IMG/VR virus record: IMGVR_UViG_3300021197_000351
Location: 1-55,256 of that record
Source of the DNA: a virus
Taxonomy: Duplodnaviria > Caudoviricetes
Strand: one strand, 5' to 3'
DNA length: 55,256 nt
The notes below the pieces were generated by a model. The model was not told the DNA's origin. It worked only from the letters and a program-made list of their open reading frames with translations, and made no database searches. Shown here one piece after another: positions 1 to 55,256 of the stretch. Both the position numbers and the translations under genes were made by a program. How positions within the stretch are numbered: the first letter of the stretch is position 1; each line of letters opens with the position of its first letter.

Positions 1-894
1 TCACTAGAAAAAGTTGGTGAACACGGAATACTCATTGACGAATGGACCACACTTCGCTCACGTAAAGGTGTGCTCGAAGGTTGGTTCCGTGAACTCAAAG
101 GTGGTAGACTACATGGTAGACTATGGATTGTGGGTACTCCGACATTCCGTTGTCGTCATGAAGTTATTGCTAACTTACCTGCGGTTAATGCACCGTGGGG
201 TAAAGAGCTACGTCAATGTCTTGTAGCAGAACCAGGTCGTAAGATCGTGGGTGCTGACTCAAGCGGTAACCAGTTTCGTAGTCTTGCACATTATGTTAAT
301 GATAAAAACCTGACAACTCAAATTCTGTCTGGTGATATTCATCAATACAATGCAGACATTATTGGTACTGATAGACGTACAGCTAAAACGTGGATCTATG
401 CTTTCTTGTTTGGTGCTGGACCTACTAAGCTAGGCCAAGTCCTTACAGGTAAGAAGATTGTTAAAGCTGGTAATGATTCTATCGAAAAGTATGGCGATGC
501 AATTCCAGGATTGCGTGGTCTAAAAGATAAGATCGAATCTATCTGGAAACAAACGTCTAATCATGGACCAGAAGGTTACATACCCGGTCTTGATGGTCGC
601 CGTGTTTATACACCACAACCCTACCAAACCCTTAACTACCTGCTTCAATCTTGCGAAGCTATCACTACTAAATCTGCAGTTGCATATCAGATTGCAAAGA
701 TTAAAAGTGAAGGACTTGACGCACAACCTCGACTGTACTATCATGACGAGGTAGCTTGGTCTGCATCTGAAAAAGATGCTGAGCGAGTACTAGAGATTCT
801 AACTGAATCATTTGCTGAAGGACCTAAGCAAGTTGGTGTTACTATTATGGCAGGTGAAGGATCAATTGGAGATAACTATGCAGATGTCCACTGA
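1..894 (+). CDS. Family A DNA polymerase, C-terminal polymerase domain
   Basis: Frame 1 is open from base 1. Motif A GADSSGNQFR, motif B RRTAKTWIYAFLFGAG, LNYLLQS, motif C YHDE. Confidence 0.95.
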   Translation, partial: SLEKVGEHGILIDEWTTLRSRKGVLEGWFRELKGGRLHGRLWIVGTPTFRCRHEVIANLPAVNAPWGKELRQCLVAEPGRKIVGADSSGNQFRSLAHYVNDKNLTTQILSGDIHQYNADIIGTDRRTAKTWIYAFLFGAGPTKLGQVLTGKKIVKAGNDSIEKYGDAIPGLRGLKDKIESIWKQTSNHGPEGYIPGLDGRRVYTPQPYQTLNYLLQSCEAITTKSAVAYQIAKIKSEGLDAQPRLYYHDEVAWSASEKDAERVLEILTESFAEGPKQVGVTIMAGEGSIGDNYADVH

Positions 895-1120
895 TGAATC
901 CATTGAATACCCTGGTTATATGGTTACTGCTCATCCGAAACCCGAAGGCTACGAGCCTAACGAGTGGTTTCATATGGTGAAATGTTATCATACTTCTAAG
1001 GGTCATATTATTAAAGACTGCTTAGCCTTTAGTAATCCTATTTACGATGAACCAGACAACCCGATGTATCGAAAACAAATCGATAGTATTTGGGGTGTTG
1101 AAGCTGTATGGACAATATAA
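878..1120 (+). CDS. Hypothetical protein
   Basis: ORF between pol and exonuclease; GGAG precedes ATG 878, so this start is preferred over 812. Confidence 0.6.
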   Translation: MQMSTDESIEYPGYMVTAHPKPEGYEPNEWFHMVKCYHTSKGHIIKDCLAFSNPIYDEPDNPMYRKQIDSIWGVEAVWTI

Positions 1121-1917
1121 TGAAAAATATTAACATGCTTGTAGATACAGACTCAATCTTCTTTAAGATTGCATACGGTAATACAAGTGAATCAGACATG
1201 CGCAGCAACTACGATAAGTTTTGTCGTAAGATGGAGCTAACTGTACAAGATAAACTGTGCAACCCATTTGATGAGGACGAACATTTTAATGTGCATTATG
1301 CCGTCAAGGGTAAAGATAACTTTCGTAAAGAGGTTTACCCTGAGTATAAAGCAACTCGTCCTAATCTAGACCAAGAGATCCGAGATAAACTAAACTTCTT
1401 ATTTAAGTATGCTGTTGACAAGGGCGCTCGTCCTGCTGATGGTATGGAAGCTGATGATTTAGTTTCAATCTGGGCTCATGAATCTCGGGATCACGGTGAA
1501 CAATATGTAATCTGTGGTATCGATAAAGACTTACTGCAAATACCAGGCAATCATTACAACTATGGTAAAGATACCTGGCAATTCGTTGATGATGATACTG
1601 CACATTATAACTTAATGCTGCAGTGTTTAACCGGCGATAACTCTGATAATATTCCAGGACTAAAAGGTATTGGACCAAAGAAAGCTGAGAAAATACTTAA
1701 AGGTGTACCAACTAAACGCCAATGGAACAGAGTTCGTGCAGCATGGCGTGGTCATACTGGGTCCTTAAAACAATTAGACGTTAGCCATAAGCTATTGCGG
1801 ATGCTAACATCATGGGAAGAATATGACGGTATTAGAGCACACCTTTCGAGTCAAACCTCTGTCGGCGAACAACATGACTTATCGAAACAAAGCGATAAAG
1901 CAGAGGCAGTACATTGA
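1108..1917 (+). CDS. 5'-3' exonuclease / RNase H (T7 gp6-like, FEN family)
   Basis: NFRKEVYPEYKATR, EADD, IDKDLLQIPG, GDNSDNIPGLKGIGPKKAEK motifs. Confidence 0.92.
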   Translation: MDNIMKNINMLVDTDSIFFKIAYGNTSESDMRSNYDKFCRKMELTVQDKLCNPFDEDEHFNVHYAVKGKDNFRKEVYPEYKATRPNLDQEIRDKLNFLFKYAVDKGARPADGMEADDLVSIWAHESRDHGEQYVICGIDKDLLQIPGNHYNYGKDTWQFVDDDTAHYNLMLQCLTGDNSDNIPGLKGIGPKKAEKILKGVPTKRQWNRVRAAWRGHTGSLKQLDVSHKLLRMLTSWEEYDGIRAHLSSQTSVGEQHDLSKQSDKAEAVH

Positions 1918-2245
1918 CTATCAAAACGAACTACGTGATGAAATCCGAGGGGTCGAATGGCCCTTCGGTGATGATCAAGTAGAGTTCTATATAGTAGCCG
2001 GCTTCTCAAATCGAGCGGCCGATCTTGACAACGTAATTAAACCACTCTTCGATACTTACCAAGGTATCTTTGAAGAGTTTAATGATAACAAGGTATATCA
2101 TGCAGAACTACACAAAACAATTACCCGAAAAGGAAGAGAGTTTCTCTTTGTCAGAGTGGGAAGAGTTGACCCTATTAAAATCAAAGAAGGCGAGACGCAT
2201 TCAGAACAAGCAGAACAACTCTTTGAAGCGGAAACAAACTCGTAA
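1823..2245 (+). CDS. RusA-like Holliday junction resolvase
   Basis: KPLSANN at the N-terminus, DLDNVIKPLFD and NDNKV acidic catalytic pattern; lies in the replication module. Confidence 0.75.
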   Translation: MTVLEHTFRVKPLSANNMTYRNKAIKQRQYIDYQNELRDEIRGVEWPFGDDQVEFYIVAGFSNRAADLDNVIKPLFDTYQGIFEEFNDNKVYHAELHKTITRKGREFLFVRVGRVDPIKIKEGETHSEQAEQLFEAETNS

Positions 2246-2263
2246 AGCTAAAGAAGAAAGGCT

Positions 2264-3889
2264 TTGGAAATGACAAGATATGTACAAACAGAATGCCCCA
2301 AGTGTGATTCATCAGATGCGTTTACAATCTATGATGATGGTGCACACTGTTTTTCCTGCAACTATTCAACTAAGAAAGTTAGTAAAGAAATGAATGATTT
2401 CAATGCTATAACTACAACAACCTCATCTAATAGTTTAGATGAAATCGCAGAGCTCAATAGCTTTCCGATTACTAGTCGGGGTATTAGCAAAGCTGTTGTC
2501 GACCACTTCGGTATTAAGATGGCAGTAAACCCAGACGGTTCTGGAGGTTCTCACTTCTATCCGTACACACGTGACGGTAAGGTTGTAGCCTACAAAGAAC
2601 GTAAACTACCAAAGGATTTTCGTATTCATGGCGACTTCTCAAAGACTGAACTATTCGGCCAGGCGGCTAGCTCGGGTGGTAAGTCCTTGGTCATTACTGA
2701 GGGCGAACTCGATGCGTGCGCAGTGGCGCAGGCCTTCTATGATAAATACAACCGAATCTTTCCGGTCGTATCAATTCCCTCTGCTACCGGTACAAAGGTA
2801 TTACTGGAGCAGCTTGAGTTCATCCGGAGGTTTGAGTCTGTCGTATTATTCTTCGATTCCGATGAAGCCGGTCAAGCCGCTGTGGAACGGGCCGCAAAGA
2901 TTATCGGCGCAGGTCGAGCTAAAGTGGCTCGGCTCATGGCGAAAGACCCATGCGAAGAACTGGTTACTAACGGATCCGCTAAAATTCTACAGGCTTATTG
3001 GGATGCGCAGACGTGGTCTCCAGCAGGTATCGTGGTCGGTGAACCGATCTGGGATCAGTTTAAGGAACGCCAAGCAGTCGAAAGTATTCCATACCCTCAC
3101 TGCTTAGAGGGTCTCAACGATAAACTAAATGGTATTAGACATGGCGAAATTACTTTATTTACTTCTGGCACTGGCAGCGGTAAGTCTACTGTCATTAAAG
3201 AAATCGCTCTTGACCTTCTTGCTAAAACAAACGATAAGGTTGGACTTGTATCTCTCGAAGAAAGTGTTGGTGATACTGCAGAAAAGTTTATTGGTATGGC
3301 ACTCGAGCGATCTAGTATGGACCTTAAGAATCAATCAGACGCAGAGCTACGCGCTGGGTTTGAAAAAGTTTTCAAGGATGAAAGGCTTGTACTACTTGAC
3401 CATCAAGGATCTTGTTCCGATACTTCGCTATTAGATAAGATCGAATACATGGCACTCATGGGTTGCAAGTATCTTATCCTTGACCACATTACCATTGCAG
3501 TATCTGAAGGTGCTGAAGGGTTGGGTGGCAACGAAGCTGTGGACAAACTCATGAGTGACTTACTTAAGATAGTAAAGAAACATAACATCTGGCTGGGACT
3601 CATATCGCATTTGCGTAAAGCCCCAGGAGGTGGTAGATCCTTTGAGGAGGGTAACCTTGCGTCAATCGATGACATCAAAGGCAGTGGCTCGATCAAGCAG
3701 ATCTCGTTCGACATCATTGCCTTTGCACGAAACCTGGTATCAGACGACGATGCCGAACGAAACACAATCAAGTTCAGAGTACTCAAGTCAAGATTCACGG
3801 GAAAAACCGGATCAGCTGGAGCTGCTTCTTACAGTCCCGAAACTGGGAGATTAACTTATACACTGGACGAAATGTTTACGAGTATATAA
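2264..3889 (+). CDS. Primase-helicase (T7 gp4-like)
   Basis: Zn finger CPKC...CFSC, TOPRIM ITEGELDA and FDSDEAG, Walker A SGTGSGKS, ILDHI, DIKGSGSIKQ, KSRFTG. Confidence 0.96.
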   Translation: MEMTRYVQTECPKCDSSDAFTIYDDGAHCFSCNYSTKKVSKEMNDFNAITTTTSSNSLDEIAELNSFPITSRGISKAVVDHFGIKMAVNPDGSGGSHFYPYTRDGKVVAYKERKLPKDFRIHGDFSKTELFGQAASSGGKSLVITEGELDACAVAQAFYDKYNRIFPVVSIPSATGTKVLLEQLEFIRRFESVVLFFDSDEAGQAAVERAAKIIGAGRAKVARLMAKDPCEELVTNGSAKILQAYWDAQTWSPAGIVVGEPIWDQFKERQAVESIPYPHCLEGLNDKLNGIRHGEITLFTSGTGSGKSTVIKEIALDLLAKTNDKVGLVSLEESVGDTAEKFIGMALERSSMDLKNQSDAELRAGFEKVFKDERLVLLDHQGSCSDTSLLDKIEYMALMGCKYLILDHITIAVSEGAEGLGGNEAVDKLMSDLLKIVKKHNIWLGLISHLRKAPGGGRSFEEGNLASIDDIKGSGSIKQISFDIIAFARNLVSDDDAERNTIKFRVLKSRFTGKTGSAGAASYSPETGRLTYTLDEMFTSI

Positions 3890-4344
3890 TGCCAGATCAA
3901 AACAGACTGGACAGTCTCTTCATTGATATTGCGCATCGTGTCTCTCACATGAGTCACGATGTCGATACTAAAGTAGGTGCGGTGATTGTCAAAGACGGTA
4001 ACATACTTAGCATGGGTTACAATGGTATGCCTTCAGGTATGGACAACGATTGTAAGACAACCAATGGTGGTACTAAGGCTGAGGTAATTCATGCCGAAGC
4101 TAACGCCATATGCAAACTAGCCAAGAGCACGGGGTGTTCAGAGGGTGCAACACTTTATTGTACCCTTGCCCCTTGTGTTGAATGTGCAAAGCTAATACTG
4201 CAAAGTGGTATTAGTCGGGTAGTATTTTCTGATGCATATAAAGATGAAGCAGGAACACTACTACTAATTCAGAAAATTAAAGTAGATAGGACAACGTATG
4301 CAAGCACAACTCCAATACCTAACGGAGAAGATAAGAAAAGCTAA
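3889..4344 (+). CDS. dCMP deaminase
   Basis: KVGAVIV, GYNG, HAEANAI, PCVEC zinc-deaminase motifs. Confidence 0.93.
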   Translation: MPDQNRLDSLFIDIAHRVSHMSHDVDTKVGAVIVKDGNILSMGYNGMPSGMDNDCKTTNGGTKAEVIHAEANAICKLAKSTGCSEGATLYCTLAPCVECAKLILQSGISRVVFSDAYKDEAGTLLLIQKIKVDRTTYASTTPIPNGEDKKS

Positions 4345-6490
4345 AGCTCACATTGCTTGTAGTCTGCTAAAACTAACATCTGACGCAGACCTCGAGGCTT
4401 ACCTCGTGTTTACTATGGATACTATCCAGCAACACTTTACTCGTAACAGTATACGTGGAAATAAATCATACCAAGGTGAAGCCAATCTTACTCATTTAAG
4501 TACGACCATTGGCGAATATATTCTCGATGATATTAAATATTATCATGATGACCAACCACCGTGGGAATGGTTTAAGCTACGTGTAATGATGGGTGACTTG
4601 TTGCTGGAAGCGTTTTACCAAACACACCAGATTAATATCGGCAAAAATAAAGATGATTCTTTTGTACCGATGGAAAGCCTGGACCGAGGATTAAAGAGAA
4701 GTCGCACACACTATATCGTTGTACCAGAACTATGGAATCTAATAGTACCTGAAGGTTCTAAAGATTTGTTAGCTGGTACAACCTTTAATAAGCCTGAAGA
4801 TATTTCACAACTCATGCAACCTACTGACCGACCGATAATAAAAGGTTGGACTGAACAAAGGAGTGGTGAGTTTAACCAGTATCTTTACCGCGACTTTATT
4901 AAAAGCATGAATATTCTACAGCAAACTCCGTGGAAAATCAATACACAAATTCGTGATATTCTTTTGCGTAATCGTGAAAAGATTATCGATCAACATAAAC
5001 ACCTTCCCAAAAAGTATAAGTCTAAGATCATAGAGTTCGACCTAACAATGGCACGGTCCGCACTTATCGAAGACAATACTTTCTATCAGTATACTGAGGC
5101 TGACTATCGTGGTCGCCTTTACTACACGACACCATTTTTAAACTTTCAAAGTAATGATATTGCCCGAGGACAAATGTTATTTGCTAACGGTAAACTCATG
5201 ACTGAAGAAGGCCTTCGCAGATTAAAGATACATATCGCTAGCTGCTACAATCAAACTTATCATCGTGATGAGTTACCTGATTGGATTACAGCAGACTACT
5301 TATCGTATCTTAAAGATGAAGGACTAGATGATATATCAGTTGACAAGATGACACTGATAGATCGTGAAGCATGGACTGATAACAATATCGATATGCTAAT
5401 GTCAATTGCAGCTGAAGAGCGTATTGAACTAGCAGCTGAAAAACCTATTACACTTCTCGCTTGTGTACTAGAAATTTACAATGCCATTAATAGCGAGGGC
5501 GAATATTATACTTACTTACCAATCCCAGTAGATGGTAGCAACAACGGGTGGCAACATCTGTGTGCTATGTCTAAAGACAAAGAAGCTGGTGAACTTGTAG
5601 GAGTAGTTCCTCAAGAGATCCAGAAAGACTTCTATGTACAGTGTGCTAAGAATCTTATTACAAGATTACCGGAGTGGTTCGACGAGCGCCAGATGCCCAT
5701 GAAACATATACGTAAGGGTATCGCTAAGCGTGGATCAATGACCCGAGCATATAGTGCAGGCGCATCTAAGATAGCTGAGAACATGTATCTTGATTGTCAC
5801 GTTGAGGGGTACTTAGATAGGTATAATATTACTGAAGAAGATTGTCGACTGCTTGCTAAGCATCTTGTTAAGTCAATTGATGAGGTATGCGCAGGTCCAC
5901 TACAGACTATGAAGTTTCTACAAAAGATAGCTGAAGCTGAAATTGCTTCGGACTATGCTAAAGAAACTCAGCAGAAATCTATTAGATGGACTACGCCTTC
6001 CGGCTTTCCAGTTATCTACGAAGCATTTATAGATAACGAGTTTAAAGAGAAAGCAACTATCAGTTGTACTGAGCGAAAGGTTAAACCGGTGATTCGTAAG
6101 GAAGATGGTACTGAAGAAGAAACAGATACCATTCGTATCCAGCATGTAGGTAAAGAAGCTACAGACAAACCAAAGATACGTTCCTTTATGTCAGGCATCT
6201 CACCAAACTTTGTACACTCAATGGATGCTGCACACATGGCTGCAGTAATTAAAGAATGGGGCAGTGACTTCGGTGCTGTTCATGATTCATTCAGTGTACA
6301 TGCGTGTGATGTTGACGACCTACTTCAAATCATTAAGGATAAGTTTGTAAGCATGTATAACTATCCCAATTACTTTGATGTAATTGAGCACATGCTTATT
6401 ACTAATCCAGATAACTTTAACTATACACAACCAAGCCTCGGAAGCTTGGAGATAAGAGAGGTGCAAGACAGTGACTACTTCTTCGCGTAA
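4298..6490 (+). CDS. T7-type single-subunit RNA polymerase (730 aa; putative late RNAP)
   Basis: DYRGRLY, motif A DGSNNGWQH, motif B RKGIAKRGSMTRAYSAG, WTTPSGF, SPNFVHSMDAAH, motif C VHDSF. Confidence 0.96.
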   Translation: MQAQLQYLTEKIRKAKAHIACSLLKLTSDADLEAYLVFTMDTIQQHFTRNSIRGNKSYQGEANLTHLSTTIGEYILDDIKYYHDDQPPWEWFKLRVMMGDLLLEAFYQTHQINIGKNKDDSFVPMESLDRGLKRSRTHYIVVPELWNLIVPEGSKDLLAGTTFNKPEDISQLMQPTDRPIIKGWTEQRSGEFNQYLYRDFIKSMNILQQTPWKINTQIRDILLRNREKIIDQHKHLPKKYKSKIIEFDLTMARSALIEDNTFYQYTEADYRGRLYYTTPFLNFQSNDIARGQMLFANGKLMTEEGLRRLKIHIASCYNQTYHRDELPDWITADYLSYLKDEGLDDISVDKMTLIDREAWTDNNIDMLMSIAAEERIELAAEKPITLLACVLEIYNAINSEGEYYTYLPIPVDGSNNGWQHLCAMSKDKEAGELVGVVPQEIQKDFYVQCAKNLITRLPEWFDERQMPMKHIRKGIAKRGSMTRAYSAGASKIAENMYLDCHVEGYLDRYNITEEDCRLLAKHLVKSIDEVCAGPLQTMKFLQKIAEAEIASDYAKETQQKSIRWTTPSGFPVIYEAFIDNEFKEKATISCTERKVKPVIRKEDGTEEETDTIRIQHVGKEATDKPKIRSFMSGISPNFVHSMDAAHMAAVIKEWGSDFGAVHDSFSVHACDVDDLLQIIKDKFVSMYNYPNYFDVIEHMLITNPDNFNYTQPSLGSLEIREVQDSDYFFA

Positions 6491-6728
6491 AAAATCGGGT
6501 ATCCTCCCGGTTCGACTGGGGCTAGAACCAGATAACAAGACAGCACTAGAGGAGCTAGGGATCGATGTATCCTTAGCTGACTCTATGTCTGATAGACAAT
6601 TAGATGAATATATTATTGAACAAGAATATAACCGCGTAAAAGAATACTACGCTAACAAAGGAGAAGATGGTGAACAATATGCAGCCGACTGGCGAAGAGA
6701 AGCCCTCCGTAAAATCGACGCTGACTAA
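6471..6728 (+). CDS. Hypothetical protein
   Basis: 85-aa ORF overlapping the RNAP stop, same strand. Confidence 0.6.
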   Translation: MTTSSRKKSGILPVRLGLEPDNKTALEELGIDVSLADSMSDRQLDEYIIEQEYNRVKEYYANKGEDGEQYAADWRREALRKIDAD

Positions 6729-6829
6729 CTTTATAGCAGCACCTTTTATGATAGCAGCATGGTGTTGCTTATGGATTGCTACTTTAATTACCGGTAATTC
6801 TCACTTTCTAATTGAGGTGGAAGAGGTAG

Positions 6830-6958
6830 ATGATTGAAGGTGACTTACCAAATTGGTGGCAATGGTGGTTAATAATAGCGATAACTATAAACACTTTAAT
6901 TAATGTAACCGTCTTCTTTGTAGGACGTAAGTTTAAAAGTAATAAGGAATCTAAATGA
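6830..6958 (+). CDS. Small membrane protein (42 aa)
   Basis: Read by eye: MIEGDLPNWWQWWLIIAITINTLINVTVFFVGRKFKSNKESK. GAGG upstream, ATGA coupling to the next gene. Confidence 0.6.
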   Translation: MIEGDLPNWWQWWLIIAITINTLINVTVFFVGRKFKSNKESK

Positions 6959-7158
6959 AAGATCAATTGATTAAAGCCGTGCGTATGCACGCAGAAGGTG
7001 AACTTGAAAGAGCTAAGACAAACATTATGGTTTATATGAACAATAGTGTAGGCATCGGTGAACACAGCGATATTGTAGAAGCTGTCCAAGAAGAACTAGA
7101 TAAGATGGCGCAAGCTGATGATCGACTGCAAATGATTCAAGCTTACTTTATAAAATAA
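6955..7158 (+). CDS. Small helical hypothetical phage protein
   Basis: 67-aa ORF with AAGGA RBS and a VGIGEHSDIVEA motif. Confidence 0.7.
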   Translation: MKDQLIKAVRMHAEGELERAKTNIMVYMNNSVGIGEHSDIVEAVQEELDKMAQADDRLQMIQAYFIK

Positions 7159-7210
7159 AAAATCCCCCTGAGTATACCGTAATGGTACGCTCAGGGGGTT
7201 TATTTTTTTT
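7157..7210. terminator. Bidirectional intrinsic terminator between the two convergent genome arms
   Basis: CCCCTGAG...CTCAGGGG stem with an A-run on the left and a T-run on the right. Confidence 0.85.
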
Positions 7211-7235
7211 CTGTAACCTTAGGAACTACATGCTG

Positions 7236-10200
7236 TTAAAGATCCATCTGTGTAAGGCTCTTATCAACTTGCGATAATACTTCTCGTTTATCTCTAGCAG
7301 TTACTGCAACCGCTTGTTTGTTTCTTTGACTAAGGTTCATAGTATTCTTAAGTGTCATAAGAATTCTTTGGATCTGACGCTTAGTAAATACTGTATTATC
7401 TACATCGATTCCCATATCAGCTAAGTCGTTTTCAAATTGAATAGCAGCTTGTTCACCCGCTACTTGAAGCTGGGCTGTGTACTGATCAATAGAAGTTCCC
7501 GGCGTCTTTGCTTTATGTTGAAGTGTCTTAGCTAGAAACTTACTTAAGACAAGATCGCCTTGCTTAGTGCGGGACAGTAGATATGCAAGTCCTCGGTACG
7601 GTCCATCTTCATCCAAGTTTACTTTCTCATTAGGGTCTGGAAGAGGGGCTGCAATCTTCTTCATGGTATCATCAAACCATGTACCAGCAACTTCCTCTAC
7701 ATAGCTGTGATCACGAATACCTTCGAACCAATTCTTGTTTGCTTCACGACGTACAGCAGCAAAGCTACCAAGGTCGGTAACAAACGCATCAAAGATAGGT
7801 AGGACAAATGGTTTACCCTTAGCGGCTTGACTAATTCGTTCCCACGATTGACCTGATCCTGTCCTAGCAATCATATTACCGTCATAAGACTGCACTGAAA
7901 CGGGAATGATTCTGCCTAACGTCCAGCCACCTGGTCCTAACTCCGCTCGTTCAGCGGAACCTTCTGCTTGTTCTTTATAGAATTGAACAGCAACTTTCTT
8001 ACGACCACCTTCTTGATCCTTAAATTCAAAAGAGCTGGAGGTTGTAAGCTCAGGTACCATTTGTTTACCAGCAGCATAACTACGGAAACCCATAGCATTA
8101 TCGAAGTAAAGCACCTCGTTACTGGCCATTGACATAACTGCGTTTGCTTTAAGCAGTCTACCCATAGCCACAACCTTTGGGTCCATGATTTCAAAGATCG
8201 AATCAACCAGCATTGTATGAAGAAAGTTTACAGTATCCTCAAGATTAATCTCACCAGCTACTGCTTCTTTCTTAATAGCCGCTGCTTCTGGTCCAGAGTA
8301 AACTGTAGTTTCCACATGTTGTTTAAGTGATGGTATTTCCTGACCATAACCCATAGTCATAGGTGACTTCTTAAGGAAGTTAGCCCTATCTTTAATTGCA
8401 AGGTTAAGGATGTTTGTAAAATAAGAAATCTGGTTAGCCGGATAAAGGGTACCAGCATAAGTACCAACAGTAGCCTGCATGTTTTCGCCCATAGCTTTTC
8501 GTGAATCAAGCCAATCTGTATTAGAAAAGTCTTGAGTTACGATAAGTCCTGTACGCTTGGCCATAGAAGATACACCAAGAATAGCAGCATTAGTAGCAGG
8601 TCCATGTGTTTTACCATCCATCTCAGCAGTGATTGTTGTTGAGAACTGTGCACCATCTTTACGAGCAGCATCATAGTTAGCCACTTCAATAAACAGGTTT
8701 GCAAACATTGGACCTTCGTCACCGTGCTTAGCTAGCTCGGCTTTCAGGTTTGCATCTAGTGGATCATTACTAAAGCGCTTTACAATATCCTGTTTGATAC
8801 CTCGCACCGCATCAGGTGATTGCGCTTTACGAATAGCTTCAATCGCCTGCTTTGCGCCATTAATATCAAAGCTATCGCGTGCCTGCTTAAGTTGATTACC
8901 CCAAGCTACAAACTGATTCCACTGATCATTGCCTATTGTCCGGTCAAATGTAGCCAGGCGTTCCTGAGTTGACAGCTCCGTACCCTTAAATACTTTACCA
9001 TCTTTTTCAGCGGACAGTAACAAACCTGAAACAATTTCTTTCCAAGCTGCTTCAACTTCACCACCAGTATTTGGCTTCCACTTATAAACATTTCCACCTC
9101 CTACAATAAACCTTAGGAACTTATGTGCCGCGGGATTATAAAGTGTTTGTTGTACATGAGTACGCCCAGTCAAAGACTGCATTGAAAACGTAAGATGATT
9201 AACTTCATTTGAATATTCTGCAGCAGCTCCCGCCACATTCAAAAACTTTTCACGGTTTGCTTGCAAAATCTTTTGAGGGTTGTATGCTTCTGCTTCTTTT
9301 ATAGCAGCAGCCCTAGCATCGGGGAATGGTATACGCATAGCGGTATCCATCATGCGTTGCTTTTCACCTTCAAGTTCATTCAACTTATCTAATCCAACAC
9401 CATACATTCCAGCATAGGTTTGATTATCAGGGTTGTTGGTATTGATTAGACCTAACATACCAAACATAAACGCCAGTCGCTCACGACCTGCATCATTTAC
9501 ATATGGAACACTATGATAGTTAGCCATTGATTCCTGAACCAGCGACCAGTCTTTTAGATCACCAACCTTTGTAGTAACCGGACGAACCCTCATGCGGCCT
9601 TCGAACACAGGCTGAGCTGTTTCTGATACACCTTTAAGTGGTTTAACTTCAGGCTGCGCCATTAAACCTTTAAAGTCTTCGTTCAATCTATCTAGTTCAA
9701 GTGCACCCTCTGGTGTCATTTGGTAATAGACTTGGCCACCTGAATCCACTTCACGCGTATCTCGATATACCATATCAGGATTCGCACGAGCATAAGTCTC
9801 TTTTGCAAGATCACCCAGGAAAGTAAATGTTTCAGGTGAAATCTCGTCAATGTTTTGTAAGTAATCATCTGTTGGTCTACCTTCATTTACTGCACGCTGA
9901 CGTTTGTATGCCATAAAAATTTCACGGCCAAGACCCTGATTACCAGAAGCCTTAGTAAATCGTTGACCACCTTGTTGTCCTGGTACATAATCACCAGGTA
10001 TGCCAGTCTCTTCATCAATCTTACCGGCCATTTCAGTAGCGGCATCCATTTGCTGGTGCATCCACGCTTCAGTTGTAAGAGACATAACCCTACCAAAGTC
10101 TGGGTCAACTGACATACGCCCAGTCTCTTCATCATATTTACCAGCATCAAGCATGCGAGGATCATATAGTAAAGACTGAACACCTACATTAACTGTTGAA

Positions 10201-10724
10201 CCACGTAAGGCTGGGGCGACCGGCACTTTAACATTTCCTTCTGGATCTGTTGTAGAGAATGCTGCTTCAGGAAACCCTGCTTGCAGTGTCTCTAATTTCT
10301 TAGCTGTAATCTTAGAGCCACCTACTTCTTCAGACATTACGGCAGTTGTATTATCTGCCCGCACAAGAGCACTCTCCAAAGGCTGCGTATTTTGTACAGC
10401 GCTTGGTGCAAGCGTAGTTCTCTTTAGTTTTTCTGTATAGGCTGGTACTCTTTCCCGCTCACGTTGTTCGGCAGCTAGATCGGGTGCCGGAGCAGGTGCC
10501 TCGGGCATATCAATAGCGGGCATCTGGGCTTCCGTGGCAACCTCTGTAATAGGCTGAGTAGGAATAACAGGCGCAGCAACTTCCGGAGCTGTGGTGGGCT
10601 CCGGGGTTACTGCTTGTTCTGGTACCGGAGTAGCCAGAATCTCTGCAAAATCGCTGACTTTACCCTCAGTTGGGATGACGGGCTGAGCCCCAGGTATTAC
10701 ACTAGGTCCTGAAAATTTAGCCAT
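7236..10724 (-). CDS. Divergent single-subunit RNA polymerase, putative virion-encapsidated RNAP (N4 vRNAP-like)
   Basis: Ordered motifs SLTGRTH, EMDGKTHGP (motif A), RANFLKKSPMTMGYGQ (motif B), IIPVSVQSYDG, LPIFDAF (motif C). Last gene of the internal virion protein cluster. Confidence 0.8.
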   Translation of the reverse strand: MAKFSGPSVIPGAQPVIPTEGKVSDFAEILATPVPEQAVTPEPTTAPEVAAPVIPTQPITEVATEAQMPAIDMPEAPAPAPDLAAEQRERERVPAYTEKLKRTTLAPSAVQNTQPLESALVRADNTTAVMSEEVGGSKITAKKLETLQAGFPEAAFSTTDPEGNVKVPVAPALRGSTVNVGVQSLLYDPRMLDAGKYDEETGRMSVDPDFGRVMSLTTEAWMHQQMDAATEMAGKIDEETGIPGDYVPGQQGGQRFTKASGNQGLGREIFMAYKRQRAVNEGRPTDDYLQNIDEISPETFTFLGDLAKETYARANPDMVYRDTREVDSGGQVYYQMTPEGALELDRLNEDFKGLMAQPEVKPLKGVSETAQPVFEGRMRVRPVTTKVGDLKDWSLVQESMANYHSVPYVNDAGRERLAFMFGMLGLINTNNPDNQTYAGMYGVGLDKLNELEGEKQRMMDTAMRIPFPDARAAAIKEAEAYNPQKILQANREKFLNVAGAAAEYSNEVNHLTFSMQSLTGRTHVQQTLYNPAAHKFLRFIVGGGNVYKWKPNTGGEVEAAWKEIVSGLLLSAEKDGKVFKGTELSTQERLATFDRTIGNDQWNQFVAWGNQLKQARDSFDINGAKQAIEAIRKAQSPDAVRGIKQDIVKRFSNDPLDANLKAELAKHGDEGPMFANLFIEVANYDAARKDGAQFSTTITAEMDGKTHGPATNAAILGVSSMAKRTGLIVTQDFSNTDWLDSRKAMGENMQATVGTYAGTLYPANQISYFTNILNLAIKDRANFLKKSPMTMGYGQEIPSLKQHVETTVYSGPEAAAIKKEAVAGEINLEDTVNFLHTMLVDSIFEIMDPKVVAMGRLLKANAVMSMASNEVLYFDNAMGFRSYAAGKQMVPELTTSSSFEFKDQEGGRKKVAVQFYKEQAEGSAERAELGPGGWTLGRIIPVSVQSYDGNMIARTGSGQSWERISQAAKGKPFVLPIFDAFVTDLGSFAAVRREANKNWFEGIRDHSYVEEVAGTWFDDTMKKIAAPLPDPNEKVNLDEDGPYRGLAYLLSRTKQGDLVLSKFLAKTLQHKAKTPGTSIDQYTAQLQVAGEQAAIQFENDLADMGIDVDNTVFTKRQIQRILMTLKNTMNLSQRNKQAVAVTARDKREVLSQVDKSLTQMDL

Positions 10725-10735
10725 GTGTTATCCTC

Positions 10736-13700
10736 CTATTCGAATACGCTAGCGATTGTTCGGTTAAGTTGATTGAATGGTCCCACAAATGGGGCTGTCT
10801 TAAGTATATCATATACACCTTTCTCCGGTCTACCTTCAATGATTTTACCTGCACCGCCGTAGACACGAGCCACGTTTGAAAGTGCAGCAGCCTCACCAGA
10901 GACCGTATTAAAGAACCATTCAGCTGCATTATCAGATGATGATTCATAGATAGGATAGATAAAGTTAAGAACGCGCTCACCAGTACCTAGCAATCCAGAC
11001 GAACCAACAGCACGCTGAAGCTTTTCCATATCGTCAAGATACGGAGATGGCTCACCATACTTAAGTAAGTCTTTCAAATACTGAGATACAAATCCAAGCA
11101 AAAGCATCGTTGCCATAACAGCAAACACATTATACTTCATAGCTGGCGTACCACGTGCAACGTACTCACCCCACATCTTAGGTATTTGATTCGCAGTAAA
11201 TGTAGAGATGAAACCCTGGAACTGCGTGAACAAAGCAAGATGTTGGTTCTGATAGAACAATGGACGGTTAGCAACACCTGGAAGTGCAATAGCCATATTA
11301 ACAAAGTTAAACTCTGCTTCAAGCATCATGGCATCAAAGGTTGCAGTTTGTTCTGGTGACCAAGGACCTGGCTGGTATACCATAGCAAGCATATCATCTA
11401 CGTTAATACCAAGATTACGAAGATGCTCTTCAGATTCCTGCACTGCGTTAGTCTTCGGCTCACCACTAACTCTTTGATCTTGAATCGTACTAAGATGATT
11501 CATAATAAAGTCATTAGCAATCGATGCTCGAATACTACGTGTGTAATCAGTCCACTGCTGTAGCCCGATAATCTTAAAGTATTTATCTAGCAGGTGTCGT
11601 GATGCATGCGTATTTTCTGTAGCACCAGTAGTCTGAGCTGCACCAACATCCCAATCAAAGAAGCCAAGGCGTTTAATGTTTTCTTGCCTAGACTCTTTAC
11701 CTACCTGTCGGTTTGTAGAGTTATAGCGAGGATCTGTTATAGTTCCCCATAGTGCTTGCGCCATTTCTTTTGAAGCATTACCAATAGTCTTAAAGACCAT
11801 ATCTTTCGGCAACCCTACAGTTGTAATAGCTAACTCAACAAACGATGAAATAGTAGCGAGAGGTAGACCAGCAATTGTAGTCCAGATACCAAGGTTCTTT
11901 TGTATATTTGAAAGCGTACGGTTTTGCATCCGCTTATAGTTACCAGACTCTGCATCTAGGTAGTCTTGCATTTGTGCTGCAACTTTATTCACTTCTGCTG
12001 CAGGTATACCTTCTTCCAATGCCTGGTTTAACAACTCATTTACTTTTGAATTGTTATCACCAAGGAACTCTTGATAAGTAATATAACGAGACGCTGACTT
12101 AGCAGCATTAGATATATTAGTAAACGCATCTGACTCCATGAATTGTTTAAACTCAGGGTTCTCAGATAGGTTGAGAGTACGGCTGCGGTGTGCAGCGGGT
12201 ATAAACTTACCTTGACCTACATTAAATGTGTCTTGCTCCCCAACCAATGTTTCTTGATTAAGAATATTATCAGTAAGTGTTTCAGCATCAGTACGACTAT
12301 AGTTATAATTGTCTATTAGCTTTTGTATAAAACCGTTGCGGTCTTTTTCAATAGCTACTTTATTAAAAGACTTATACTTAAACAAGTAGTTCTTTATATA
12401 ACCAAGCGGCGCGGGCTTACCGTTCTTTTGAGCAGCCGCAACCTGATCAGCATATAGCTTATCACTAAGCCTCATAGTTTGCTGATAGTATTGAGCGAGC
12501 CAGCCACGATGCTGTTGAATATCCTGAGGAAGATTGTCCCAATCTAATTGTGCTTCAGATTGATTACCAAGCCAAGCAGAAAACTTATTAACAATACTAG
12601 ATATTTCTGGTTGGTTAATAGTTTTAAATCCAGCTGCCTGAGCAAACTCAGCAGGTGTACTAATCATATTTCGGTATTCAGTTAGCAAATGCTTCTTACG
12701 GTTTTCAAAGTTTGAACCTGAAAACGTGCGCTGTAGATTACCACCAAAAGTATCAGCCAATATTCGCATAGCCCTTGAGCGATCTTGCAAACTTTCGTTA
12801 AAGATAAAGCGTGTAGCACCTCGCCATAGGCTAGGCACAGCTTGCCAGGTATCTTTTACTCTGTCGAATACTGATCGATCTAGGTCACGACGATTAGCAG
12901 CGTCAACCTTTTCTTGGAAGCTAGCCCCTTGATTACCCCGCGCTGTTACAGCATTACCGGCATCATCATTCAGCTCTTGAATAGATTTAACTCTACCAAA
13001 CTTTTGAACCTCTTCATCAGCCCGCTGACCACGCTTAGATAAACGCTTAGCTTCTGCAGGTGCTTGACGTACGGCAACATCTGCCCAGGCACCTGCATCA
13101 TATGCAATACCAGGAATAGAGAAGCCCGCACCTAAAGTACCACCAGCAATAGTCGCATTTAACAGTCGGCTTTCAAGTTCAACTGCATCAAACTCTTTAT
13201 CACTACCAAGTGTAGCTGCCATATAACCAGTCAGTTCTTGCCCGGCTTCTGTTACAGCTTCGCCTGCCATACCTTTACTGGATGATGCAAGGAAGCTACG
13301 CAGTACATTACGCGATTTAAGTTGGTTCTTGGCAATTTCAGATGCTGCACCAGCAAGGCTAGCAACCTCAAGTCGTGTAGCATTGGCCAGCATATTCTTA
13401 GCAACAGTATCAGTGACACCATCACGTGCTACGATTGCAGCAACGGCGGCATCTCTAGTTTCTTTCTTAAGAATACTTGCACCCTTCATGATACCAAACA
13501 AACCGAGTCTATCAAGAGCAGCCTGCGTAACACCAGCAGCAATAGCTATACCAGCATTACGGTCTTCGCCTTCCATCTCATTCCAGGTTTGGCCTGTATA
13601 CATAGCAGCGGGCGAAAGCATTGACACACCGCCAGTAACCGGAGCAAGTACCGTACCAGCAATTGTGTTTGCCATATACGGTAATGACACTGCAGCGTTG

Positions 13701-14653
13701 TTACCAAGGTACTGAAAGAAATCACCAACACCGTCAATGTCCCATTCATTACCAGTAACGTTACCATCTTTGTCGACAATAGGTTTTAGTGCACTTAGCT
13801 TTAGCTCAGGCTTTGATGCCAGGAAAGCACGCTGACGTGCCACTCCGGCTTCACCTAATTCTTCTGCCCAATTCCAGCCGGTGGTTTCACCGACCATTTC
13901 AGCAACACCGTACATACTTTCAATAACACCAGTCAAACCTACATCAAAGCTTTCGCTTAGTGGGTTGACTGCTTTATTTTCTAGTGTACGATCTAGGCTA
14001 CGTACTTGCACACCTGCATTAATAAACTTGTTAGCCTCATCCCGACGGCGAGCATACATTGCTGCAGTTTCACCCGGCTGTTGAGGCGCATTAAGTCTTG
14101 CTAGTGCGCGTTCATTTAGTGCAGTCTGTTTAAACTCTTGCTCATACCGCATTTCATCGGTAGTCGCTTGCTCAATAGCTTGACCTGCTTTTTCCCAGTC
14201 ATTAAGAGGTTGATCAAGTTTACTAGCACGCTCAGCCATTCCCAGCTTAGCTGTAATAACTTCGTTGTTTGTACTGTATGCACCAACCTCATTAATACCA
14301 TGTTTAGTTAGTTGTTCTGTAAAATCACGACCAACCTTGTCTTTAATCCGTACCATTTGACGAGTCCCAGTGGCATCCATCATCGGACTACCATCTGGGT
14401 TCGTAAGATATTGTACGTTATTAAAGCCAAACTTATTAGCCAAGGCCATAATTTCTTGAGTAGCCGCCATACCACCAGCGGTTCCAGGATCAAGTCCTGT
14501 TGCCGTTACGTGGGCAAGCTCAGCTGCTTCTAGACCTTGGACACGGAGTAGGTTACCCTCACTATTCCTTAGTGTATCCGCATCAGCAAAGGTGTGTCCT
14601 CCACTACCTGCTAAGTCGGTACTTACTTGGAACAGTGCATCAAAGTCACCCAT
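10736..14653 (-). CDS. Large internal virion / ejection protein
   Basis: 1305 aa, helical, Gly/Ala-rich hydrophobic stretches; position typical of podovirus core proteins. Confidence 0.7.
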   Translation of the reverse strand: MGDFDALFQVSTDLAGSGGHTFADADTLRNSEGNLLRVQGLEAAELAHVTATGLDPGTAGGMAATQEIMALANKFGFNNVQYLTNPDGSPMMDATGTRQMVRIKDKVGRDFTEQLTKHGINEVGAYSTNNEVITAKLGMAERASKLDQPLNDWEKAGQAIEQATTDEMRYEQEFKQTALNERALARLNAPQQPGETAAMYARRRDEANKFINAGVQVRSLDRTLENKAVNPLSESFDVGLTGVIESMYGVAEMVGETTGWNWAEELGEAGVARQRAFLASKPELKLSALKPIVDKDGNVTGNEWDIDGVGDFFQYLGNNAAVSLPYMANTIAGTVLAPVTGGVSMLSPAAMYTGQTWNEMEGEDRNAGIAIAAGVTQAALDRLGLFGIMKGASILKKETRDAAVAAIVARDGVTDTVAKNMLANATRLEVASLAGAASEIAKNQLKSRNVLRSFLASSSKGMAGEAVTEAGQELTGYMAATLGSDKEFDAVELESRLLNATIAGGTLGAGFSIPGIAYDAGAWADVAVRQAPAEAKRLSKRGQRADEEVQKFGRVKSIQELNDDAGNAVTARGNQGASFQEKVDAANRRDLDRSVFDRVKDTWQAVPSLWRGATRFIFNESLQDRSRAMRILADTFGGNLQRTFSGSNFENRKKHLLTEYRNMISTPAEFAQAAGFKTINQPEISSIVNKFSAWLGNQSEAQLDWDNLPQDIQQHRGWLAQYYQQTMRLSDKLYADQVAAAQKNGKPAPLGYIKNYLFKYKSFNKVAIEKDRNGFIQKLIDNYNYSRTDAETLTDNILNQETLVGEQDTFNVGQGKFIPAAHRSRTLNLSENPEFKQFMESDAFTNISNAAKSASRYITYQEFLGDNNSKVNELLNQALEEGIPAAEVNKVAAQMQDYLDAESGNYKRMQNRTLSNIQKNLGIWTTIAGLPLATISSFVELAITTVGLPKDMVFKTIGNASKEMAQALWGTITDPRYNSTNRQVGKESRQENIKRLGFFDWDVGAAQTTGATENTHASRHLLDKYFKIIGLQQWTDYTRSIRASIANDFIMNHLSTIQDQRVSGEPKTNAVQESEEHLRNLGINVDDMLAMVYQPGPWSPEQTATFDAMMLEAEFNFVNMAIALPGVANRPLFYQNQHLALFTQFQGFISTFTANQIPKMWGEYVARGTPAMKYNVFAVMATMLLLGFVSQYLKDLLKYGEPSPYLDDMEKLQRAVGSSGLLGTGERVLNFIYPIYESSSDNAAEWFFNTVSGEAAALSNVARVYGGAGKIIEGRPEKGVYDILKTAPFVGPFNQLNRTIASVFE

Positions 14654-14662
14654 AGCAATCTC

Positions 14663-17600
14663 CTATTCAGTTGGTAAGTTTAGTTGCTCTTTAGCATACG
14701 CATAAAAGGCAGTCTCGCCAGGTAGCGCACGCTTCTGATACTGCTGTACAATGTCAGGGGTTTCAGATACCTTCTTATTCCATATCTCAGCAGCCGAAGT
14801 CCAGAACATATTAACAGCATCACGGTTTGCACCATCGCTAATCTTACCTGTTCCACCAGCCCGCTTCAAGAATTGCAGGCTAAGCTCCTCAACTTTTACA
14901 GCATCCATTGGTACTTCTGCACCATCTTTTGTTGTAGTAGTAAAGAGATTACCAACACCGGTATCTTGACGTAGCTTTAGCTGATTTAGATATGGTAACA
15001 ATGATTCAGGCTTAACATTATTTTCACCACCAGATTGCTCTACTGCCATACGATATGCTTGTTCAACATATGTATTCATTGATGCAACATCAAGGTTGTT
15101 TTTAGCAGCCCATTCTGCAGCTTCCATTGCAGCATTTGTTGGCGTAATGTTAGTCTTTTGCGTACGAGCTCGACCTGCTTTTGAATCACCAGGAACTACA
15201 TCACCAATTGAAGTTGATAGTTCTTTGATTGAGTCTTTTAGCAGTGGCACTTCAGCACGAATACGATCATTGAATTCATCCGTACCCTTATGCCTTGAAG
15301 CTTGCTGAGTCCATGAAGCAGGGATAGCTGTCTTACCACCATCGGCAGACCAGATATGTCCATCACCAACCTTAAACTTCTCGGCTTGAATGCGTTTACC
15401 ACTTGGGCTATACCACATTTCTTTTGTACCGGTCGGATTAATAGCTGGCCCAAGCTTCATAAGTACACTAGCATCCTTAGTCTTCTTATATTTTTGAATA
15501 GACTTAGGTGTATACTTACCGTCATTGATTAGCTTTTTAACCTGCGCACTGTGCTCAGCAGCCTTAGCATCTACTCGTGTAAGGTATTGCTTTGCTGCCC
15601 AGTTAAGTGAACCGCCGTGTGAGCCACCCATAAGCCGTGAACCTGCATATAGAATAGCCATACGCTTTAGCTCACCCTTATCAAACAAATCACCGAAGAT
15701 GCCTTGCAAGAATGATTCAGCTTGCTCAGCCTTTTCTTGACCTTCAGCACCAGCCTTAGCAACCGCCTTCGAGGCATCAGCCGTGGTTGTACCATCAGCA
15801 GATCCATCATTGATGCTTTCAATCTTTTTAGTGATTGCTGTGAGTACTTCACTTTTCTGAGTAGCGTTTTCAGATGTCGTAGTTCCGTCGCCTTGCTCTC
15901 CAATATCGGTATCAGTGTCAATATTCTGACGCTGCTTCCAAGTATCAAAGTCTGGGAAGTTAGTAACCCCAGATGCTTCAGCAATACGCTTAGCCTCTTC
16001 ATAGTCAGCAGTCAAAGTTTCACGTGCAGCCGTTGCTTCTTCTAATCGTTTTGCTTCAGCGGCAGCTGCTTCGTCGGACTCTACCTTAGTAACCTGAGTA
16101 GTTTGACCCTTGTTTTGTGCAATAGCAGAGGCAGTATCAGAAGATACTTGCCCAGTTTCTGCTACTTCTTTTGTAGCTTTTTCTTGCAGGACTACGGCAT
16201 CCGCAGCTAATTGATCAACCGTCTTTTCATATGGCTTTACAATTTTACTTGGGTCAGCATCTGCTGTTTCAAGTAGTCCAGCCTGTTGCTGCGTAAAAGT
16301 ATCTTGCACGCCAGCTGGTGCCGGATGACCATAAGAGTTTAATAGTCTACCGTATTGATCAACAGTATAAACAATATTAGAACTAGGGTCGAGATAGGTT
16401 GTGCCTTCTGCAGGAAGCTGAGACTTTTGTCCCGGCTTAGGAGGTGCTACTGTATCAGGAACACGCTTACCTTTACCAGTATCTAAAAGCTCACCTGATC
16501 CGCGAGAACCGCTTGGTAAATCGCTAGTTGGCATTGGTACAGCCGACGCAGTGCCTTCACCTGTAATAGGAGACTCTTGATTATTAAGATTAGCGGCAAC
16601 CAAACCTGTTGCAGGATCTCTTGCCAAAGAGCCATCTGCTTTAATCCGATACCACTTCCCACCTTCTTTTTGATAGTTATCTGTTTTACCAAACTTATTA
16701 ATACTGCGTACCTCGGGGGTAGCAATAGGGGCTGGTACATCAGACACTTTAGGTATTGGAGGTGTAGCGGCTGTAAGCATAGCGGCTTCATTTGCTGCAG
16801 CATCCTCAGCTATGGCTGAATCTCTACGCATCTTTTGCATCATCTGAATTTCTTCAGCATGGCGAGCAGCGTCATAGTTAGTTCCGCCTTCTTCAAGAAC
16901 CTCATCACCAACATACATACCAGTATTTGCTGTTGCTTGTTGCGCAAGTTTCTTTAGTGCTTCATACTGTGCAGCATAGTTATCATCTTCAACTATACCA
17001 CCCGGCGCTTTATATTGTGTCTGCGCAGCAGCTAGCATATCTGCAATGGTGCTGGTAACAGGCATCTCTTGCCCGGTCATTGCAGTCATTACAGGCGTAC
17101 GACTAACCTCAGGTGTAGGTGGCTTAGGTACTGACACTGCTTCAGGTACCGATAGGTTATCAGTTGTAGCGGCTTGTGCTTCAGTAGTTCCAAACATACC
17201 CATAATACTTGCAAGCATTGTGGGTTCTTCAGTTGCCTGATAGTTCATAGCATAATCAACACGTCTATCAAGATGTGCTTTATCAGGATTAGCTTTTTCA
17301 TATCCTTCTAAAAAGATTTTAGCAGCATCAGCTGGTGACTCAGCTGCATTCATTGCAGTACGTACATCACCAAACGCTTCAGAGTTATTCATTTCAGCAA
17401 GCATAAAGTCTAACTGCACTTCAGGATTTCGCCAACTCTTTTCTTGCTCAGCCGCAAAATCTACAAGATTAAGTGGATCAGTATCAAATCTTCCACCCTT
17501 TTCCCATTGAGCAAGCCCCCTTCCCTTACCGGTTTTACCACCGTCAAGAATTTGTTTTGCGTCTGGATCAAGTTTTGATTCAGCATAAAAGTTACCCATA

Positions 17601-17992
17601 ATTCCACGGGCAGCTGCATCAGTAAACCCGCGAGACTTAAGCATTTTATAAAGCTGATCTGCTTCTAGTGCAGGAATGTTTGGCATTTTTGGTTTCGGTT
17701 TTGGTAAGCTAACTGGCCCTCCATCATTAGCATACTCAGGAATAGTTCCACCCTGAGCTGCTTGCATAGCACGACCTTTGTCATTCATTGCTTCAATCTG
17801 CGGTTCAAACATACGCACAGCTTCTGCATTCATTACAAACTCACCTGGCGTAAGCCAAGCAGGTACAGTATCAGTACCCTTTGGATCGCCGGGATGGTCT
17901 GGTATTGAAGACATCTCTGGTACAGAGGTATCGAATTCAATAGAGAACATATTACCATAGCGGTCTTTTTGTTCAAACTTTTTGAGTTTCAT
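14663..17992 (-). CDS. Internal virion protein with phage tail lysozyme (peptidoglycan hydrolase) domain
   Basis: GFTDAAARGIMGNFYAESKLDP...GRGLAQW...QLDFMLAEM...FLEGYEKA resembles the phage tail lysozyme fold; N-terminal GTDTVPAWLTPGEFVMN motif. Confidence 0.75.
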   Translation of the reverse strand: MKLKKFEQKDRYGNMFSIEFDTSVPEMSSIPDHPGDPKGTDTVPAWLTPGEFVMNAEAVRMFEPQIEAMNDKGRAMQAAQGGTIPEYANDGGPVSLPKPKPKMPNIPALEADQLYKMLKSRGFTDAAARGIMGNFYAESKLDPDAKQILDGGKTGKGRGLAQWEKGGRFDTDPLNLVDFAAEQEKSWRNPEVQLDFMLAEMNNSEAFGDVRTAMNAAESPADAAKIFLEGYEKANPDKAHLDRRVDYAMNYQATEEPTMLASIMGMFGTTEAQAATTDNLSVPEAVSVPKPPTPEVSRTPVMTAMTGQEMPVTSTIADMLAAAQTQYKAPGGIVEDDNYAAQYEALKKLAQQATANTGMYVGDEVLEEGGTNYDAARHAEEIQMMQKMRRDSAIAEDAAANEAAMLTAATPPIPKVSDVPAPIATPEVRSINKFGKTDNYQKEGGKWYRIKADGSLARDPATGLVAANLNNQESPITGEGTASAVPMPTSDLPSGSRGSGELLDTGKGKRVPDTVAPPKPGQKSQLPAEGTTYLDPSSNIVYTVDQYGRLLNSYGHPAPAGVQDTFTQQQAGLLETADADPSKIVKPYEKTVDQLAADAVVLQEKATKEVAETGQVSSDTASAIAQNKGQTTQVTKVESDEAAAAEAKRLEEATAARETLTADYEEAKRIAEASGVTNFPDFDTWKQRQNIDTDTDIGEQGDGTTTSENATQKSEVLTAITKKIESINDGSADGTTTADASKAVAKAGAEGQEKAEQAESFLQGIFGDLFDKGELKRMAILYAGSRLMGGSHGGSLNWAAKQYLTRVDAKAAEHSAQVKKLINDGKYTPKSIQKYKKTKDASVLMKLGPAINPTGTKEMWYSPSGKRIQAEKFKVGDGHIWSADGGKTAIPASWTQQASRHKGTDEFNDRIRAEVPLLKDSIKELSTSIGDVVPGDSKAGRARTQKTNITPTNAAMEAAEWAAKNNLDVASMNTYVEQAYRMAVEQSGGENNVKPESLLPYLNQLKLRQDTGVGNLFTTTTKDGAEVPMDAVKVEELSLQFLKRAGGTGKISDGANRDAVNMFWTSAAEIWNKKVSETPDIVQQYQKRALPGETAFYAYAKEQLNLPTE

Positions 17993-19410
17993 TACTTGCC
18001 TCCAGAATCATTATCATTACCACTAGGTGTAGGTTCATCATACTCATCTTCCATACCGTAAACTCCTGATCCTTGGGATGTACCCGCACCTGCAGTTCCA
18101 GAAGAATCTGTTTGATATGAACCGCCTTGCCCATCGCTTACATTAAAGCCTGACATACCACCCTGACCATCGTTGTCTCCGGCCCTTAAGGAAAGCTCTT
18201 GATTTGCTTTAAGCTGTGTAGCCGCGTTATTGCTAAGTAAGCTAATACTTTGACCAGGGTTTGTACTGTCGCTAATTGAAACGACCGTACCGGTTGGTGT
18301 AGAGATAGTACCTGATTCATTACGCACACCGAATTGCCCGTTATCTAATGCTACAATATCACCAGTTTGTGTACCAAACTTACCACTAATGTTACTAGGT
18401 GCAGCGCGATCTCCCGTAAATCCAAGCTGTGCAGCAGTAATTGGTGTACCCTCTACTCGATCAATGTCATCATCTGATAAGCCAGTATAATCACCGGCAG
18501 CAATTTGAGTATTCATATTAATAAGATCGGCAACTGTTCCCATTGGTGCGCCTTCACCGCGCATACGAGCTGCTCGTGCACCTGCAATATTTAGTTCAGG
18601 GTTTAAGTCCATTTGTTTATATACTGAGTTATCATAGCTGCCTAATGCAGAACTAATAACACCTTCGCCTGCATCTCTTAGCTTACTATAACCACCTGTA
18701 ATAGTATTCATTGCGGCTGATGGGCTTGCATAAGATGCAACAGCACGACCAGTAATTGGGTCATATGCCCGACCTTCCGGCCCAAACACGTTACCTTGCG
18801 CATCATAAGTTCCATAACTACCATAAGTATAATCATCATTCATACCCATAGCGTTTGACAAAAAGCTACCACCTGGGATTGCAGCAAGTGCTAATCCTAA
18901 TGGGTTTTGTGTACCCCGTGCGTAGCCTAACCCTTGAGCTTGCGGAATTCTAGAGCTCGCATAATCAAAGCCGTCATTGTTATCACCAGCTTGTTGCATT
19001 GCTCCAACAACCGGGTCTGCGCCCGCTGGTGGGGGAGTAGTTGTTGGTGGAACACCAGGTGTAGTTGGTGGAGAACCTATTGGTGGATATGCACCAGGTG
19101 GTAAATCCCGAAACCCAACACCCTGTTGTTGTTGACCATTAACTATTGCACCTTGAGATGCAAAGGGGTCTTGATTAAATGCAAGAGGTTGTGTAGTTTG
19201 TGTACCGGTTGTAGATCCCATAACACCGGCGGTTTGTTGTGTACCCGCTTGGCCTGGTACCCCAGCACCAACTGTTCCTACAGCAGGTGCGGCTGTCCCT
19301 AATGTTTGAGGACTAGCTGACGCAGTTGCAGGTGCAAACTGAGAAGGGCCGTAACGTGTGCCATACTTAGGTTGTAGGCTGTACGTTGATTGATATGGAA
19401 CTGTAGCCAT
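17992..19410 (-). CDS. Gly/Pro/Gln-rich virion protein
   Basis: 472-aa low-complexity ORF in the ejection protein cluster. Confidence 0.65.
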   Translation of the reverse strand: MATVPYQSTYSLQPKYGTRYGPSQFAPATASASPQTLGTAAPAVGTVGAGVPGQAGTQQTAGVMGSTTGTQTTQPLAFNQDPFASQGAIVNGQQQQGVGFRDLPPGAYPPIGSPPTTPGVPPTTTPPPAGADPVVGAMQQAGDNNDGFDYASSRIPQAQGLGYARGTQNPLGLALAAIPGGSFLSNAMGMNDDYTYGSYGTYDAQGNVFGPEGRAYDPITGRAVASYASPSAAMNTITGGYSKLRDAGEGVISSALGSYDNSVYKQMDLNPELNIAGARAARMRGEGAPMGTVADLINMNTQIAAGDYTGLSDDDIDRVEGTPITAAQLGFTGDRAAPSNISGKFGTQTGDIVALDNGQFGVRNESGTISTPTGTVVSISDSTNPGQSISLLSNNAATQLKANQELSLRAGDNDGQGGMSGFNVSDGQGGSYQTDSSGTAGAGTSQGSGVYGMEDEYDEPTPSGNDNDSGGK

Positions 19411-19412
19411 AA

Positions 19413-19835
19413 CTATACCCCCTTATTAGATAGCGGTCCACCATAATTAATTTCAATTTCTTCAGCAATCTTACCACCAGACTGTTTGTATTTAACAGCT
19501 GAGATATTTGCCATTGATAGTGGTCCATTAACATAGCCACCTTTATTAAACAACCCACCAAGCAAACTTTCTAGCATTGGCATAGCAGCTTCATAAGCAA
19601 CTTCAGTAGCTATACCACCAGTAGGATCACCCATAGCAGCGCCTGCGGCACCAACGGTTTTCTTGCCGGCCTTTTTAAGCAGTTCCTCTTCACCTTTTTG
19701 CATAGCTTTTTTCATTGCACTTTGTTTTGCAAGTTCCATAAAGGAGGGCTGCTGCATCATTTGTGGTGCAGGCGCTCTATATAGTGGGCCCTGCATTGGT
19801 TGTTCGGTCCCCATTGGCTTAGCTAACTGAATCAT
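19413..19835 (-). CDS. Putative internal virion protein
   Basis: 140-aa ORF coupled to neighbours; contains FNKGGYV and YKQSGGKI motifs. Confidence 0.6.
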   Translation of the reverse strand: MIQLAKPMGTEQPMQGPLYRAPAPQMMQQPSFMELAKQSAMKKAMQKGEEELLKKAGKKTVGAAGAAMGDPTGGIATEVAYEAAMPMLESLLGGLFNKGGYVNGPLSMANISAVKYKQSGGKIAEEIEINYGGPLSNKGV

Positions 19836-20377
19836 TACTTACCTCCACCACCAGATGTTTTAGTTTGTTGAGGCGCACTTCCAAGATAACCAAAGTATCT
19901 TTGTGCACTAGTATGTGGTGCATCAAGTCTTTGTTGTTCATACTGCTGCAGTGCTGAACCTGCCTCACCTAGTGCCTGTGCACCAGCTGCTGCTTCTTGC
20001 TGCCTGCGCTGTTGATATGCTAAAGATCTATCCGCCAAAGCACCCTGCATGGCCTTCTGGGCACGCGCAGAGCCAAGCTGACCGCCATAGGCTGCCTGAC
20101 CTAGACTAGATCCCATTACGTTCCTCAGCTGGCGTTCTTGGGCTGCAGCCGTATCATACATTCCAGTACCAGCCATAGCTTGTTGAGCTAGCTTAGACTG
20201 TGCATCAATTGCTTGGCGCTGGCGTGGATCTAGTTTTGCTACAATAGCCTCTGGGCCTTTACCAACTTCAGTTTCATAACGAGTTGTTACATCACCTAGT
20301 ACGCGTTTTAGATAGGGTTTAAATTCAGGATCAATACCTGATGTTGTGGTTTGTCCACCACCGCCGCCACTACTCAT
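19835..20377 (-). CDS. Putative ejection/pilot protein
   Basis: MSSGGGGGQTTTSGIDPEFKPYL start, Gln/Ala-rich helix, GGGK end. Confidence 0.6.
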   Translation of the reverse strand: MSSGGGGGQTTTSGIDPEFKPYLKRVLGDVTTRYETEVGKGPEAIVAKLDPRQRQAIDAQSKLAQQAMAGTGMYDTAAAQERQLRNVMGSSLGQAAYGGQLGSARAQKAMQGALADRSLAYQQRRQQEAAAGAQALGEAGSALQQYEQQRLDAPHTSAQRYFGYLGSAPQQTKTSGGGGK

Positions 20378-20394
20378 AGCTTTCTCCTATTAAA

Positions 20395-20868
20395 TTATTC
20401 ATAATTAATTTTCCCGTGTGCTGAGTAGTATATCTCGGCACCATACTTTAAGTTGAGCAGCTTCACATATTTTTCTGAATGCTCCTCAGCTCGGATTGAA
20501 TCTGCCCGCCATCTTAATCCACCATGTGATTTAGTATGTTGAATCATGGCATCAAATAGTTTAGTAACAGTAAAGGAGGTTGCCGCATCTTTATCTACAA
20601 TGCAATCTTTTACATCCATAGTATAATGATTATTATAATAGCTTTTGAAAGTTGATGCAATTAAAAAGCCTATTAGCTTATTATCTTTATATTCACCAAC
20701 TGCTAAATGATGTGGGCTTCCTTCTTTTTGTTTTGCTACAATATTTAAAAAGAAAGAAATCCATACGGCTTCGTTTCTTTCGTATCCGCCATATGCATTT
20801 TCTTTAGTTGACTTATCCATAAGCTGAATAGCTTCGAATACATCATTGTCCTCAATGTATTTTATCAT
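20395..20868 (-). CDS. GNAT-fold acetyltransferase-like protein
   Basis: 157 aa with LAVGEYKDNKLIGFLIA strand pattern; such genes often sit between tail and ejection genes in podoviruses. Confidence 0.5.
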   Translation of the reverse strand: MIKYIEDNDVFEAIQLMDKSTKENAYGGYERNEAVWISFFLNIVAKQKEGSPHHLAVGEYKDNKLIGFLIASTFKSYYNNHYTMDVKDCIVDKDAATSFTVTKLFDAMIQHTKSHGGLRWRADSIRAEEHSEKYVKLLNLKYGAEIYYSAHGKINYE

Positions 20869-21032
20869 TGTGCATTTACCTTTGATTGTAAATCAGCAAA
20901 GTTAGTAGACTCCCTAATATCTTTAAGCAGCTTTATGTTTTGTTGCTCAAGGTCATTTAGTAGCCTAACCATTTCAAGTAGTGTAAAATCTAAAGCGGGT
21001 TGCTCTGTAATTGGCGGATTTTGAACCGACAT
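20865..21032 (-). CDS. Small hypothetical protein (55 aa)
   Basis: Read by eye: MSVQNPPITEQPALDFTLLEMVRLLNDLEQQNIKLL...; fills the gap and is coupled on both sides. Confidence 0.65.
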   Translation of the reverse strand: MSVQNPPITEQPALDFTLLEMVRLLNDLEQQNIKLLKDIRESTNFADLQSKVNAQ

Positions 21033-24000
21033 TATTTAACACCCCCTTTCATTATACCTAATTGCATACCTGATATATTCCATGCGCGTATATTACTTCC
21101 AGTATAACTACTGCTTGTATCTGCTGCCGCATCGTCAACTCTGTAATTAAGAAATCTTCCGGTTGTACGCACGTCAGTCTTATACGAGCTGGCCACAATG
21201 AAATCATTTACAGTTAGCTTATTTGCTTTTGAACCTGACTGAGTATTATCCTCAGGTGTAGTTAGGTACGCAAGCTCACCAGGATTATTAGTAGCCCTAG
21301 CCCTAAGCTGTAGTGTAGCACGTTGTGGCTCACCACCAACAGTCGTGATTGTTCCACCGTCTGCCCACAAAGCAATACTGCTTAATGTTTCAGTATCAAA
21401 GTTTGGTGTAATAGATAGTTGCTCTCTTTCGGCATAAGATATATAAGGTGTACCACCAAAATCAAAACCTAAATCTGCTGACCTAATACGATTAAACAAT
21501 GTTCCAGATGTGTATCCACTTTCTGCAAAGATAGGGAACAACTTATTAGGGTTAGTCTGATTGCTTGACCAAGGCCTTACAATATCAAACGTAGTACTAA
21601 TAGATGTTCCTGATGTGCTTTGAGTAGGATTAGTTGTTGCTACTGTATTACCCTCTGCTGCAGCCACTAAGGCTGTAGTTGTCGGGGCAACACTAGCTGC
21701 TACTACTTGCGTAGCCGGACTAAATGCAGTTACATAGTTAGCTGTAGAGCTAAACTGGCTAGGACTAATATCAATGGTTGTAGGTGCAGATGTACTATCC
21801 GGTGTTACAATCAGTGCGTTATTAGTACTAATCTCAGCAAGTGCTGCAAGCAATGCGCTTTGAAGCGTAGCTACAGTTCCGTTAGGCTTAGCTAACTCAG
21901 TAGAGTTTTGTGTAGCATCTGGATTATAATATAATGCAAGATAAGCTGAATCACTTGAAACACCTGAATCACCATACGTACTATCATTAGCTGCTGCGGT
22001 AAAAGCAGGATCAAGAAGCCTACCTGGGCCTTCACCATAATGCCTATCAAAGATTACACTACTACCACTTGTTGTATTAATAGTAATAGTAACCCTAGTC
22101 ATTTTAGCATAAACAGGATTAACACCTTCGGTTACTGCAATATTACTTCCTGTAGAATTAGCAATAAGAGGGGACACCAATGTACCAGTTCTTGAGTCTC
22201 CTGGGGTTACAGTGTAAGCAAAGGAGCCTGTTACGTTTTTTCTATTTGCACTAGTAAAAGTAAGAACTGCATTAGAACGACTTACTGTAAAATAAGTTGT
22301 ATCAGTCCAAGCTGCTTGTAACGCGGTAGCTATTTCAACAGCTGTTATTTCTTCTACATTAGTAGGTGAACTTCCAGAGTCAGGATTAAATGCTGTTGTG
22401 CTATCAAAGTTTATTGTTACTGCGTTACCTTCAGGTGGCGTAATAGTAATACGATCTGTAGTACTATGTGCAGCCCGTCCTGCTCTTGTTTGAGCGCCTG
22501 TAAAAGTGCTATTACTAAAGCCAGAGGGTAAACTACCTGTGCTAGCTACTGTAACCGTAAAGTTATTAGCATCAATTCCAACTGCTGCAGCTGTAGCTGT
22601 AACAAGACCTGTGCCTGTAGTTGTAGACCAACCGCTATTAGCGTTTATAAGCCCGCTGACAGCTGTTACAACAGTAGCTCTGGTTTGTGTACCACTAAGT
22701 GTTGTGCTGCTTGTGGAAGCATCTGGGAACGTTACAGTAAGAACAGGTTGTGGTATACTGTTATCAACACCAGTAGTAACAACACTTACTGATGAAGTAA
22801 GGTTACCACCAAATGTTGTTTCAGCATAGCCTGTACCTTGATAATCAGTTGCAAAAGCAATTGTTAAAGCGCTATGATTACCACCATTAACCGAAGTAAA
22901 TCTTACATTGTTCCCATTAGCCGCAACACTATAGATAGCAGAAGAACTACCGCTAAAGACGCTAAGAGCAGATAGTTTAGACACCATATCGTCTCTAATC
23001 GCCGCTTGATTTGTGAGATTCTTTGTAAGAGTAATTGTCTCGTTGATTGCACCTTGTACTCCGCCTACGGCTGGTGCCGTAATAGTCATTGAAATTGCAG
23101 GACTAAGTGCTGCTGTAACTCCATAAACACCTACGCCTGTCGTTATAGAATTAGGTGATATGTTAGTTGTTGAACCACTACCAGACACTGCAAAAGTAGA
23201 CGTACTAAAGGCTCGAGGCCCAGGAACATCTGACGTAAGAGTAAGTACATTTGAAGATACAGTAGCTGTAAAATCAGCTAGCGCATTGTTTGCATTAACA
23301 TAATCTTTAATTGCAGCTACAAATTGTGACATAGTAATTGTAGCACCATCAGCATAACTAGTGCCAAGTATTGCACTCGCTGGGAAACTAACATTACCAA
23401 TACTTGCATCACCATTAATAATCGCGCTAGCTCCACCATCAAGGTGGGTAGATTTATCACGATCATAAGTAAATGTTGCTGAAGATGGATAGGTTAGTGT
23501 GCTTACTGCGTTAACAGTATTAGGCCCAGTATCACCTGTGACTGTAAGATCTACAACTTCAAGCACATCAGTAGTAAAGCTACTAAATGTACTAACAGCT
23601 ACCGTCTTAATGGCTTTAGTTCCTACTGTTTTCTTAGGCGTTTTACCATTGATAGTAACTGCTTGAGTCTCTCGTTTACCGCGGTTAGTATAGCCTGCGT
23701 TCCCGCTATTACCAGTAGCTGCAATAGTCGCAGTTGGAATGCCGCCTCCTTTAATAGGTCCCACATCACCTGCAGCAACCGCATCAAGGTCTCTAATAGT
23801 CCACGTATTGTCTCTATAATTCCAGATAAGAGCTTCATCACACTCACCTCCAGTTGAATTCAATGTTGGATAACATATCCAAATCTCTTCTTCCTGATGG
23901 TTTTGGATAGTAAATAGTTGTCTTTCATGAATTGGGTTTAAGTTATTGTAAAAGTATTGAGTAACTCTTTTACCCGACAAAGATTGAATATTACCAGGAT

Positions 24001-25288
24001 TACCTGCAAATGTATAAATATCGTTAGCCCCTACTACAAAGTGCTTACCATCATATTCAACAACGGCGCCAGTAGTAAGACAACCATATTCATCTGTATT
24101 AGGCGCAAATGAAACCGGTGCAGAAATGTTACCAGTCAAACGCATAACGTGTATACTGTCTGTACTATAAATATACATATTACCTTGTAGCGATTTCATT
24201 TCTTGAATAACATTTGTTTCAGACAGTGTAAATTCATCTGCTGTACTTACACCTGCTGCAAACGGATTCCAGTTATTTGGAACAGCGCCAGGCACAGCAA
24301 CATCAGAAGTTCGAACAACACCTGACAACCTTCTAATAATTTTAGTATTATTAGTTGCGTCAACCTCTGTAAGATCTCCCGCTACCAGCAGATCCCCAAA
24401 CGATTGTACAATACCAGCTCTTACATCTACTGGGTTTCTTGATTCAATAGTTACTTTTACAGTATCGTTAATACTGAGACCACCCATAACAACAACAGTT
24501 GTGTTTGTAGAAGTATCTGTATATATCTGAAAGTTATTACCCGATACAGTAGGGATAGTTCCAGGCAAATTACCAGGAACAAAGTTAGTTCCATTTACTG
24601 TACCTGAACCGGCAGGACTACCTGCTTGTGCATTTTTAGTGTTAGTGCCTGTTACAAGAATTTGATTAGAAGTAAAATCTACTTTTTGTCCAAGGTCAAA
24701 TACAGTACTATTACCAGCAACATACACATCATTATATACTTGCTGCTCAACTTTATAGCTATCCCATCCCGGTAGCTCTGCTAATACAATATTATTAATA
24801 TCTGTATTACCAGGAGTATCAAGTATGTAATGCGGTTTATCAATACCATTATTTAGAATAAATGCAAAGCCGCCACTAAACAAAGTATGCTGCCAACCGT
24901 ATGTTGTAAAAGCAAACCCATTTGTCATACTAGCTGGTGTAATATCTTTTTTTACGCCGGCGTGATCCTGAATATAAACCTTTTGGCCAACCGTAATACC
25001 TGCACGTATATAATCTACTACCCAAATGTAATAGCAACCATGCGGCGACTTATTAGGATTTTCCCATACAGCAAAGTATCGGACCTGACCAAACTCTTCA
25101 TTAGCTGGTACAAGGTCCTCTACAATATTATTAAGTAATAGCTCTCCCGATATTTTACGGACTGCGCCATCTTTAAACCTAACATTACGTACATTAGTAA
25201 ACACATTTGGTGCTAAGGCAACTGGAGGAGTATCAATAACTACTCCTTGTGATGCTAGATCAATAACAGAAATGGTTTGCTCTGCCAT
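21032..25288 (-). CDS. Tail nozzle / stabilisation protein with a large beta-rich insertion
   Basis: N-terminal NVRNVRFKDGAVRK and propeller-like region (EEEIWICYP...ALIWNY), C-terminal DVRTTGRFLNYR; central ~700 aa Thr/Ser/Ala-rich. Confidence 0.7.
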   Translation of the reverse strand: MAEQTISVIDLASQGVVIDTPPVALAPNVFTNVRNVRFKDGAVRKISGELLLNNIVEDLVPANEEFGQVRYFAVWENPNKSPHGCYYIWVVDYIRAGITVGQKVYIQDHAGVKKDITPASMTNGFAFTTYGWQHTLFSGGFAFILNNGIDKPHYILDTPGNTDINNIVLAELPGWDSYKVEQQVYNDVYVAGNSTVFDLGQKVDFTSNQILVTGTNTKNAQAGSPAGSGTVNGTNFVPGNLPGTIPTVSGNNFQIYTDTSTNTTVVVMGGLSINDTVKVTIESRNPVDVRAGIVQSFGDLLVAGDLTEVDATNNTKIIRRLSGVVRTSDVAVPGAVPNNWNPFAAGVSTADEFTLSETNVIQEMKSLQGNMYIYSTDSIHVMRLTGNISAPVSFAPNTDEYGCLTTGAVVEYDGKHFVVGANDIYTFAGNPGNIQSLSGKRVTQYFYNNLNPIHERQLFTIQNHQEEEIWICYPTLNSTGGECDEALIWNYRDNTWTIRDLDAVAAGDVGPIKGGGIPTATIAATGNSGNAGYTNRGKRETQAVTINGKTPKKTVGTKAIKTVAVSTFSSFTTDVLEVVDLTVTGDTGPNTVNAVSTLTYPSSATFTYDRDKSTHLDGGASAIINGDASIGNVSFPASAILGTSYADGATITMSQFVAAIKDYVNANNALADFTATVSSNVLTLTSDVPGPRAFSTSTFAVSGSGSTTNISPNSITTGVGVYGVTAALSPAISMTITAPAVGGVQGAINETITLTKNLTNQAAIRDDMVSKLSALSVFSGSSSAIYSVAANGNNVRFTSVNGGNHSALTIAFATDYQGTGYAETTFGGNLTSSVSVVTTGVDNSIPQPVLTVTFPDASTSSTTLSGTQTRATVVTAVSGLINANSGWSTTTGTGLVTATAAAVGIDANNFTVTVASTGSLPSGFSNSTFTGAQTRAGRAAHSTTDRITITPPEGNAVTINFDSTTAFNPDSGSSPTNVEEITAVEIATALQAAWTDTTYFTVSRSNAVLTFTSANRKNVTGSFAYTVTPGDSRTGTLVSPLIANSTGSNIAVTEGVNPVYAKMTRVTITINTTSGSSVIFDRHYGEGPGRLLDPAFTAAANDSTYGDSGVSSDSAYLALYYNPDATQNSTELAKPNGTVATLQSALLAALAEISTNNALIVTPDSTSAPTTIDISPSQFSSTANYVTAFSPATQVVAASVAPTTTALVAAAEGNTVATTNPTQSTSGTSISTTFDIVRPWSSNQTNPNKLFPIFAESGYTSGTLFNRIRSADLGFDFGGTPYISYAEREQLSITPNFDTETLSSIALWADGGTITTVGGEPQRATLQLRARATNNPGELAYLTTPEDNTQSGSKANKLTVNDFIVASSYKTDVRTTGRFLNYRVDDAAADTSSSYTGSNIRAWNISGMQLGIMKGGVK

Positions 25289-25311
25289 GTTACTCCTCCA
25301 TTATATTTTCG

Positions 25312-27060
25312 TTAAGAACACTCTTTCTGGCCAGTAAGCGGGTCGATAAAGCAAGCTTCAACCGTTCCCTCTTCTTCCGCCACTTCCGGAGCTTTGCTAG
25401 ATACCGCCTCTTTTTCTTCCACGGTTTCTTCAATTGTGTTAAGGATTCCGAATCGCTTACCAGATAAACGGAACGTTGTGCATCCCTTCGCCCCGCCCTT
25501 CCAGGCATCAACGTAAACTTTCTTGAAGTCTTCATATGAGACATCGTCTCCCACATTACAAGTCTTTGAACAAGCAGAATCTACATAATGCTGAGCAAGA
25601 AGCAATACAGCTAGATGATCCTGCACGGAAATCTCGTTTGCTGTTTTACCTTCTACACCATGGGCATATGCATAATCCTCCACACGCTCTACTTTCGGTC
25701 CTTCAAAAGTTTGGATTGTCCGATCATAATAGTGGCTAAACACGGGTTCAATGCCGCCTGAGACATTATCTGCCACGAGACTGATTGTTCCTGTGGGGGC
25801 AATGCTTGTAAGATGCGAGTTACGAATACCATGTTCTCGGATCTCCTTTTTAACAGATGCCGGCAAGCCACGAATAAAGTTTGATTTAAGATAGTCTTCA
25901 CGATACATCGGAAATGCACCCTTTTCAGCTGCTAGTCGCGCAGATGCTCTATAGCAATTGTCACGCAAGCAAGCGAATACCTTTTCTGCCCACACAAGAA
26001 ATTCTTGTGAGGCATAAGGCATGCCGAGCATTTCTCCGGCATTAGCCAAACCAGTGACGCCAAGTCCCATTCGGCGCTTGTTCTTTGCTTCATCGGACTG
26101 CTGTTTAAGTGGATAGATTGTTCGATCAATAATATTATCCTGCGCCCTTACTACATCTGGAATATCTTTCTTAAACTGTGTAAAGTCAAATTCGTTATCA
26201 ACAATATACTTAGTTAGATTAAATGAACCCAACAGGCATGCACCATATGCGGGAAGCGGTTGCTCACCACACGGATTAGTGGCCCGAATTTCTTCACAAT
26301 AAAATAGATTATTTAATTCAGTGATACGATCAATAAATAATACGCCAGGCTCAGCCCAATCCCAAGTGCTAAGCATGATTTTATCCCAAAGCTCTTTGGC
26401 GGATACCGTTTTGTGGTGGATTCCATCGTAGCACAATGCAAAAGAATCGTCGCTATCATTAGCTAGTGCCTCCATAAATTCATCAGTAATACCTACACTA
26501 ATATTAAAACCAGTAAGCTTATCAGAATTACGTTTAGCAATAACGAACTCCTCAATGTCTGGATGGTCCACGCGTAGTACTCCCATCTGAGCGCCGCGGC
26601 GATGGCCAGATGATGCAATGGTTTGACAAACAGAATCGAAGATACCCATAAAAGAAACCGGTCCAGACGCTTGCGAGTCCAAAGATTTAATCCTGTCTCC
26701 ACGGGGACGGATCTTGGAAAAGTCATAGCCAATCCCACCGCCTCTACGCATCGTCTCAGCAGCTTCACTGGCCTTCTCCATAATACTATTCATGCTATCT
26801 TCAATATCACCACTAACAAAACAATTGTATGCAGTAGTAATACGGTTAGATCCAATGGCAGACTGTACTCTACCAGCTGGTAGGAATCTCATGTTCCCAA
26901 GAATATCTTCTAGACTATACCGATGTTCTTGACCATCACATAGTGCACGAGCAATTCTTTTAATCTTATCAGTAAAGGTTTCCCCTTCCTGTCTATACTT
27001 CATCTGATCAATTTCTTCAGATAGCGTCATAGATGGTCCAGAATATTCGATATTGTGCAT
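25312..27060 (-). CDS. nrdJ: Class II (adenosylcobalamin-dependent) ribonucleotide reductase
   Basis: FLPAGR, NCFV, GGGIGYDFS, RRGAQM, TNPCGEQPL, RRMGLGVTG, IAPTGTIS, SKTCN; no small-subunit gene seen. Confidence 0.9.
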   Translation of the reverse strand: MHNIEYSGPSMTLSEEIDQMKYRQEGETFTDKIKRIARALCDGQEHRYSLEDILGNMRFLPAGRVQSAIGSNRITTAYNCFVSGDIEDSMNSIMEKASEAAETMRRGGGIGYDFSKIRPRGDRIKSLDSQASGPVSFMGIFDSVCQTIASSGHRRGAQMGVLRVDHPDIEEFVIAKRNSDKLTGFNISVGITDEFMEALANDSDDSFALCYDGIHHKTVSAKELWDKIMLSTWDWAEPGVLFIDRITELNNLFYCEEIRATNPCGEQPLPAYGACLLGSFNLTKYIVDNEFDFTQFKKDIPDVVRAQDNIIDRTIYPLKQQSDEAKNKRRMGLGVTGLANAGEMLGMPYASQEFLVWAEKVFACLRDNCYRASARLAAEKGAFPMYREDYLKSNFIRGLPASVKKEIREHGIRNSHLTSIAPTGTISLVADNVSGGIEPVFSHYYDRTIQTFEGPKVERVEDYAYAHGVEGKTANEISVQDHLAVLLLAQHYVDSACSKTCNVGDDVSYEDFKKVYVDAWKGGAKGCTTFRLSGKRFGILNTIEETVEEKEAVSSKAPEVAEEEGTVEACFIDPLTGQKECS

Positions 27061-27095
27061 TTTTTATTTCCTCTATAAGTTAAGTATACCTTCCT

Positions 27096-27113
27096 CTTAT
27101 AGGGGACGTTTAA
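27096..27113 (-). promoter_or_regulatory. Putative phage-RNAP (late) promoter
   Basis: TTAAACGTCCCCTATAAG on the - strand upstream of nrdJ; one of four copies of TTAAAYGTCYCCTWWAAG. Confidence 0.7.
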
Positions 27114-27114
27114 T

Positions 27115-27561
27115 TCAAATTGCTACATTTCGCATTCTTTTTACAAGGCGCTCAGCTCTATTAGTTACTTGCTGATACCAACGACTATCTACCATTTCAA
27201 CTGAAGCAGTATGCCAATCCTGTAAAGCTATAGCTGCAAGAAAGTTTTTAAAACCACTTAGCCGCGGTCGACCCATATTAAACATCATATTAGCAATAAT
27301 TAATTGGACCTCTTCGGGCAATACTTCGAAACTGGGGAGGAGCTTCTTGCATTCTTTGAGCACCACGTCGACGTCGCGAGCGAAGCATTCGTTGACTCTA
27401 TCTTCTGAGACAGCTGTTCCAACCGGCTGTCCATACTCTGGATCAGACTCCAAAACAAGATGGCCAATACCAAAAGTAGGGAGACTAAGATGATCGAGAT
27501 AGATTTCGTACTTAACTCCTTCATCAATCTTAAGCTCCTCTCTAAGCTGATTTATATTCAT
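27115..27561 (-). CDS. Endolysin, GH24/T4-type lysozyme
   Basis: LKIDEG...YLDHLSLPTFGIGH (E-D-T triad), NMMFNMG, DSRWYQQVTNRAERL. Confidence 0.92.
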   Translation of the reverse strand: MNINQLREELKIDEGVKYEIYLDHLSLPTFGIGHLVLESDPEYGQPVGTAVSEDRVNECFARDVDVVLKECKKLLPSFEVLPEEVQLIIANMMFNMGRPRLSGFKNFLAAIALQDWHTASVEMVDSRWYQQVTNRAERLVKRMRNVAI

Positions 27562-27953
27562 TTAGTTAATCCCTTTTGTTTTTCATAAGTACGTAAGCCG
27601 CCGATACCTAGCATACCACCAAGCACAGTCATAAGGCTTGTCATGTCAAACTCTGGAAGTGCTGGTATTTCTAGTCCATAAGCTGTAACTGCAAACAAAA
27701 TAATTGGTTGTAGGACAAAGTGATATGCAAAAGCTATACCGCATACCCAACCAATAAACGGGCGCCATCCACCTTTAAATATACTACCGCTAGCTGCCTC
27801 TGCTTTATTAACTTCTATCTGAGCAAGTGCTAATTGTTGAGCATGTTTCTCACCCATAGTAGCAAGCTCATGTGCTATCCTAGCTTTTTCATCAGCATCA
27901 GGTATAAACTTATCTAGTAGCCCTGTAACTGGGCCTATTAGTGCTTGAATCAT
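27558..27953 (-). CDS. Holin (GTA-type 3TM family)
   Basis: GGWRPFIGWVCG and GMLGIGGLRTYEK motifs, hydrophobic segments, adjacent to the lysozyme. Confidence 0.8.
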   Translation of the reverse strand: MIQALIGPVTGLLDKFIPDADEKARIAHELATMGEKHAQQLALAQIEVNKAEAASGSIFKGGWRPFIGWVCGIAFAYHFVLQPIILFAVTAYGLEIPALPEFDMTSLMTVLGGMLGIGGLRTYEKQKGLTK

Positions 27954-28159
27954 GTTGCTATCCCCGGTGTTTTTATTTCGTTATGTATACATTTATATGC
28001 TTGAGGTACGTGATCGGGCATTGCTTCTATTGCTTCACGCATTTCTAATGAACGCGTTACACATTGTTCTTTTGTTTCGTATGGTCCTCTAGTGTCTTCC
28101 ATTTCAAAACAATTATTAGGGTTTGATGCTAAACAAACCAATACTAATACTTCAAACAT
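27950..28159 (-). CDS. Small Cys-containing hypothetical protein
   Basis: Hydrophobic N-terminus, GPYETKEQC motif. Confidence 0.6.
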   Translation of the reverse strand: MFEVLVLVCLASNPNNCFEMEDTRGPYETKEQCVTRSLEMREAIEAMPDHVPQAYKCIHNEIKTPGIAT

Positions 28160-28170
28160 TTTGTCCTCCT

Positions 28171-28623
28171 TTAGGCTAATCCTTTAAGCCAAGTAATATA
28201 ATAGTATCCTCCAATTATAGTTGTTATCAGTGATGTAATAACTATAACTGTAGCTATAATACGTTCTTTTCTTTCAGCTTCTGCTTCAAGTGCTTTTTTT
28301 ATTTCAGCACGTTCATTTGCTATTTCAGCTTGAAGCCTTTCCCATTGTCCGGGTTTACCATAAAGTTGAAAGATAGAGCGTAGTTCATTACGCATATCTT
28401 CTAGTTTTTCTTTACGAAAATGCTTTTCAATAGCTGAATCTTCTGCTAAAGAAAACTTAGCTTTTTTCTTTCGAGCTGCACCAAATTGGAGTTCTGCTTC
28501 TCCTTGAGCATAGCGTGATACAGCATTACTCATAGAAGAAAGGTCGCGGCCCATCTCTATGCCTTTTTTAATTGCGGAATGCCCTGCAGATAAGGCGGCG
28601 AAAGCTGACACTGGGTCGATCAT
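28171..28623 (-). CDS. Hypothetical protein with C-terminal transmembrane helix
   Basis: MIDPVSAFAA start, coiled coil, hydrophobic C-terminus. Confidence 0.65.
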   Translation of the reverse strand: MIDPVSAFAALSAGHSAIKKGIEMGRDLSSMSNAVSRYAQGEAELQFGAARKKKAKFSLAEDSAIEKHFRKEKLEDMRNELRSIFQLYGKPGQWERLQAEIANERAEIKKALEAEAERKERIIATVIVITSLITTIIGGYYYITWLKGLA

Positions 28624-28624
28624 T

Positions 28625-28852
28625 CTAGTATACCCTCACATTTTCTGTGTTAATGTATTTTGGAATACAATAGGCTGTCACTCGATCCTTTGCATTGACG
28701 TAATCGTTGTATTTATAGTTACCGTATTGTTTAGAAACTCGACTGGCAAAGTAGAGGCACTCATTTATGTTATAAAAGTACATATCTCCGCTAGTCAGTT
28801 TTCTTGTTTCTCCTGTCCCCAGATACACTAAGAGCAGGAACACATGTGTCAT
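28625..28852 (-). CDS. Small hypothetical protein
   Basis: Hydrophobic N-terminus, YFYNINEC...AYCIP; coupled in the operon. Confidence 0.6.
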   Translation of the reverse strand: MTHVFLLLVYLGTGETRKLTSGDMYFYNINECLYFASRVSKQYGNYKYNDYVNAKDRVTAYCIPKYINTENVRVY

Positions 28853-29046
28853 AGCTGTGTTGTAAGCATAACAGCTAGGCCAACCATTGAAACTGTTGAT
28901 ACCATAATCATTGCTTCAAGTCGCCACATGCGTTTGTCTAGTGTGTCTAGTTTATCGTTCATCATTTGGTAACGAACAGCACACTCTTTTTCATGTGCAT
29001 CAAGTTCCATCTGGACTTTAAGTTCTGGTTCTATTGCCATCTTCAT
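28849..29046 (-). CDS. Small coiled-coil membrane protein
   Basis: AHEKECAVRY...RLEAMI followed by a hydrophobic tail. Confidence 0.6.
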   Translation of the reverse strand: MKMAIEPELKVQMELDAHEKECAVRYQMMNDKLDTLDKRMWRLEAMIMVSTVSMVGLAVMLTTQL

Positions 29047-29555
29047 TACCCTGCGATTTCCATTAGGGTAATTGTTGACTGACCTTGCCCGCTAACTTGG
29101 TGATCGTTAATACGAAGAATTCCTGAATTTGTCCTGCCGTATAACGTATAAGTTACTGCCGATGTTGTGCTGGGCGAATCCAAAAATGAAAGCGCAATAG
29201 AAGCGTCTACATGAACATTCTGGCCACCGGGGTCATAGCAAAATATAGATCTTTCAAATGTTTCAATAGAAGCCGCCGTTGCGCCACCTATTGACCTGTA
29301 AAGAGCAAAGGCATTTTCACCAGCAGATGACCCGCTGTTGCCAGCAGTAACAGTCATATTAACTAGTATTTTGTTAGAAGATGATACAGGTGTAATTGCC
29401 TTTGTAATCCCAGTGGCGTTATAGCTGGATGATGTTAGCTGTTGGTAAGTATGGTACACAAACTGCACTACCTGAAGCACACTACCACTACGAATAGGAA
29501 TCCCAGCAACCGTAACTGCGCCAAGAGACTGATTGTTTAATTTTGTGAGTGCCAT
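29046..29555 (-). CDS. Small tail/receptor-binding domain protein (type B paralog)
   Basis: GSVLQVVQ...ITPVSSSNKIL...DSPSTTSAVTY...ITLMEIAG; paralog of 30044-30580. Confidence 0.65.
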   Translation of the reverse strand: MALTKLNNQSLGAVTVAGIPIRSGSVLQVVQFVYHTYQQLTSSSYNATGITKAITPVSSSNKILVNMTVTAGNSGSSAGENAFALYRSIGGATAASIETFERSIFCYDPGGQNVHVDASIALSFLDSPSTTSAVTYTLYGRTNSGILRINDHQVSGQGQSTITLMEIAG

Positions 29556-29564
29556 GTCAATCTC

Positions 29565-30047
29565 CTATCCTATTAAGTAGCCGCAAAAGGCATTGTACTC
29601 ATTTCCGTGCATAGTGGCTGTGTAAGATGTCGCATTAAAAATATTAACAGTGTCATTAGCTGACAAAGTTCTTATTGCGTCACCGTGTGTTGGATGCCAG
29701 TCTGTACCGCCCCCATCTTCATAAACTAAGAACTCCGCGCTTGAATCATTAATATAAAGAATTATTCGCGTATTTTGTTCATTAGTCATTGACCTAAAGC
29801 TGAAGAAGTAAGTGCCAGAAACAGGAGCAGTAAATTTGTACGTTGAAAGATTAAAATAACTTCCTACGTTTACTCTAGCCGTGTTGAGTGGGAATATGGT
29901 GTTTGCTGCCATCTCAAAGCTACCACCATTGTAAAAAACATTAAACGCTGGTTTAGCTGGTTGAAGAATACGTCCACTGTTATCAATCGTCATAGCCGCA
30001 GTTCCACCACTGCTTTGGATGGAGTCTACTTTTAGTATACTTGTCAT
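29565..30047 (-). CDS. C1q/TNF-like tail domain protein (type A paralog)
   Basis: KPAFNV...FTAPVSGTYFF...FCGYLIG. Confidence 0.65.
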   Translation of the reverse strand: MTSILKVDSIQSSGGTAAMTIDNSGRILQPAKPAFNVFYNGGSFEMAANTIFPLNTARVNVGSYFNLSTYKFTAPVSGTYFFSFRSMTNEQNTRIILYINDSSAEFLVYEDGGGTDWHPTHGDAIRTLSANDTVNIFNATSYTATMHGNEYNAFCGYLIG

Positions 30048-30580
30048 TGTGCAATCTCCATCAAAGTTAATGAACTTCTGGATCTGTTATTGTGCCAACC
30101 CACATATGCAAGTCCACTTCCACCATACCTTCCAAATGCAACTGTATATGTAAATGCATTAGTTGTTGCAGGCGAATCTATAACTTCAAAACTAAACTGG
30201 GATTGGTTAGAGCTGCTTGAGCCTCTACCAAAAGCATAATCAAGTAGCCCAGCTGTGTCATTACCAAGTTCTGAAGTTGTCATAAGAGAACCTCCTGCTT
30301 TTAGGAAAAGATTTACTCCAATGCTTTCAGCACTACCACCACAAGAGATGTTACCTCTAATAAGAATTACAGAAGATGATGATTTTGGTGTTATTGTTGC
30401 AGACAAGTAATCTACTGGATTTGCAAGGTCGGTAACTGCTGTTGATGCTTGTGTAGTGCTAGAAGCTATAACAGTCTGAATTACATGACCAGACGAATAA
30501 AGTGTTCCGCCTGATGTAATAGTAGCCGCTGTAGTACCGTTAGTGTGTTGGAGGGTTTCCACTCCGATTATTGAAGCCAT
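30044..30580 (-). CDS. Small tail/receptor-binding domain protein (type B paralog)
   Basis: GHVIQTV...ITPKSSSSVIL...DSPATTNAFTY...LTLMEIAQ. Confidence 0.65.
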   Translation of the reverse strand: MASIIGVETLQHTNGTTAATITSGGTLYSSGHVIQTVIASSTTQASTAVTDLANPVDYLSATITPKSSSSVILIRGNISCGGSAESIGVNLFLKAGGSLMTTSELGNDTAGLLDYAFGRGSSSSNQSQFSFEVIDSPATTNAFTYTVAFGRYGGSGLAYVGWHNNRSRSSLTLMEIAQ

Positions 30581-30589
30581 GTTATCCTC

Positions 30590-31096
30590 CTATCCTATTA
30601 AGTATCCGCCAAAAGAACTTCGCATTTTAATTATGTGAGACGAATCCCCAACTACTATTCTTAGTTGTAAAACAGTTCCTGCGTTTACATTTAATGCAAA
30701 AGACTTTTGTATTGTTGAGTGATGTTCAGTAGCACTAGATATGTAATACGAAATATCGTGTATCGTCCCTGAGTTAGCACCGTCCACCCATAAAGCTCCA
30801 AGGTGATACGATGCGGCATCTCCCCCTTCAATTCTAACCCCGTAATTAAACTGGTAAAATCCAGTTAAAGGGCAAGTCCATTCGTTTGTTGATATGTTGT
30901 AGTTGTTACCAATATCAAATAGTTCATTATCAAATGGTACAGTGTTCCAACCTGTTGCGGTTTGCGAACTGTCACTACTGCGTTCAACAAGAAATCTTGG
31001 TCTAGTTGGCGTAAGAAGGCGTCCACTGCTATCAATAGTTAACGCATCTGTTCCACCAGTCTTACTAGCTATTTCATCTACAAATAATTTACTCAT
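30590..31096 (-). CDS. C1q/TNF-like tail domain protein (type A paralog)
   Basis: RPRFLV...VPFDNELFDIG...CPLTGFYQF...FGGYLIG. Confidence 0.65.
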   Translation of the reverse strand: MSKLFVDEIASKTGGTDALTIDSSGRLLTPTRPRFLVERSSDSSQTATGWNTVPFDNELFDIGNNYNISTNEWTCPLTGFYQFNYGVRIEGGDAASYHLGALWVDGANSGTIHDISYYISSATEHHSTIQKSFALNVNAGTVLQLRIVVGDSSHIIKMRSSFGGYLIG

Positions 31097-31097
31097 A

Positions 31098-31565
31098 TTA
31101 CACCACCGTAAATGTGCCGTTGACAGTCAACGTAGCTGCAAGTGTAAATGGTCCTGCTACAAGAGCATTCTCACCACTGGCAATCGTTGTATTATCTGTA
31201 AGGCTGTTAGGGTTAACACGAATATTAGCTACGCCACCACGACTAATAGTGCTACTGAGTTTTGCTGTAGTAACTGAGTTATCTGTTGGTACTGTGCTAT
31301 TACCTACTTCTCCTAGCGCAAGAATATAATCAATGCTATCTGAAGAAGATAAGTTAGAGGCAAACACAATGTTACTTCCGCTGACACTATAAGCGTCATT
31401 GGGTGCTTGTGTTACACCGTTAAGGGATACAATCAAAGACTCTGCGTTGGCTGGTGTAAATGCAGCACTGTTGTAAGTGAGTGCATACGTAGCTGTAGCA
31501 GATGCTGTGAGTGCGCCTAGTTTTTTAAAGTCCCCTGCAAGGGGCTGTTTACCTACATATGGCAT
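31098..31565 (-). CDS. Tail fiber adapter-like protein
   Basis: MPYVGKQP...VSLNGVTQAP..AYSVSG...AGPFTL; paralog of 34818-35303. Confidence 0.6.
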   Translation of the reverse strand: MPYVGKQPLAGDFKKLGALTASATATYALTYNSAAFTPANAESLIVSLNGVTQAPNDAYSVSGSNIVFASNLSSSDSIDYILALGEVGNSTVPTDNSVTTAKLSSTISRGGVANIRVNPNSLTDNTTIASGENALVAGPFTLAATLTVNGTFTVV

Positions 31566-31576
31566 TTATGCCTCCT

Positions 31577-31765
31577 TTATGTTACGATTGGATCTGCATC
31601 AGCCGGAGTAATATCACCAGCGTCAATCTGAGCCTTGAGTTCGATGTAGTCAGAGTTTGTAGGGTCGAGTGGAATGTGAACCTCTGGCTGACCATTCATG
31701 GTGCATCTGTATGCAATGTTGTTACCCTCAAGGTCAGTGTGCCATTTTACATTAGTAAATTCCAT
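31577..31765 (-). CDS. Small tail assembly-like protein
   Basis: HIPLDPTNSDY motif, directly after a tail fiber gene; GGAGG RBS supports start 31765. Confidence 0.55.
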   Translation of the reverse strand: MEFTNVKWHTDLEGNNIAYRCTMNGQPEVHIPLDPTNSDYIELKAQIDAGDITPADADPIVT

Positions 31766-31773
31766 AATACCTC

Positions 31774-32829
31774 CTACAATTCCGCTTCGGCAGTCCACTG
31801 CCCAAAACCAATCATTAATACATTGCCGCTAATATTTTGACCAACAGTAAATCCATTTTCACGAATGTGGCCTATGTATCCGGCACCAGCAGAATAACTT
31901 ATTGTGCCTGTATTTGTTGGTATCAACTGCCCCCAATGTCCATTACTGTTTCCATATGTAGTCATAGTAGGGGTCGCTCTCATTGGCGGGTCTAGTTGTA
32001 TACCACCAGAATAAATACCTGAGTTATTAGAACCACAATAACCACCCATTGCCCCATTATAACTGTTAGATGTAGTGTTAGAAGAATTTACTGGTGGTTG
32101 GGAATATACGAAACTTTTTTGATAAAAACGTTTGCAGCTATGCAACTCATTCGCAAACGACCGATGCTCAAACGGCGTGGCCTCTTCGCCAAGTTCAAAT
32201 TGCAAGCCAGCTAGATTTAACTCCCACGCAGTTGTGCTAGTGTCTGCTGCGGGTTGAGTAAACGAAATTGAAAGGTATGCGCTGTTATCTATAGTAGTAT
32301 TAGCAGGGGCTGGAATATCAAAAGTAAAGCTGTATTTTACCCACGATGAAGTTACAGTAAGAGACTGGGCAACTGCATTATCACCACCACCACTAGATGT
32401 ATTATACCACGCGGGTTGCATTGTAAAACTGCCACCAGCGGGATTAGTTCCTTTTGCGTAGAAAGAAAGTGTGGCTTTGCTACCAATTAAATGCACAACA
32501 TTTGACGCTTCAATGTTTTGATAAACACCACAGTTATTATTTGCAGTTGTTACTGCTAGTTTTAGGTATTTTTCAAATCCAAGAGAGTTTCTGTCAGCAG
32601 TTGAAAATGCTTGCTGTGACATTGTTACTCCTGATGCGCCAGAAAGTGCGAGATAATATCTATCTAAAGAACCGTAACCTTCTGTTGTATGGCTGCTTCC
32701 TCGCTGTGCCACCTGCATCGCACCGTTGATGATGAGGTTTCTAACACCTAGATTACCATCATTAATTATTTTATCAGCAGTAACAGCATCATTAGCTATA
32801 CTAGCTGTTTTAATTGTACTTAATGCCAT
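31774..32829 (-). CDS. Tail fiber with carbohydrate-binding-like domain
   Basis: RNLIINGAMQVAQRG...QFELGEEATPFEHR...CKRFYQK pattern of phage tail fibers. Confidence 0.7.
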   Translation of the reverse strand: MALSTIKTASIANDAVTADKIINDGNLGVRNLIINGAMQVAQRGSSHTTEGYGSLDRYYLALSGASGVTMSQQAFSTADRNSLGFEKYLKLAVTTANNNCGVYQNIEASNVVHLIGSKATLSFYAKGTNPAGGSFTMQPAWYNTSSGGGDNAVAQSLTVTSSWVKYSFTFDIPAPANTTIDNSAYLSISFTQPAADTSTTAWELNLAGLQFELGEEATPFEHRSFANELHSCKRFYQKSFVYSQPPVNSSNTTSNSYNGAMGGYCGSNNSGIYSGGIQLDPPMRATPTMTTYGNSNGHWGQLIPTNTGTISYSAGAGYIGHIRENGFTVGQNISGNVLMIGFGQWTAEAEL

Positions 32830-32841
32830 TATAGCCTCCTA

Positions 32842-33204
32842 TTAGTAAGGGCTTGCACCAAGTAACGATGTATCCCAAGCTGCCTTTAGCTCTGTAATTG
32901 TTGACGCACTATCAATAGCTGAAGCAGCTGGTGCATCACGAAGTGCGTTTTTAGCTGTAGCAATAGCTGTTGTACTTGCGCTAGTTTCAAGCGCTTTCAT
33001 AAGTTCTACGTCTTTAGCCTCTAGCAGTGGCTTACGTACTTCTCTTACTTTATCTTTAAATATAGCTTTAGCGCTATCCATATCTTCCGAGATTACAGTT
33101 CCGTCAAGAACCCAAGCACCACGGAAGTTACGGTCTGCAGGGACGTTTACGCTACCAGCCAGTGCTGATTGTCCGTTTGCATCTACAATATATGTATCTA
33201 CCAT
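32842..33204 (-). CDS. Tail fiber assembly-like protein
   Basis: DRNFRGAW...REVRKPLLEAKD...ALRDAP. Confidence 0.6.
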   Translation of the reverse strand: MVDTYIVDANGQSALAGSVNVPADRNFRGAWVLDGTVISEDMDSAKAIFKDKVREVRKPLLEAKDVELMKALETSASTTAIATAKNALRDAPAASAIDSASTITELKAAWDTSLLGASPY

Positions 33205-33213
33205 TTATTTCTC

Positions 33214-33678
33214 CTATGCGGCGATTAGATCTTGATCGATCTTCCATGCGTTTCGCCATTCTCTAGTTTGAGGTAATTGTTCTTTTTTACAGATAACCAT
33301 CTTAAGGCGGTTACCTTCGTTATATGTTTTCCACACTGCTTGTGGGCAGTCTTTAAGTATAAGATACTCAATGGCCTCTTCTTCGGTCATAGCGTCAATA
33401 GGCTGTGTCTCATGTAGTAGATAGCCACGGGTATGCTTAGTAAAGTCAGGCTGTGCCTCATCCTTTGCTAGCTCGTGGTATACTTCTACGGGTGGTAAGA
33501 TACCGCCCTGTAGCGCACACGCCATCCAGTTAGGGTCAGGAACCAATATCTTAGCGCACTCATCCACACTGTCCTCGTACACTACACGGTAGTCTGACTG
33601 CACACCCTCAAGGTTTTCTTTGGCCCAGCAGAGCCTATCCCATAGATGTGTGCCTTGAAACTTTGGGGTCACTGTCAT
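33214..33678 (-). CDS. Tail-associated hypothetical protein
   Basis: MTEEEAIEYLILKDCP...REWRNAW; ATGA coupling and GGAG support start 33678. Confidence 0.6.
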   Translation of the reverse strand: MTVTPKFQGTHLWDRLCWAKENLEGVQSDYRVVYEDSVDECAKILVPDPNWMACALQGGILPPVEVYHELAKDEAQPDFTKHTRGYLLHETQPIDAMTEEEAIEYLILKDCPQAVWKTYNEGNRLKMVICKKEQLPQTREWRNAWKIDQDLIAA

Positions 33679-34034
33679 GCTAGGTCTCCGTGAACTGCTG
33701 CGGCGCATTTTCTATCTACAGCACTGCCACCTTCTTCTAACTTTAAATCAATTCTTGTGGTGGCTCTACCGTTGTTATAGACAACCGCATCATTATTTTG
33801 TGCGCAAGTAGAAGGAACAGCCTGAAAATTGTTGGTAAATGCGTTAGTAAAAGTAGTTCTGTAATTGCCAGTTCCTTGGTCTGCCGTGCTTGATGTGTTA
33901 AAGCTATCATCTAATGATGCATCAGTGTTTTGATGTAACCACGCCTTCGCACTACCATTCACAACAAACTTTGTATCCAGCGACCCTGCGGTGCTATGTT
34001 CTAGCGTATCTGCTTTAATTTTTCCATTTGCCAT
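33675..34034 (-). CDS. Small tail domain protein (GDLA paralog 3)
   Basis: AKAW...DSFNTSS..D.GTGNY...GDLA. Confidence 0.65.
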   Translation of the reverse strand: MANGKIKADTLEHSTAGSLDTKFVVNGSAKAWLHQNTDASLDDSFNTSSTADQGTGNYRTTFTNAFTNNFQAVPSTCAQNNDAVVYNNGRATTRIDLKLEEGGSAVDRKCAAAVHGDLA

Positions 34035-34438
34035 TATGCTAGGTCTCCTAAAACTGCTGTATTTCCAGTAACACTTGTACCGCTTGAGGGAGAGTTAGAA
34101 ACGCAACAAGAAACAAAATACGAGCCAGTTGCAGGTGATGATATGCCTATACTTCTAGGGGCCTGACCTGATGTTTCAGCAGTTCCAAAAGCCATATATG
34201 TTGTGTTAGACATAGCGTTTGTCATATTTATTGTATAAGTATTAGGCGCGTTTCCCGATTCGTCTACGCAACTTGCAACATTAAAACTATCTTGAATAGT
34301 AAACGAACCATTTATATTATTCCAAGACTTCGCCAACCCCTGTTGCAAGTTAGTGGTCGTGCTGTTACCTTCCCCTGTTACAAGGATAGACCCAGCGGTA
34401 CCTACGCCAGTAAGCTTGTCTGTTTTTATCTCACTCAT
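34034..34438 (-). CDS. Small tail domain protein (GDLA paralog 2)
   Basis: AKSW...DSFNVAS..D...GDLA. Confidence 0.65.
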   Translation of the reverse strand: MSEIKTDKLTGVGTAGSILVTGEGNSTTTNLQQGLAKSWNNINGSFTIQDSFNVASCVDESGNAPNTYTINMTNAMSNTTYMAFGTAETSGQAPRSIGISSPATGSYFVSCCVSNSPSSGTSVTGNTAVLGDLA

Positions 34439-34821
34439 GCTAGGTCTCCGTGAATAAGTTGTGACATCTGGTCACTATCTGTACCTGTTTGATTTCCATC
34501 AGAAGAAAAACTATCTATGCCGCAACTGCTTGTAATTGGAGGGTAAACGTCTTTATTAGAAGTAGAAAACAGAGCATTAACACCGCCATCATGCCTTGAA
34601 TGACCTGTGTTTGGATATTGTGTTGATGACATATTATTGGTGAAAGCACTAGCATATTGACCTGTAGTGGAATCTATCAAAGAACTGACGTTGAATGAAT
34701 TATCTATAGCAACAGTGCCAGTACCGTCAAAATGGTTCCACGCCTTCGCCGCACTCTGCTTCGTCAGCGTGACTGCACCGCCAGAGCTGGTCTGTACTGT
34801 ATTACAATGTACTGTACTCAT
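34435..34821 (-). CDS. Small tail domain protein (GDLA paralog 1)
   Basis: AKAW...NSFNVSS..D.TTGQY...GDLA. Confidence 0.65.
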   Translation of the reverse strand: MSTVHCNTVQTSSGGAVTLTKQSAAKAWNHFDGTGTVAIDNSFNVSSLIDSTTGQYASAFTNNMSSTQYPNTGHSRHDGGVNALFSTSNKDVYPPITSSCGIDSFSSDGNQTGTDSDQMSQLIHGDLA

Positions 34822-35303
34822 GTTACCACCAATGTCGCACCAGCACTAACGGTGATGACGACTCCTGAAGCTAGGGTTAATGGACCAGCACACATACCAT
34901 TAGTGTTTGCGGCTACTGTTACTGAAGTGTTTAGTTCTTTTTCATGTACTCTAATAATGTTACCAAGTTGTGTAGCGTCACCAAGGTATGACCCTGCAGC
35001 GCCTTGAGCAAGCATTGCTGCTGTTACTGAAGAAGGTGAGGGTGTAGTAGTCTGTACAGCTTTACCTTGATATACTACATAAAAGTCATCTGTGCTTGCT
35101 ACGTTACCTGTCATAGTGAGAGCCGTTCCAGAAACATTATATGCTACTGCTGGCTCTTGTCTTACGTTGTTTACGAATACTTCAAGCTCATTAGCATTTG
35201 CTACAGCTGTAGTAAGTGTATAACTAGCGCCACCGTTACCTGTAATAGCTTGTTTAGCCAGTGAAGAAAAGTTTGAACTTGCTTGATTACCAATGTAACC
35301 CAT
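34818..35303 (-). CDS. Tail fiber adapter-like protein
   Basis: MGYIGNQA...VFVNNVRQEP..AYNVSG...AGPLTL. Confidence 0.6.
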   Translation of the reverse strand: MGYIGNQASSNFSSLAKQAITGNGGASYTLTTAVANANELEVFVNNVRQEPAVAYNVSGTALTMTGNVASTDDFYVVYQGKAVQTTTPSPSSVTAAMLAQGAAGSYLGDATQLGNIIRVHEKELNTSVTVAANTNGMCAGPLTLASGVVITVSAGATLVVT

Positions 35304-35314
35304 ATCACCCTCCT

Positions 35315-35650
35315 CTAGCTACTAATATCATCAACGGCAGATACAACCACATCGACTGAGCTTGCAGTGTCTGATACAATATTAAGCCTATCACCTGACT
35401 GTACTACAAACTTAGCACCGCCATCAAGAAGCTGAAGTGAACTTCCAGCTGGAATAGGTGCATCTTTAATAAGGTAGTAGTTATTACCACCGTTTGAAAT
35501 GTATACAGAAACAAGTATCTGTTGTGCCACAATGTTGGCAAGGTTAATTCCTACGATAGTATCATACGAATCAAAGTTAGCTCCATCTGGAATGTCAGTT
35601 GCCGAAGTTCCGATGGCTCTTTCTATATAGCGTCTAAAGTTCTGTGCCAT
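35315..35650 (-). CDS. Putative tail structural protein
   Basis: 111-aa beta-rich ORF (YLIKDAPIPAGSSL...KFVVQSGD) with a strong RBS. Confidence 0.6.
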   Translation of the reverse strand: MAQNFRRYIERAIGTSATDIPDGANFDSYDTIVGINLANIVAQQILVSVYISNGGNNYYLIKDAPIPAGSSLQLLDGGAKFVVQSGDRLNIVSDTASSVDVVVSAVDDISS

Positions 35651-35659
35651 ATCTTTCTC

Positions 35660-36997
35660 CTATAGTGCAATTGACATTGCAATTGAAAATCCTTTTGTAG
35701 CAAAACTACTAGTATCAGTTGCCTGAATAGGTAACCACGTACCTACTGGCGCTCCTGTACCTGATGGTGCTACTGAACAATATTTAACTGCGTTATCTGT
35801 TGTGTTATAATACAAGTCACCTACGGTTACTGTCTTACCAGCCGCTTCATGTGCATTCTCTGCAGCCGCATCTGTAGCATAGTTACCGTAATACTTTTCA
35901 TCAAAGTTAGCCACACTGCTAGCCGCTTGGTCTGCCCAATAAGCCGCTGAATATTTTGCTGTTCCACCTGATCCTGTAACAGGAGTAGACATAACAAAGT
36001 TACCGCCACCTAAAGCCCATTGTTTTGCCGAGCCATTAGTGTTACCTGCTTGAATACCTACTGCATATTCTTTAGATGAGTATTCAGTGTTATCAGCTGT
36101 GGTAGATGTTTCAGTTGCCCAGTCTTTAGCATTACCAGCACCTGAAGCGTGATCTACACCTGTGCCTCCAGTTGCCCATGCTTTAGATGAATAACCTTCA
36201 CCTGTAACTGCTTCACCGTTTGTTTTTTGCGCCCATGCTTCTGCTTCATCTTCAGAGCCTTGTGCATCTGTAGCTGAACTTGCAGCCGCTGTAGCCGAGT
36301 TACCTGCATTTGTAGCTTGTGTACTAGCTGTTGATGCGCTAGTTGCCGCATTGTTAGCTTGAGTAGTCGCTGTTGATGCACTTCCCGCACTAGCAGTTGC
36401 TGAGTTACCTGAAGCTGTAGCACTATTAGCACTATTAGTTGCTGAAGTTGCTGCATTAGTTTCAGAAGTAGCTGCAGCTGTGGCTGAGCTAGCCGAAGCT
36501 GTTGCACTACTAGCACTAGCAGTTGCACTATTAGCACTTGCTGTAGCTGAAGTTGTTGCACTGTTAGCAGAACCAGTTGCTGATGTAGCACTTGATGCCG
36601 CTGAAGTTGCAGAGTTAGCCGCTGCAGTTTGTGAAGCTGCGGCATTAGTGGCTGAAGTACTTGCTTCTGCCGCTTTAGTTGTTGCTGTTGCTGCGTCTGC
36701 TGCTGTAGTTGAAGCAGAGTTTGCCGCCGCCGAGGCAGAGCTTGCACTAGCGGTAGCTGAAGTTGCACTCGCTGTAGCACTAGTTGCTGCGTTAGTTGCT
36801 GATGTAGCCGCATTAGTTGCACTAGTAGCCGCCGCTGTTTCTGATGCTTTAGCATTAGTTGCCGCTGTTTCAGCCGCTAGAACGTCTGCTCCTACAATAT
36901 CAGGAATACCATCAATTAGTGTATCTGTAAATAAGCCACCATTAGCGGCATTATCTGTTGCACCCGTAAATTGTCCGGGCCTTGCTGGTGTTGTCAT
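35660..36997 (-). CDS. Tail fiber with Ala/Ser/Thr heptad-repeat coiled coil
   Basis: Long (A)ATSATNA-type repeats, then YSSK.WA repeats and GDLYYNTT. Confidence 0.75.
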   Translation of the reverse strand: MTTPARPGQFTGATDNAANGGLFTDTLIDGIPDIVGADVLAAETAATNAKASETAAATSATNAATSATNAATSATASATSATASASSASAAANSASTTAADAATATTKAAEASTSATNAAASQTAAANSATSAASSATSATGSANSATTSATASANSATASASSATASASSATAAATSETNAATSATNSANSATASGNSATASAGSASTATTQANNAATSASTASTQATNAGNSATAAASSATDAQGSEDEAEAWAQKTNGEAVTGEGYSSKAWATGGTGVDHASGAGNAKDWATETSTTADNTEYSSKEYAVGIQAGNTNGSAKQWALGGGNFVMSTPVTGSGGTAKYSAAYWADQAASSVANFDEKYYGNYATDAAAENAHEAAGKTVTVGDLYYNTTDNAVKYCSVAPSGTGAPVGTWLPIQATDTSSFATKGFSIAMSIAL

Positions 36998-37884
36998 TAT
37001 ATTAAGCCTCGCCCGTTAAAGTTAATTTGTAGGTTTCCACCTGAAGCGTTTCGTTTAGCGTCTTCATCGTTAAGTTCTGCAATTTCGCTTTTAAACATTG
37101 CTAAATACTTTGCAGCTTGGTCATCATCTTGCACATATGCAAACACTTCTGATAGTGCCCCAAACAAAAGAACACGCTGGTTTTCATCACGCAGCCAGTT
37201 AGGTGTTGCAATACCAATATAATAAGTAGCAGTTACAGTACCACCCGTGCTAGCCGCTTGCGCTGCGCTTTGAGTAGCATAGGCAGTTGTTCCCGTGTTG
37301 CTATTAAAATATAATTGTTTAGAATTAGCTACACCAGATCCTGCACCGGTTGTTGTAAGAAAACCGGCATTATAGTTAAGCACTGTTACGGAATAAACAG
37401 CGTTAAGTGCCGGGAGTCTACGGTAATAATAAAGTTCTATACTATTAGCATCTGATCCTTGATTTGAAAAACCAAAGCCAGGTGTAAGGTATACTACATT
37501 TCTTTCCCGCGTCCAATAGTTATTTGTTGAGTATTTTTCAGCAGATGGATCATTAAATGTACGTACATCTAGCTTTTCATTAAATACTCTAATAGCTGCA
37601 CCGGAAGTGTCTACTTCTTTAATTTGAATAAATTCAACCAAATCGTAAGGTAGTTGTATTTCTGTTTTACTTGGGTTAACACCCGATGTTGCTGTGGTTG
37701 CAGACTCAAGTAATGTTTTTTCGTATACTGCTACGTTTTCTAGCGGAGGTACGCGTAGTGAGCGATATGCTTTATCTGCAGCATACTTAAGTCCATCCTT
37801 AATAATCGCATCACTAACAACCTCTTCATCCCTGTTAGACCAGGTACGAACAAGCGCCACTAATTCATCATAGGTTATTGCCAT
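36997..37884 (-). CDS. Head-tail adaptor / tail tubular protein
   Basis: TYDELVALVRTWSNR...LRVP...LPYDLVE...NWL...LLFGAL; follows the capsid genes. Confidence 0.7.
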   Translation of the reverse strand: MAITYDELVALVRTWSNRDEEVVSDAIIKDGLKYAADKAYRSLRVPPLENVAVYEKTLLESATTATSGVNPSKTEIQLPYDLVEFIQIKEVDTSGAAIRVFNEKLDVRTFNDPSAEKYSTNNYWTRERNVVYLTPGFGFSNQGSDANSIELYYYRRLPALNAVYSVTVLNYNAGFLTTTGAGSGVANSKQLYFNSNTGTTAYATQSAAQAASTGGTVTATYYIGIATPNWLRDENQRVLLFGALSEVFAYVQDDDQAAKYLAMFKSEIAELNDEDAKRNASGGNLQINFNGRGLI

Positions 37885-37898
37885 ATCAGGTCTCCTAA

Positions 37899-38240
37899 TT
37901 AAGTATTTACCAAGAGATCTCTGTATTCAGTTTGCAAAATAGTTCTCAACCGTTTCATATTATTTGGATCATTCATAAACCCAGGGTCGTGTAAATCTAA
38001 ATGATGTTCTTGCAAAATCTTAATTGCAACAATATCGGGAATAGTTGCCATCTTACGATAGCCACCCTTTTTGTGACCGAAATATGCCTGCCGGTCGCGA
38101 TCCATTTTAGCTTGTTCTTTATATTGAGTAATATCTTGTGTTGCTTGCCAATCACCTGAACTCAGGTCAAAGCCAGCATGAATACCTTCGTCTGCTTTTA
38201 CTGTAGCACTACGAAATTTAAAATCTGTCTCTTTGCTCAT
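37899..38240 (-). CDS. Hypothetical protein
   Basis: 113-aa ORF, RKMATIPDIV motif. Confidence 0.65.
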   Translation of the reverse strand: MSKETDFKFRSATVKADEGIHAGFDLSSGDWQATQDITQYKEQAKMDRDRQAYFGHKKGGYRKMATIPDIVAIKILQEHHLDLHDPGFMNDPNNMKRLRTILQTEYRDLLVNT

Positions 38241-38255
38241 GTCCTCAAAACTCCT

Positions 38256-38465
38256 TTATGGCGATTGTGTATACGGTGCAAAGCGTCCTGCTTTGATATA
38301 GCCTAAGCGTGCGCCAGTAGTCCCGACAACAGCTGGTGCCGAACCGACAGCGACTGAACCCGCATTAGGTGTAAAATGAGTAATTTTATTAGTGGCTTCA
38401 TCTACGCGCCACACACATCTATCAGCTGGGTAAGTATTCCCATTAGCAAGTTGAATAACTAGCAT
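38256..38465 (-). CDS. Hypothetical protein
   Basis: 69-aa ORF with GGAG RBS. Confidence 0.6.
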   Translation of the reverse strand: MLVIQLANGNTYPADRCVWRVDEATNKITHFTPNAGSVAVGSAPAVVGTTGARLGYIKAGRFAPYTQSP

Positions 38466-38484
38466 TTACTTATCTCCTGTTTAT

Positions 38485-38673
38485 TTATTTTTTCATTGGG
38501 TTATTCATAGCCGGACCACATCCTGCTACTTTACCACCTTTGTTGTAATAGCCAGCTACGTTGCCGCCCATTGCTTTATATTCAATATCTTTTCCAGTTT
38601 TGTCAGCATACTTTTTGGCAGCTTCCATTCCGTACTTATTATATTTAAATTCTTTATCACCAACCTTTGGCAT
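38485..38673 (-). CDS. Small basic protein with GGxV motifs
   Basis: MPKVGDKEFKY...MGGNV..YNKGGKV; GGAGG RBS. Confidence 0.65.
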   Translation of the reverse strand: MPKVGDKEFKYNKYGMEAAKKYADKTGKDIEYKAMGGNVAGYYNKGGKVAGCGPAMNNPMKK

Positions 38674-38684
38674 AGTTACCTCCT

Positions 38685-38717
38685 AAAAAGAAAGGGGAAG
38701 CCATAAAGACCTCCCCT
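38685..38717 (-). terminator. Intrinsic terminator after the major capsid gene
   Basis: - strand AGGGGAGGTC-TTTAT-GGCTTCCCCT followed by TTCTTTTT. Confidence 0.8.
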
Positions 38718-38726
38718 AACAATAGT

Positions 38727-39896
38727 CTAGTTAAGACCGTAGATAGCACCACAACCCAATGGGTTACGTACTTCCAAAGTGCACTCTTCAACCATCATTC
38801 CTTTGGTTGAGTCACCCTGCTGGCCTACGTCTACTTCCTGCATAGGGCGCAGTGTAGCGACAGCAAACCACATTGGATCATAGATCAATGCAGCAAAGTC
38901 AGCAACATCAGGAATACCAGCACCAGAGAATGCAGTACCGTTATCGCCTTTAAGCGCAACAGAATTAGACAGACCCATTACGTAGTTAGGAACTACCATA
39001 AGATCGCCAAAGTCTGACATGTACACATCAACAGACTGACGGAGTTGACCGCCAGCATCAATGTTACGTACAACACCAGTATCTGAAACCATCAGGTCGG
39101 AAAAGTCACGACGCAGCTTTGGTGAAAGCATAACTTTCGTAGCCTTACCACCTTGCTCGTAGATCTTCTGCATAACAGCGTCGATGTCTGTTAGTGCAAG
39201 AGTACCACGTGCTGGCGCGGTAGTACCGCCGTTGATTGAACCGCGAACAGTTGCAGTACCGTCAGCATCAGTACCAGCATTAGAGGAAGAAGCTGAAGGA
39301 GCTTCAAACTCACCTACATAGTTACATGTAGTGGCTGAGTTGATAAATGACTGGTAACCACCAGCTGAACGGGCATTAGCGTTCTGTACACCAGTAGCGT
39401 TAGAAACATTATATGAATGAATCATATCGAATTCAACGTCACGGCGCAATTCAGTACCACGCTTCTTCAACTGATAAGCATACTCATCAGCTACGCCAGC
39501 TTGGTCTACTGCACGGCGTGTGCCAGATACAGCAATTGTCTTACCATTAATCTGAGTGTAGTTACCCAAACGTGTACGATACGGTCCAGATACTGCGAAC
39601 TTGTTACCAGTTGCAGGTGTTGCACCCGTACCACCAGAACCATCAGCAGTTGGTGCAATAAAGTCTGTGCCTTCACCAATACGTGAGTTGCCTGGAGCTT
39701 CCAGCTGGTCTGTCTGCCACTCATGGTAGATAGCTGTTGCTTTTGCTTTGCCGATAGACGACATAAAAGGAGTTTCATCACGAGTGATCATTGTGATGAA
39801 GTTTGCAAGATCCTCACGCTGTGAGACGTCTTTGCCAGTTCCGCGTGCTGGTCCCTGTGGACCTCCGGTGCCGCGGACACCAAGATTGTTAGCCAT
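38727..39896 (-). CDS. Major capsid protein
   Basis: REDLANFITMITRDETPFMSSIG...HEWQTDQL...NYTQI...ELRRDVE...YMSDFG...ECTLEVRN; follows the scaffold and precedes a terminator. Confidence 0.9.
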   Translation of the reverse strand: MANNLGVRGTGGPQGPARGTGKDVSQREDLANFITMITRDETPFMSSIGKAKATAIYHEWQTDQLEAPGNSRIGEGTDFIAPTADGSGGTGATPATGNKFAVSGPYRTRLGNYTQINGKTIAVSGTRRAVDQAGVADEYAYQLKKRGTELRRDVEFDMIHSYNVSNATGVQNANARSAGGYQSFINSATTCNYVGEFEAPSASSSNAGTDADGTATVRGSINGGTTAPARGTLALTDIDAVMQKIYEQGGKATKVMLSPKLRRDFSDLMVSDTGVVRNIDAGGQLRQSVDVYMSDFGDLMVVPNYVMGLSNSVALKGDNGTAFSGAGIPDVADFAALIYDPMWFAVATLRPMQEVDVGQQGDSTKGMMVEECTLEVRNPLGCGAIYGLN

Positions 39897-39916
39897 TGAT
39901 TATACCCTCCTAGGTA

Positions 39917-41026
39917 TTACATGTTTAAGGAGCGTTCGGCAAGAGTTCTAAGAAAGTCCTGTTGTTCTTCAGCAGATGCGTTGCCGCTTAGTGCGCGCTT
40001 ACGTTTTTGTTCTGCTGCGTCTTGCTTTTGCTTAGATATTGTTTTAGCTTTTCTAAGCGGAGCTTTCTTTGTTGGGGTTGATTTACGTTTAACCGCACCT
40101 TTAGACACACCTTGCTTAAGGCGTCTAAAGTCATCAACAAACTTAACGATAGCTGGGTCAGCAATTGAATCCAGAATTTCTGGAGCAATGCCCTCCTCAA
40201 TAGCAAATTCCCTAATGGCAATTGCTGTATCCTCATTAAAGTCTGGTATTAGCGTAGGAATAGTTTCATTAAAGTATTCTAGTTGCTCATTCCATTCTTT
40301 TTCATTACTAGTTGCTTCTTGTGCAGAAACAGCTTTTACAAGTTGTTCCCGTTGGTTGCGAGCTTCCCAGTAATTCTTTTGGACTTGTTCTCGTTTATCT
40401 TTTAGTTCATTGACTTCATATGTATCACCATCTTTTCGGGCTTTATCAATTGCGCCTTCAAGATCATGATACTCTGCAGCTAACGCTTGTTCGTTAGAGT
40501 ATAGTACAGCAGCTGATGCTTTGGACATTGTTTCCAACTCATTAACTTTTTCCTGATACTCGTCTTCCAACTCTTTTCTTGCGTCACCGAGTTCTCGACC
40601 CTTTTTAGAAAGATGTTGTTCAGTAGAGTAACCTTTAATAAGATCACCAAAAGAAACTTCAGCAAATTCGCCATCAACTTTGATAACCACCTTAGCTTCT
40701 AAATCAAGGTCTTCCGTAGCATATACATCAGATTCATCGGTAGCGGACTCTTCGTCGGCATCTTCTTCTTCTGTATTTTCTTCTTCTTCCTCAACCTCTT
40801 CTTCATCATCTTCGCTAACGGCTTCCTCAGATGTTTCTGGGTCTTCTTCATCTGATTCGTCCGGATCTAACTCAGGTACCTGCTCCTCGGGTAGAGATCC
40901 AACAAACTCGGAGTTTGCTATGATGTCAGCCAGCAGGGCATCTTCAGTTTGATCATTGTTAACCGCTGCAATAGAGTCATCCTGTGGTGGGGTAGAGTCC
41001 ATTTCCGCTTTGGTATTTTCTTCCAT
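39917..41026 (-). CDS. Capsid scaffolding protein
   Basis: Very acidic N-half, KVDGEFAEVSFGDLIKGY motif, coiled coil, basic C-terminus. Confidence 0.82.
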   Translation of the reverse strand: MEENTKAEMDSTPPQDDSIAAVNNDQTEDALLADIIANSEFVGSLPEEQVPELDPDESDEEDPETSEEAVSEDDEEEVEEEEENTEEEDADEESATDESDVYATEDLDLEAKVVIKVDGEFAEVSFGDLIKGYSTEQHLSKKGRELGDARKELEDEYQEKVNELETMSKASAAVLYSNEQALAAEYHDLEGAIDKARKDGDTYEVNELKDKREQVQKNYWEARNQREQLVKAVSAQEATSNEKEWNEQLEYFNETIPTLIPDFNEDTAIAIREFAIEEGIAPEILDSIADPAIVKFVDDFRRLKQGVSKGAVKRKSTPTKKAPLRKAKTISKQKQDAAEQKRKRALSGNASAEEQQDFLRTLAERSLNM

Positions 41027-41220
41027 TAGTTAGCCTCCTTCTTTATGGGGGCCTTCTCGGAATTCTTAGTCCTTGTGTATCGCTCAACAAGCGCATGAAG
41101 GTTTAGTAGCTTATCTGCATTCAGTTTAGCTTTACCTGCACTACGCATGGAGTCGTATTCCAAGGTGTTAATCATTTCATTATAATTTAAAAGTAGAGCG
41201 TCGATGTCAATCGGTCTCAT
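41026..41220 (-). CDS. Hypothetical protein
   Basis: GGAGG RBS before ATG 41220. Confidence 0.55.
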   Translation of the reverse strand: MRPIDIDALLLNYNEMINTLEYDSMRSAGKAKLNADKLLNLHALVERYTRTKNSEKAPIKKEAN

Positions 41221-41542
41221 CCGTATCCTCCTGTAGGTGTGGGATATTTTTCCCATACATCTCGAAGCTTATCATTTTCTCTTTGACACTACCAAGTGCC
41301 ATAGCAGAAGAGTAGAGGAACTCTCGAGATTTAGTTTCATGCGGCTCCGTCTTGAGCCACTCTAGAAAGAAGTCAACTAAGACTTCGCCATACACTTCAT
41401 CAAAAAATTCAGTCCGTTCTTTGGCGGCGAAGTGCCCTTGTACGTGAGCACGACGCGCCATTTCTTCCGGATGTATCTTGTGATTACCGTATGATTTATT
41501 ATTACTCAGCCTCTTCTCGGCTGTCTCACGGTATTTATCCAT
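41207..41542 (-). CDS. Hypothetical head-associated protein
   Basis: 111-aa ORF between portal and scaffold (EWLKT...REFLY). Confidence 0.65.
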   Translation of the reverse strand: MDKYRETAEKRLSNNKSYGNHKIHPEEMARRAHVQGHFAAKERTEFFDEVYGEVLVDFFLEWLKTEPHETKSREFLYSSAMALGSVKEKMISFEMYGKNIPHLQEDTDETD

Positions 41543-41547
41543 AGTCT

Positions 41548-41844
41548 TTAAGCAATCAAAGTATTATAAACAACTTCATTGACCTGCGCTGCAGTGCCGT
41601 GGGCTGTTGTTAGACTTACCAGTGTTTGTGCACCGTTGTTAAGACCTGTTACAATTTTATAAGACTTAGCTGCGCATTGAACGCCTGATTGAACTACGGT
41701 TCCAGCGGTAGCTACATTAAATGTAATTGCAGCATCGCTATCATTTGTTACGATAATTTTACCAGCGCCAGCGCCTGCTGCAGTTGTTACCGTTCCAGAT
41801 TGAGCACCGCCTGCTCCTGATTTATTGATTGTTACTGTTGCCAT
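41548..41844 (-). CDS. Small beta-rich structural protein
   Basis: Gly/Ala/Thr-rich 98 aa; GGAGG RBS. Confidence 0.6.
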   Translation of the reverse strand: MATVTINKSGAGGAQSGTVTTAAGAGAGKIIVTNDSDAAITFNVATAGTVVQSGVQCAAKSYKIVTGLNNGAQTLVSLTTAHGTAAQVNEVVYNTLIA

Positions 41845-43996
41845 TAGGGCCTCCTGAGTTTGTTAAAAGGCTTCTCGCCATTGCTATAATATCGGTATAT
41901 TCTGGATGTGCAGGTATTTCAGCACCCTCTTTAGTTGCTTTAATTGCAATATCTGCCCATTCTTGAAAGTGCTTGTCAATTGCAACAGCTAGTTGTTTTG
42001 CATTATCATCAAACGTATTCTTTGTTTGAGCAGATGTATATTTTACATTAGCTTCTGATAGCGCAATATCTGCCTCTGCTTTACGTTGCTCAGCCTGTTG
42101 CTTTGCTTGTGCTGCTTGAGATTGCTGTTGAATTGCTTGGCCAGCCTTTTCTTTAAACTGATCGGTAGTATAATCTTCGAGAAAATCATTACTATCCAGA
42201 TCCATAGCTTCAATAAGCTTAGTAGCTAACACTGCAGGGGCTGAAGGCTTTACCACCATACCAGCACCTTGCTGATTAAGTGCAGGTAAAATTTCAGCAC
42301 CTACTTTAGATAGCTTTGCAATTTTTGAGCTATTAGAGTTTTCCCCAATATCTAAGAAAACTTCTACTTCCATTTTTGAAGGTAGCGCATCAATATTAAC
42401 AGTTTCAATAAGGCCGTTCATATTATAAGGTATGTTACCCTTCATTGAAGTTTTAATTGTATGATACACACCTTCAATCAATCGTTTAAATCCGGTTTCA
42501 GAAAATCGTCTTGCAATATGCTGAATTCGTTTTTGTGCTGCTGATTGAACAGCGCTAAGCTTTTGTTCAGAGTTTCCTGATACATATAGTGTATCATTAA
42601 GTCCTTGAGCGGCCTTAGACATACCTGTAGCTTGTTCTTTAATAAGCTGCAAGTGCTCAAGCAAAGGTACTGTACCTGTAGAAATAGATTCAGGAGGCAG
42701 CTGTTGTACTGCACCTACTGGACTACCGTTAGTTGGAATAATCTGCTTTGGCTTCATGTTTTGAAGTGCAGAAAAATCTACCACGTTTGGATCAGCCAGC
42801 TTAGGCGAGTAGTTAGTCAAATATGTATTCTCTACAAAACCTCTAAGAATAGCAGTTGATGCTAGCGTAGAGCTACGTGTAAAGTCTGCCATTGATAAAC
42901 CAAAGAATTCATGTGGTATATCAATTGGTACAATGTCAGCTAGTGGTACCATATCACAATCTTCTTCATAAAGGATATGTGTACCCGCAGTAATAATATG
43001 CTTTAGCTCAGCAATACCATCACCATCTCGGTCTACTCTAATCCAACACTCAGTAACTGTAACTTCACGGTTTGCTTCTAATGGTGTTTCACTTACAGAG
43101 TTTGAGCCTTGATAATATTCTTGTCCTGTAATTTCTTTACGGGCTGCTACATCTTGCGCATAATCCAAGGACCCTGTCCATGCGGCTGCATCAGATAGTG
43201 CATCCCAATCCTCAACAGCATCTGCCATATCAGGATAGTACTTACGAATTTCAGAACGAGTCATACTATTTTGGATACCAACAAATGAAGCGTCTTCAAT
43301 TGTAGTAGCATCTCTTGAAATACGAAAGTTTTCTGGTGGAACTAACTCAAGTTTAATTTTAGATTGATTAATTTCTTGACGAACCCGTACATTAACATAT
43401 ACTAGTTCAACCTCTGGTCCTAGATTATCTGATGGTGACATTGCACGGTTTTCAAATTCTAGATCACCAACAATTTCTAAACTATCATCAGAAAGTATTT
43501 CATCAAGTTTAGTCTGACTAATCTCTTCATATTCTTGAAATACATAATCATAGTCTTCAATATAGCCCCAGCGAATTACTGCATTCTTCCATAAAAGTGC
43601 AGACTTCATCCATTGCTCAAGTATTTCCCAACCATTGTTTTGTTTAAATAAGGTATAATTAATAAGCATCGCGGCATCTTTAGCGCCTTGAAAAGCGCCA
43701 GGCGTATCGTTCCATGGTAGGAAGCGGGCAATGCGCTGATTACTTAAAAACAAATCACACAAAACAGCTGTGTATGCTTCTATTACTTCTGTTGTAGAGG
43801 TATCAACAATAGTCGATACACCTTGTGGTGACAAGTGTGCAACAGGCAAACCTGCATATTCATAAGTAGCTTTAAGACGTTCGCGTGCTAAGTCTGACGA
43901 GTTAAGCCAATCACCTGTAGAGTTTTGTACTCCGCTTTCAACTAGACTAACTAATTGCTCATCTGTAACCGCTTCTTTATAACCGTAGGCTGACAT
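41822..43996 (-). CDS. Portal protein
   Basis: 724 aa; VPPENF, ECWIRVDRDGDGIAEL, PIDIPHEFFGLS, IARRFSETG; position after the terminase. Confidence 0.9.
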   Translation of the reverse strand: MSAYGYKEAVTDEQLVSLVESGVQNSTGDWLNSSDLARERLKATYEYAGLPVAHLSPQGVSTIVDTSTTEVIEAYTAVLCDLFLSNQRIARFLPWNDTPGAFQGAKDAAMLINYTLFKQNNGWEILEQWMKSALLWKNAVIRWGYIEDYDYVFQEYEEISQTKLDEILSDDSLEIVGDLEFENRAMSPSDNLGPEVELVYVNVRVRQEINQSKIKLELVPPENFRISRDATTIEDASFVGIQNSMTRSEIRKYYPDMADAVEDWDALSDAAAWTGSLDYAQDVAARKEITGQEYYQGSNSVSETPLEANREVTVTECWIRVDRDGDGIAELKHIITAGTHILYEEDCDMVPLADIVPIDIPHEFFGLSMADFTRSSTLASTAILRGFVENTYLTNYSPKLADPNVVDFSALQNMKPKQIIPTNGSPVGAVQQLPPESISTGTVPLLEHLQLIKEQATGMSKAAQGLNDTLYVSGNSEQKLSAVQSAAQKRIQHIARRFSETGFKRLIEGVYHTIKTSMKGNIPYNMNGLIETVNIDALPSKMEVEVFLDIGENSNSSKIAKLSKVGAEILPALNQQGAGMVVKPSAPAVLATKLIEAMDLDSNDFLEDYTTDQFKEKAGQAIQQQSQAAQAKQQAEQRKAEADIALSEANVKYTSAQTKNTFDDNAKQLAVAIDKHFQEWADIAIKATKEGAEIPAHPEYTDIIAMARSLLTNSGGPNGNSNNQ

Positions 43997-44136
43997 TAAT
44001 ATTTACCTCCGGTATTAGAATAAATTGGTTTTGATTTTTCTAAATCTTTAACTGTATATTTACCGGGCTTTGAAAGTTCTTTCTGCGGTTTCTTTGCAGG
44101 TTTTAACTTTTGATCGGCTTGAATAAATCTAGACAT
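43996..44136 (-). CDS. Small basic protein (46 aa)
   Basis: Read by eye: MSRFIQADQKLKPAKK...GGKY; AGGAG RBS and TAATG coupling to the portal. Confidence 0.55.
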   Translation of the reverse strand: MSRFIQADQKLKPAKKPQKELSKPGKYTVKDLEKSKPIYSNTGGKY

Positions 44137-44155
44137 GTACCGCTCCTGGGTTTAT

Positions 44156-44407
44156 CTATCTGTGTCTTTTAATTTTGCTTGCAATCTTTTTAGGTTGCTT
44201 GCTATGTTGTTTTCCCGCTCTAATACTTTTTCTCTTAGCCCGAGTAGTAGCGGCGTGTTCAGCTGGCGAGAGACGTCCCACAGCTGAAGCCGGCATATAA
44301 CGCTCTCCAGTTGCCAGCGGACCTTGCGTTGAAGGTTTACCACTTCGAGTCCGCCACTTCTGAGAAGTCCATTTGCTGAGGCTCTTTTGCGACGGTTTCT
44401 TTGCCAT
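44156..44407 (-). CDS. Small basic protein
   Basis: SQKSLSKWTSQKWRT...GERYMP. Confidence 0.65.
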   Translation of the reverse strand: MAKKPSQKSLSKWTSQKWRTRSGKPSTQGPLATGERYMPASAVGRLSPAEHAATTRAKRKSIRAGKQHSKQPKKIASKIKRHR

Positions 44408-44574
44408 TAGTCGCGGTAGCCTCCACCCTTTGCTTTATATTGTTTAGCAAGCATTTGAGCTTTACGAGCCGACCATTGGCCCGGTCGACCGCCTTTATTA
44501 CTAGCTTTAATCCGGTTAAACAGGTTTTTCCGCATTGTTGGTTTCGTATAATTTCCTGCTGCATTAACTGCCAT
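44407..44574 (-). CDS. Small basic protein (55 aa)
   Basis: Read by eye: MAVNAAGNYTKPTMRK...GQWSARKAQMLAKQYKAKGGGYRD; TAATG coupling to the next gene. Confidence 0.65.
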   Translation of the reverse strand: MAVNAAGNYTKPTMRKNLFNRIKASNKGGRPGQWSARKAQMLAKQYKAKGGGYRD

Positions 44575-44586
44575 TTTGTCATCTCC

Positions 44587-44862
44587 CTACCACTTTACTT
44601 TATGTGACCAGTACTTTGCAGATAGTGGTCCAGGATTAGCACCTTGCGCATTATGTCGTGCATAATAAGATTTCTTTCTTGCTTTATCTTTTGCAGACTT
44701 TGGATTTTTACCGGCGCCCTTTACGCCTTGTTGTCCAAAGCGGATTAGCTTTTCTTTTCCGCCTGACCTTGCAAGGACCGCATGCGATTTTGTTTTATGT
44801 CCGGGTGTGCGTTTTGGTTTATTGTATCCGGAGAAACGCTCCCCTGCTTTTTCGATTGCCAT
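44587..44862 (-). CDS. Small basic protein
   Basis: YNKPKRTP...KLIRFGQQG...RKKSYYARH...YWSHKVKW. Confidence 0.7.
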   Translation of the reverse strand: MAIEKAGERFSGYNKPKRTPGHKTKSHAVLARSGGKEKLIRFGQQGVKGAGKNPKSAKDKARKKSYYARHNAQGANPGPLSAKYWSHKVKW

Positions 44863-44978
44863 TTTGTTTCTCCATTATTATACCAAAAGCTATTAACCCA
44901 CACTATAGGGCTTTTGTATTCTTTTCGCCTTCGTTTTTTCTTTGGCTTAGTATAAGGTATATATGTCATTTGCTTTTC

Positions 44979-45161
44979 TCATGTAGCTGCCCCATTAATT
45001 AGCTTACACTTATATTCAACAGTGGTCCAACTTCCATCTTGTGGTAGTTCTTCATGTAATACTTTAAAGCTAATACATTCTTGTTGTTTTTCAAACCACT
45101 GTATATCTTGTTTAACGCAAGTGGTTTCCATACATGCTGTTAGTAATAATGCCCATATCAT
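44979..45161 (-). CDS. Small Cys-containing hypothetical protein
   Basis: Hydrophobic N-terminus; ATGA coupling. Confidence 0.55.
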   Translation of the reverse strand: MIWALLLTACMETTCVKQDIQWFEKQQECISFKVLHEELPQDGSWTTVEYKCKLINGAAT

Positions 45162-45367
45162 TTGTGTTCATGCCCCATCCAAATTCCGAATACGCCTGTC
45201 ATAACACCCATAACCACAGAGACAAAGGCTGACTGTGCACCAGTCGGATCTGGTAAAGCCATAAACCATTCAGCACATCGCCAAGACATAAGCGTAGACA
45301 TAAGCATCATAAAGCGAGGCAGTATTTTCCATTTTAAAAATGTTTCTACTGACATGGGTTTCTCCAT
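45158..45367 (-). CDS. Small two-TM membrane protein
   Basis: WKILPRFMML...PTGAQSAFVSVVMGVMTGVFGIW. Confidence 0.65.
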   Translation of the reverse strand: MEKPMSVETFLKWKILPRFMMLMSTLMSWRCAEWFMALPDPTGAQSAFVSVVMGVMTGVFGIWMGHEHK

Positions 45368-45423
45368 AAATAAGTGGCGGATTTATCCCCTACCTCCGCC
45401 GGGGTAGTGAGGACACGGGAACT

Positions 45424-47088
45424 TTAAAGCCACTGCGTATTTTCCTGCTCAGTAGAAAATTTCTGAGACCAAGGTACTTTATTTACAGTTAGCTTATCAT
45501 AGTGTGTTCGTAATGTTTCCAGGGCAATTGCTACAGCCATTACAGTATCATCATGACACCCAGGTGCAGCTTCAGTCTTTCCTGAATCAGTACTAATATA
45601 ATCTTTTAATTCTTGTATCATTATCTTTGAAGCAATCCATATGTCATCGTTTTCAACGGCATTCTTTAGATTACCAATAATGTGCGGCTTAGTTACCTGA
45701 GTTGTCCTAAACCCTGGAACTTGTCCTTCTTCCTTCGAGATTGAAGATATTTTTGTTTGCCTATATAGATTAATATAATTCATTTGAGTTAATCGAGATA
45801 GCGTGGCGACGCCCATGGAATTACTTTCAACAGTAAGCAACGCATTATTATAGTACCTACCTAGATAAAACAAAAGATCACCAAACTTACTTGGATCTAA
45901 ATGATTATCTCGGAATAAGGCAATTACCTTTCTTTCTGTATCTAAGACCACTGCTGTTGAATAATCTTGGCCTACCCCAAGTGCAACATCTGCAGCAACA
46001 ATAAAGTTACTATTCCAATCAGGATAATCCCATATATGTAACTTTCCTTCATTTGAAGGTTCCCATGATGCAGACTGAAAGTCAAAGTTCATCTTCTTTT
46101 CAGGTTCTACCGGCATTAGTCTAGCTGTCTTCTCTGGATCAAACACAGAAGAGCCTGCAGTAATAAAGGCTTCATCGGGAGACGCTGGGTACTCCTGGCG
46201 GAATTTTAATTCCCCACCTTCAGCAATCTTCAACCGACGCCAGTAAAGCTGTCCATCGTTTAGGTCATACTGCTCTACTAGTAGATCTTCTTCTGAAGAT
46301 CGTTCGAAGCCTTCCGGTGGTTCTCTCCAGTATTCAGGAGTTGAGAACCAGGGAAGAAACAAAGGAAGATAATCGTTCTCTCCATCTAATGCACCTTTCC
46401 ACAGCCGATAGAATTCCCCTTTAGCCCCATTAGCTGTAGACTCAATAATGACTTCCGTACCCGGTGCTTCTGAGATACCCTGAAACAAACCAGCGAGAAT
46501 CTTCTCATCATGCGTCCAGAATGCGACCTCGGAGAGATGAGCAATTGTTGGGGTAGTACCTCGACCAGCTTCCGGAGAACCAGCAGTGTATAGTCGATAC
46601 GAACCAACAGGCCTCTCACCTGAAGCATCTTTAGGGAAGTGCGGAGCCGATATAACAATTTCCTTAGCATTGGACTTTACCTCATTGGGTCTATACTCAG
46701 GATTCATATTCTTAATAATGTTACGACTCATAGTAAACAGGGCATCTGATGTCGCACTATCATGCGCCATAACTACAGATCGTGCATGTGGTGAGAAGTA
46801 TGTTTTCCAAAATACTCTACCAGCACAGTAAGTAGATATGCCCTGTTGCCGAGCCTTCAAGATAATAGCGCGCACCTTCCCGGTTTCTCGCAGCTGTTTA
46901 TCCAGAGCTTCTGTAATTTCTTTTTGACATGCGTTAAAAGAAAAATCAACGAAGCCAGCTCTAGCATCCTTAGTAATAATTTTAATATTGTCTTTAGCAA
47001 AAGATGTGAAGTCTTCCTCATAGGTAGTTAGCTTCTGTCGCTTTTGCTTTTCTTGTAATAACTTTAAAAGCTCTTTCTTATCTGCCAT
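45424..47088 (-). CDS. terL: Terminase large subunit
   Basis: ILKARQQGIST, HLSEVAFW, IESTANG, FRQEYP, ADVALG..DYS, VESNSMG, HDDTVMA. Confidence 0.95.
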   Translation of the reverse strand: MADKKELLKLLQEKQKRQKLTTYEEDFTSFAKDNIKIITKDARAGFVDFSFNACQKEITEALDKQLRETGKVRAIILKARQQGISTYCAGRVFWKTYFSPHARSVVMAHDSATSDALFTMSRNIIKNMNPEYRPNEVKSNAKEIVISAPHFPKDASGERPVGSYRLYTAGSPEAGRGTTPTIAHLSEVAFWTHDEKILAGLFQGISEAPGTEVIIESTANGAKGEFYRLWKGALDGENDYLPLFLPWFSTPEYWREPPEGFERSSEEDLLVEQYDLNDGQLYWRRLKIAEGGELKFRQEYPASPDEAFITAGSSVFDPEKTARLMPVEPEKKMNFDFQSASWEPSNEGKLHIWDYPDWNSNFIVAADVALGVGQDYSTAVVLDTERKVIALFRDNHLDPSKFGDLLFYLGRYYNNALLTVESNSMGVATLSRLTQMNYINLYRQTKISSISKEEGQVPGFRTTQVTKPHIIGNLKNAVENDDIWIASKIMIQELKDYISTDSGKTEAAPGCHDDTVMAVAIALETLRTHYDKLTVNKVPWSQKFSTEQENTQWL

Positions 47089-47111
47089 AGTTGTGTCCTC
47101 ACATAACTTTA

Positions 47112-47129
47112 CTTTAAGGGGACATTTAA
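47112..47129 (-). promoter_or_regulatory. Putative phage-RNAP (late) promoter heading the structural arm
   Basis: TTAAATGTCCCCTTAAAG on the - strand, just over 20 nt upstream of the terL start. Confidence 0.72.
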
Positions 47130-47136
47130 GATAAGT

Positions 47137-47154
47137 TTAAATGTCTCCTATAAG
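47137..47154 (+). promoter_or_regulatory. Putative phage-RNAP promoter pointing into the terminal region
   Basis: TTAAATGTCTCCTATAAG, back to back with the terL promoter. Confidence 0.65.
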
Positions 47155-47420
47155 AGGGGGGAGATATATACTATATATGTACTATATAAGCTAAAGGTAT
47201 ACTATATATGCTATAGAGGTTGATGATGGATGCTAGTAAGGCTAGAGGTTAGGTTAATTTAAACCAATAATATATATATACCCCCTATATACTTTCTGTA
47301 CCCCCTAGATTCCCCAGAAGCTAATCTCTCAGAACCTAGAACTTTACTTGAAGTCACTCAGGAACTCAGCACTTAGAGTAACCTTAGGGCTATCCCTCAG
47401 TACTCTCTCAGCTCTACCAG
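47155..47420. repeat. Non-coding region with short repeats; probable physical genome terminus region
   Basis: Three TACTATATA copies, TA runs, then repeated CTCAG-type units; lies at the strand switch between terL and the early genes. Confidence 0.5.
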
Positions 47421-47425
47421 CACTG

Positions 47426-47451
47426 TAAGCGCCTAGCGGCACTTATCCCAT
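47426..47451 (+). promoter_or_regulatory. Putative hairpin promoter 1
   Basis: TAAGCGCC-TAGC-GGCACTTA-TCCCAT. Confidence 0.6.
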
Positions 47452-47483
47452 GATATTATCTCTAATTACAGAAAGCGAATGTT

Positions 47484-47573
47484 ATGTTTCTATTCCACTC
47501 TATCTTTATTCTAGCAGCTCTATTCATCTGCTGGTTCTGTTACTCATGCATAAAGGAGGACTTCAATGACTGA
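47484..47573 (+). CDS. Tiny hydrophobic early protein (29 aa)
   Basis: MFLFHSIFILAALFICWFCYSCIKEDFND, read by eye. Confidence 0.45.
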   Translation: MFLFHSIFILAALFICWFCYSCIKEDFND

Positions 47574-47628
47574 GTATGTTTACCATGTGTATCCCGATGG
47601 CACTGTTAAAATCATCTGGCGGCGATAG
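47566..47628 (+). CDS. Tiny early peptide (20 aa)
   Basis: MTEYVYHVYPDGTVKIIWRR with a strong AAGGAGG RBS. Confidence 0.45.
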   Translation: MTEYVYHVYPDGTVKIIWRR

Positions 47629-47630
47629 CT

Positions 47631-47756
47631 ATGACACAGATTCTTATCCTCGCGATAGCCTTGTGTGTCATAGGCTTCTCAGCTTGTCTTGTGTTTCTTC
47701 TTGTTGAAATACTTGAACGGTATGTAGTTCCTTACATATCTTCTAAGCTACCATAA
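47631..47756 (+). CDS. Tiny membrane early protein (41 aa)
   Basis: MTQILILAIALCVIGFSACLVFLLVEILERYVVPYISSKLP. Confidence 0.45.
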   Translation: MTQILILAIALCVIGFSACLVFLLVEILERYVVPYISSKLP

Positions 47757-47766
47757 CTACTCGAGG

Positions 47767-47790
47767 AGAGGCTAACGCCTCTTTTCCAAT
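47767..47790 (+). promoter_or_regulatory. Putative hairpin promoter 2
   Basis: AGAGGC-TAAC-GCCTCT-TTTCCAAT. Confidence 0.65.
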
Positions 47791-47897
47791 GATACGTCTT
47801 AGTAGCCATACACGGACGGATTACCCTCAGCCGCACATAAAACGGGTAGGCGTATCATCTTTACACAATCTAAACACATCCAACGAAAGGTACTATT

Positions 47898-48434
47898 ATG
47901 AATATTCAAAGTTTCCAGCCTCGCAATTATCGCATTGACAATGTTGAATTGAACTGGGCTAAATTGACCAAACCTGTTTCACCATTCGGCGTTATGCAGT
48001 ATGAGCTTCAAATTGCTACTACTGATAAAACCGTAGCTGACGAATGGTCTGCTAATCATCTTAATGTTAAGTCAGAGCTTGACAAAGAAACTAAGCAGCC
48101 AACAGGTAAGTTCATTGCTTCTCTTAAGCGTAAAGCATTCAAAGCTGATCAGTCTGATAACGGTGCTCCCACTGTTGTTGGCGCCGATGCTCAGCCTATC
48201 GATGCTTCAAAGCTTGGCAATGGTTCAACCGGTAACGTAATCATCTATCAGATGTACTACAAAAATGCCGGTCGTGAAGGCATCTCCAGCTCTCTTACTG
48301 CTGTGCAAGTCGCAGAGTTCAAAGAGTACACTGGCGATTCCAGCTTCGAGCCAATCGCAGACCTTGCTAATCCTGCAGCGTTTGCACCAGCCGAAGCTCC
48401 AGCAACGGACGAAGCAACTGCGAATCCATTCTAA
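47898..48434 (+). CDS. Single-stranded DNA-binding protein (T7 gp2.5-like OB fold)
   Basis: WAKL...LGNGSTGNV...LTAVQVAEFKEY; acidic tail ending in Phe (DEATANPF). Confidence 0.8.
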   Translation: MNIQSFQPRNYRIDNVELNWAKLTKPVSPFGVMQYELQIATTDKTVADEWSANHLNVKSELDKETKQPTGKFIASLKRKAFKADQSDNGAPTVVGADAQPIDASKLGNGSTGNVIIYQMYYKNAGREGISSSLTAVQVAEFKEYTGDSSFEPIADLANPAAFAPAEAPATDEATANPF

Positions 48435-48442
48435 TCTCCCTG

Positions 48443-48468
48443 AGGGCTCACACTACGGTGTGGGTCCT
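48443..48468 (+). terminator. Stable RNA hairpin after the SSB gene (terminator or stabiliser)
   Basis: 11-bp stem AGGGCTCACAC/GTGTGGGTCCT with a C(UACG)G tetraloop; weak U tail. Confidence 0.6.
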
Positions 48469-48498
48469 TACTCTACTGCAAACCTCCATCCGACCTAT

Positions 48499-48522
48499 GA
48501 CGGCTAGCGCCGCCTTTCCAGT
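48499..48522 (+). promoter_or_regulatory. Putative hairpin promoter 3
   Basis: GACGGC-TAGC-GCCGCC-TTTCCAGT. Confidence 0.65.
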
Positions 48523-48741
48523 GCAACATACGTTTATTTGTATGCTCTGCTTTATTATCGCAGGTACCTAGTTAAGACCACACCAATATCCTAGGCGGTT
48601 AGTATCCTGCACATACTTCCTGAGTACGAAGATAAACTGCTCACCTCATTCTCATAGCAGCTCTAGCGTAGTAGCAGTCTCTCCTTCATGCTCCGCTAGA
48701 GCGCTTGCTTTTTACTCAACCTCCATCCGAAAGGTTCTCTC

Positions 48742-49071
48742 ATGTCAACTGATTCCGACGACGTAACAGCCGTAGCTCACGTCACTAAAGAGTTTACATT
48801 CATCGACCCTCTCAGCGATGGTGAGTGTATGGCTCTTATTCAAACAGCAGAAGCTGATAATATCAAAATCATTATTACCGAATCTCGGCGTATTGTTTTG
48901 TTTCCTTGTGACGACTTGCACACTGCCACAGCAATACTTGCCGAAGTTAATCTCATCGAATCAATCGGTTTCATACGCGAAATAGTCGAATGGGATATAA
49001 CCGGTCTTATAAGCGAATACGAATTACCCATTCAACTAACCCCGGAAGGAAATGATAATGACCAAATTTGA
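48742..49071 (+). CDS. Acidic early hypothetical protein
   Basis: 109-aa ORF with GAAAGG RBS. Confidence 0.65.
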   Translation: MSTDSDDVTAVAHVTKEFTFIDPLSDGECMALIQTAEADNIKIIITESRRIVLFPCDDLHTATAILAEVNLIESIGFIREIVEWDITGLISEYELPIQLTPEGNDNDQI

Positions 49072-49150
49072 TGTATTCTATTACGGCATGCTACTCGGCA
49101 TTGCTATGATTATCATCGACTATTACTTTATTCCCGGAGGTATGTACTAA
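49058..49150 (+). CDS. Tiny membrane protein (30 aa)
   Basis: MTKFDVFYYGMLLGIAMIIIDYYFIPGGMY; RBS present, TAATG coupling. Confidence 0.5.
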   Translation: MTKFDVFYYGMLLGIAMIIIDYYFIPGGMY

Positions 49151-49704
49151 TGGCCGAAGTAATGCTTAACGAACTTCGTCATGCTATTGATGCATACAAG
49201 TTCACAATCACATCAAAAGATGACCCACAATTACTACGGCTAAAGCAACTCATTAGCAACCACAATGCTCGAGTACGCTCTATGGCACGTCGTTTCAATC
49301 ATTACTCATCTAACCAATTACTCCGTGTCAGTCTCATGGCACGCGGTAAACGCCGTGACAAATACGGCAAGCGTCTACATCCTAACTGTGATTCAAACCT
49401 ACAACATAAGTATGCTTCACGTTTCGATGTTTACATTCATGCTGATTCTTCAGGTAACTACGAGCTATCTGAAGAAATCAAAACCGGTCTTACTTCAGGC
49501 CAACAACGTAAAATCAAAAGCCTTAACTTCGAACGTCTCAAACAAGAATGGGCAGACGAAGAATACCTACGTACTAAAGGCGTCTACATCAGCCATATCG
49601 ACGGTAATAAAGTCCATATGTCTTACGATAAATACATCGCAGCCGCTCGCGCTGCACATCCTAATATGCCCGAAACTACTTTCAAAAGAATATTTCGTGC
49701 ATAA
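49150..49704 (+). CDS. Basic early hypothetical protein
   Basis: 184-aa ORF with GGAGG RBS. Confidence 0.7.
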   Translation: MAEVMLNELRHAIDAYKFTITSKDDPQLLRLKQLISNHNARVRSMARRFNHYSSNQLLRVSLMARGKRRDKYGKRLHPNCDSNLQHKYASRFDVYIHADSSGNYELSEEIKTGLTSGQQRKIKSLNFERLKQEWADEEYLRTKGVYISHIDGNKVHMSYDKYIAAARAAHPNMPETTFKRIFRA

Positions 49705-49757
49705 TCCAACCTTATCCCGGAATAGTAACGGCCGGATACAGAAAGGTTCATCGTTCT

Positions 49758-49841
49758 ATGCTAGCTGAAATCATGACCGCAATCGGATACATACTTCCTG
49801 TAGTATTCTTATTGCGTGCAATCAATTATTATTTGAGGTGA
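49758..49841 (+). CDS. Tiny membrane protein (27 aa)
   Basis: MLAEIMTAIGYILPVVFLLRAINYYLR; GAAAGG upstream. Confidence 0.4.
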   Translation: MLAEIMTAIGYILPVVFLLRAINYYLR

Positions 49842-49844
49842 ACT

Positions 49845-50066
49845 ATGTCTAAACTCGACGATGCAATGATAGCACGTATATCTGCTAATCTTCCCTTTCT
49901 GCGTCTAGCTATTACTGACGCTAATACCCACTCACGCGATGAAATTGCAAACTTCTTATGGCAATGGATGCGTTCTAATGAAAATGAAATCGATCGTACA
50001 TGGCGTCAAGAAGCAATCGAAGCCCGTACACGTCTTAACAATGGTTATACGAAAGCGATGCACTAA
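49845..50066 (+). CDS. Early hypothetical protein
   Basis: GAGGTG RBS; TAATG coupling. Confidence 0.65.
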   Translation: MSKLDDAMIARISANLPFLRLAITDANTHSRDEIANFLWQWMRSNENEIDRTWRQEAIEARTRLNNGYTKAMH

Positions 50067-50350
50067 TGTCAGTTCCTAAAATCATTGCCGACAGATTCTA
50101 CGAACATTTTGAAAGCGAATTATATGACTTTACTTTCGTTTACAAAACCGAAGCATCTGTAAACAATAAAACCATAATGGAATTATGCGAAGAATCTATT
50201 TGTGCAGCTCATGGTATTACACATGAGCAATATGTAAACGAAGAAACCAATATTCCTTACGACGAAATATTCGGCGACTCTGCAGATATGACCGAGCAAG
50301 TCGTTAATATTATGCTTGCACAATTCGCGGAGCAACACAATGGCACCTGA
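50066..50350 (+). CDS. Acidic early hypothetical protein
   Basis: 94 aa, Asp/Glu-rich. Confidence 0.65.
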   Translation: MSVPKIIADRFYEHFESELYDFTFVYKTEASVNNKTIMELCEESICAAHGITHEQYVNEETNIPYDEIFGDSADMTEQVVNIMLAQFAEQHNGT

Positions 50351-50666
50351 AGAAACACAATCAGCCGGTCTATCTCGTCTGCATCTTATGGAAGCTATGT
50401 TTCATCTCGACTACGCAATCGAACATCTCGTTAACTTATGTAATGACGAAGTATGTGATGATATTCGTACTGACACACGAAGCGCTCAAAATCAACTCGA
50501 AATAATTCATACACATCTATGCGAAGAAACCGACGACCTCTTCAACTTCGACGATTGGCATGGCCTCGAAGCGTTACTCGAACGCAATCGCGAAGCTATC
50601 GGTCACTGGTCGGCATATCAATTCAGTGAATGGAAACAATCCGGAAAGGTTCCTACTAATGGGTAA
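50340..50666 (+). CDS. Acidic early hypothetical protein
   Basis: GGAG before ATG 50340; Asp/Glu/His-rich. Confidence 0.65.
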   Translation: MAPEETQSAGLSRLHLMEAMFHLDYAIEHLVNLCNDEVCDDIRTDTRSAQNQLEIIHTHLCEETDDLFNFDDWHGLEALLERNREAIGHWSAYQFSEWKQSGKVPTNG

Positions 50667-50910
50667 ACTAAAGCAACTCGCCATGCATGTTGAAGATACT
50701 ATTCATGCATGCGTTCAAGACGGCTGGGACGAATGTGAAGGCACTATTGACGAAATGAAAAATGTCACACGTCAAAACATCGACCATCAGCTCGAGCGTA
50801 TCGCTGAGGAATATGGCTTCGAACTTGAAGATCTTCAAGCCTTATTCAACGATGGCGAAACAATCGAAGACATTATCGAAGATTCAATCTATGGCACATG
50901 GGAGGTATAA
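50659..50910 (+). CDS. Strongly acidic early protein
   Basis: GGAAAGG before ATG 50659. Confidence 0.65.
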   Translation: MGKLKQLAMHVEDTIHACVQDGWDECEGTIDEMKNVTRQNIDHQLERIAEEYGFELEDLQALFNDGETIEDIIEDSIYGTWEV

Positions 50911-50911
50911 C

Positions 50912-51100
50912 ATGGCTAAATTTGCAATCTATGATGCTACAATCAACGTTAATCCAATCGGTTCTCAAAACCTTTTGTTCAGACGTACTACCGATCGCTA
51001 TGCAGCTAAAGGTACTATTAGCTCTAACCGTGGCTATCTTAAAGTCTCTCGTAGCACTGCTCCAAAAACCCGTGGTCAATTTGTATCACGACCTGTGTAA
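50912..51100 (+). CDS. Small basic early protein
   Basis: GGAGGT before ATG 50912 (MAKFAIYD...). Confidence 0.6.
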   Translation: MAKFAIYDATINVNPIGSQNLLFRRTTDRYAAKGTISSNRGYLKVSRSTAPKTRGQFVSRPV

Positions 51101-51106
51101 AGAAAT

Positions 51107-51159
51107 AAAAAAGCCACTAGAAATACTTCATGTATCTCTAGTGGCTTTATTTACTTTTT
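51107..51159. terminator. Bidirectional intrinsic terminator
   Basis: AAAGCCACTAGA...TCTAGTGGCTTT stem with A- and T-rich flanks between convergent genes. Confidence 0.8.
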
Positions 51160-51562
51160 ACTGACCCACATCCGACAGTTCCTTGATCTTGCGGTCGAGT
51201 TCCTCTTCCGTCAAATCAGTAGCATCCAGATTCTTTGTGGTCTGATCAATTCTTTGCAGCTTCGGCTGCTCATACTCTGCTAATGCAATAGCCAGTCTTT
51301 CAATTGTATCCTGGTCTTCAGCTTGCATAGCTTTAATCAGTTGCACTTTAAGAATCTCGACAGCTGTCGGCATCTCCGTAATAATATCATCACGGATTTT
51401 CTTAAATTCATGCGCGGATAAACTCATTGCTTCTCGCAATGCTTTGTTCCGTCTTCGTGTTTCTGCACCTTTTGCTTGCATAGCGCGAGCTTTCTCAGAG
51501 TCCATATAGGGCTTTAGCTGCTTCAGCGAGTTCGGGTGTTTTCCACAGTTTTCATAACCCAT
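51158..51562 (-). CDS. Probable terminase small subunit
   Basis: HPNSLKQLKP, AEYEQPKL and DLTEEELD motifs resemble TerS-like proteins; GGAGG RBS and its own late-type promoter. Confidence 0.55.
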   Translation of the reverse strand: MGYENCGKHPNSLKQLKPYMDSEKARAMQAKGAETRRRNKALREAMSLSAHEFKKIRDDIITEMPTAVEILKVQLIKAMQAEDQDTIERLAIALAEYEQPKLQRIDQTTKNLDATDLTEEELDRKIKELSDVGQ

Positions 51563-51582
51563 AGTAAACCTCCAAGTTAAGT

Positions 51583-51600
51583 CTTTAAGGAGACATTTAA
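51583..51600 (-). promoter_or_regulatory. Putative phage-RNAP (late) promoter
   Basis: TTAAATGTCTCCTTAAAG on the - strand, 20 nt upstream of ATG 51562. Confidence 0.72.
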
Positions 51601-51630
51601 TTTTAATAACCGACATCCGGAGTATGCAGC

Positions 51631-51792
51631 ATGCGAGTTACACCTATAAATCCATACGCAAGGCTACTTCGTGATCCTAAATATAAACACCAAGTAGTTA
51701 AAAACAAAAGAAAATATAATCGAAAGCGAGATAAAGATGACAGATTACGGCAGAATAATGAGAGAAATAGAGGCGGAACAAAAGACGGCTAA
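51631..51792 (+). CDS. Small basic protein (53 aa)
   Basis: MRVTPINPYARLLRDPKYKHQVVKNKRKYNRK..., GGAG RBS; read by eye. Confidence 0.5.
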   Translation: MRVTPINPYARLLRDPKYKHQVVKNKRKYNRKRDKDDRLRQNNERNRGGTKDG

Positions 51793-51807
51793 CGCCGCCT
51801 CTCCAAT
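51784..51807 (+). promoter_or_regulatory. Putative hairpin promoter 4 heading the nucleotide metabolism/replication operon
   Basis: GACGGC-TAAC-GCCGCC-TCTCCAAT; 20 of the first 22 nt match the copy at 48499. Confidence 0.65.
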
Positions 51808-51829
51808 CAATAAAAGAAAGGAAGCTGAC

Positions 51830-52111
51830 ATGGCGAAGGTCACTGCAGTACAAATTTTACATGAAGCCGCCGAGCTTAAAGAGCGTAAGTCTAAAGACTA
51901 TCAAGGCGGTACATGGACTGAAGAAGATTACTTCCCGTTCGGAGATACATCTTACATCCACATGATTCATACAAAGTATTTGCGTATGCGCAATATCTGT
52001 GAAGGTGATCAGGATACAAACTTCGAAGCACTTGAGGACACGCTAGTTGACATGGCAGTTTACTGCGCAATGTTTGCAGCATATTTGGAGAATAAAAAGA
52101 ATGGTATTTAA
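51830..52111 (+). CDS. All-alpha nucleotide-modification-associated domain protein (DUF1599/Nmad1-like)
   Basis: ERKSKDY...KYLRM...FEALEDTLVDMAVY; AAAGGA RBS supports start 51830. Confidence 0.6.
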   Translation: MAKVTAVQILHEAAELKERKSKDYQGGTWTEEDYFPFGDTSYIHMIHTKYLRMRNICEGDQDTNFEALEDTLVDMAVYCAMFAAYLENKKNGI

Positions 52112-52271
52112 TGTAGGTGATAAAGTAGAAAAAGTTGGCGGTGACTATACGTTTGTAGGTGTAATTGTTTCAATATTTGAAAAGCTAAGTGGCGCTATTC
52201 GCTTAGTAGTTGAAGATGATCGTGGTGTACTGCATGTATATAGCGAAAAGATTTTGAGGCACGTTGAATAA
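52101..52271 (+). CDS. SH3-fold protein resembling R67/DfrB dihydrofolate reductase
   Basis: FNVGDKVEKVGG..F.G.IVS......RLVVE...GVLHVYS...L parallels the DfrB core pattern; GGAG RBS. Confidence 0.45.
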   Translation: MVFNVGDKVEKVGGDYTFVGVIVSIFEKLSGAIRLVVEDDRGVLHVYSEKILRHVE

Positions 52272-52462
52272 TGGAACTACATACATTCTATGGAACCAAT
52301 GAATACAAAGACCGCAGGGCTTATGTATTTCTTGAAGAAGACGGCTCATATACTGTAACAATGCTTAAAGATGTTACAATAGTTGAAGACCGTAACATTA
52401 AAGGACACTCAGAAACCTATGCAGAAAACTGCGCAGAGAACTGGGTATTAGGTATAATTTAG
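52271..52462 (+). CDS. Hypothetical protein
   Basis: 63 aa, HSETYAENCAENWVLG; coupled. Confidence 0.65.
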   Translation: MELHTFYGTNEYKDRRAYVFLEEDGSYTVTMLKDVTIVEDRNIKGHSETYAENCAENWVLGII

Positions 52463-52474
52463 AAAGGAATTCAA

Positions 52475-53266
52475 ATGGCTTGGACACTTGAATCGCAATA
52501 CATTGATATTGCTAGAAAAATCATACATAATGGAACAGTAAGAGAAACTCGGAATGCTGTAACACACTCGTTACCATTTCAAACAATGGAATTTTCACTT
52601 GAAAGTGGCTTCTTTCCGCTGCTTACGACACGCCAAATGTTTTACAAAGGTGTGCTAGGTGAATACGCCGCAATGATTAGAGGCCCACGGCATGTTAAAG
52701 ACTTTGAAAGATGGGGTTGTAACTACTGGAATCAATGGGCTAACGAAGATGGTTCGATTGCTGTCGACTATGGTAATGCATGGCGTGACTTCAATGGTGT
52801 CGACCAAATGGCGCATGTTATTGACAGCCTGCTTAACAATCCAGCTGATCGTCGCATGGTTATTAGTGGATGGCGTCCTGATAAACTCGATGATCTTAAT
52901 CTACCCTGCTGTCACCACAACTACCAGTTTTATTCTGACGGTAGCACATTGGATCTACTATGGATCCAAAGATCCGGAGATTGGATGGTGGGAGTACCCA
53001 GTGATGTGGTGCTTTCTGCAACTATGCTTCTATGCTTTAGTAGTGTTGCTTCCCTTAGGCCAGGCACTGTTAAGTTTATAGTTGGCGATGCTCATATATA
53101 CGCAGACCATATTAACGATGCTCATAAGCAAATTAAACGTTTGCCATGGGCTCCACCTAAATACGACTTGAAAAAGCAATCAGATGTGTATTCATTTGAA
53201 CCATCAGATCTTACAATTTCAAGCTACAAATACGAAGACTCTATTAAATATTCAGTAAAGGAATAA
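52475..53266 (+). CDS. thyA: Thymidylate synthase family protein (ThyA fold) with Asp at the dUMP-specificity Asn
   Basis: FPLLTTR, YGNAWR, RRM, LPCCH, QRSGD, GDAHIYADH. Confidence 0.88.
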   Translation: MAWTLESQYIDIARKIIHNGTVRETRNAVTHSLPFQTMEFSLESGFFPLLTTRQMFYKGVLGEYAAMIRGPRHVKDFERWGCNYWNQWANEDGSIAVDYGNAWRDFNGVDQMAHVIDSLLNNPADRRMVISGWRPDKLDDLNLPCCHHNYQFYSDGSTLDLLWIQRSGDWMVGVPSDVVLSATMLLCFSSVASLRPGTVKFIVGDAHIYADHINDAHKQIKRLPWAPPKYDLKKQSDVYSFEPSDLTISSYKYEDSIKYSVKE

Positions 53267-53268
53267 AC

Positions 53269-53718
53269 ATGAGCTACCGAGTAAATACCGATGTGCCTTG
53301 GCACTATCACATTGAAGACATGCATAACCTATTTGGTGTGCATGATTGGGTTAACAGTAAACTAGACGAAGGAGATATGGAATCTCTAAAAAAGTTTTTA
53401 GAATTTCGTATTCAATTTCTGAAAGAAGAACTAAATGAAACAGAAGAAGCATTTAATAACTCAGATCCAGCTGAAATTGTTGATGGTCTTATTGACCTAT
53501 GTGTTATCGCCATTGGTACACTGGATGCATTCGGCTGCGACTCCGCTGGTGCTTGGGCTGAAGTCATGGAAGCAAACATGGCGAAAGAACCTGGTGTTAA
53601 GGCTTCGCGCCCCAACCCTCTCGGTCTTCCTGATCTTATTAAACCTAAGGGATGGAGCGGACCGGATCATACGCATACAACAGGCGTTCTTACAAGAGTA
53701 CTCGGAAAGGAAGAGTAA
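53269..53718 (+). CDS. MazG-like/PRA-PH all-alpha NTP pyrophosphohydrolase
   Basis: LKEELNE...EIVDGLIDL...EVMEANMAK...DLIKPKGW. Confidence 0.8.
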   Translation: MSYRVNTDVPWHYHIEDMHNLFGVHDWVNSKLDEGDMESLKKFLEFRIQFLKEELNETEEAFNNSDPAEIVDGLIDLCVIAIGTLDAFGCDSAGAWAEVMEANMAKEPGVKASRPNPLGLPDLIKPKGWSGPDHTHTTGVLTRVLGKEE

Positions 53719-54183
53719 ATGAAAATCATAGTCTCGCAGGAATTCGTAGATCAATGTATTGCCCGCTCAAATATATACAACGCAGGTCAACGCTCTGAGC
53801 AACAGCTTATTAGAGATATTGAATGCGAAATTTTTGAGTACCATATGATTAGCACAGACCAGTGGGATGACCACGATTCTTGGAAAGTTGATGGTGTTTC
53901 AGATGTATATGGTAATGTTGACGTAAAGTTTATTGATAAGTTCTATAATATTGCTCATAAGAAAATGGCATACCTCGCATGGCAATCAACAGATGTTGAA
54001 ACATTTGTATTCTGTGAATGGGTTAGTAGGCCAGAGCGTCTCCTTAAAGCAGGTGATGAAGTCGAAGTCAATGTCGTAGGTATTTTATCTTATATGGATT
54101 TTCTTAAAAACCTGCGCCCATCTAAATTTAATGCAGGATATTATGTAAATGCCAGACAAGTTGCCCAAACATATGAGGAGTGA
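53719..54183 (+). CDS. Putative PD-(D/E)xK nuclease
   Basis: CEIFEY...KVDG......NVDVKF spacing resembles restriction-endonuclease-like active sites. Confidence 0.4.
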   Translation: MKIIVSQEFVDQCIARSNIYNAGQRSEQQLIRDIECEIFEYHMISTDQWDDHDSWKVDGVSDVYGNVDVKFIDKFYNIAHKKMAYLAWQSTDVETFVFCEWVSRPERLLKAGDEVEVNVVGILSYMDFLKNLRPSKFNAGYYVNARQVAQTYEE

Positions 54184-54340
54184 TGTTGATCATATTACTG
54201 AGCTACCTTTCGAAATAATTAAGTGCCCATCGTGTGCTATCTTATACCAAAGAATGTGGATAGATAGACTCGATGATCACTGCCCTAAATGTCTCAACAA
54301 GCATATGCTAGAAAGAGAAACCAATGAGACTAACATTTGA
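54149..54340 (+). CDS. Small zinc-ribbon protein (start uncertain)
   Basis: CPSC...CPKC. Confidence 0.5.
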   Translation: MPDKLPKHMRSDVDHITELPFEIIKCPSCAILYQRMWIDRLDDHCPKCLNKHMLERETNETNI

Positions 54341-55256
54341 TATTGAAACTGATGGGTTAGACGCTACCAAAATATGGTGTCTAATCATGGAAGATATTGA
54401 TACAGGACGTATCATGAAGTATACTGATCAACCTATAAAGTGCAATGGTGATATTGCAACTGGCTTAAACATGCTTAAAAATGCTGAGCTACTTGTTGCA
54501 CATAATGGCATTGGCTTTGATGCGCTTGTCATACTAAAGCTATATGGTGTTGATCTATACAATAATAAGTTCTTTGATACATGGATTGCATCACAAGTTC
54601 TTAATTACCGCAGACCACACAAGCATGGCTTAGCTGGCTGGGGTGAACACCTAGGCTATCACAAGCTACACTTTGATAACTTCTCAGAGTTCTCTGAAGA
54701 AATGGTTACGTATTGTGTACGTGATGTACAACTGAATACTGTAATCTTTAAGAAGCTAATGGAAGAACTCACTGCGCTTGCTGCTAAGCAACCCCTTATT
54801 CGTGAGGGTTTGAAAGCAGAAATGGAGGCTGCAAAGTTTGATGCTTACTGTAGACATTACGGATGGCAGTTCGATACTGATAAAGGTAAAGACACACTCG
54901 ACAAACTTATCAATCGTATGAAATACATTGAAGGTGTAGTCGAACCACACTTACCAGACATCGTTAAGTACAAAGATAAAGTTGCTAAGACTCCAAAGTT
55001 TACAAAGAAAGGTGAGTACACTGCAACAACTGCACGTATGCTTACTGAATACTTTAAGCGTGAAGTTAAATCAACTGATACACATATGCTTGCAGCTGGT
55101 CGAGAGTTTCAACGTAAAGAAACAATCAAAGCCACACTCGGTAATATGGAACAAGTCAAAGAGTATCTTTACTCAATTGGCTGGGAACCAGATGACTGGA
55201 AGATGGAGCGCGGTGTATATGGCTGGGAAAAGAAATCACCTAAGCTAACATCAACC
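54324..55256 (+). CDS. Family A DNA polymerase, N-terminal part (3'-5' exonuclease domain); continues across the window junction
   Basis: ATG at 54324 gives MRLTFDIETDGL (ExoI) and AHNGIGFD (ExoII). The 933 nt to the window end are exactly 311 codons, ending ...KKSPKLTST and joining frame 1 at base 1 (SLEKVGE...). Confidence 0.92.
   Translation, partial: MRLTFDIETDGLDATKIWCLIMEDIDTGRIMKYTDQPIKCNGDIATGLNMLKNAELLVAHNGIGFDALVILKLYGVDLYNNKFFDTWIASQVLNYRRPHKHGLAGWGEHLGYHKLHFDNFSEFSEEMVTYCVRDVQLNTVIFKKLMEELTALAAKQPLIREGLKAEMEAAKFDAYCRHYGWQFDTDKGKDTLDKLINRMKYIEGVVEPHLPDIVKYKDKVAKTPKFTKKGEYTATTARMLTEYFKREVKSTDTHMLAAGREFQRKETIKATLGNMEQVKEYLYSIGWEPDDWKMERGVYGWEKKSPKLTST

Follow-up and report, generated by a model that had tools for sequence, protein, structure and literature searches.

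When a phage thymidylate synthase (TS) homolog carries Asp in place of the Asn that selects dUMP, which nucleotide does it act upon, what does it make, and what is the product used for? These questions are raised by an open reading frame (ORF) in virus record IMGVR_UViG_3300021197_000351, the whole of which (55,256 bases; completeness estimate 97%) constitutes the window analyzed here. A preliminary description of the window had proposed that a ThyA homolog with this substitution makes 5-methyl- or 5-hydroxymethyl-dCMP, either for modified DNA or for an alternative route to dTMP via an encoded dCMP deaminase.

A full-length thymidylate synthase homolog in a near-complete phage genome

The gene, its diagnostic codon, and the DNA polymerase gene that spans the record ends are as follows.

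52475-53266, + strand: ThyA-family enzyme with Asp177, predicted dCMP C5-methyltransferase (5-methyl-dCMP synthase); PF00303, E 1.3e-66
53003-53005, + strand: GAT codon for Asp177, at the Asn177 site of E. coli ThyA; alignment A1
54324-55256, + strand: DNA polymerase family A, N-terminal part (3'-5' exonuclease domain); PF01612, phrog_17
1-894, + strand: the same DNA polymerase, C-terminal part; phrog_17, E 8.1e-54

The TS homolog, designated P0001, is 263 amino acids long and begins with ATG, 7 nt upstream of which lies a Shine-Dalgarno-like run, AAAGGAA. The Pfam family PF00303 (Thymidylat_synt) spans the whole ORF with 224.9 bits against a cut-off of 24.3, and the solved structures closest to it are those of thymidylate synthases from bacteria (3ix6, E 1.6e-42). 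An AlphaFold2 model of P0001, built with 70 homologs, had a mean pLDDT of 96.9, and when compared by Foldseek with the TS of E. coli, human and M. tuberculosis, it aligned over its full length (about 264 columns) with TM scores of 0.93-0.95. The family match and the full-length TS fold bear out the earlier assignment of this ORF as a ThyA homolog. The sequence is 30% identical to E. coli ThyA, 26% to the Xp12 enzyme (over 208 residues) and 20% to T4 gp42, and seven of the eight NCBIfam thymidylate synthase equivalog models scored it under their cut-off, only TIGR03284 being exceeded (161 vs 108 bits). The TS catalytic set is complete, comprising Cys146, His147, Glu63 (E. coli Glu58), Trp85 and Trp88 (Trp80/83), and Tyr99 (Tyr94); Arg126/127, Arg166, Asp169, His207 and Tyr209 are also retained. 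Cys146 and the phosphate-binding Arg126/127 and Arg166 were invariant in the reference alignment (A1, described below) as well as across 121 homologs.

The record itself is a circularly permuted, near-complete genome, since the ends of the record cut through the polymerase A gene, whose halves join in frame (311 + 297 codons) and are contiguous in three relatives (loci L008, L010 and L011). Public sequencing data contained near-identical DNA in the contigs of 19 runs, which belong to 10 metagenome studies (marine, seawater, sponge and viral). One of these is possibly the source sample, and the phage appears to be common in the sea; the GenBank phage collection held no near-identical DNA.

Residue 177 and the choice of substrate

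Asn177 of canonical TS hydrogen-bonds O4/N3 of uracil. Asn at this position is reported to specify dUMP and Asp to specify dCMP (eLife 2021 PMC8670742; NAR 2026 PMC13326640), and both papers cite work in which a single change, Asn177Asp in E. coli ThyA or Asn229Asp in L. casei TS, converted the enzyme into a dCMP methylase. A1 is a MAFFT alignment of P0001 with three references, namely E. coli K-12 ThyA, the Xp12 TS homolog and T4 gp42. The peptide QRSGDWMVGVPSD, singled out in the preliminary description, was found at the place given, with GAT (Asp) at 53003-53005 as codon 177, and in A1 it matched QRSCDVFLGLPFN of E. coli ThyA column for column. Asp177 thereby shares a column with E. coli Asn177, the Xp12 Asp (GLPYD) and Asp179 of T4 gp42 (GFRND); phmmer alignments to solved TS structures gave the identical register. 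P0001 therefore lacks the Asn177 that defines a dUMP-specific TS (EC 2.1.1.45).

The presence of Asp in 118 of the 121 nearest sequences (P0001 and its 120 best homologs; Asn in two, a gap in one) argues that it is not a chance change. Moreover, Asp177 co-varies with two other substitutions, Ser176 (109/121; Ala176 is also seen) in place of the Phe/Tyr of canonical enzymes, and a second Cys immediately before the catalytic one (PCCH, 118/121). In a wider set of 157 rows, consisting of P0001, the best 150 cluster representatives and 6 references, Asp177 occurred in 74 and Asn177 in 83. Judged from sequence, the substrate of P0001 is very probably dCMP, and the earlier view of Asp177 as a dCMP-specificity residue gains support from this conservation, from the linkage to deaminase and MazG-like genes, and from the finding of no other TS in the genome, both of which are described below.

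An ordinary or dual-specificity TS would be the simplest competitor. In this scheme Asp177 is tolerated, the deaminase converts dCMP to dUMP, the MazG-like protein serves as a dUTPase, and the DNA is canonical. The active site is indeed otherwise that of a dUMP synthase, including His147, and a few clade members do carry Asn (2/121 among the nearest; P0131, P0137, P0142, P0153, P0160 and P0162 in the wider set), so that the Asp/Asn switch would seem evolutionarily labile. However, the prevalence of Asp177 and its co-variation with Ser/Ala176 do not sit well with mere tolerance, nor does the conversion of two canonical enzymes by the Asn-to-Asp change alone, and we consider an ordinary TS quite unlikely. 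The genomic context, presented below, adds to the case on both sides.

The nested or nearby Asn members have Ser-Asn or Val-Asn at 176-177, and may be reversions to dUMP specificity. One such locus (L063, 8001-8777) has a MazG-like gene, and no deaminase was detected within 8 kb of it.

Methyl or hydroxymethyl product

A hydrophobic residue at position 143, together with the C-terminal closing segment, provides for water exclusion and hydride transfer. In the NAR study (PMC13326640), a bulky hydrophobic residue at 143 is associated with a methyl product and Asp/Glu with a hydroxymethyl product, as in T4-like enzymes and MilA, while Asn at position 169 marks the flavin-dependent 5-hydroxy-dCMP synthases. 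Leu143 was found in all 121 homologs and Asp169 in 120, the remaining one having a gap, and the C-terminal segment of P0001 equals its E. coli ThyA counterpart in length and aligned with it to the end. P0001 thus combines Asp177, a hydrophobic residue 143 and a complete C-terminal closing segment, the three marks of a dCMP 5-methyltransferase, although the 143 rule is correlative, since A1 places Asn in this column for the Xp12 methylase, where the local alignment is ambiguous. It has neither the acidic 143, truncated C-terminus and open active site of the T4 gp42-type hydroxymethylases, nor the Asn169 of the 5-hydroxy-dCMP synthases of the RB69 gp48 type. Retention of Leu143 and Asp169, and a fold that extends intact through the C-terminus, disfavor 5-hydroxymethyl- and 5-hydroxy-dCMP; these features, along with Asp177 and the intact methyl-transfer apparatus, point to 5-methyl-dCMP as the predicted product. 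Of the two products originally offered, therefore, the methyl derivative is favored over the hydroxymethyl derivative.

A hydroxymethylase of the T4 gp42 kind would hydrate the methylene intermediate and lead to 5-hydroxymethylcytosine (5hmC) in DNA. Several facts are in keeping with it: T4 gp42 likewise has Asp at the 177 site, record MW202665 includes a relative with the automatic label 'pyrimidine hmase', such an enzyme would not need dihydrofolate reductase (DHFR), none of which was found in the phage, and some Asp177 TS homologs on metavirome contigs are described as feeding 5hmC-based modifications (PMC8670742). In addition to the universal Leu143, where hydroxymethylases have Asp/Glu, the C-terminal segment, missing in T4 gp42 but present in P0001 and modeled at high confidence, speaks against it, as does the Pfam scan, which found no glycosyl- or carbamoyltransferase to decorate 5hmC. 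Furthermore, deamination of 5-hydroxymethyl-dC would give 5-hydroxymethyl-dU and not dT, leaving unexplained the linkage of TS and deaminase in a genome with no other TS. We therefore consider this activity unlikely.

Counting against the methylase reading, His147, as in dUMP synthases, was found in all 121 homologs, Xp12 having Pro and T4 gp42 Thr at this position; position 147 was the second-ranked modification-associated residue in the eLife study (PMC8670742). The identity of only 26% to the proven methylase of Xp12, which lies in a different clade, is a further caveat. As a separate observation, a sub-lineage with Phe147 (PCF...PSD; loci L072, L074-L080, L082 and L085-L088) carries the MazG-like, DUF1599, TS and deaminase genes in tight order within about 2 kb.

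The neighboring genes, and genes absent from the genome

The following genes accompany the TS homolog on the same strand.

51737-52111, + strand: DUF1599 / 'nucleotide modification associated domain 1' protein; PF07659, E 1.3e-4 (below the Pfam cut-off)
53269-53718, + strand: MazG-like (PRA-PH) NTP pyrophosphohydrolase; PF01503, E 1.1e-8; phrog_671, E 1.9e-22
53719-54183, + strand: conserved 154-amino-acid protein in the interval from the MazG-like gene to the DNA polymerase; no Pfam or PHROG match
3889-4344, + strand: dCMP-type zinc deaminase; PF00383, E 1.5e-24; phrog_174 (dCMP deaminase), E 2.4e-49

Their order is DUF1599 protein, two small ORFs, TS homolog, MazG-like protein, 154-amino-acid protein and DNA polymerase A, followed by a 5'-3' exonuclease, a primase-helicase, the deaminase and a T7-like RNA polymerase. 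The TS, MazG-like and 154-amino-acid ORFs are separated by gaps of only 0-3 nt, the MazG-like gene beginning 3 nt past the TS stop. The window thus contains the module known from the MetaGPA screen, i.e., an Asp177 TS, a PRA-PH/MazG-like protein and a PF00383 deaminase near DNA polymerase A.

Among solved structures, the MazG-like protein is closest to the NTP-PPase DR2231 (E 2e-5), itself MazG-like and a dUTP-specific enzyme; this relationship speaks for the ordinary TS described above. We infer that the protein is a pyrophosphatase acting on dCTP (or dUTP), which would provide dCMP while clearing dCTP. The DUF1599 protein also matched phrog_1485 (E 7e-15) and phrog_18404 'hydrolase' (E 1.4e-14), and the DUF1599 and MazG-like genes are both conserved beside TS in related loci. 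It may be added that these two proteins match different halves of phrog_18404 (167-250 and 49-142, respectively), which suggests that they are fused in other phages and may work together. The 154-amino-acid protein occupies the same position in 9 related loci; having no P-loop, it is unlikely to be a missing dNMP kinase.

Searches for a second PF00303 match, ThyX, DHFR and thymidylate kinase found none in this 97% complete genome. None of 56 further ORFs scanned against Pfam matched a glycosyl-, carbamoyl- or DNA C5-methyltransferase, and a scan for Walker A motifs found no kinase-sized P-loop ORF, so that no phage dNMP kinase was recognized. The kinase and DHFR results are both counterpoints to the methylase model, a methylase being a source of dihydrofolate.

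Asp177 and the linked genes in related loci

A total of 97 IMG/VR loci, made up of the best 80 among 574 or more matches along with close relatives, were collected, and removal of two duplicate contigs left 95. Residue 177 could be called in 94 of these 95 loci, drawn from the best 80 of at least 574 matches and close relatives, and was Asp in 78 and Asn in 16. For the association test, each 80% TS cluster was represented by a single locus with flanks of 3 kb or more on either side of the gene. In this collection (close relatives and the best 80 of 574 or more matches), which is a non-random sample of phylogenetically related and hence non-independent loci, a deaminase was found within 3 kb in 24 of 35 Asp177 loci and 0 of 10 Asn177 loci (Fisher p ~1e-4), and a MazG-like gene in 27 of 35 and 1 of 10, respectively (Fisher p ~2e-4). 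Detection was also weaker in the Asn177 loci, since Asp177 phages supplied the tblastn queries, from which many of the Asn177 loci, being giant-virus records, are distant. Within this same sample of the best 80 of at least 574 matches and close relatives, the Asn177 loci without the deaminase and MazG linkage argue against an ordinary TS in P0001.

TS, MazG-like and deaminase genes also occur together in cultured phages, Edwardsiella phage KF-1 being an example, as well as in record MW202665, and the Pelagibacter phage Kolga has DUF1599, TS and MazG-like genes. A literature search retrieved no thymidylate synthase report on KF-1 or Kolga, the closest relatives with names, and none on DNA modification in cultured members of the clade.

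Phylogenetic placement was sought with a midpoint-rooted FastTree of P0001, the best 150 representatives and 6 references, minus three rows with fewer than 200 aligned residues. T4 and Xp12 were found on long branches outside, and P0001 was in a different clade from Xp12. An origin of Asp177 independent of Xp12 and T4 was considered on the basis of this tree and set aside, as the root and the number of origins are not settled by a midpoint-rooted FastTree.

Deaminase and a proposed route to thymidylate

The dCMP deaminase reported earlier at 3889-4344 was confirmed as a member of the dCMP/cytidine deaminase family by its PF00383 match. The protein, 151 amino acids long, is encoded in the replication block, about 5.9 kb downstream of TS across the circular junction; its solved relatives are those of cyanophage S-TIM5 (4p9c, E 2.6e-26), T4 cd (1vq2) and PBCV-1 (7fh4), and it is 35% identical to the Xp12 deaminase. 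We infer that it acts on 5-methyl-dC nucleotides, giving dT nucleotides.

Published work on such modules provides the frame for this assignment. In the MetaGPA study, the Asn177/Asp177 contrast served as a benchmark, the Asp177 TS homologs were enriched on cytosine-modified metavirome contigs, and TS co-occurred with PRA-PH and dCMP deaminase on such contigs (eLife 2021 PMC8670742). According to a later preprint (bioRxiv 10.1101/2024.12.05.627091), deaminase genes lay at most 3 kb from TS on 104 of 149 modified and 17 of 277 unmodified contigs, and of seven deaminase-linked Asp177 TS homologs expressed in E. coli, five made 5mdC and two made none. The enrichment and the five active enzymes are further points against an ordinary TS, and the two inactive ones count against the methylase reading. 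The same source reports that mSCD-B5, a 5mC-selective deaminase of 154 amino acids with the PBCV-1, S-TIM5 and T4 cd enzymes as structural neighbors, deaminated 5mdCTP but neither dCMP nor 5mdCMP; the 5mC preference of deaminases is described there as polyphyletic and without a diagnostic residue. Its authors proposed that phages replace C by 5mC and derive dTTP from deamination of 5mdCTP, which fits the labeling of Xp12, the model for fully 5mC-substituted DNA with dT made from 5mC nucleotides.

Two parts of the preliminary description can be revisited in this light. A route to dTMP via the deaminase agrees with the published hypothesis for these modules, but not in its phosphorylation level, since the characterized deaminase uses 5-methyl-dCTP and not the monophosphate; deamination at the triphosphate level may be a refinement of the earlier idea. 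Modified DNA and dT supply, on the other hand, had been presented as alternatives, which they are not, as both occur in the published model.

The remaining competitor concerns purpose rather than chemistry. A dCMP methylase could serve thymidylate supply only, the 5-methyl-dC nucleotides being fully deaminated and the packaged DNA having normal cytosine. The conservation of the deaminase together with TS would be expected here, no phage dNMP kinase was recognized that would commit 5mdCMP to the triphosphate pool, and the substrate of the MazG-like protein, whether dCTP or another, is a predicted one. Against these stand the published Asp177 TS contigs, whose recovery depended on the resistance of their DNA to treatments destructive to unmodified cytosine, and the full 5mC substitution of Xp12, the model of the pathway (bioRxiv 10.1101/2024.12.05.627091). 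Since the characterized deaminase needs a triphosphate, a 5mdCTP pool would also be available to the polymerase. A role in thymidylate supply alone is, therefore, very unlikely.

Proposed pathway

Considering all of the above, the DNA of this phage is probably synthesized with 5-methylcytosine, and its thymine probably arises through deamination of methylated cytosine nucleotides. In this pathway, P0001 would take dCMP and not dUMP, and would transfer and reduce the one-carbon unit of methylene-tetrahydrofolate, giving 5-methyl-dCMP. The MazG-like enzyme would convert dCTP to dCMP, feeding the methylase and depleting canonical dCTP, while kinases that are not phage-encoded, but of the host, would raise 5-methyl-dCMP to the triphosphate. 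The family A polymerase of the phage would then synthesize DNA with 5-methylcytosine instead of cytosine, and the dCMP-type deaminase would turn part of the 5-methyl-dC nucleotide pool into dT nucleotides. With a single folate-dependent enzyme supplying both 5mC and T, no dUMP-specific synthase would be needed.

The basis of this reading in sequence and model is the complete TS catalytic machine, the conserved Asp177, and the linkage to MazG-like and deaminase genes. On this basis, we regard it as likely that the TS-fold enzyme is a dCMP methylase making 5-methyl-dCMP within the full model of MazG-like enzyme, 5mC DNA and dT by deamination; complete substitution of C in the DNA is held with less confidence than the model as a whole. 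If the model is true, a phage of the sea swaps cytosine for 5-methylcytosine before replication and draws its thymine from methylated cytosine nucleotides, which would bear on restriction evasion, on the interpretation of virome methylation data, and on the search for 5mC-selective deaminases useful in methylome sequencing.

Comparison with known systems

The module, along with the idea of dT by deamination, is already published (PMC8670742; bioRxiv 10.1101/2024.12.05.627091), and this copy is without departure from it. Like the MetaGPA modules, it has a Thymidylat_synt domain with Asp177, PRA-PH, a deaminase of PF00383/PF14437, and DNA_pol_A with DNA_pol_A_exo1; one published screen was of a coastal seawater metavirome, and the near-identical DNA found here also came from marine, seawater and sponge runs. 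The deaminases are likewise comparable in length (151 amino acids here, 154 in mSCD-B5) and share the PBCV-1, S-TIM5 and T4 cd enzymes as solved relatives. The differences are that the deaminase gene is about 5.9 kb away here and not within 3 kb, and that His147 is kept, although position 147 was reported as differentially conserved. The genome is a complete one that carries the entire module, in a class for which most examples are metagenome fragments, and leaves knowledge of the mechanism unchanged.

The Xp12 deoxycytidylate 5-methyltransferase (QNN97214.1) shares with P0001 the TS fold, Asp at 177, a full C-terminus and a neighboring deaminase, but the two enzymes, only 26% identical and in different clades, differ in motif (PCP...PYD in Xp12, CCH...PSD here), and the Xp12 TS lies beside a DHFR and a HAD hydrolase, in contrast to the MazG-like enzyme here. 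T4 pairs gp42 with a dCTPase and a dCMP deaminase. The gp42 dCMP hydroxymethylase belongs to the TS family, uses dCMP and has Asp179 at the equivalent position; unlike P0001, it has Asp at the Leu143 site and Thr at 147, lacks Trp83 and about 40 C-terminal residues, and makes a hydroxymethyl product that is later glucosylated. The engineered mutants Asn177Asp of E. coli ThyA and Asn229Asp of L. casei TS (Hardy & Nalivaika 1992; Liu & Santi 1992; as cited in PMC8670742 and PMC13326640) resemble P0001 in their canonical scaffold with His147 and Leu143, but were made in the laboratory, whereas the Asp here occurs naturally, has become fixed across a large clade of phages, and goes together with Ser176 and Cys145. 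Finally, RB69 gp48 and DLP3 gp80, the 5-hydroxy-dCMP synthases (PMC13326640), are also TS homologs with Asp177 and dCMP as substrate; they have Asp169Asn and Leu143Glu, where P0001 has Asp169 and Leu143. Overall, P0001 is best filed as a putative phage dCMP 5-methyltransferase of the TS(Asp177)/MazG-like/deaminase module, in a lineage distinct from Xp12 and T4 gp42.

A bolder variant can be framed, in which the 'PCCH...PSD' enzymes form a marine lineage of dCMP methylases separate from those of Xp12 and T4, serving mainly for dUMP-free dT synthesis (from dCTP through dCMP and 5-methyl-dC nucleotide to dT nucleotide), with partial or absent methylation of the DNA, and flips between Asp and Asn at 177. 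Such a separate lineage is conceivable because the whole dUMP-synthase active site (His147, Leu143, Asp169) is kept except for residue 177, and the switch may flip within it, as Asn members are nested inside; we nonetheless find this variant doubtful.

Other features of the genome

Restriction-site avoidance was explored as a proxy for modification. The 4-mer palindromes were mildly under-represented (ratios of 0.72 for CATG, and 0.77 for both AATT and GATC) whether they contained C or not, and this proxy was dropped as evidence for modification, since it did not discriminate between C-containing and C-free sites. Of the 64 six-base palindromes, GATATC was the most strongly avoided, being absent where a Markov model predicts 11.5 occurrences (z -3.4).

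The portal, major capsid and adaptor proteins, encoded within 36997-43996 on the - strand, are of the SU10 type (PF23899, PF17236, PF24175), and occur in this genome in combination with two T7-like proteins, a single-subunit RNA polymerase (4298-6490) and a primase-helicase. A ribonucleotide reductase of 582 amino acids (25312-27060, - strand), with a match to the PF02867 barrel domain only (E 4.7e-111), is encoded between the large structural and the lysis genes, remote from the replication module. In the tail region, two small C1q-domain proteins (29565-30047 and 30590-31096, both - strand; E 1.6e-10 and 5.2e-9, respectively) are probably receptor-binding fiber tips.
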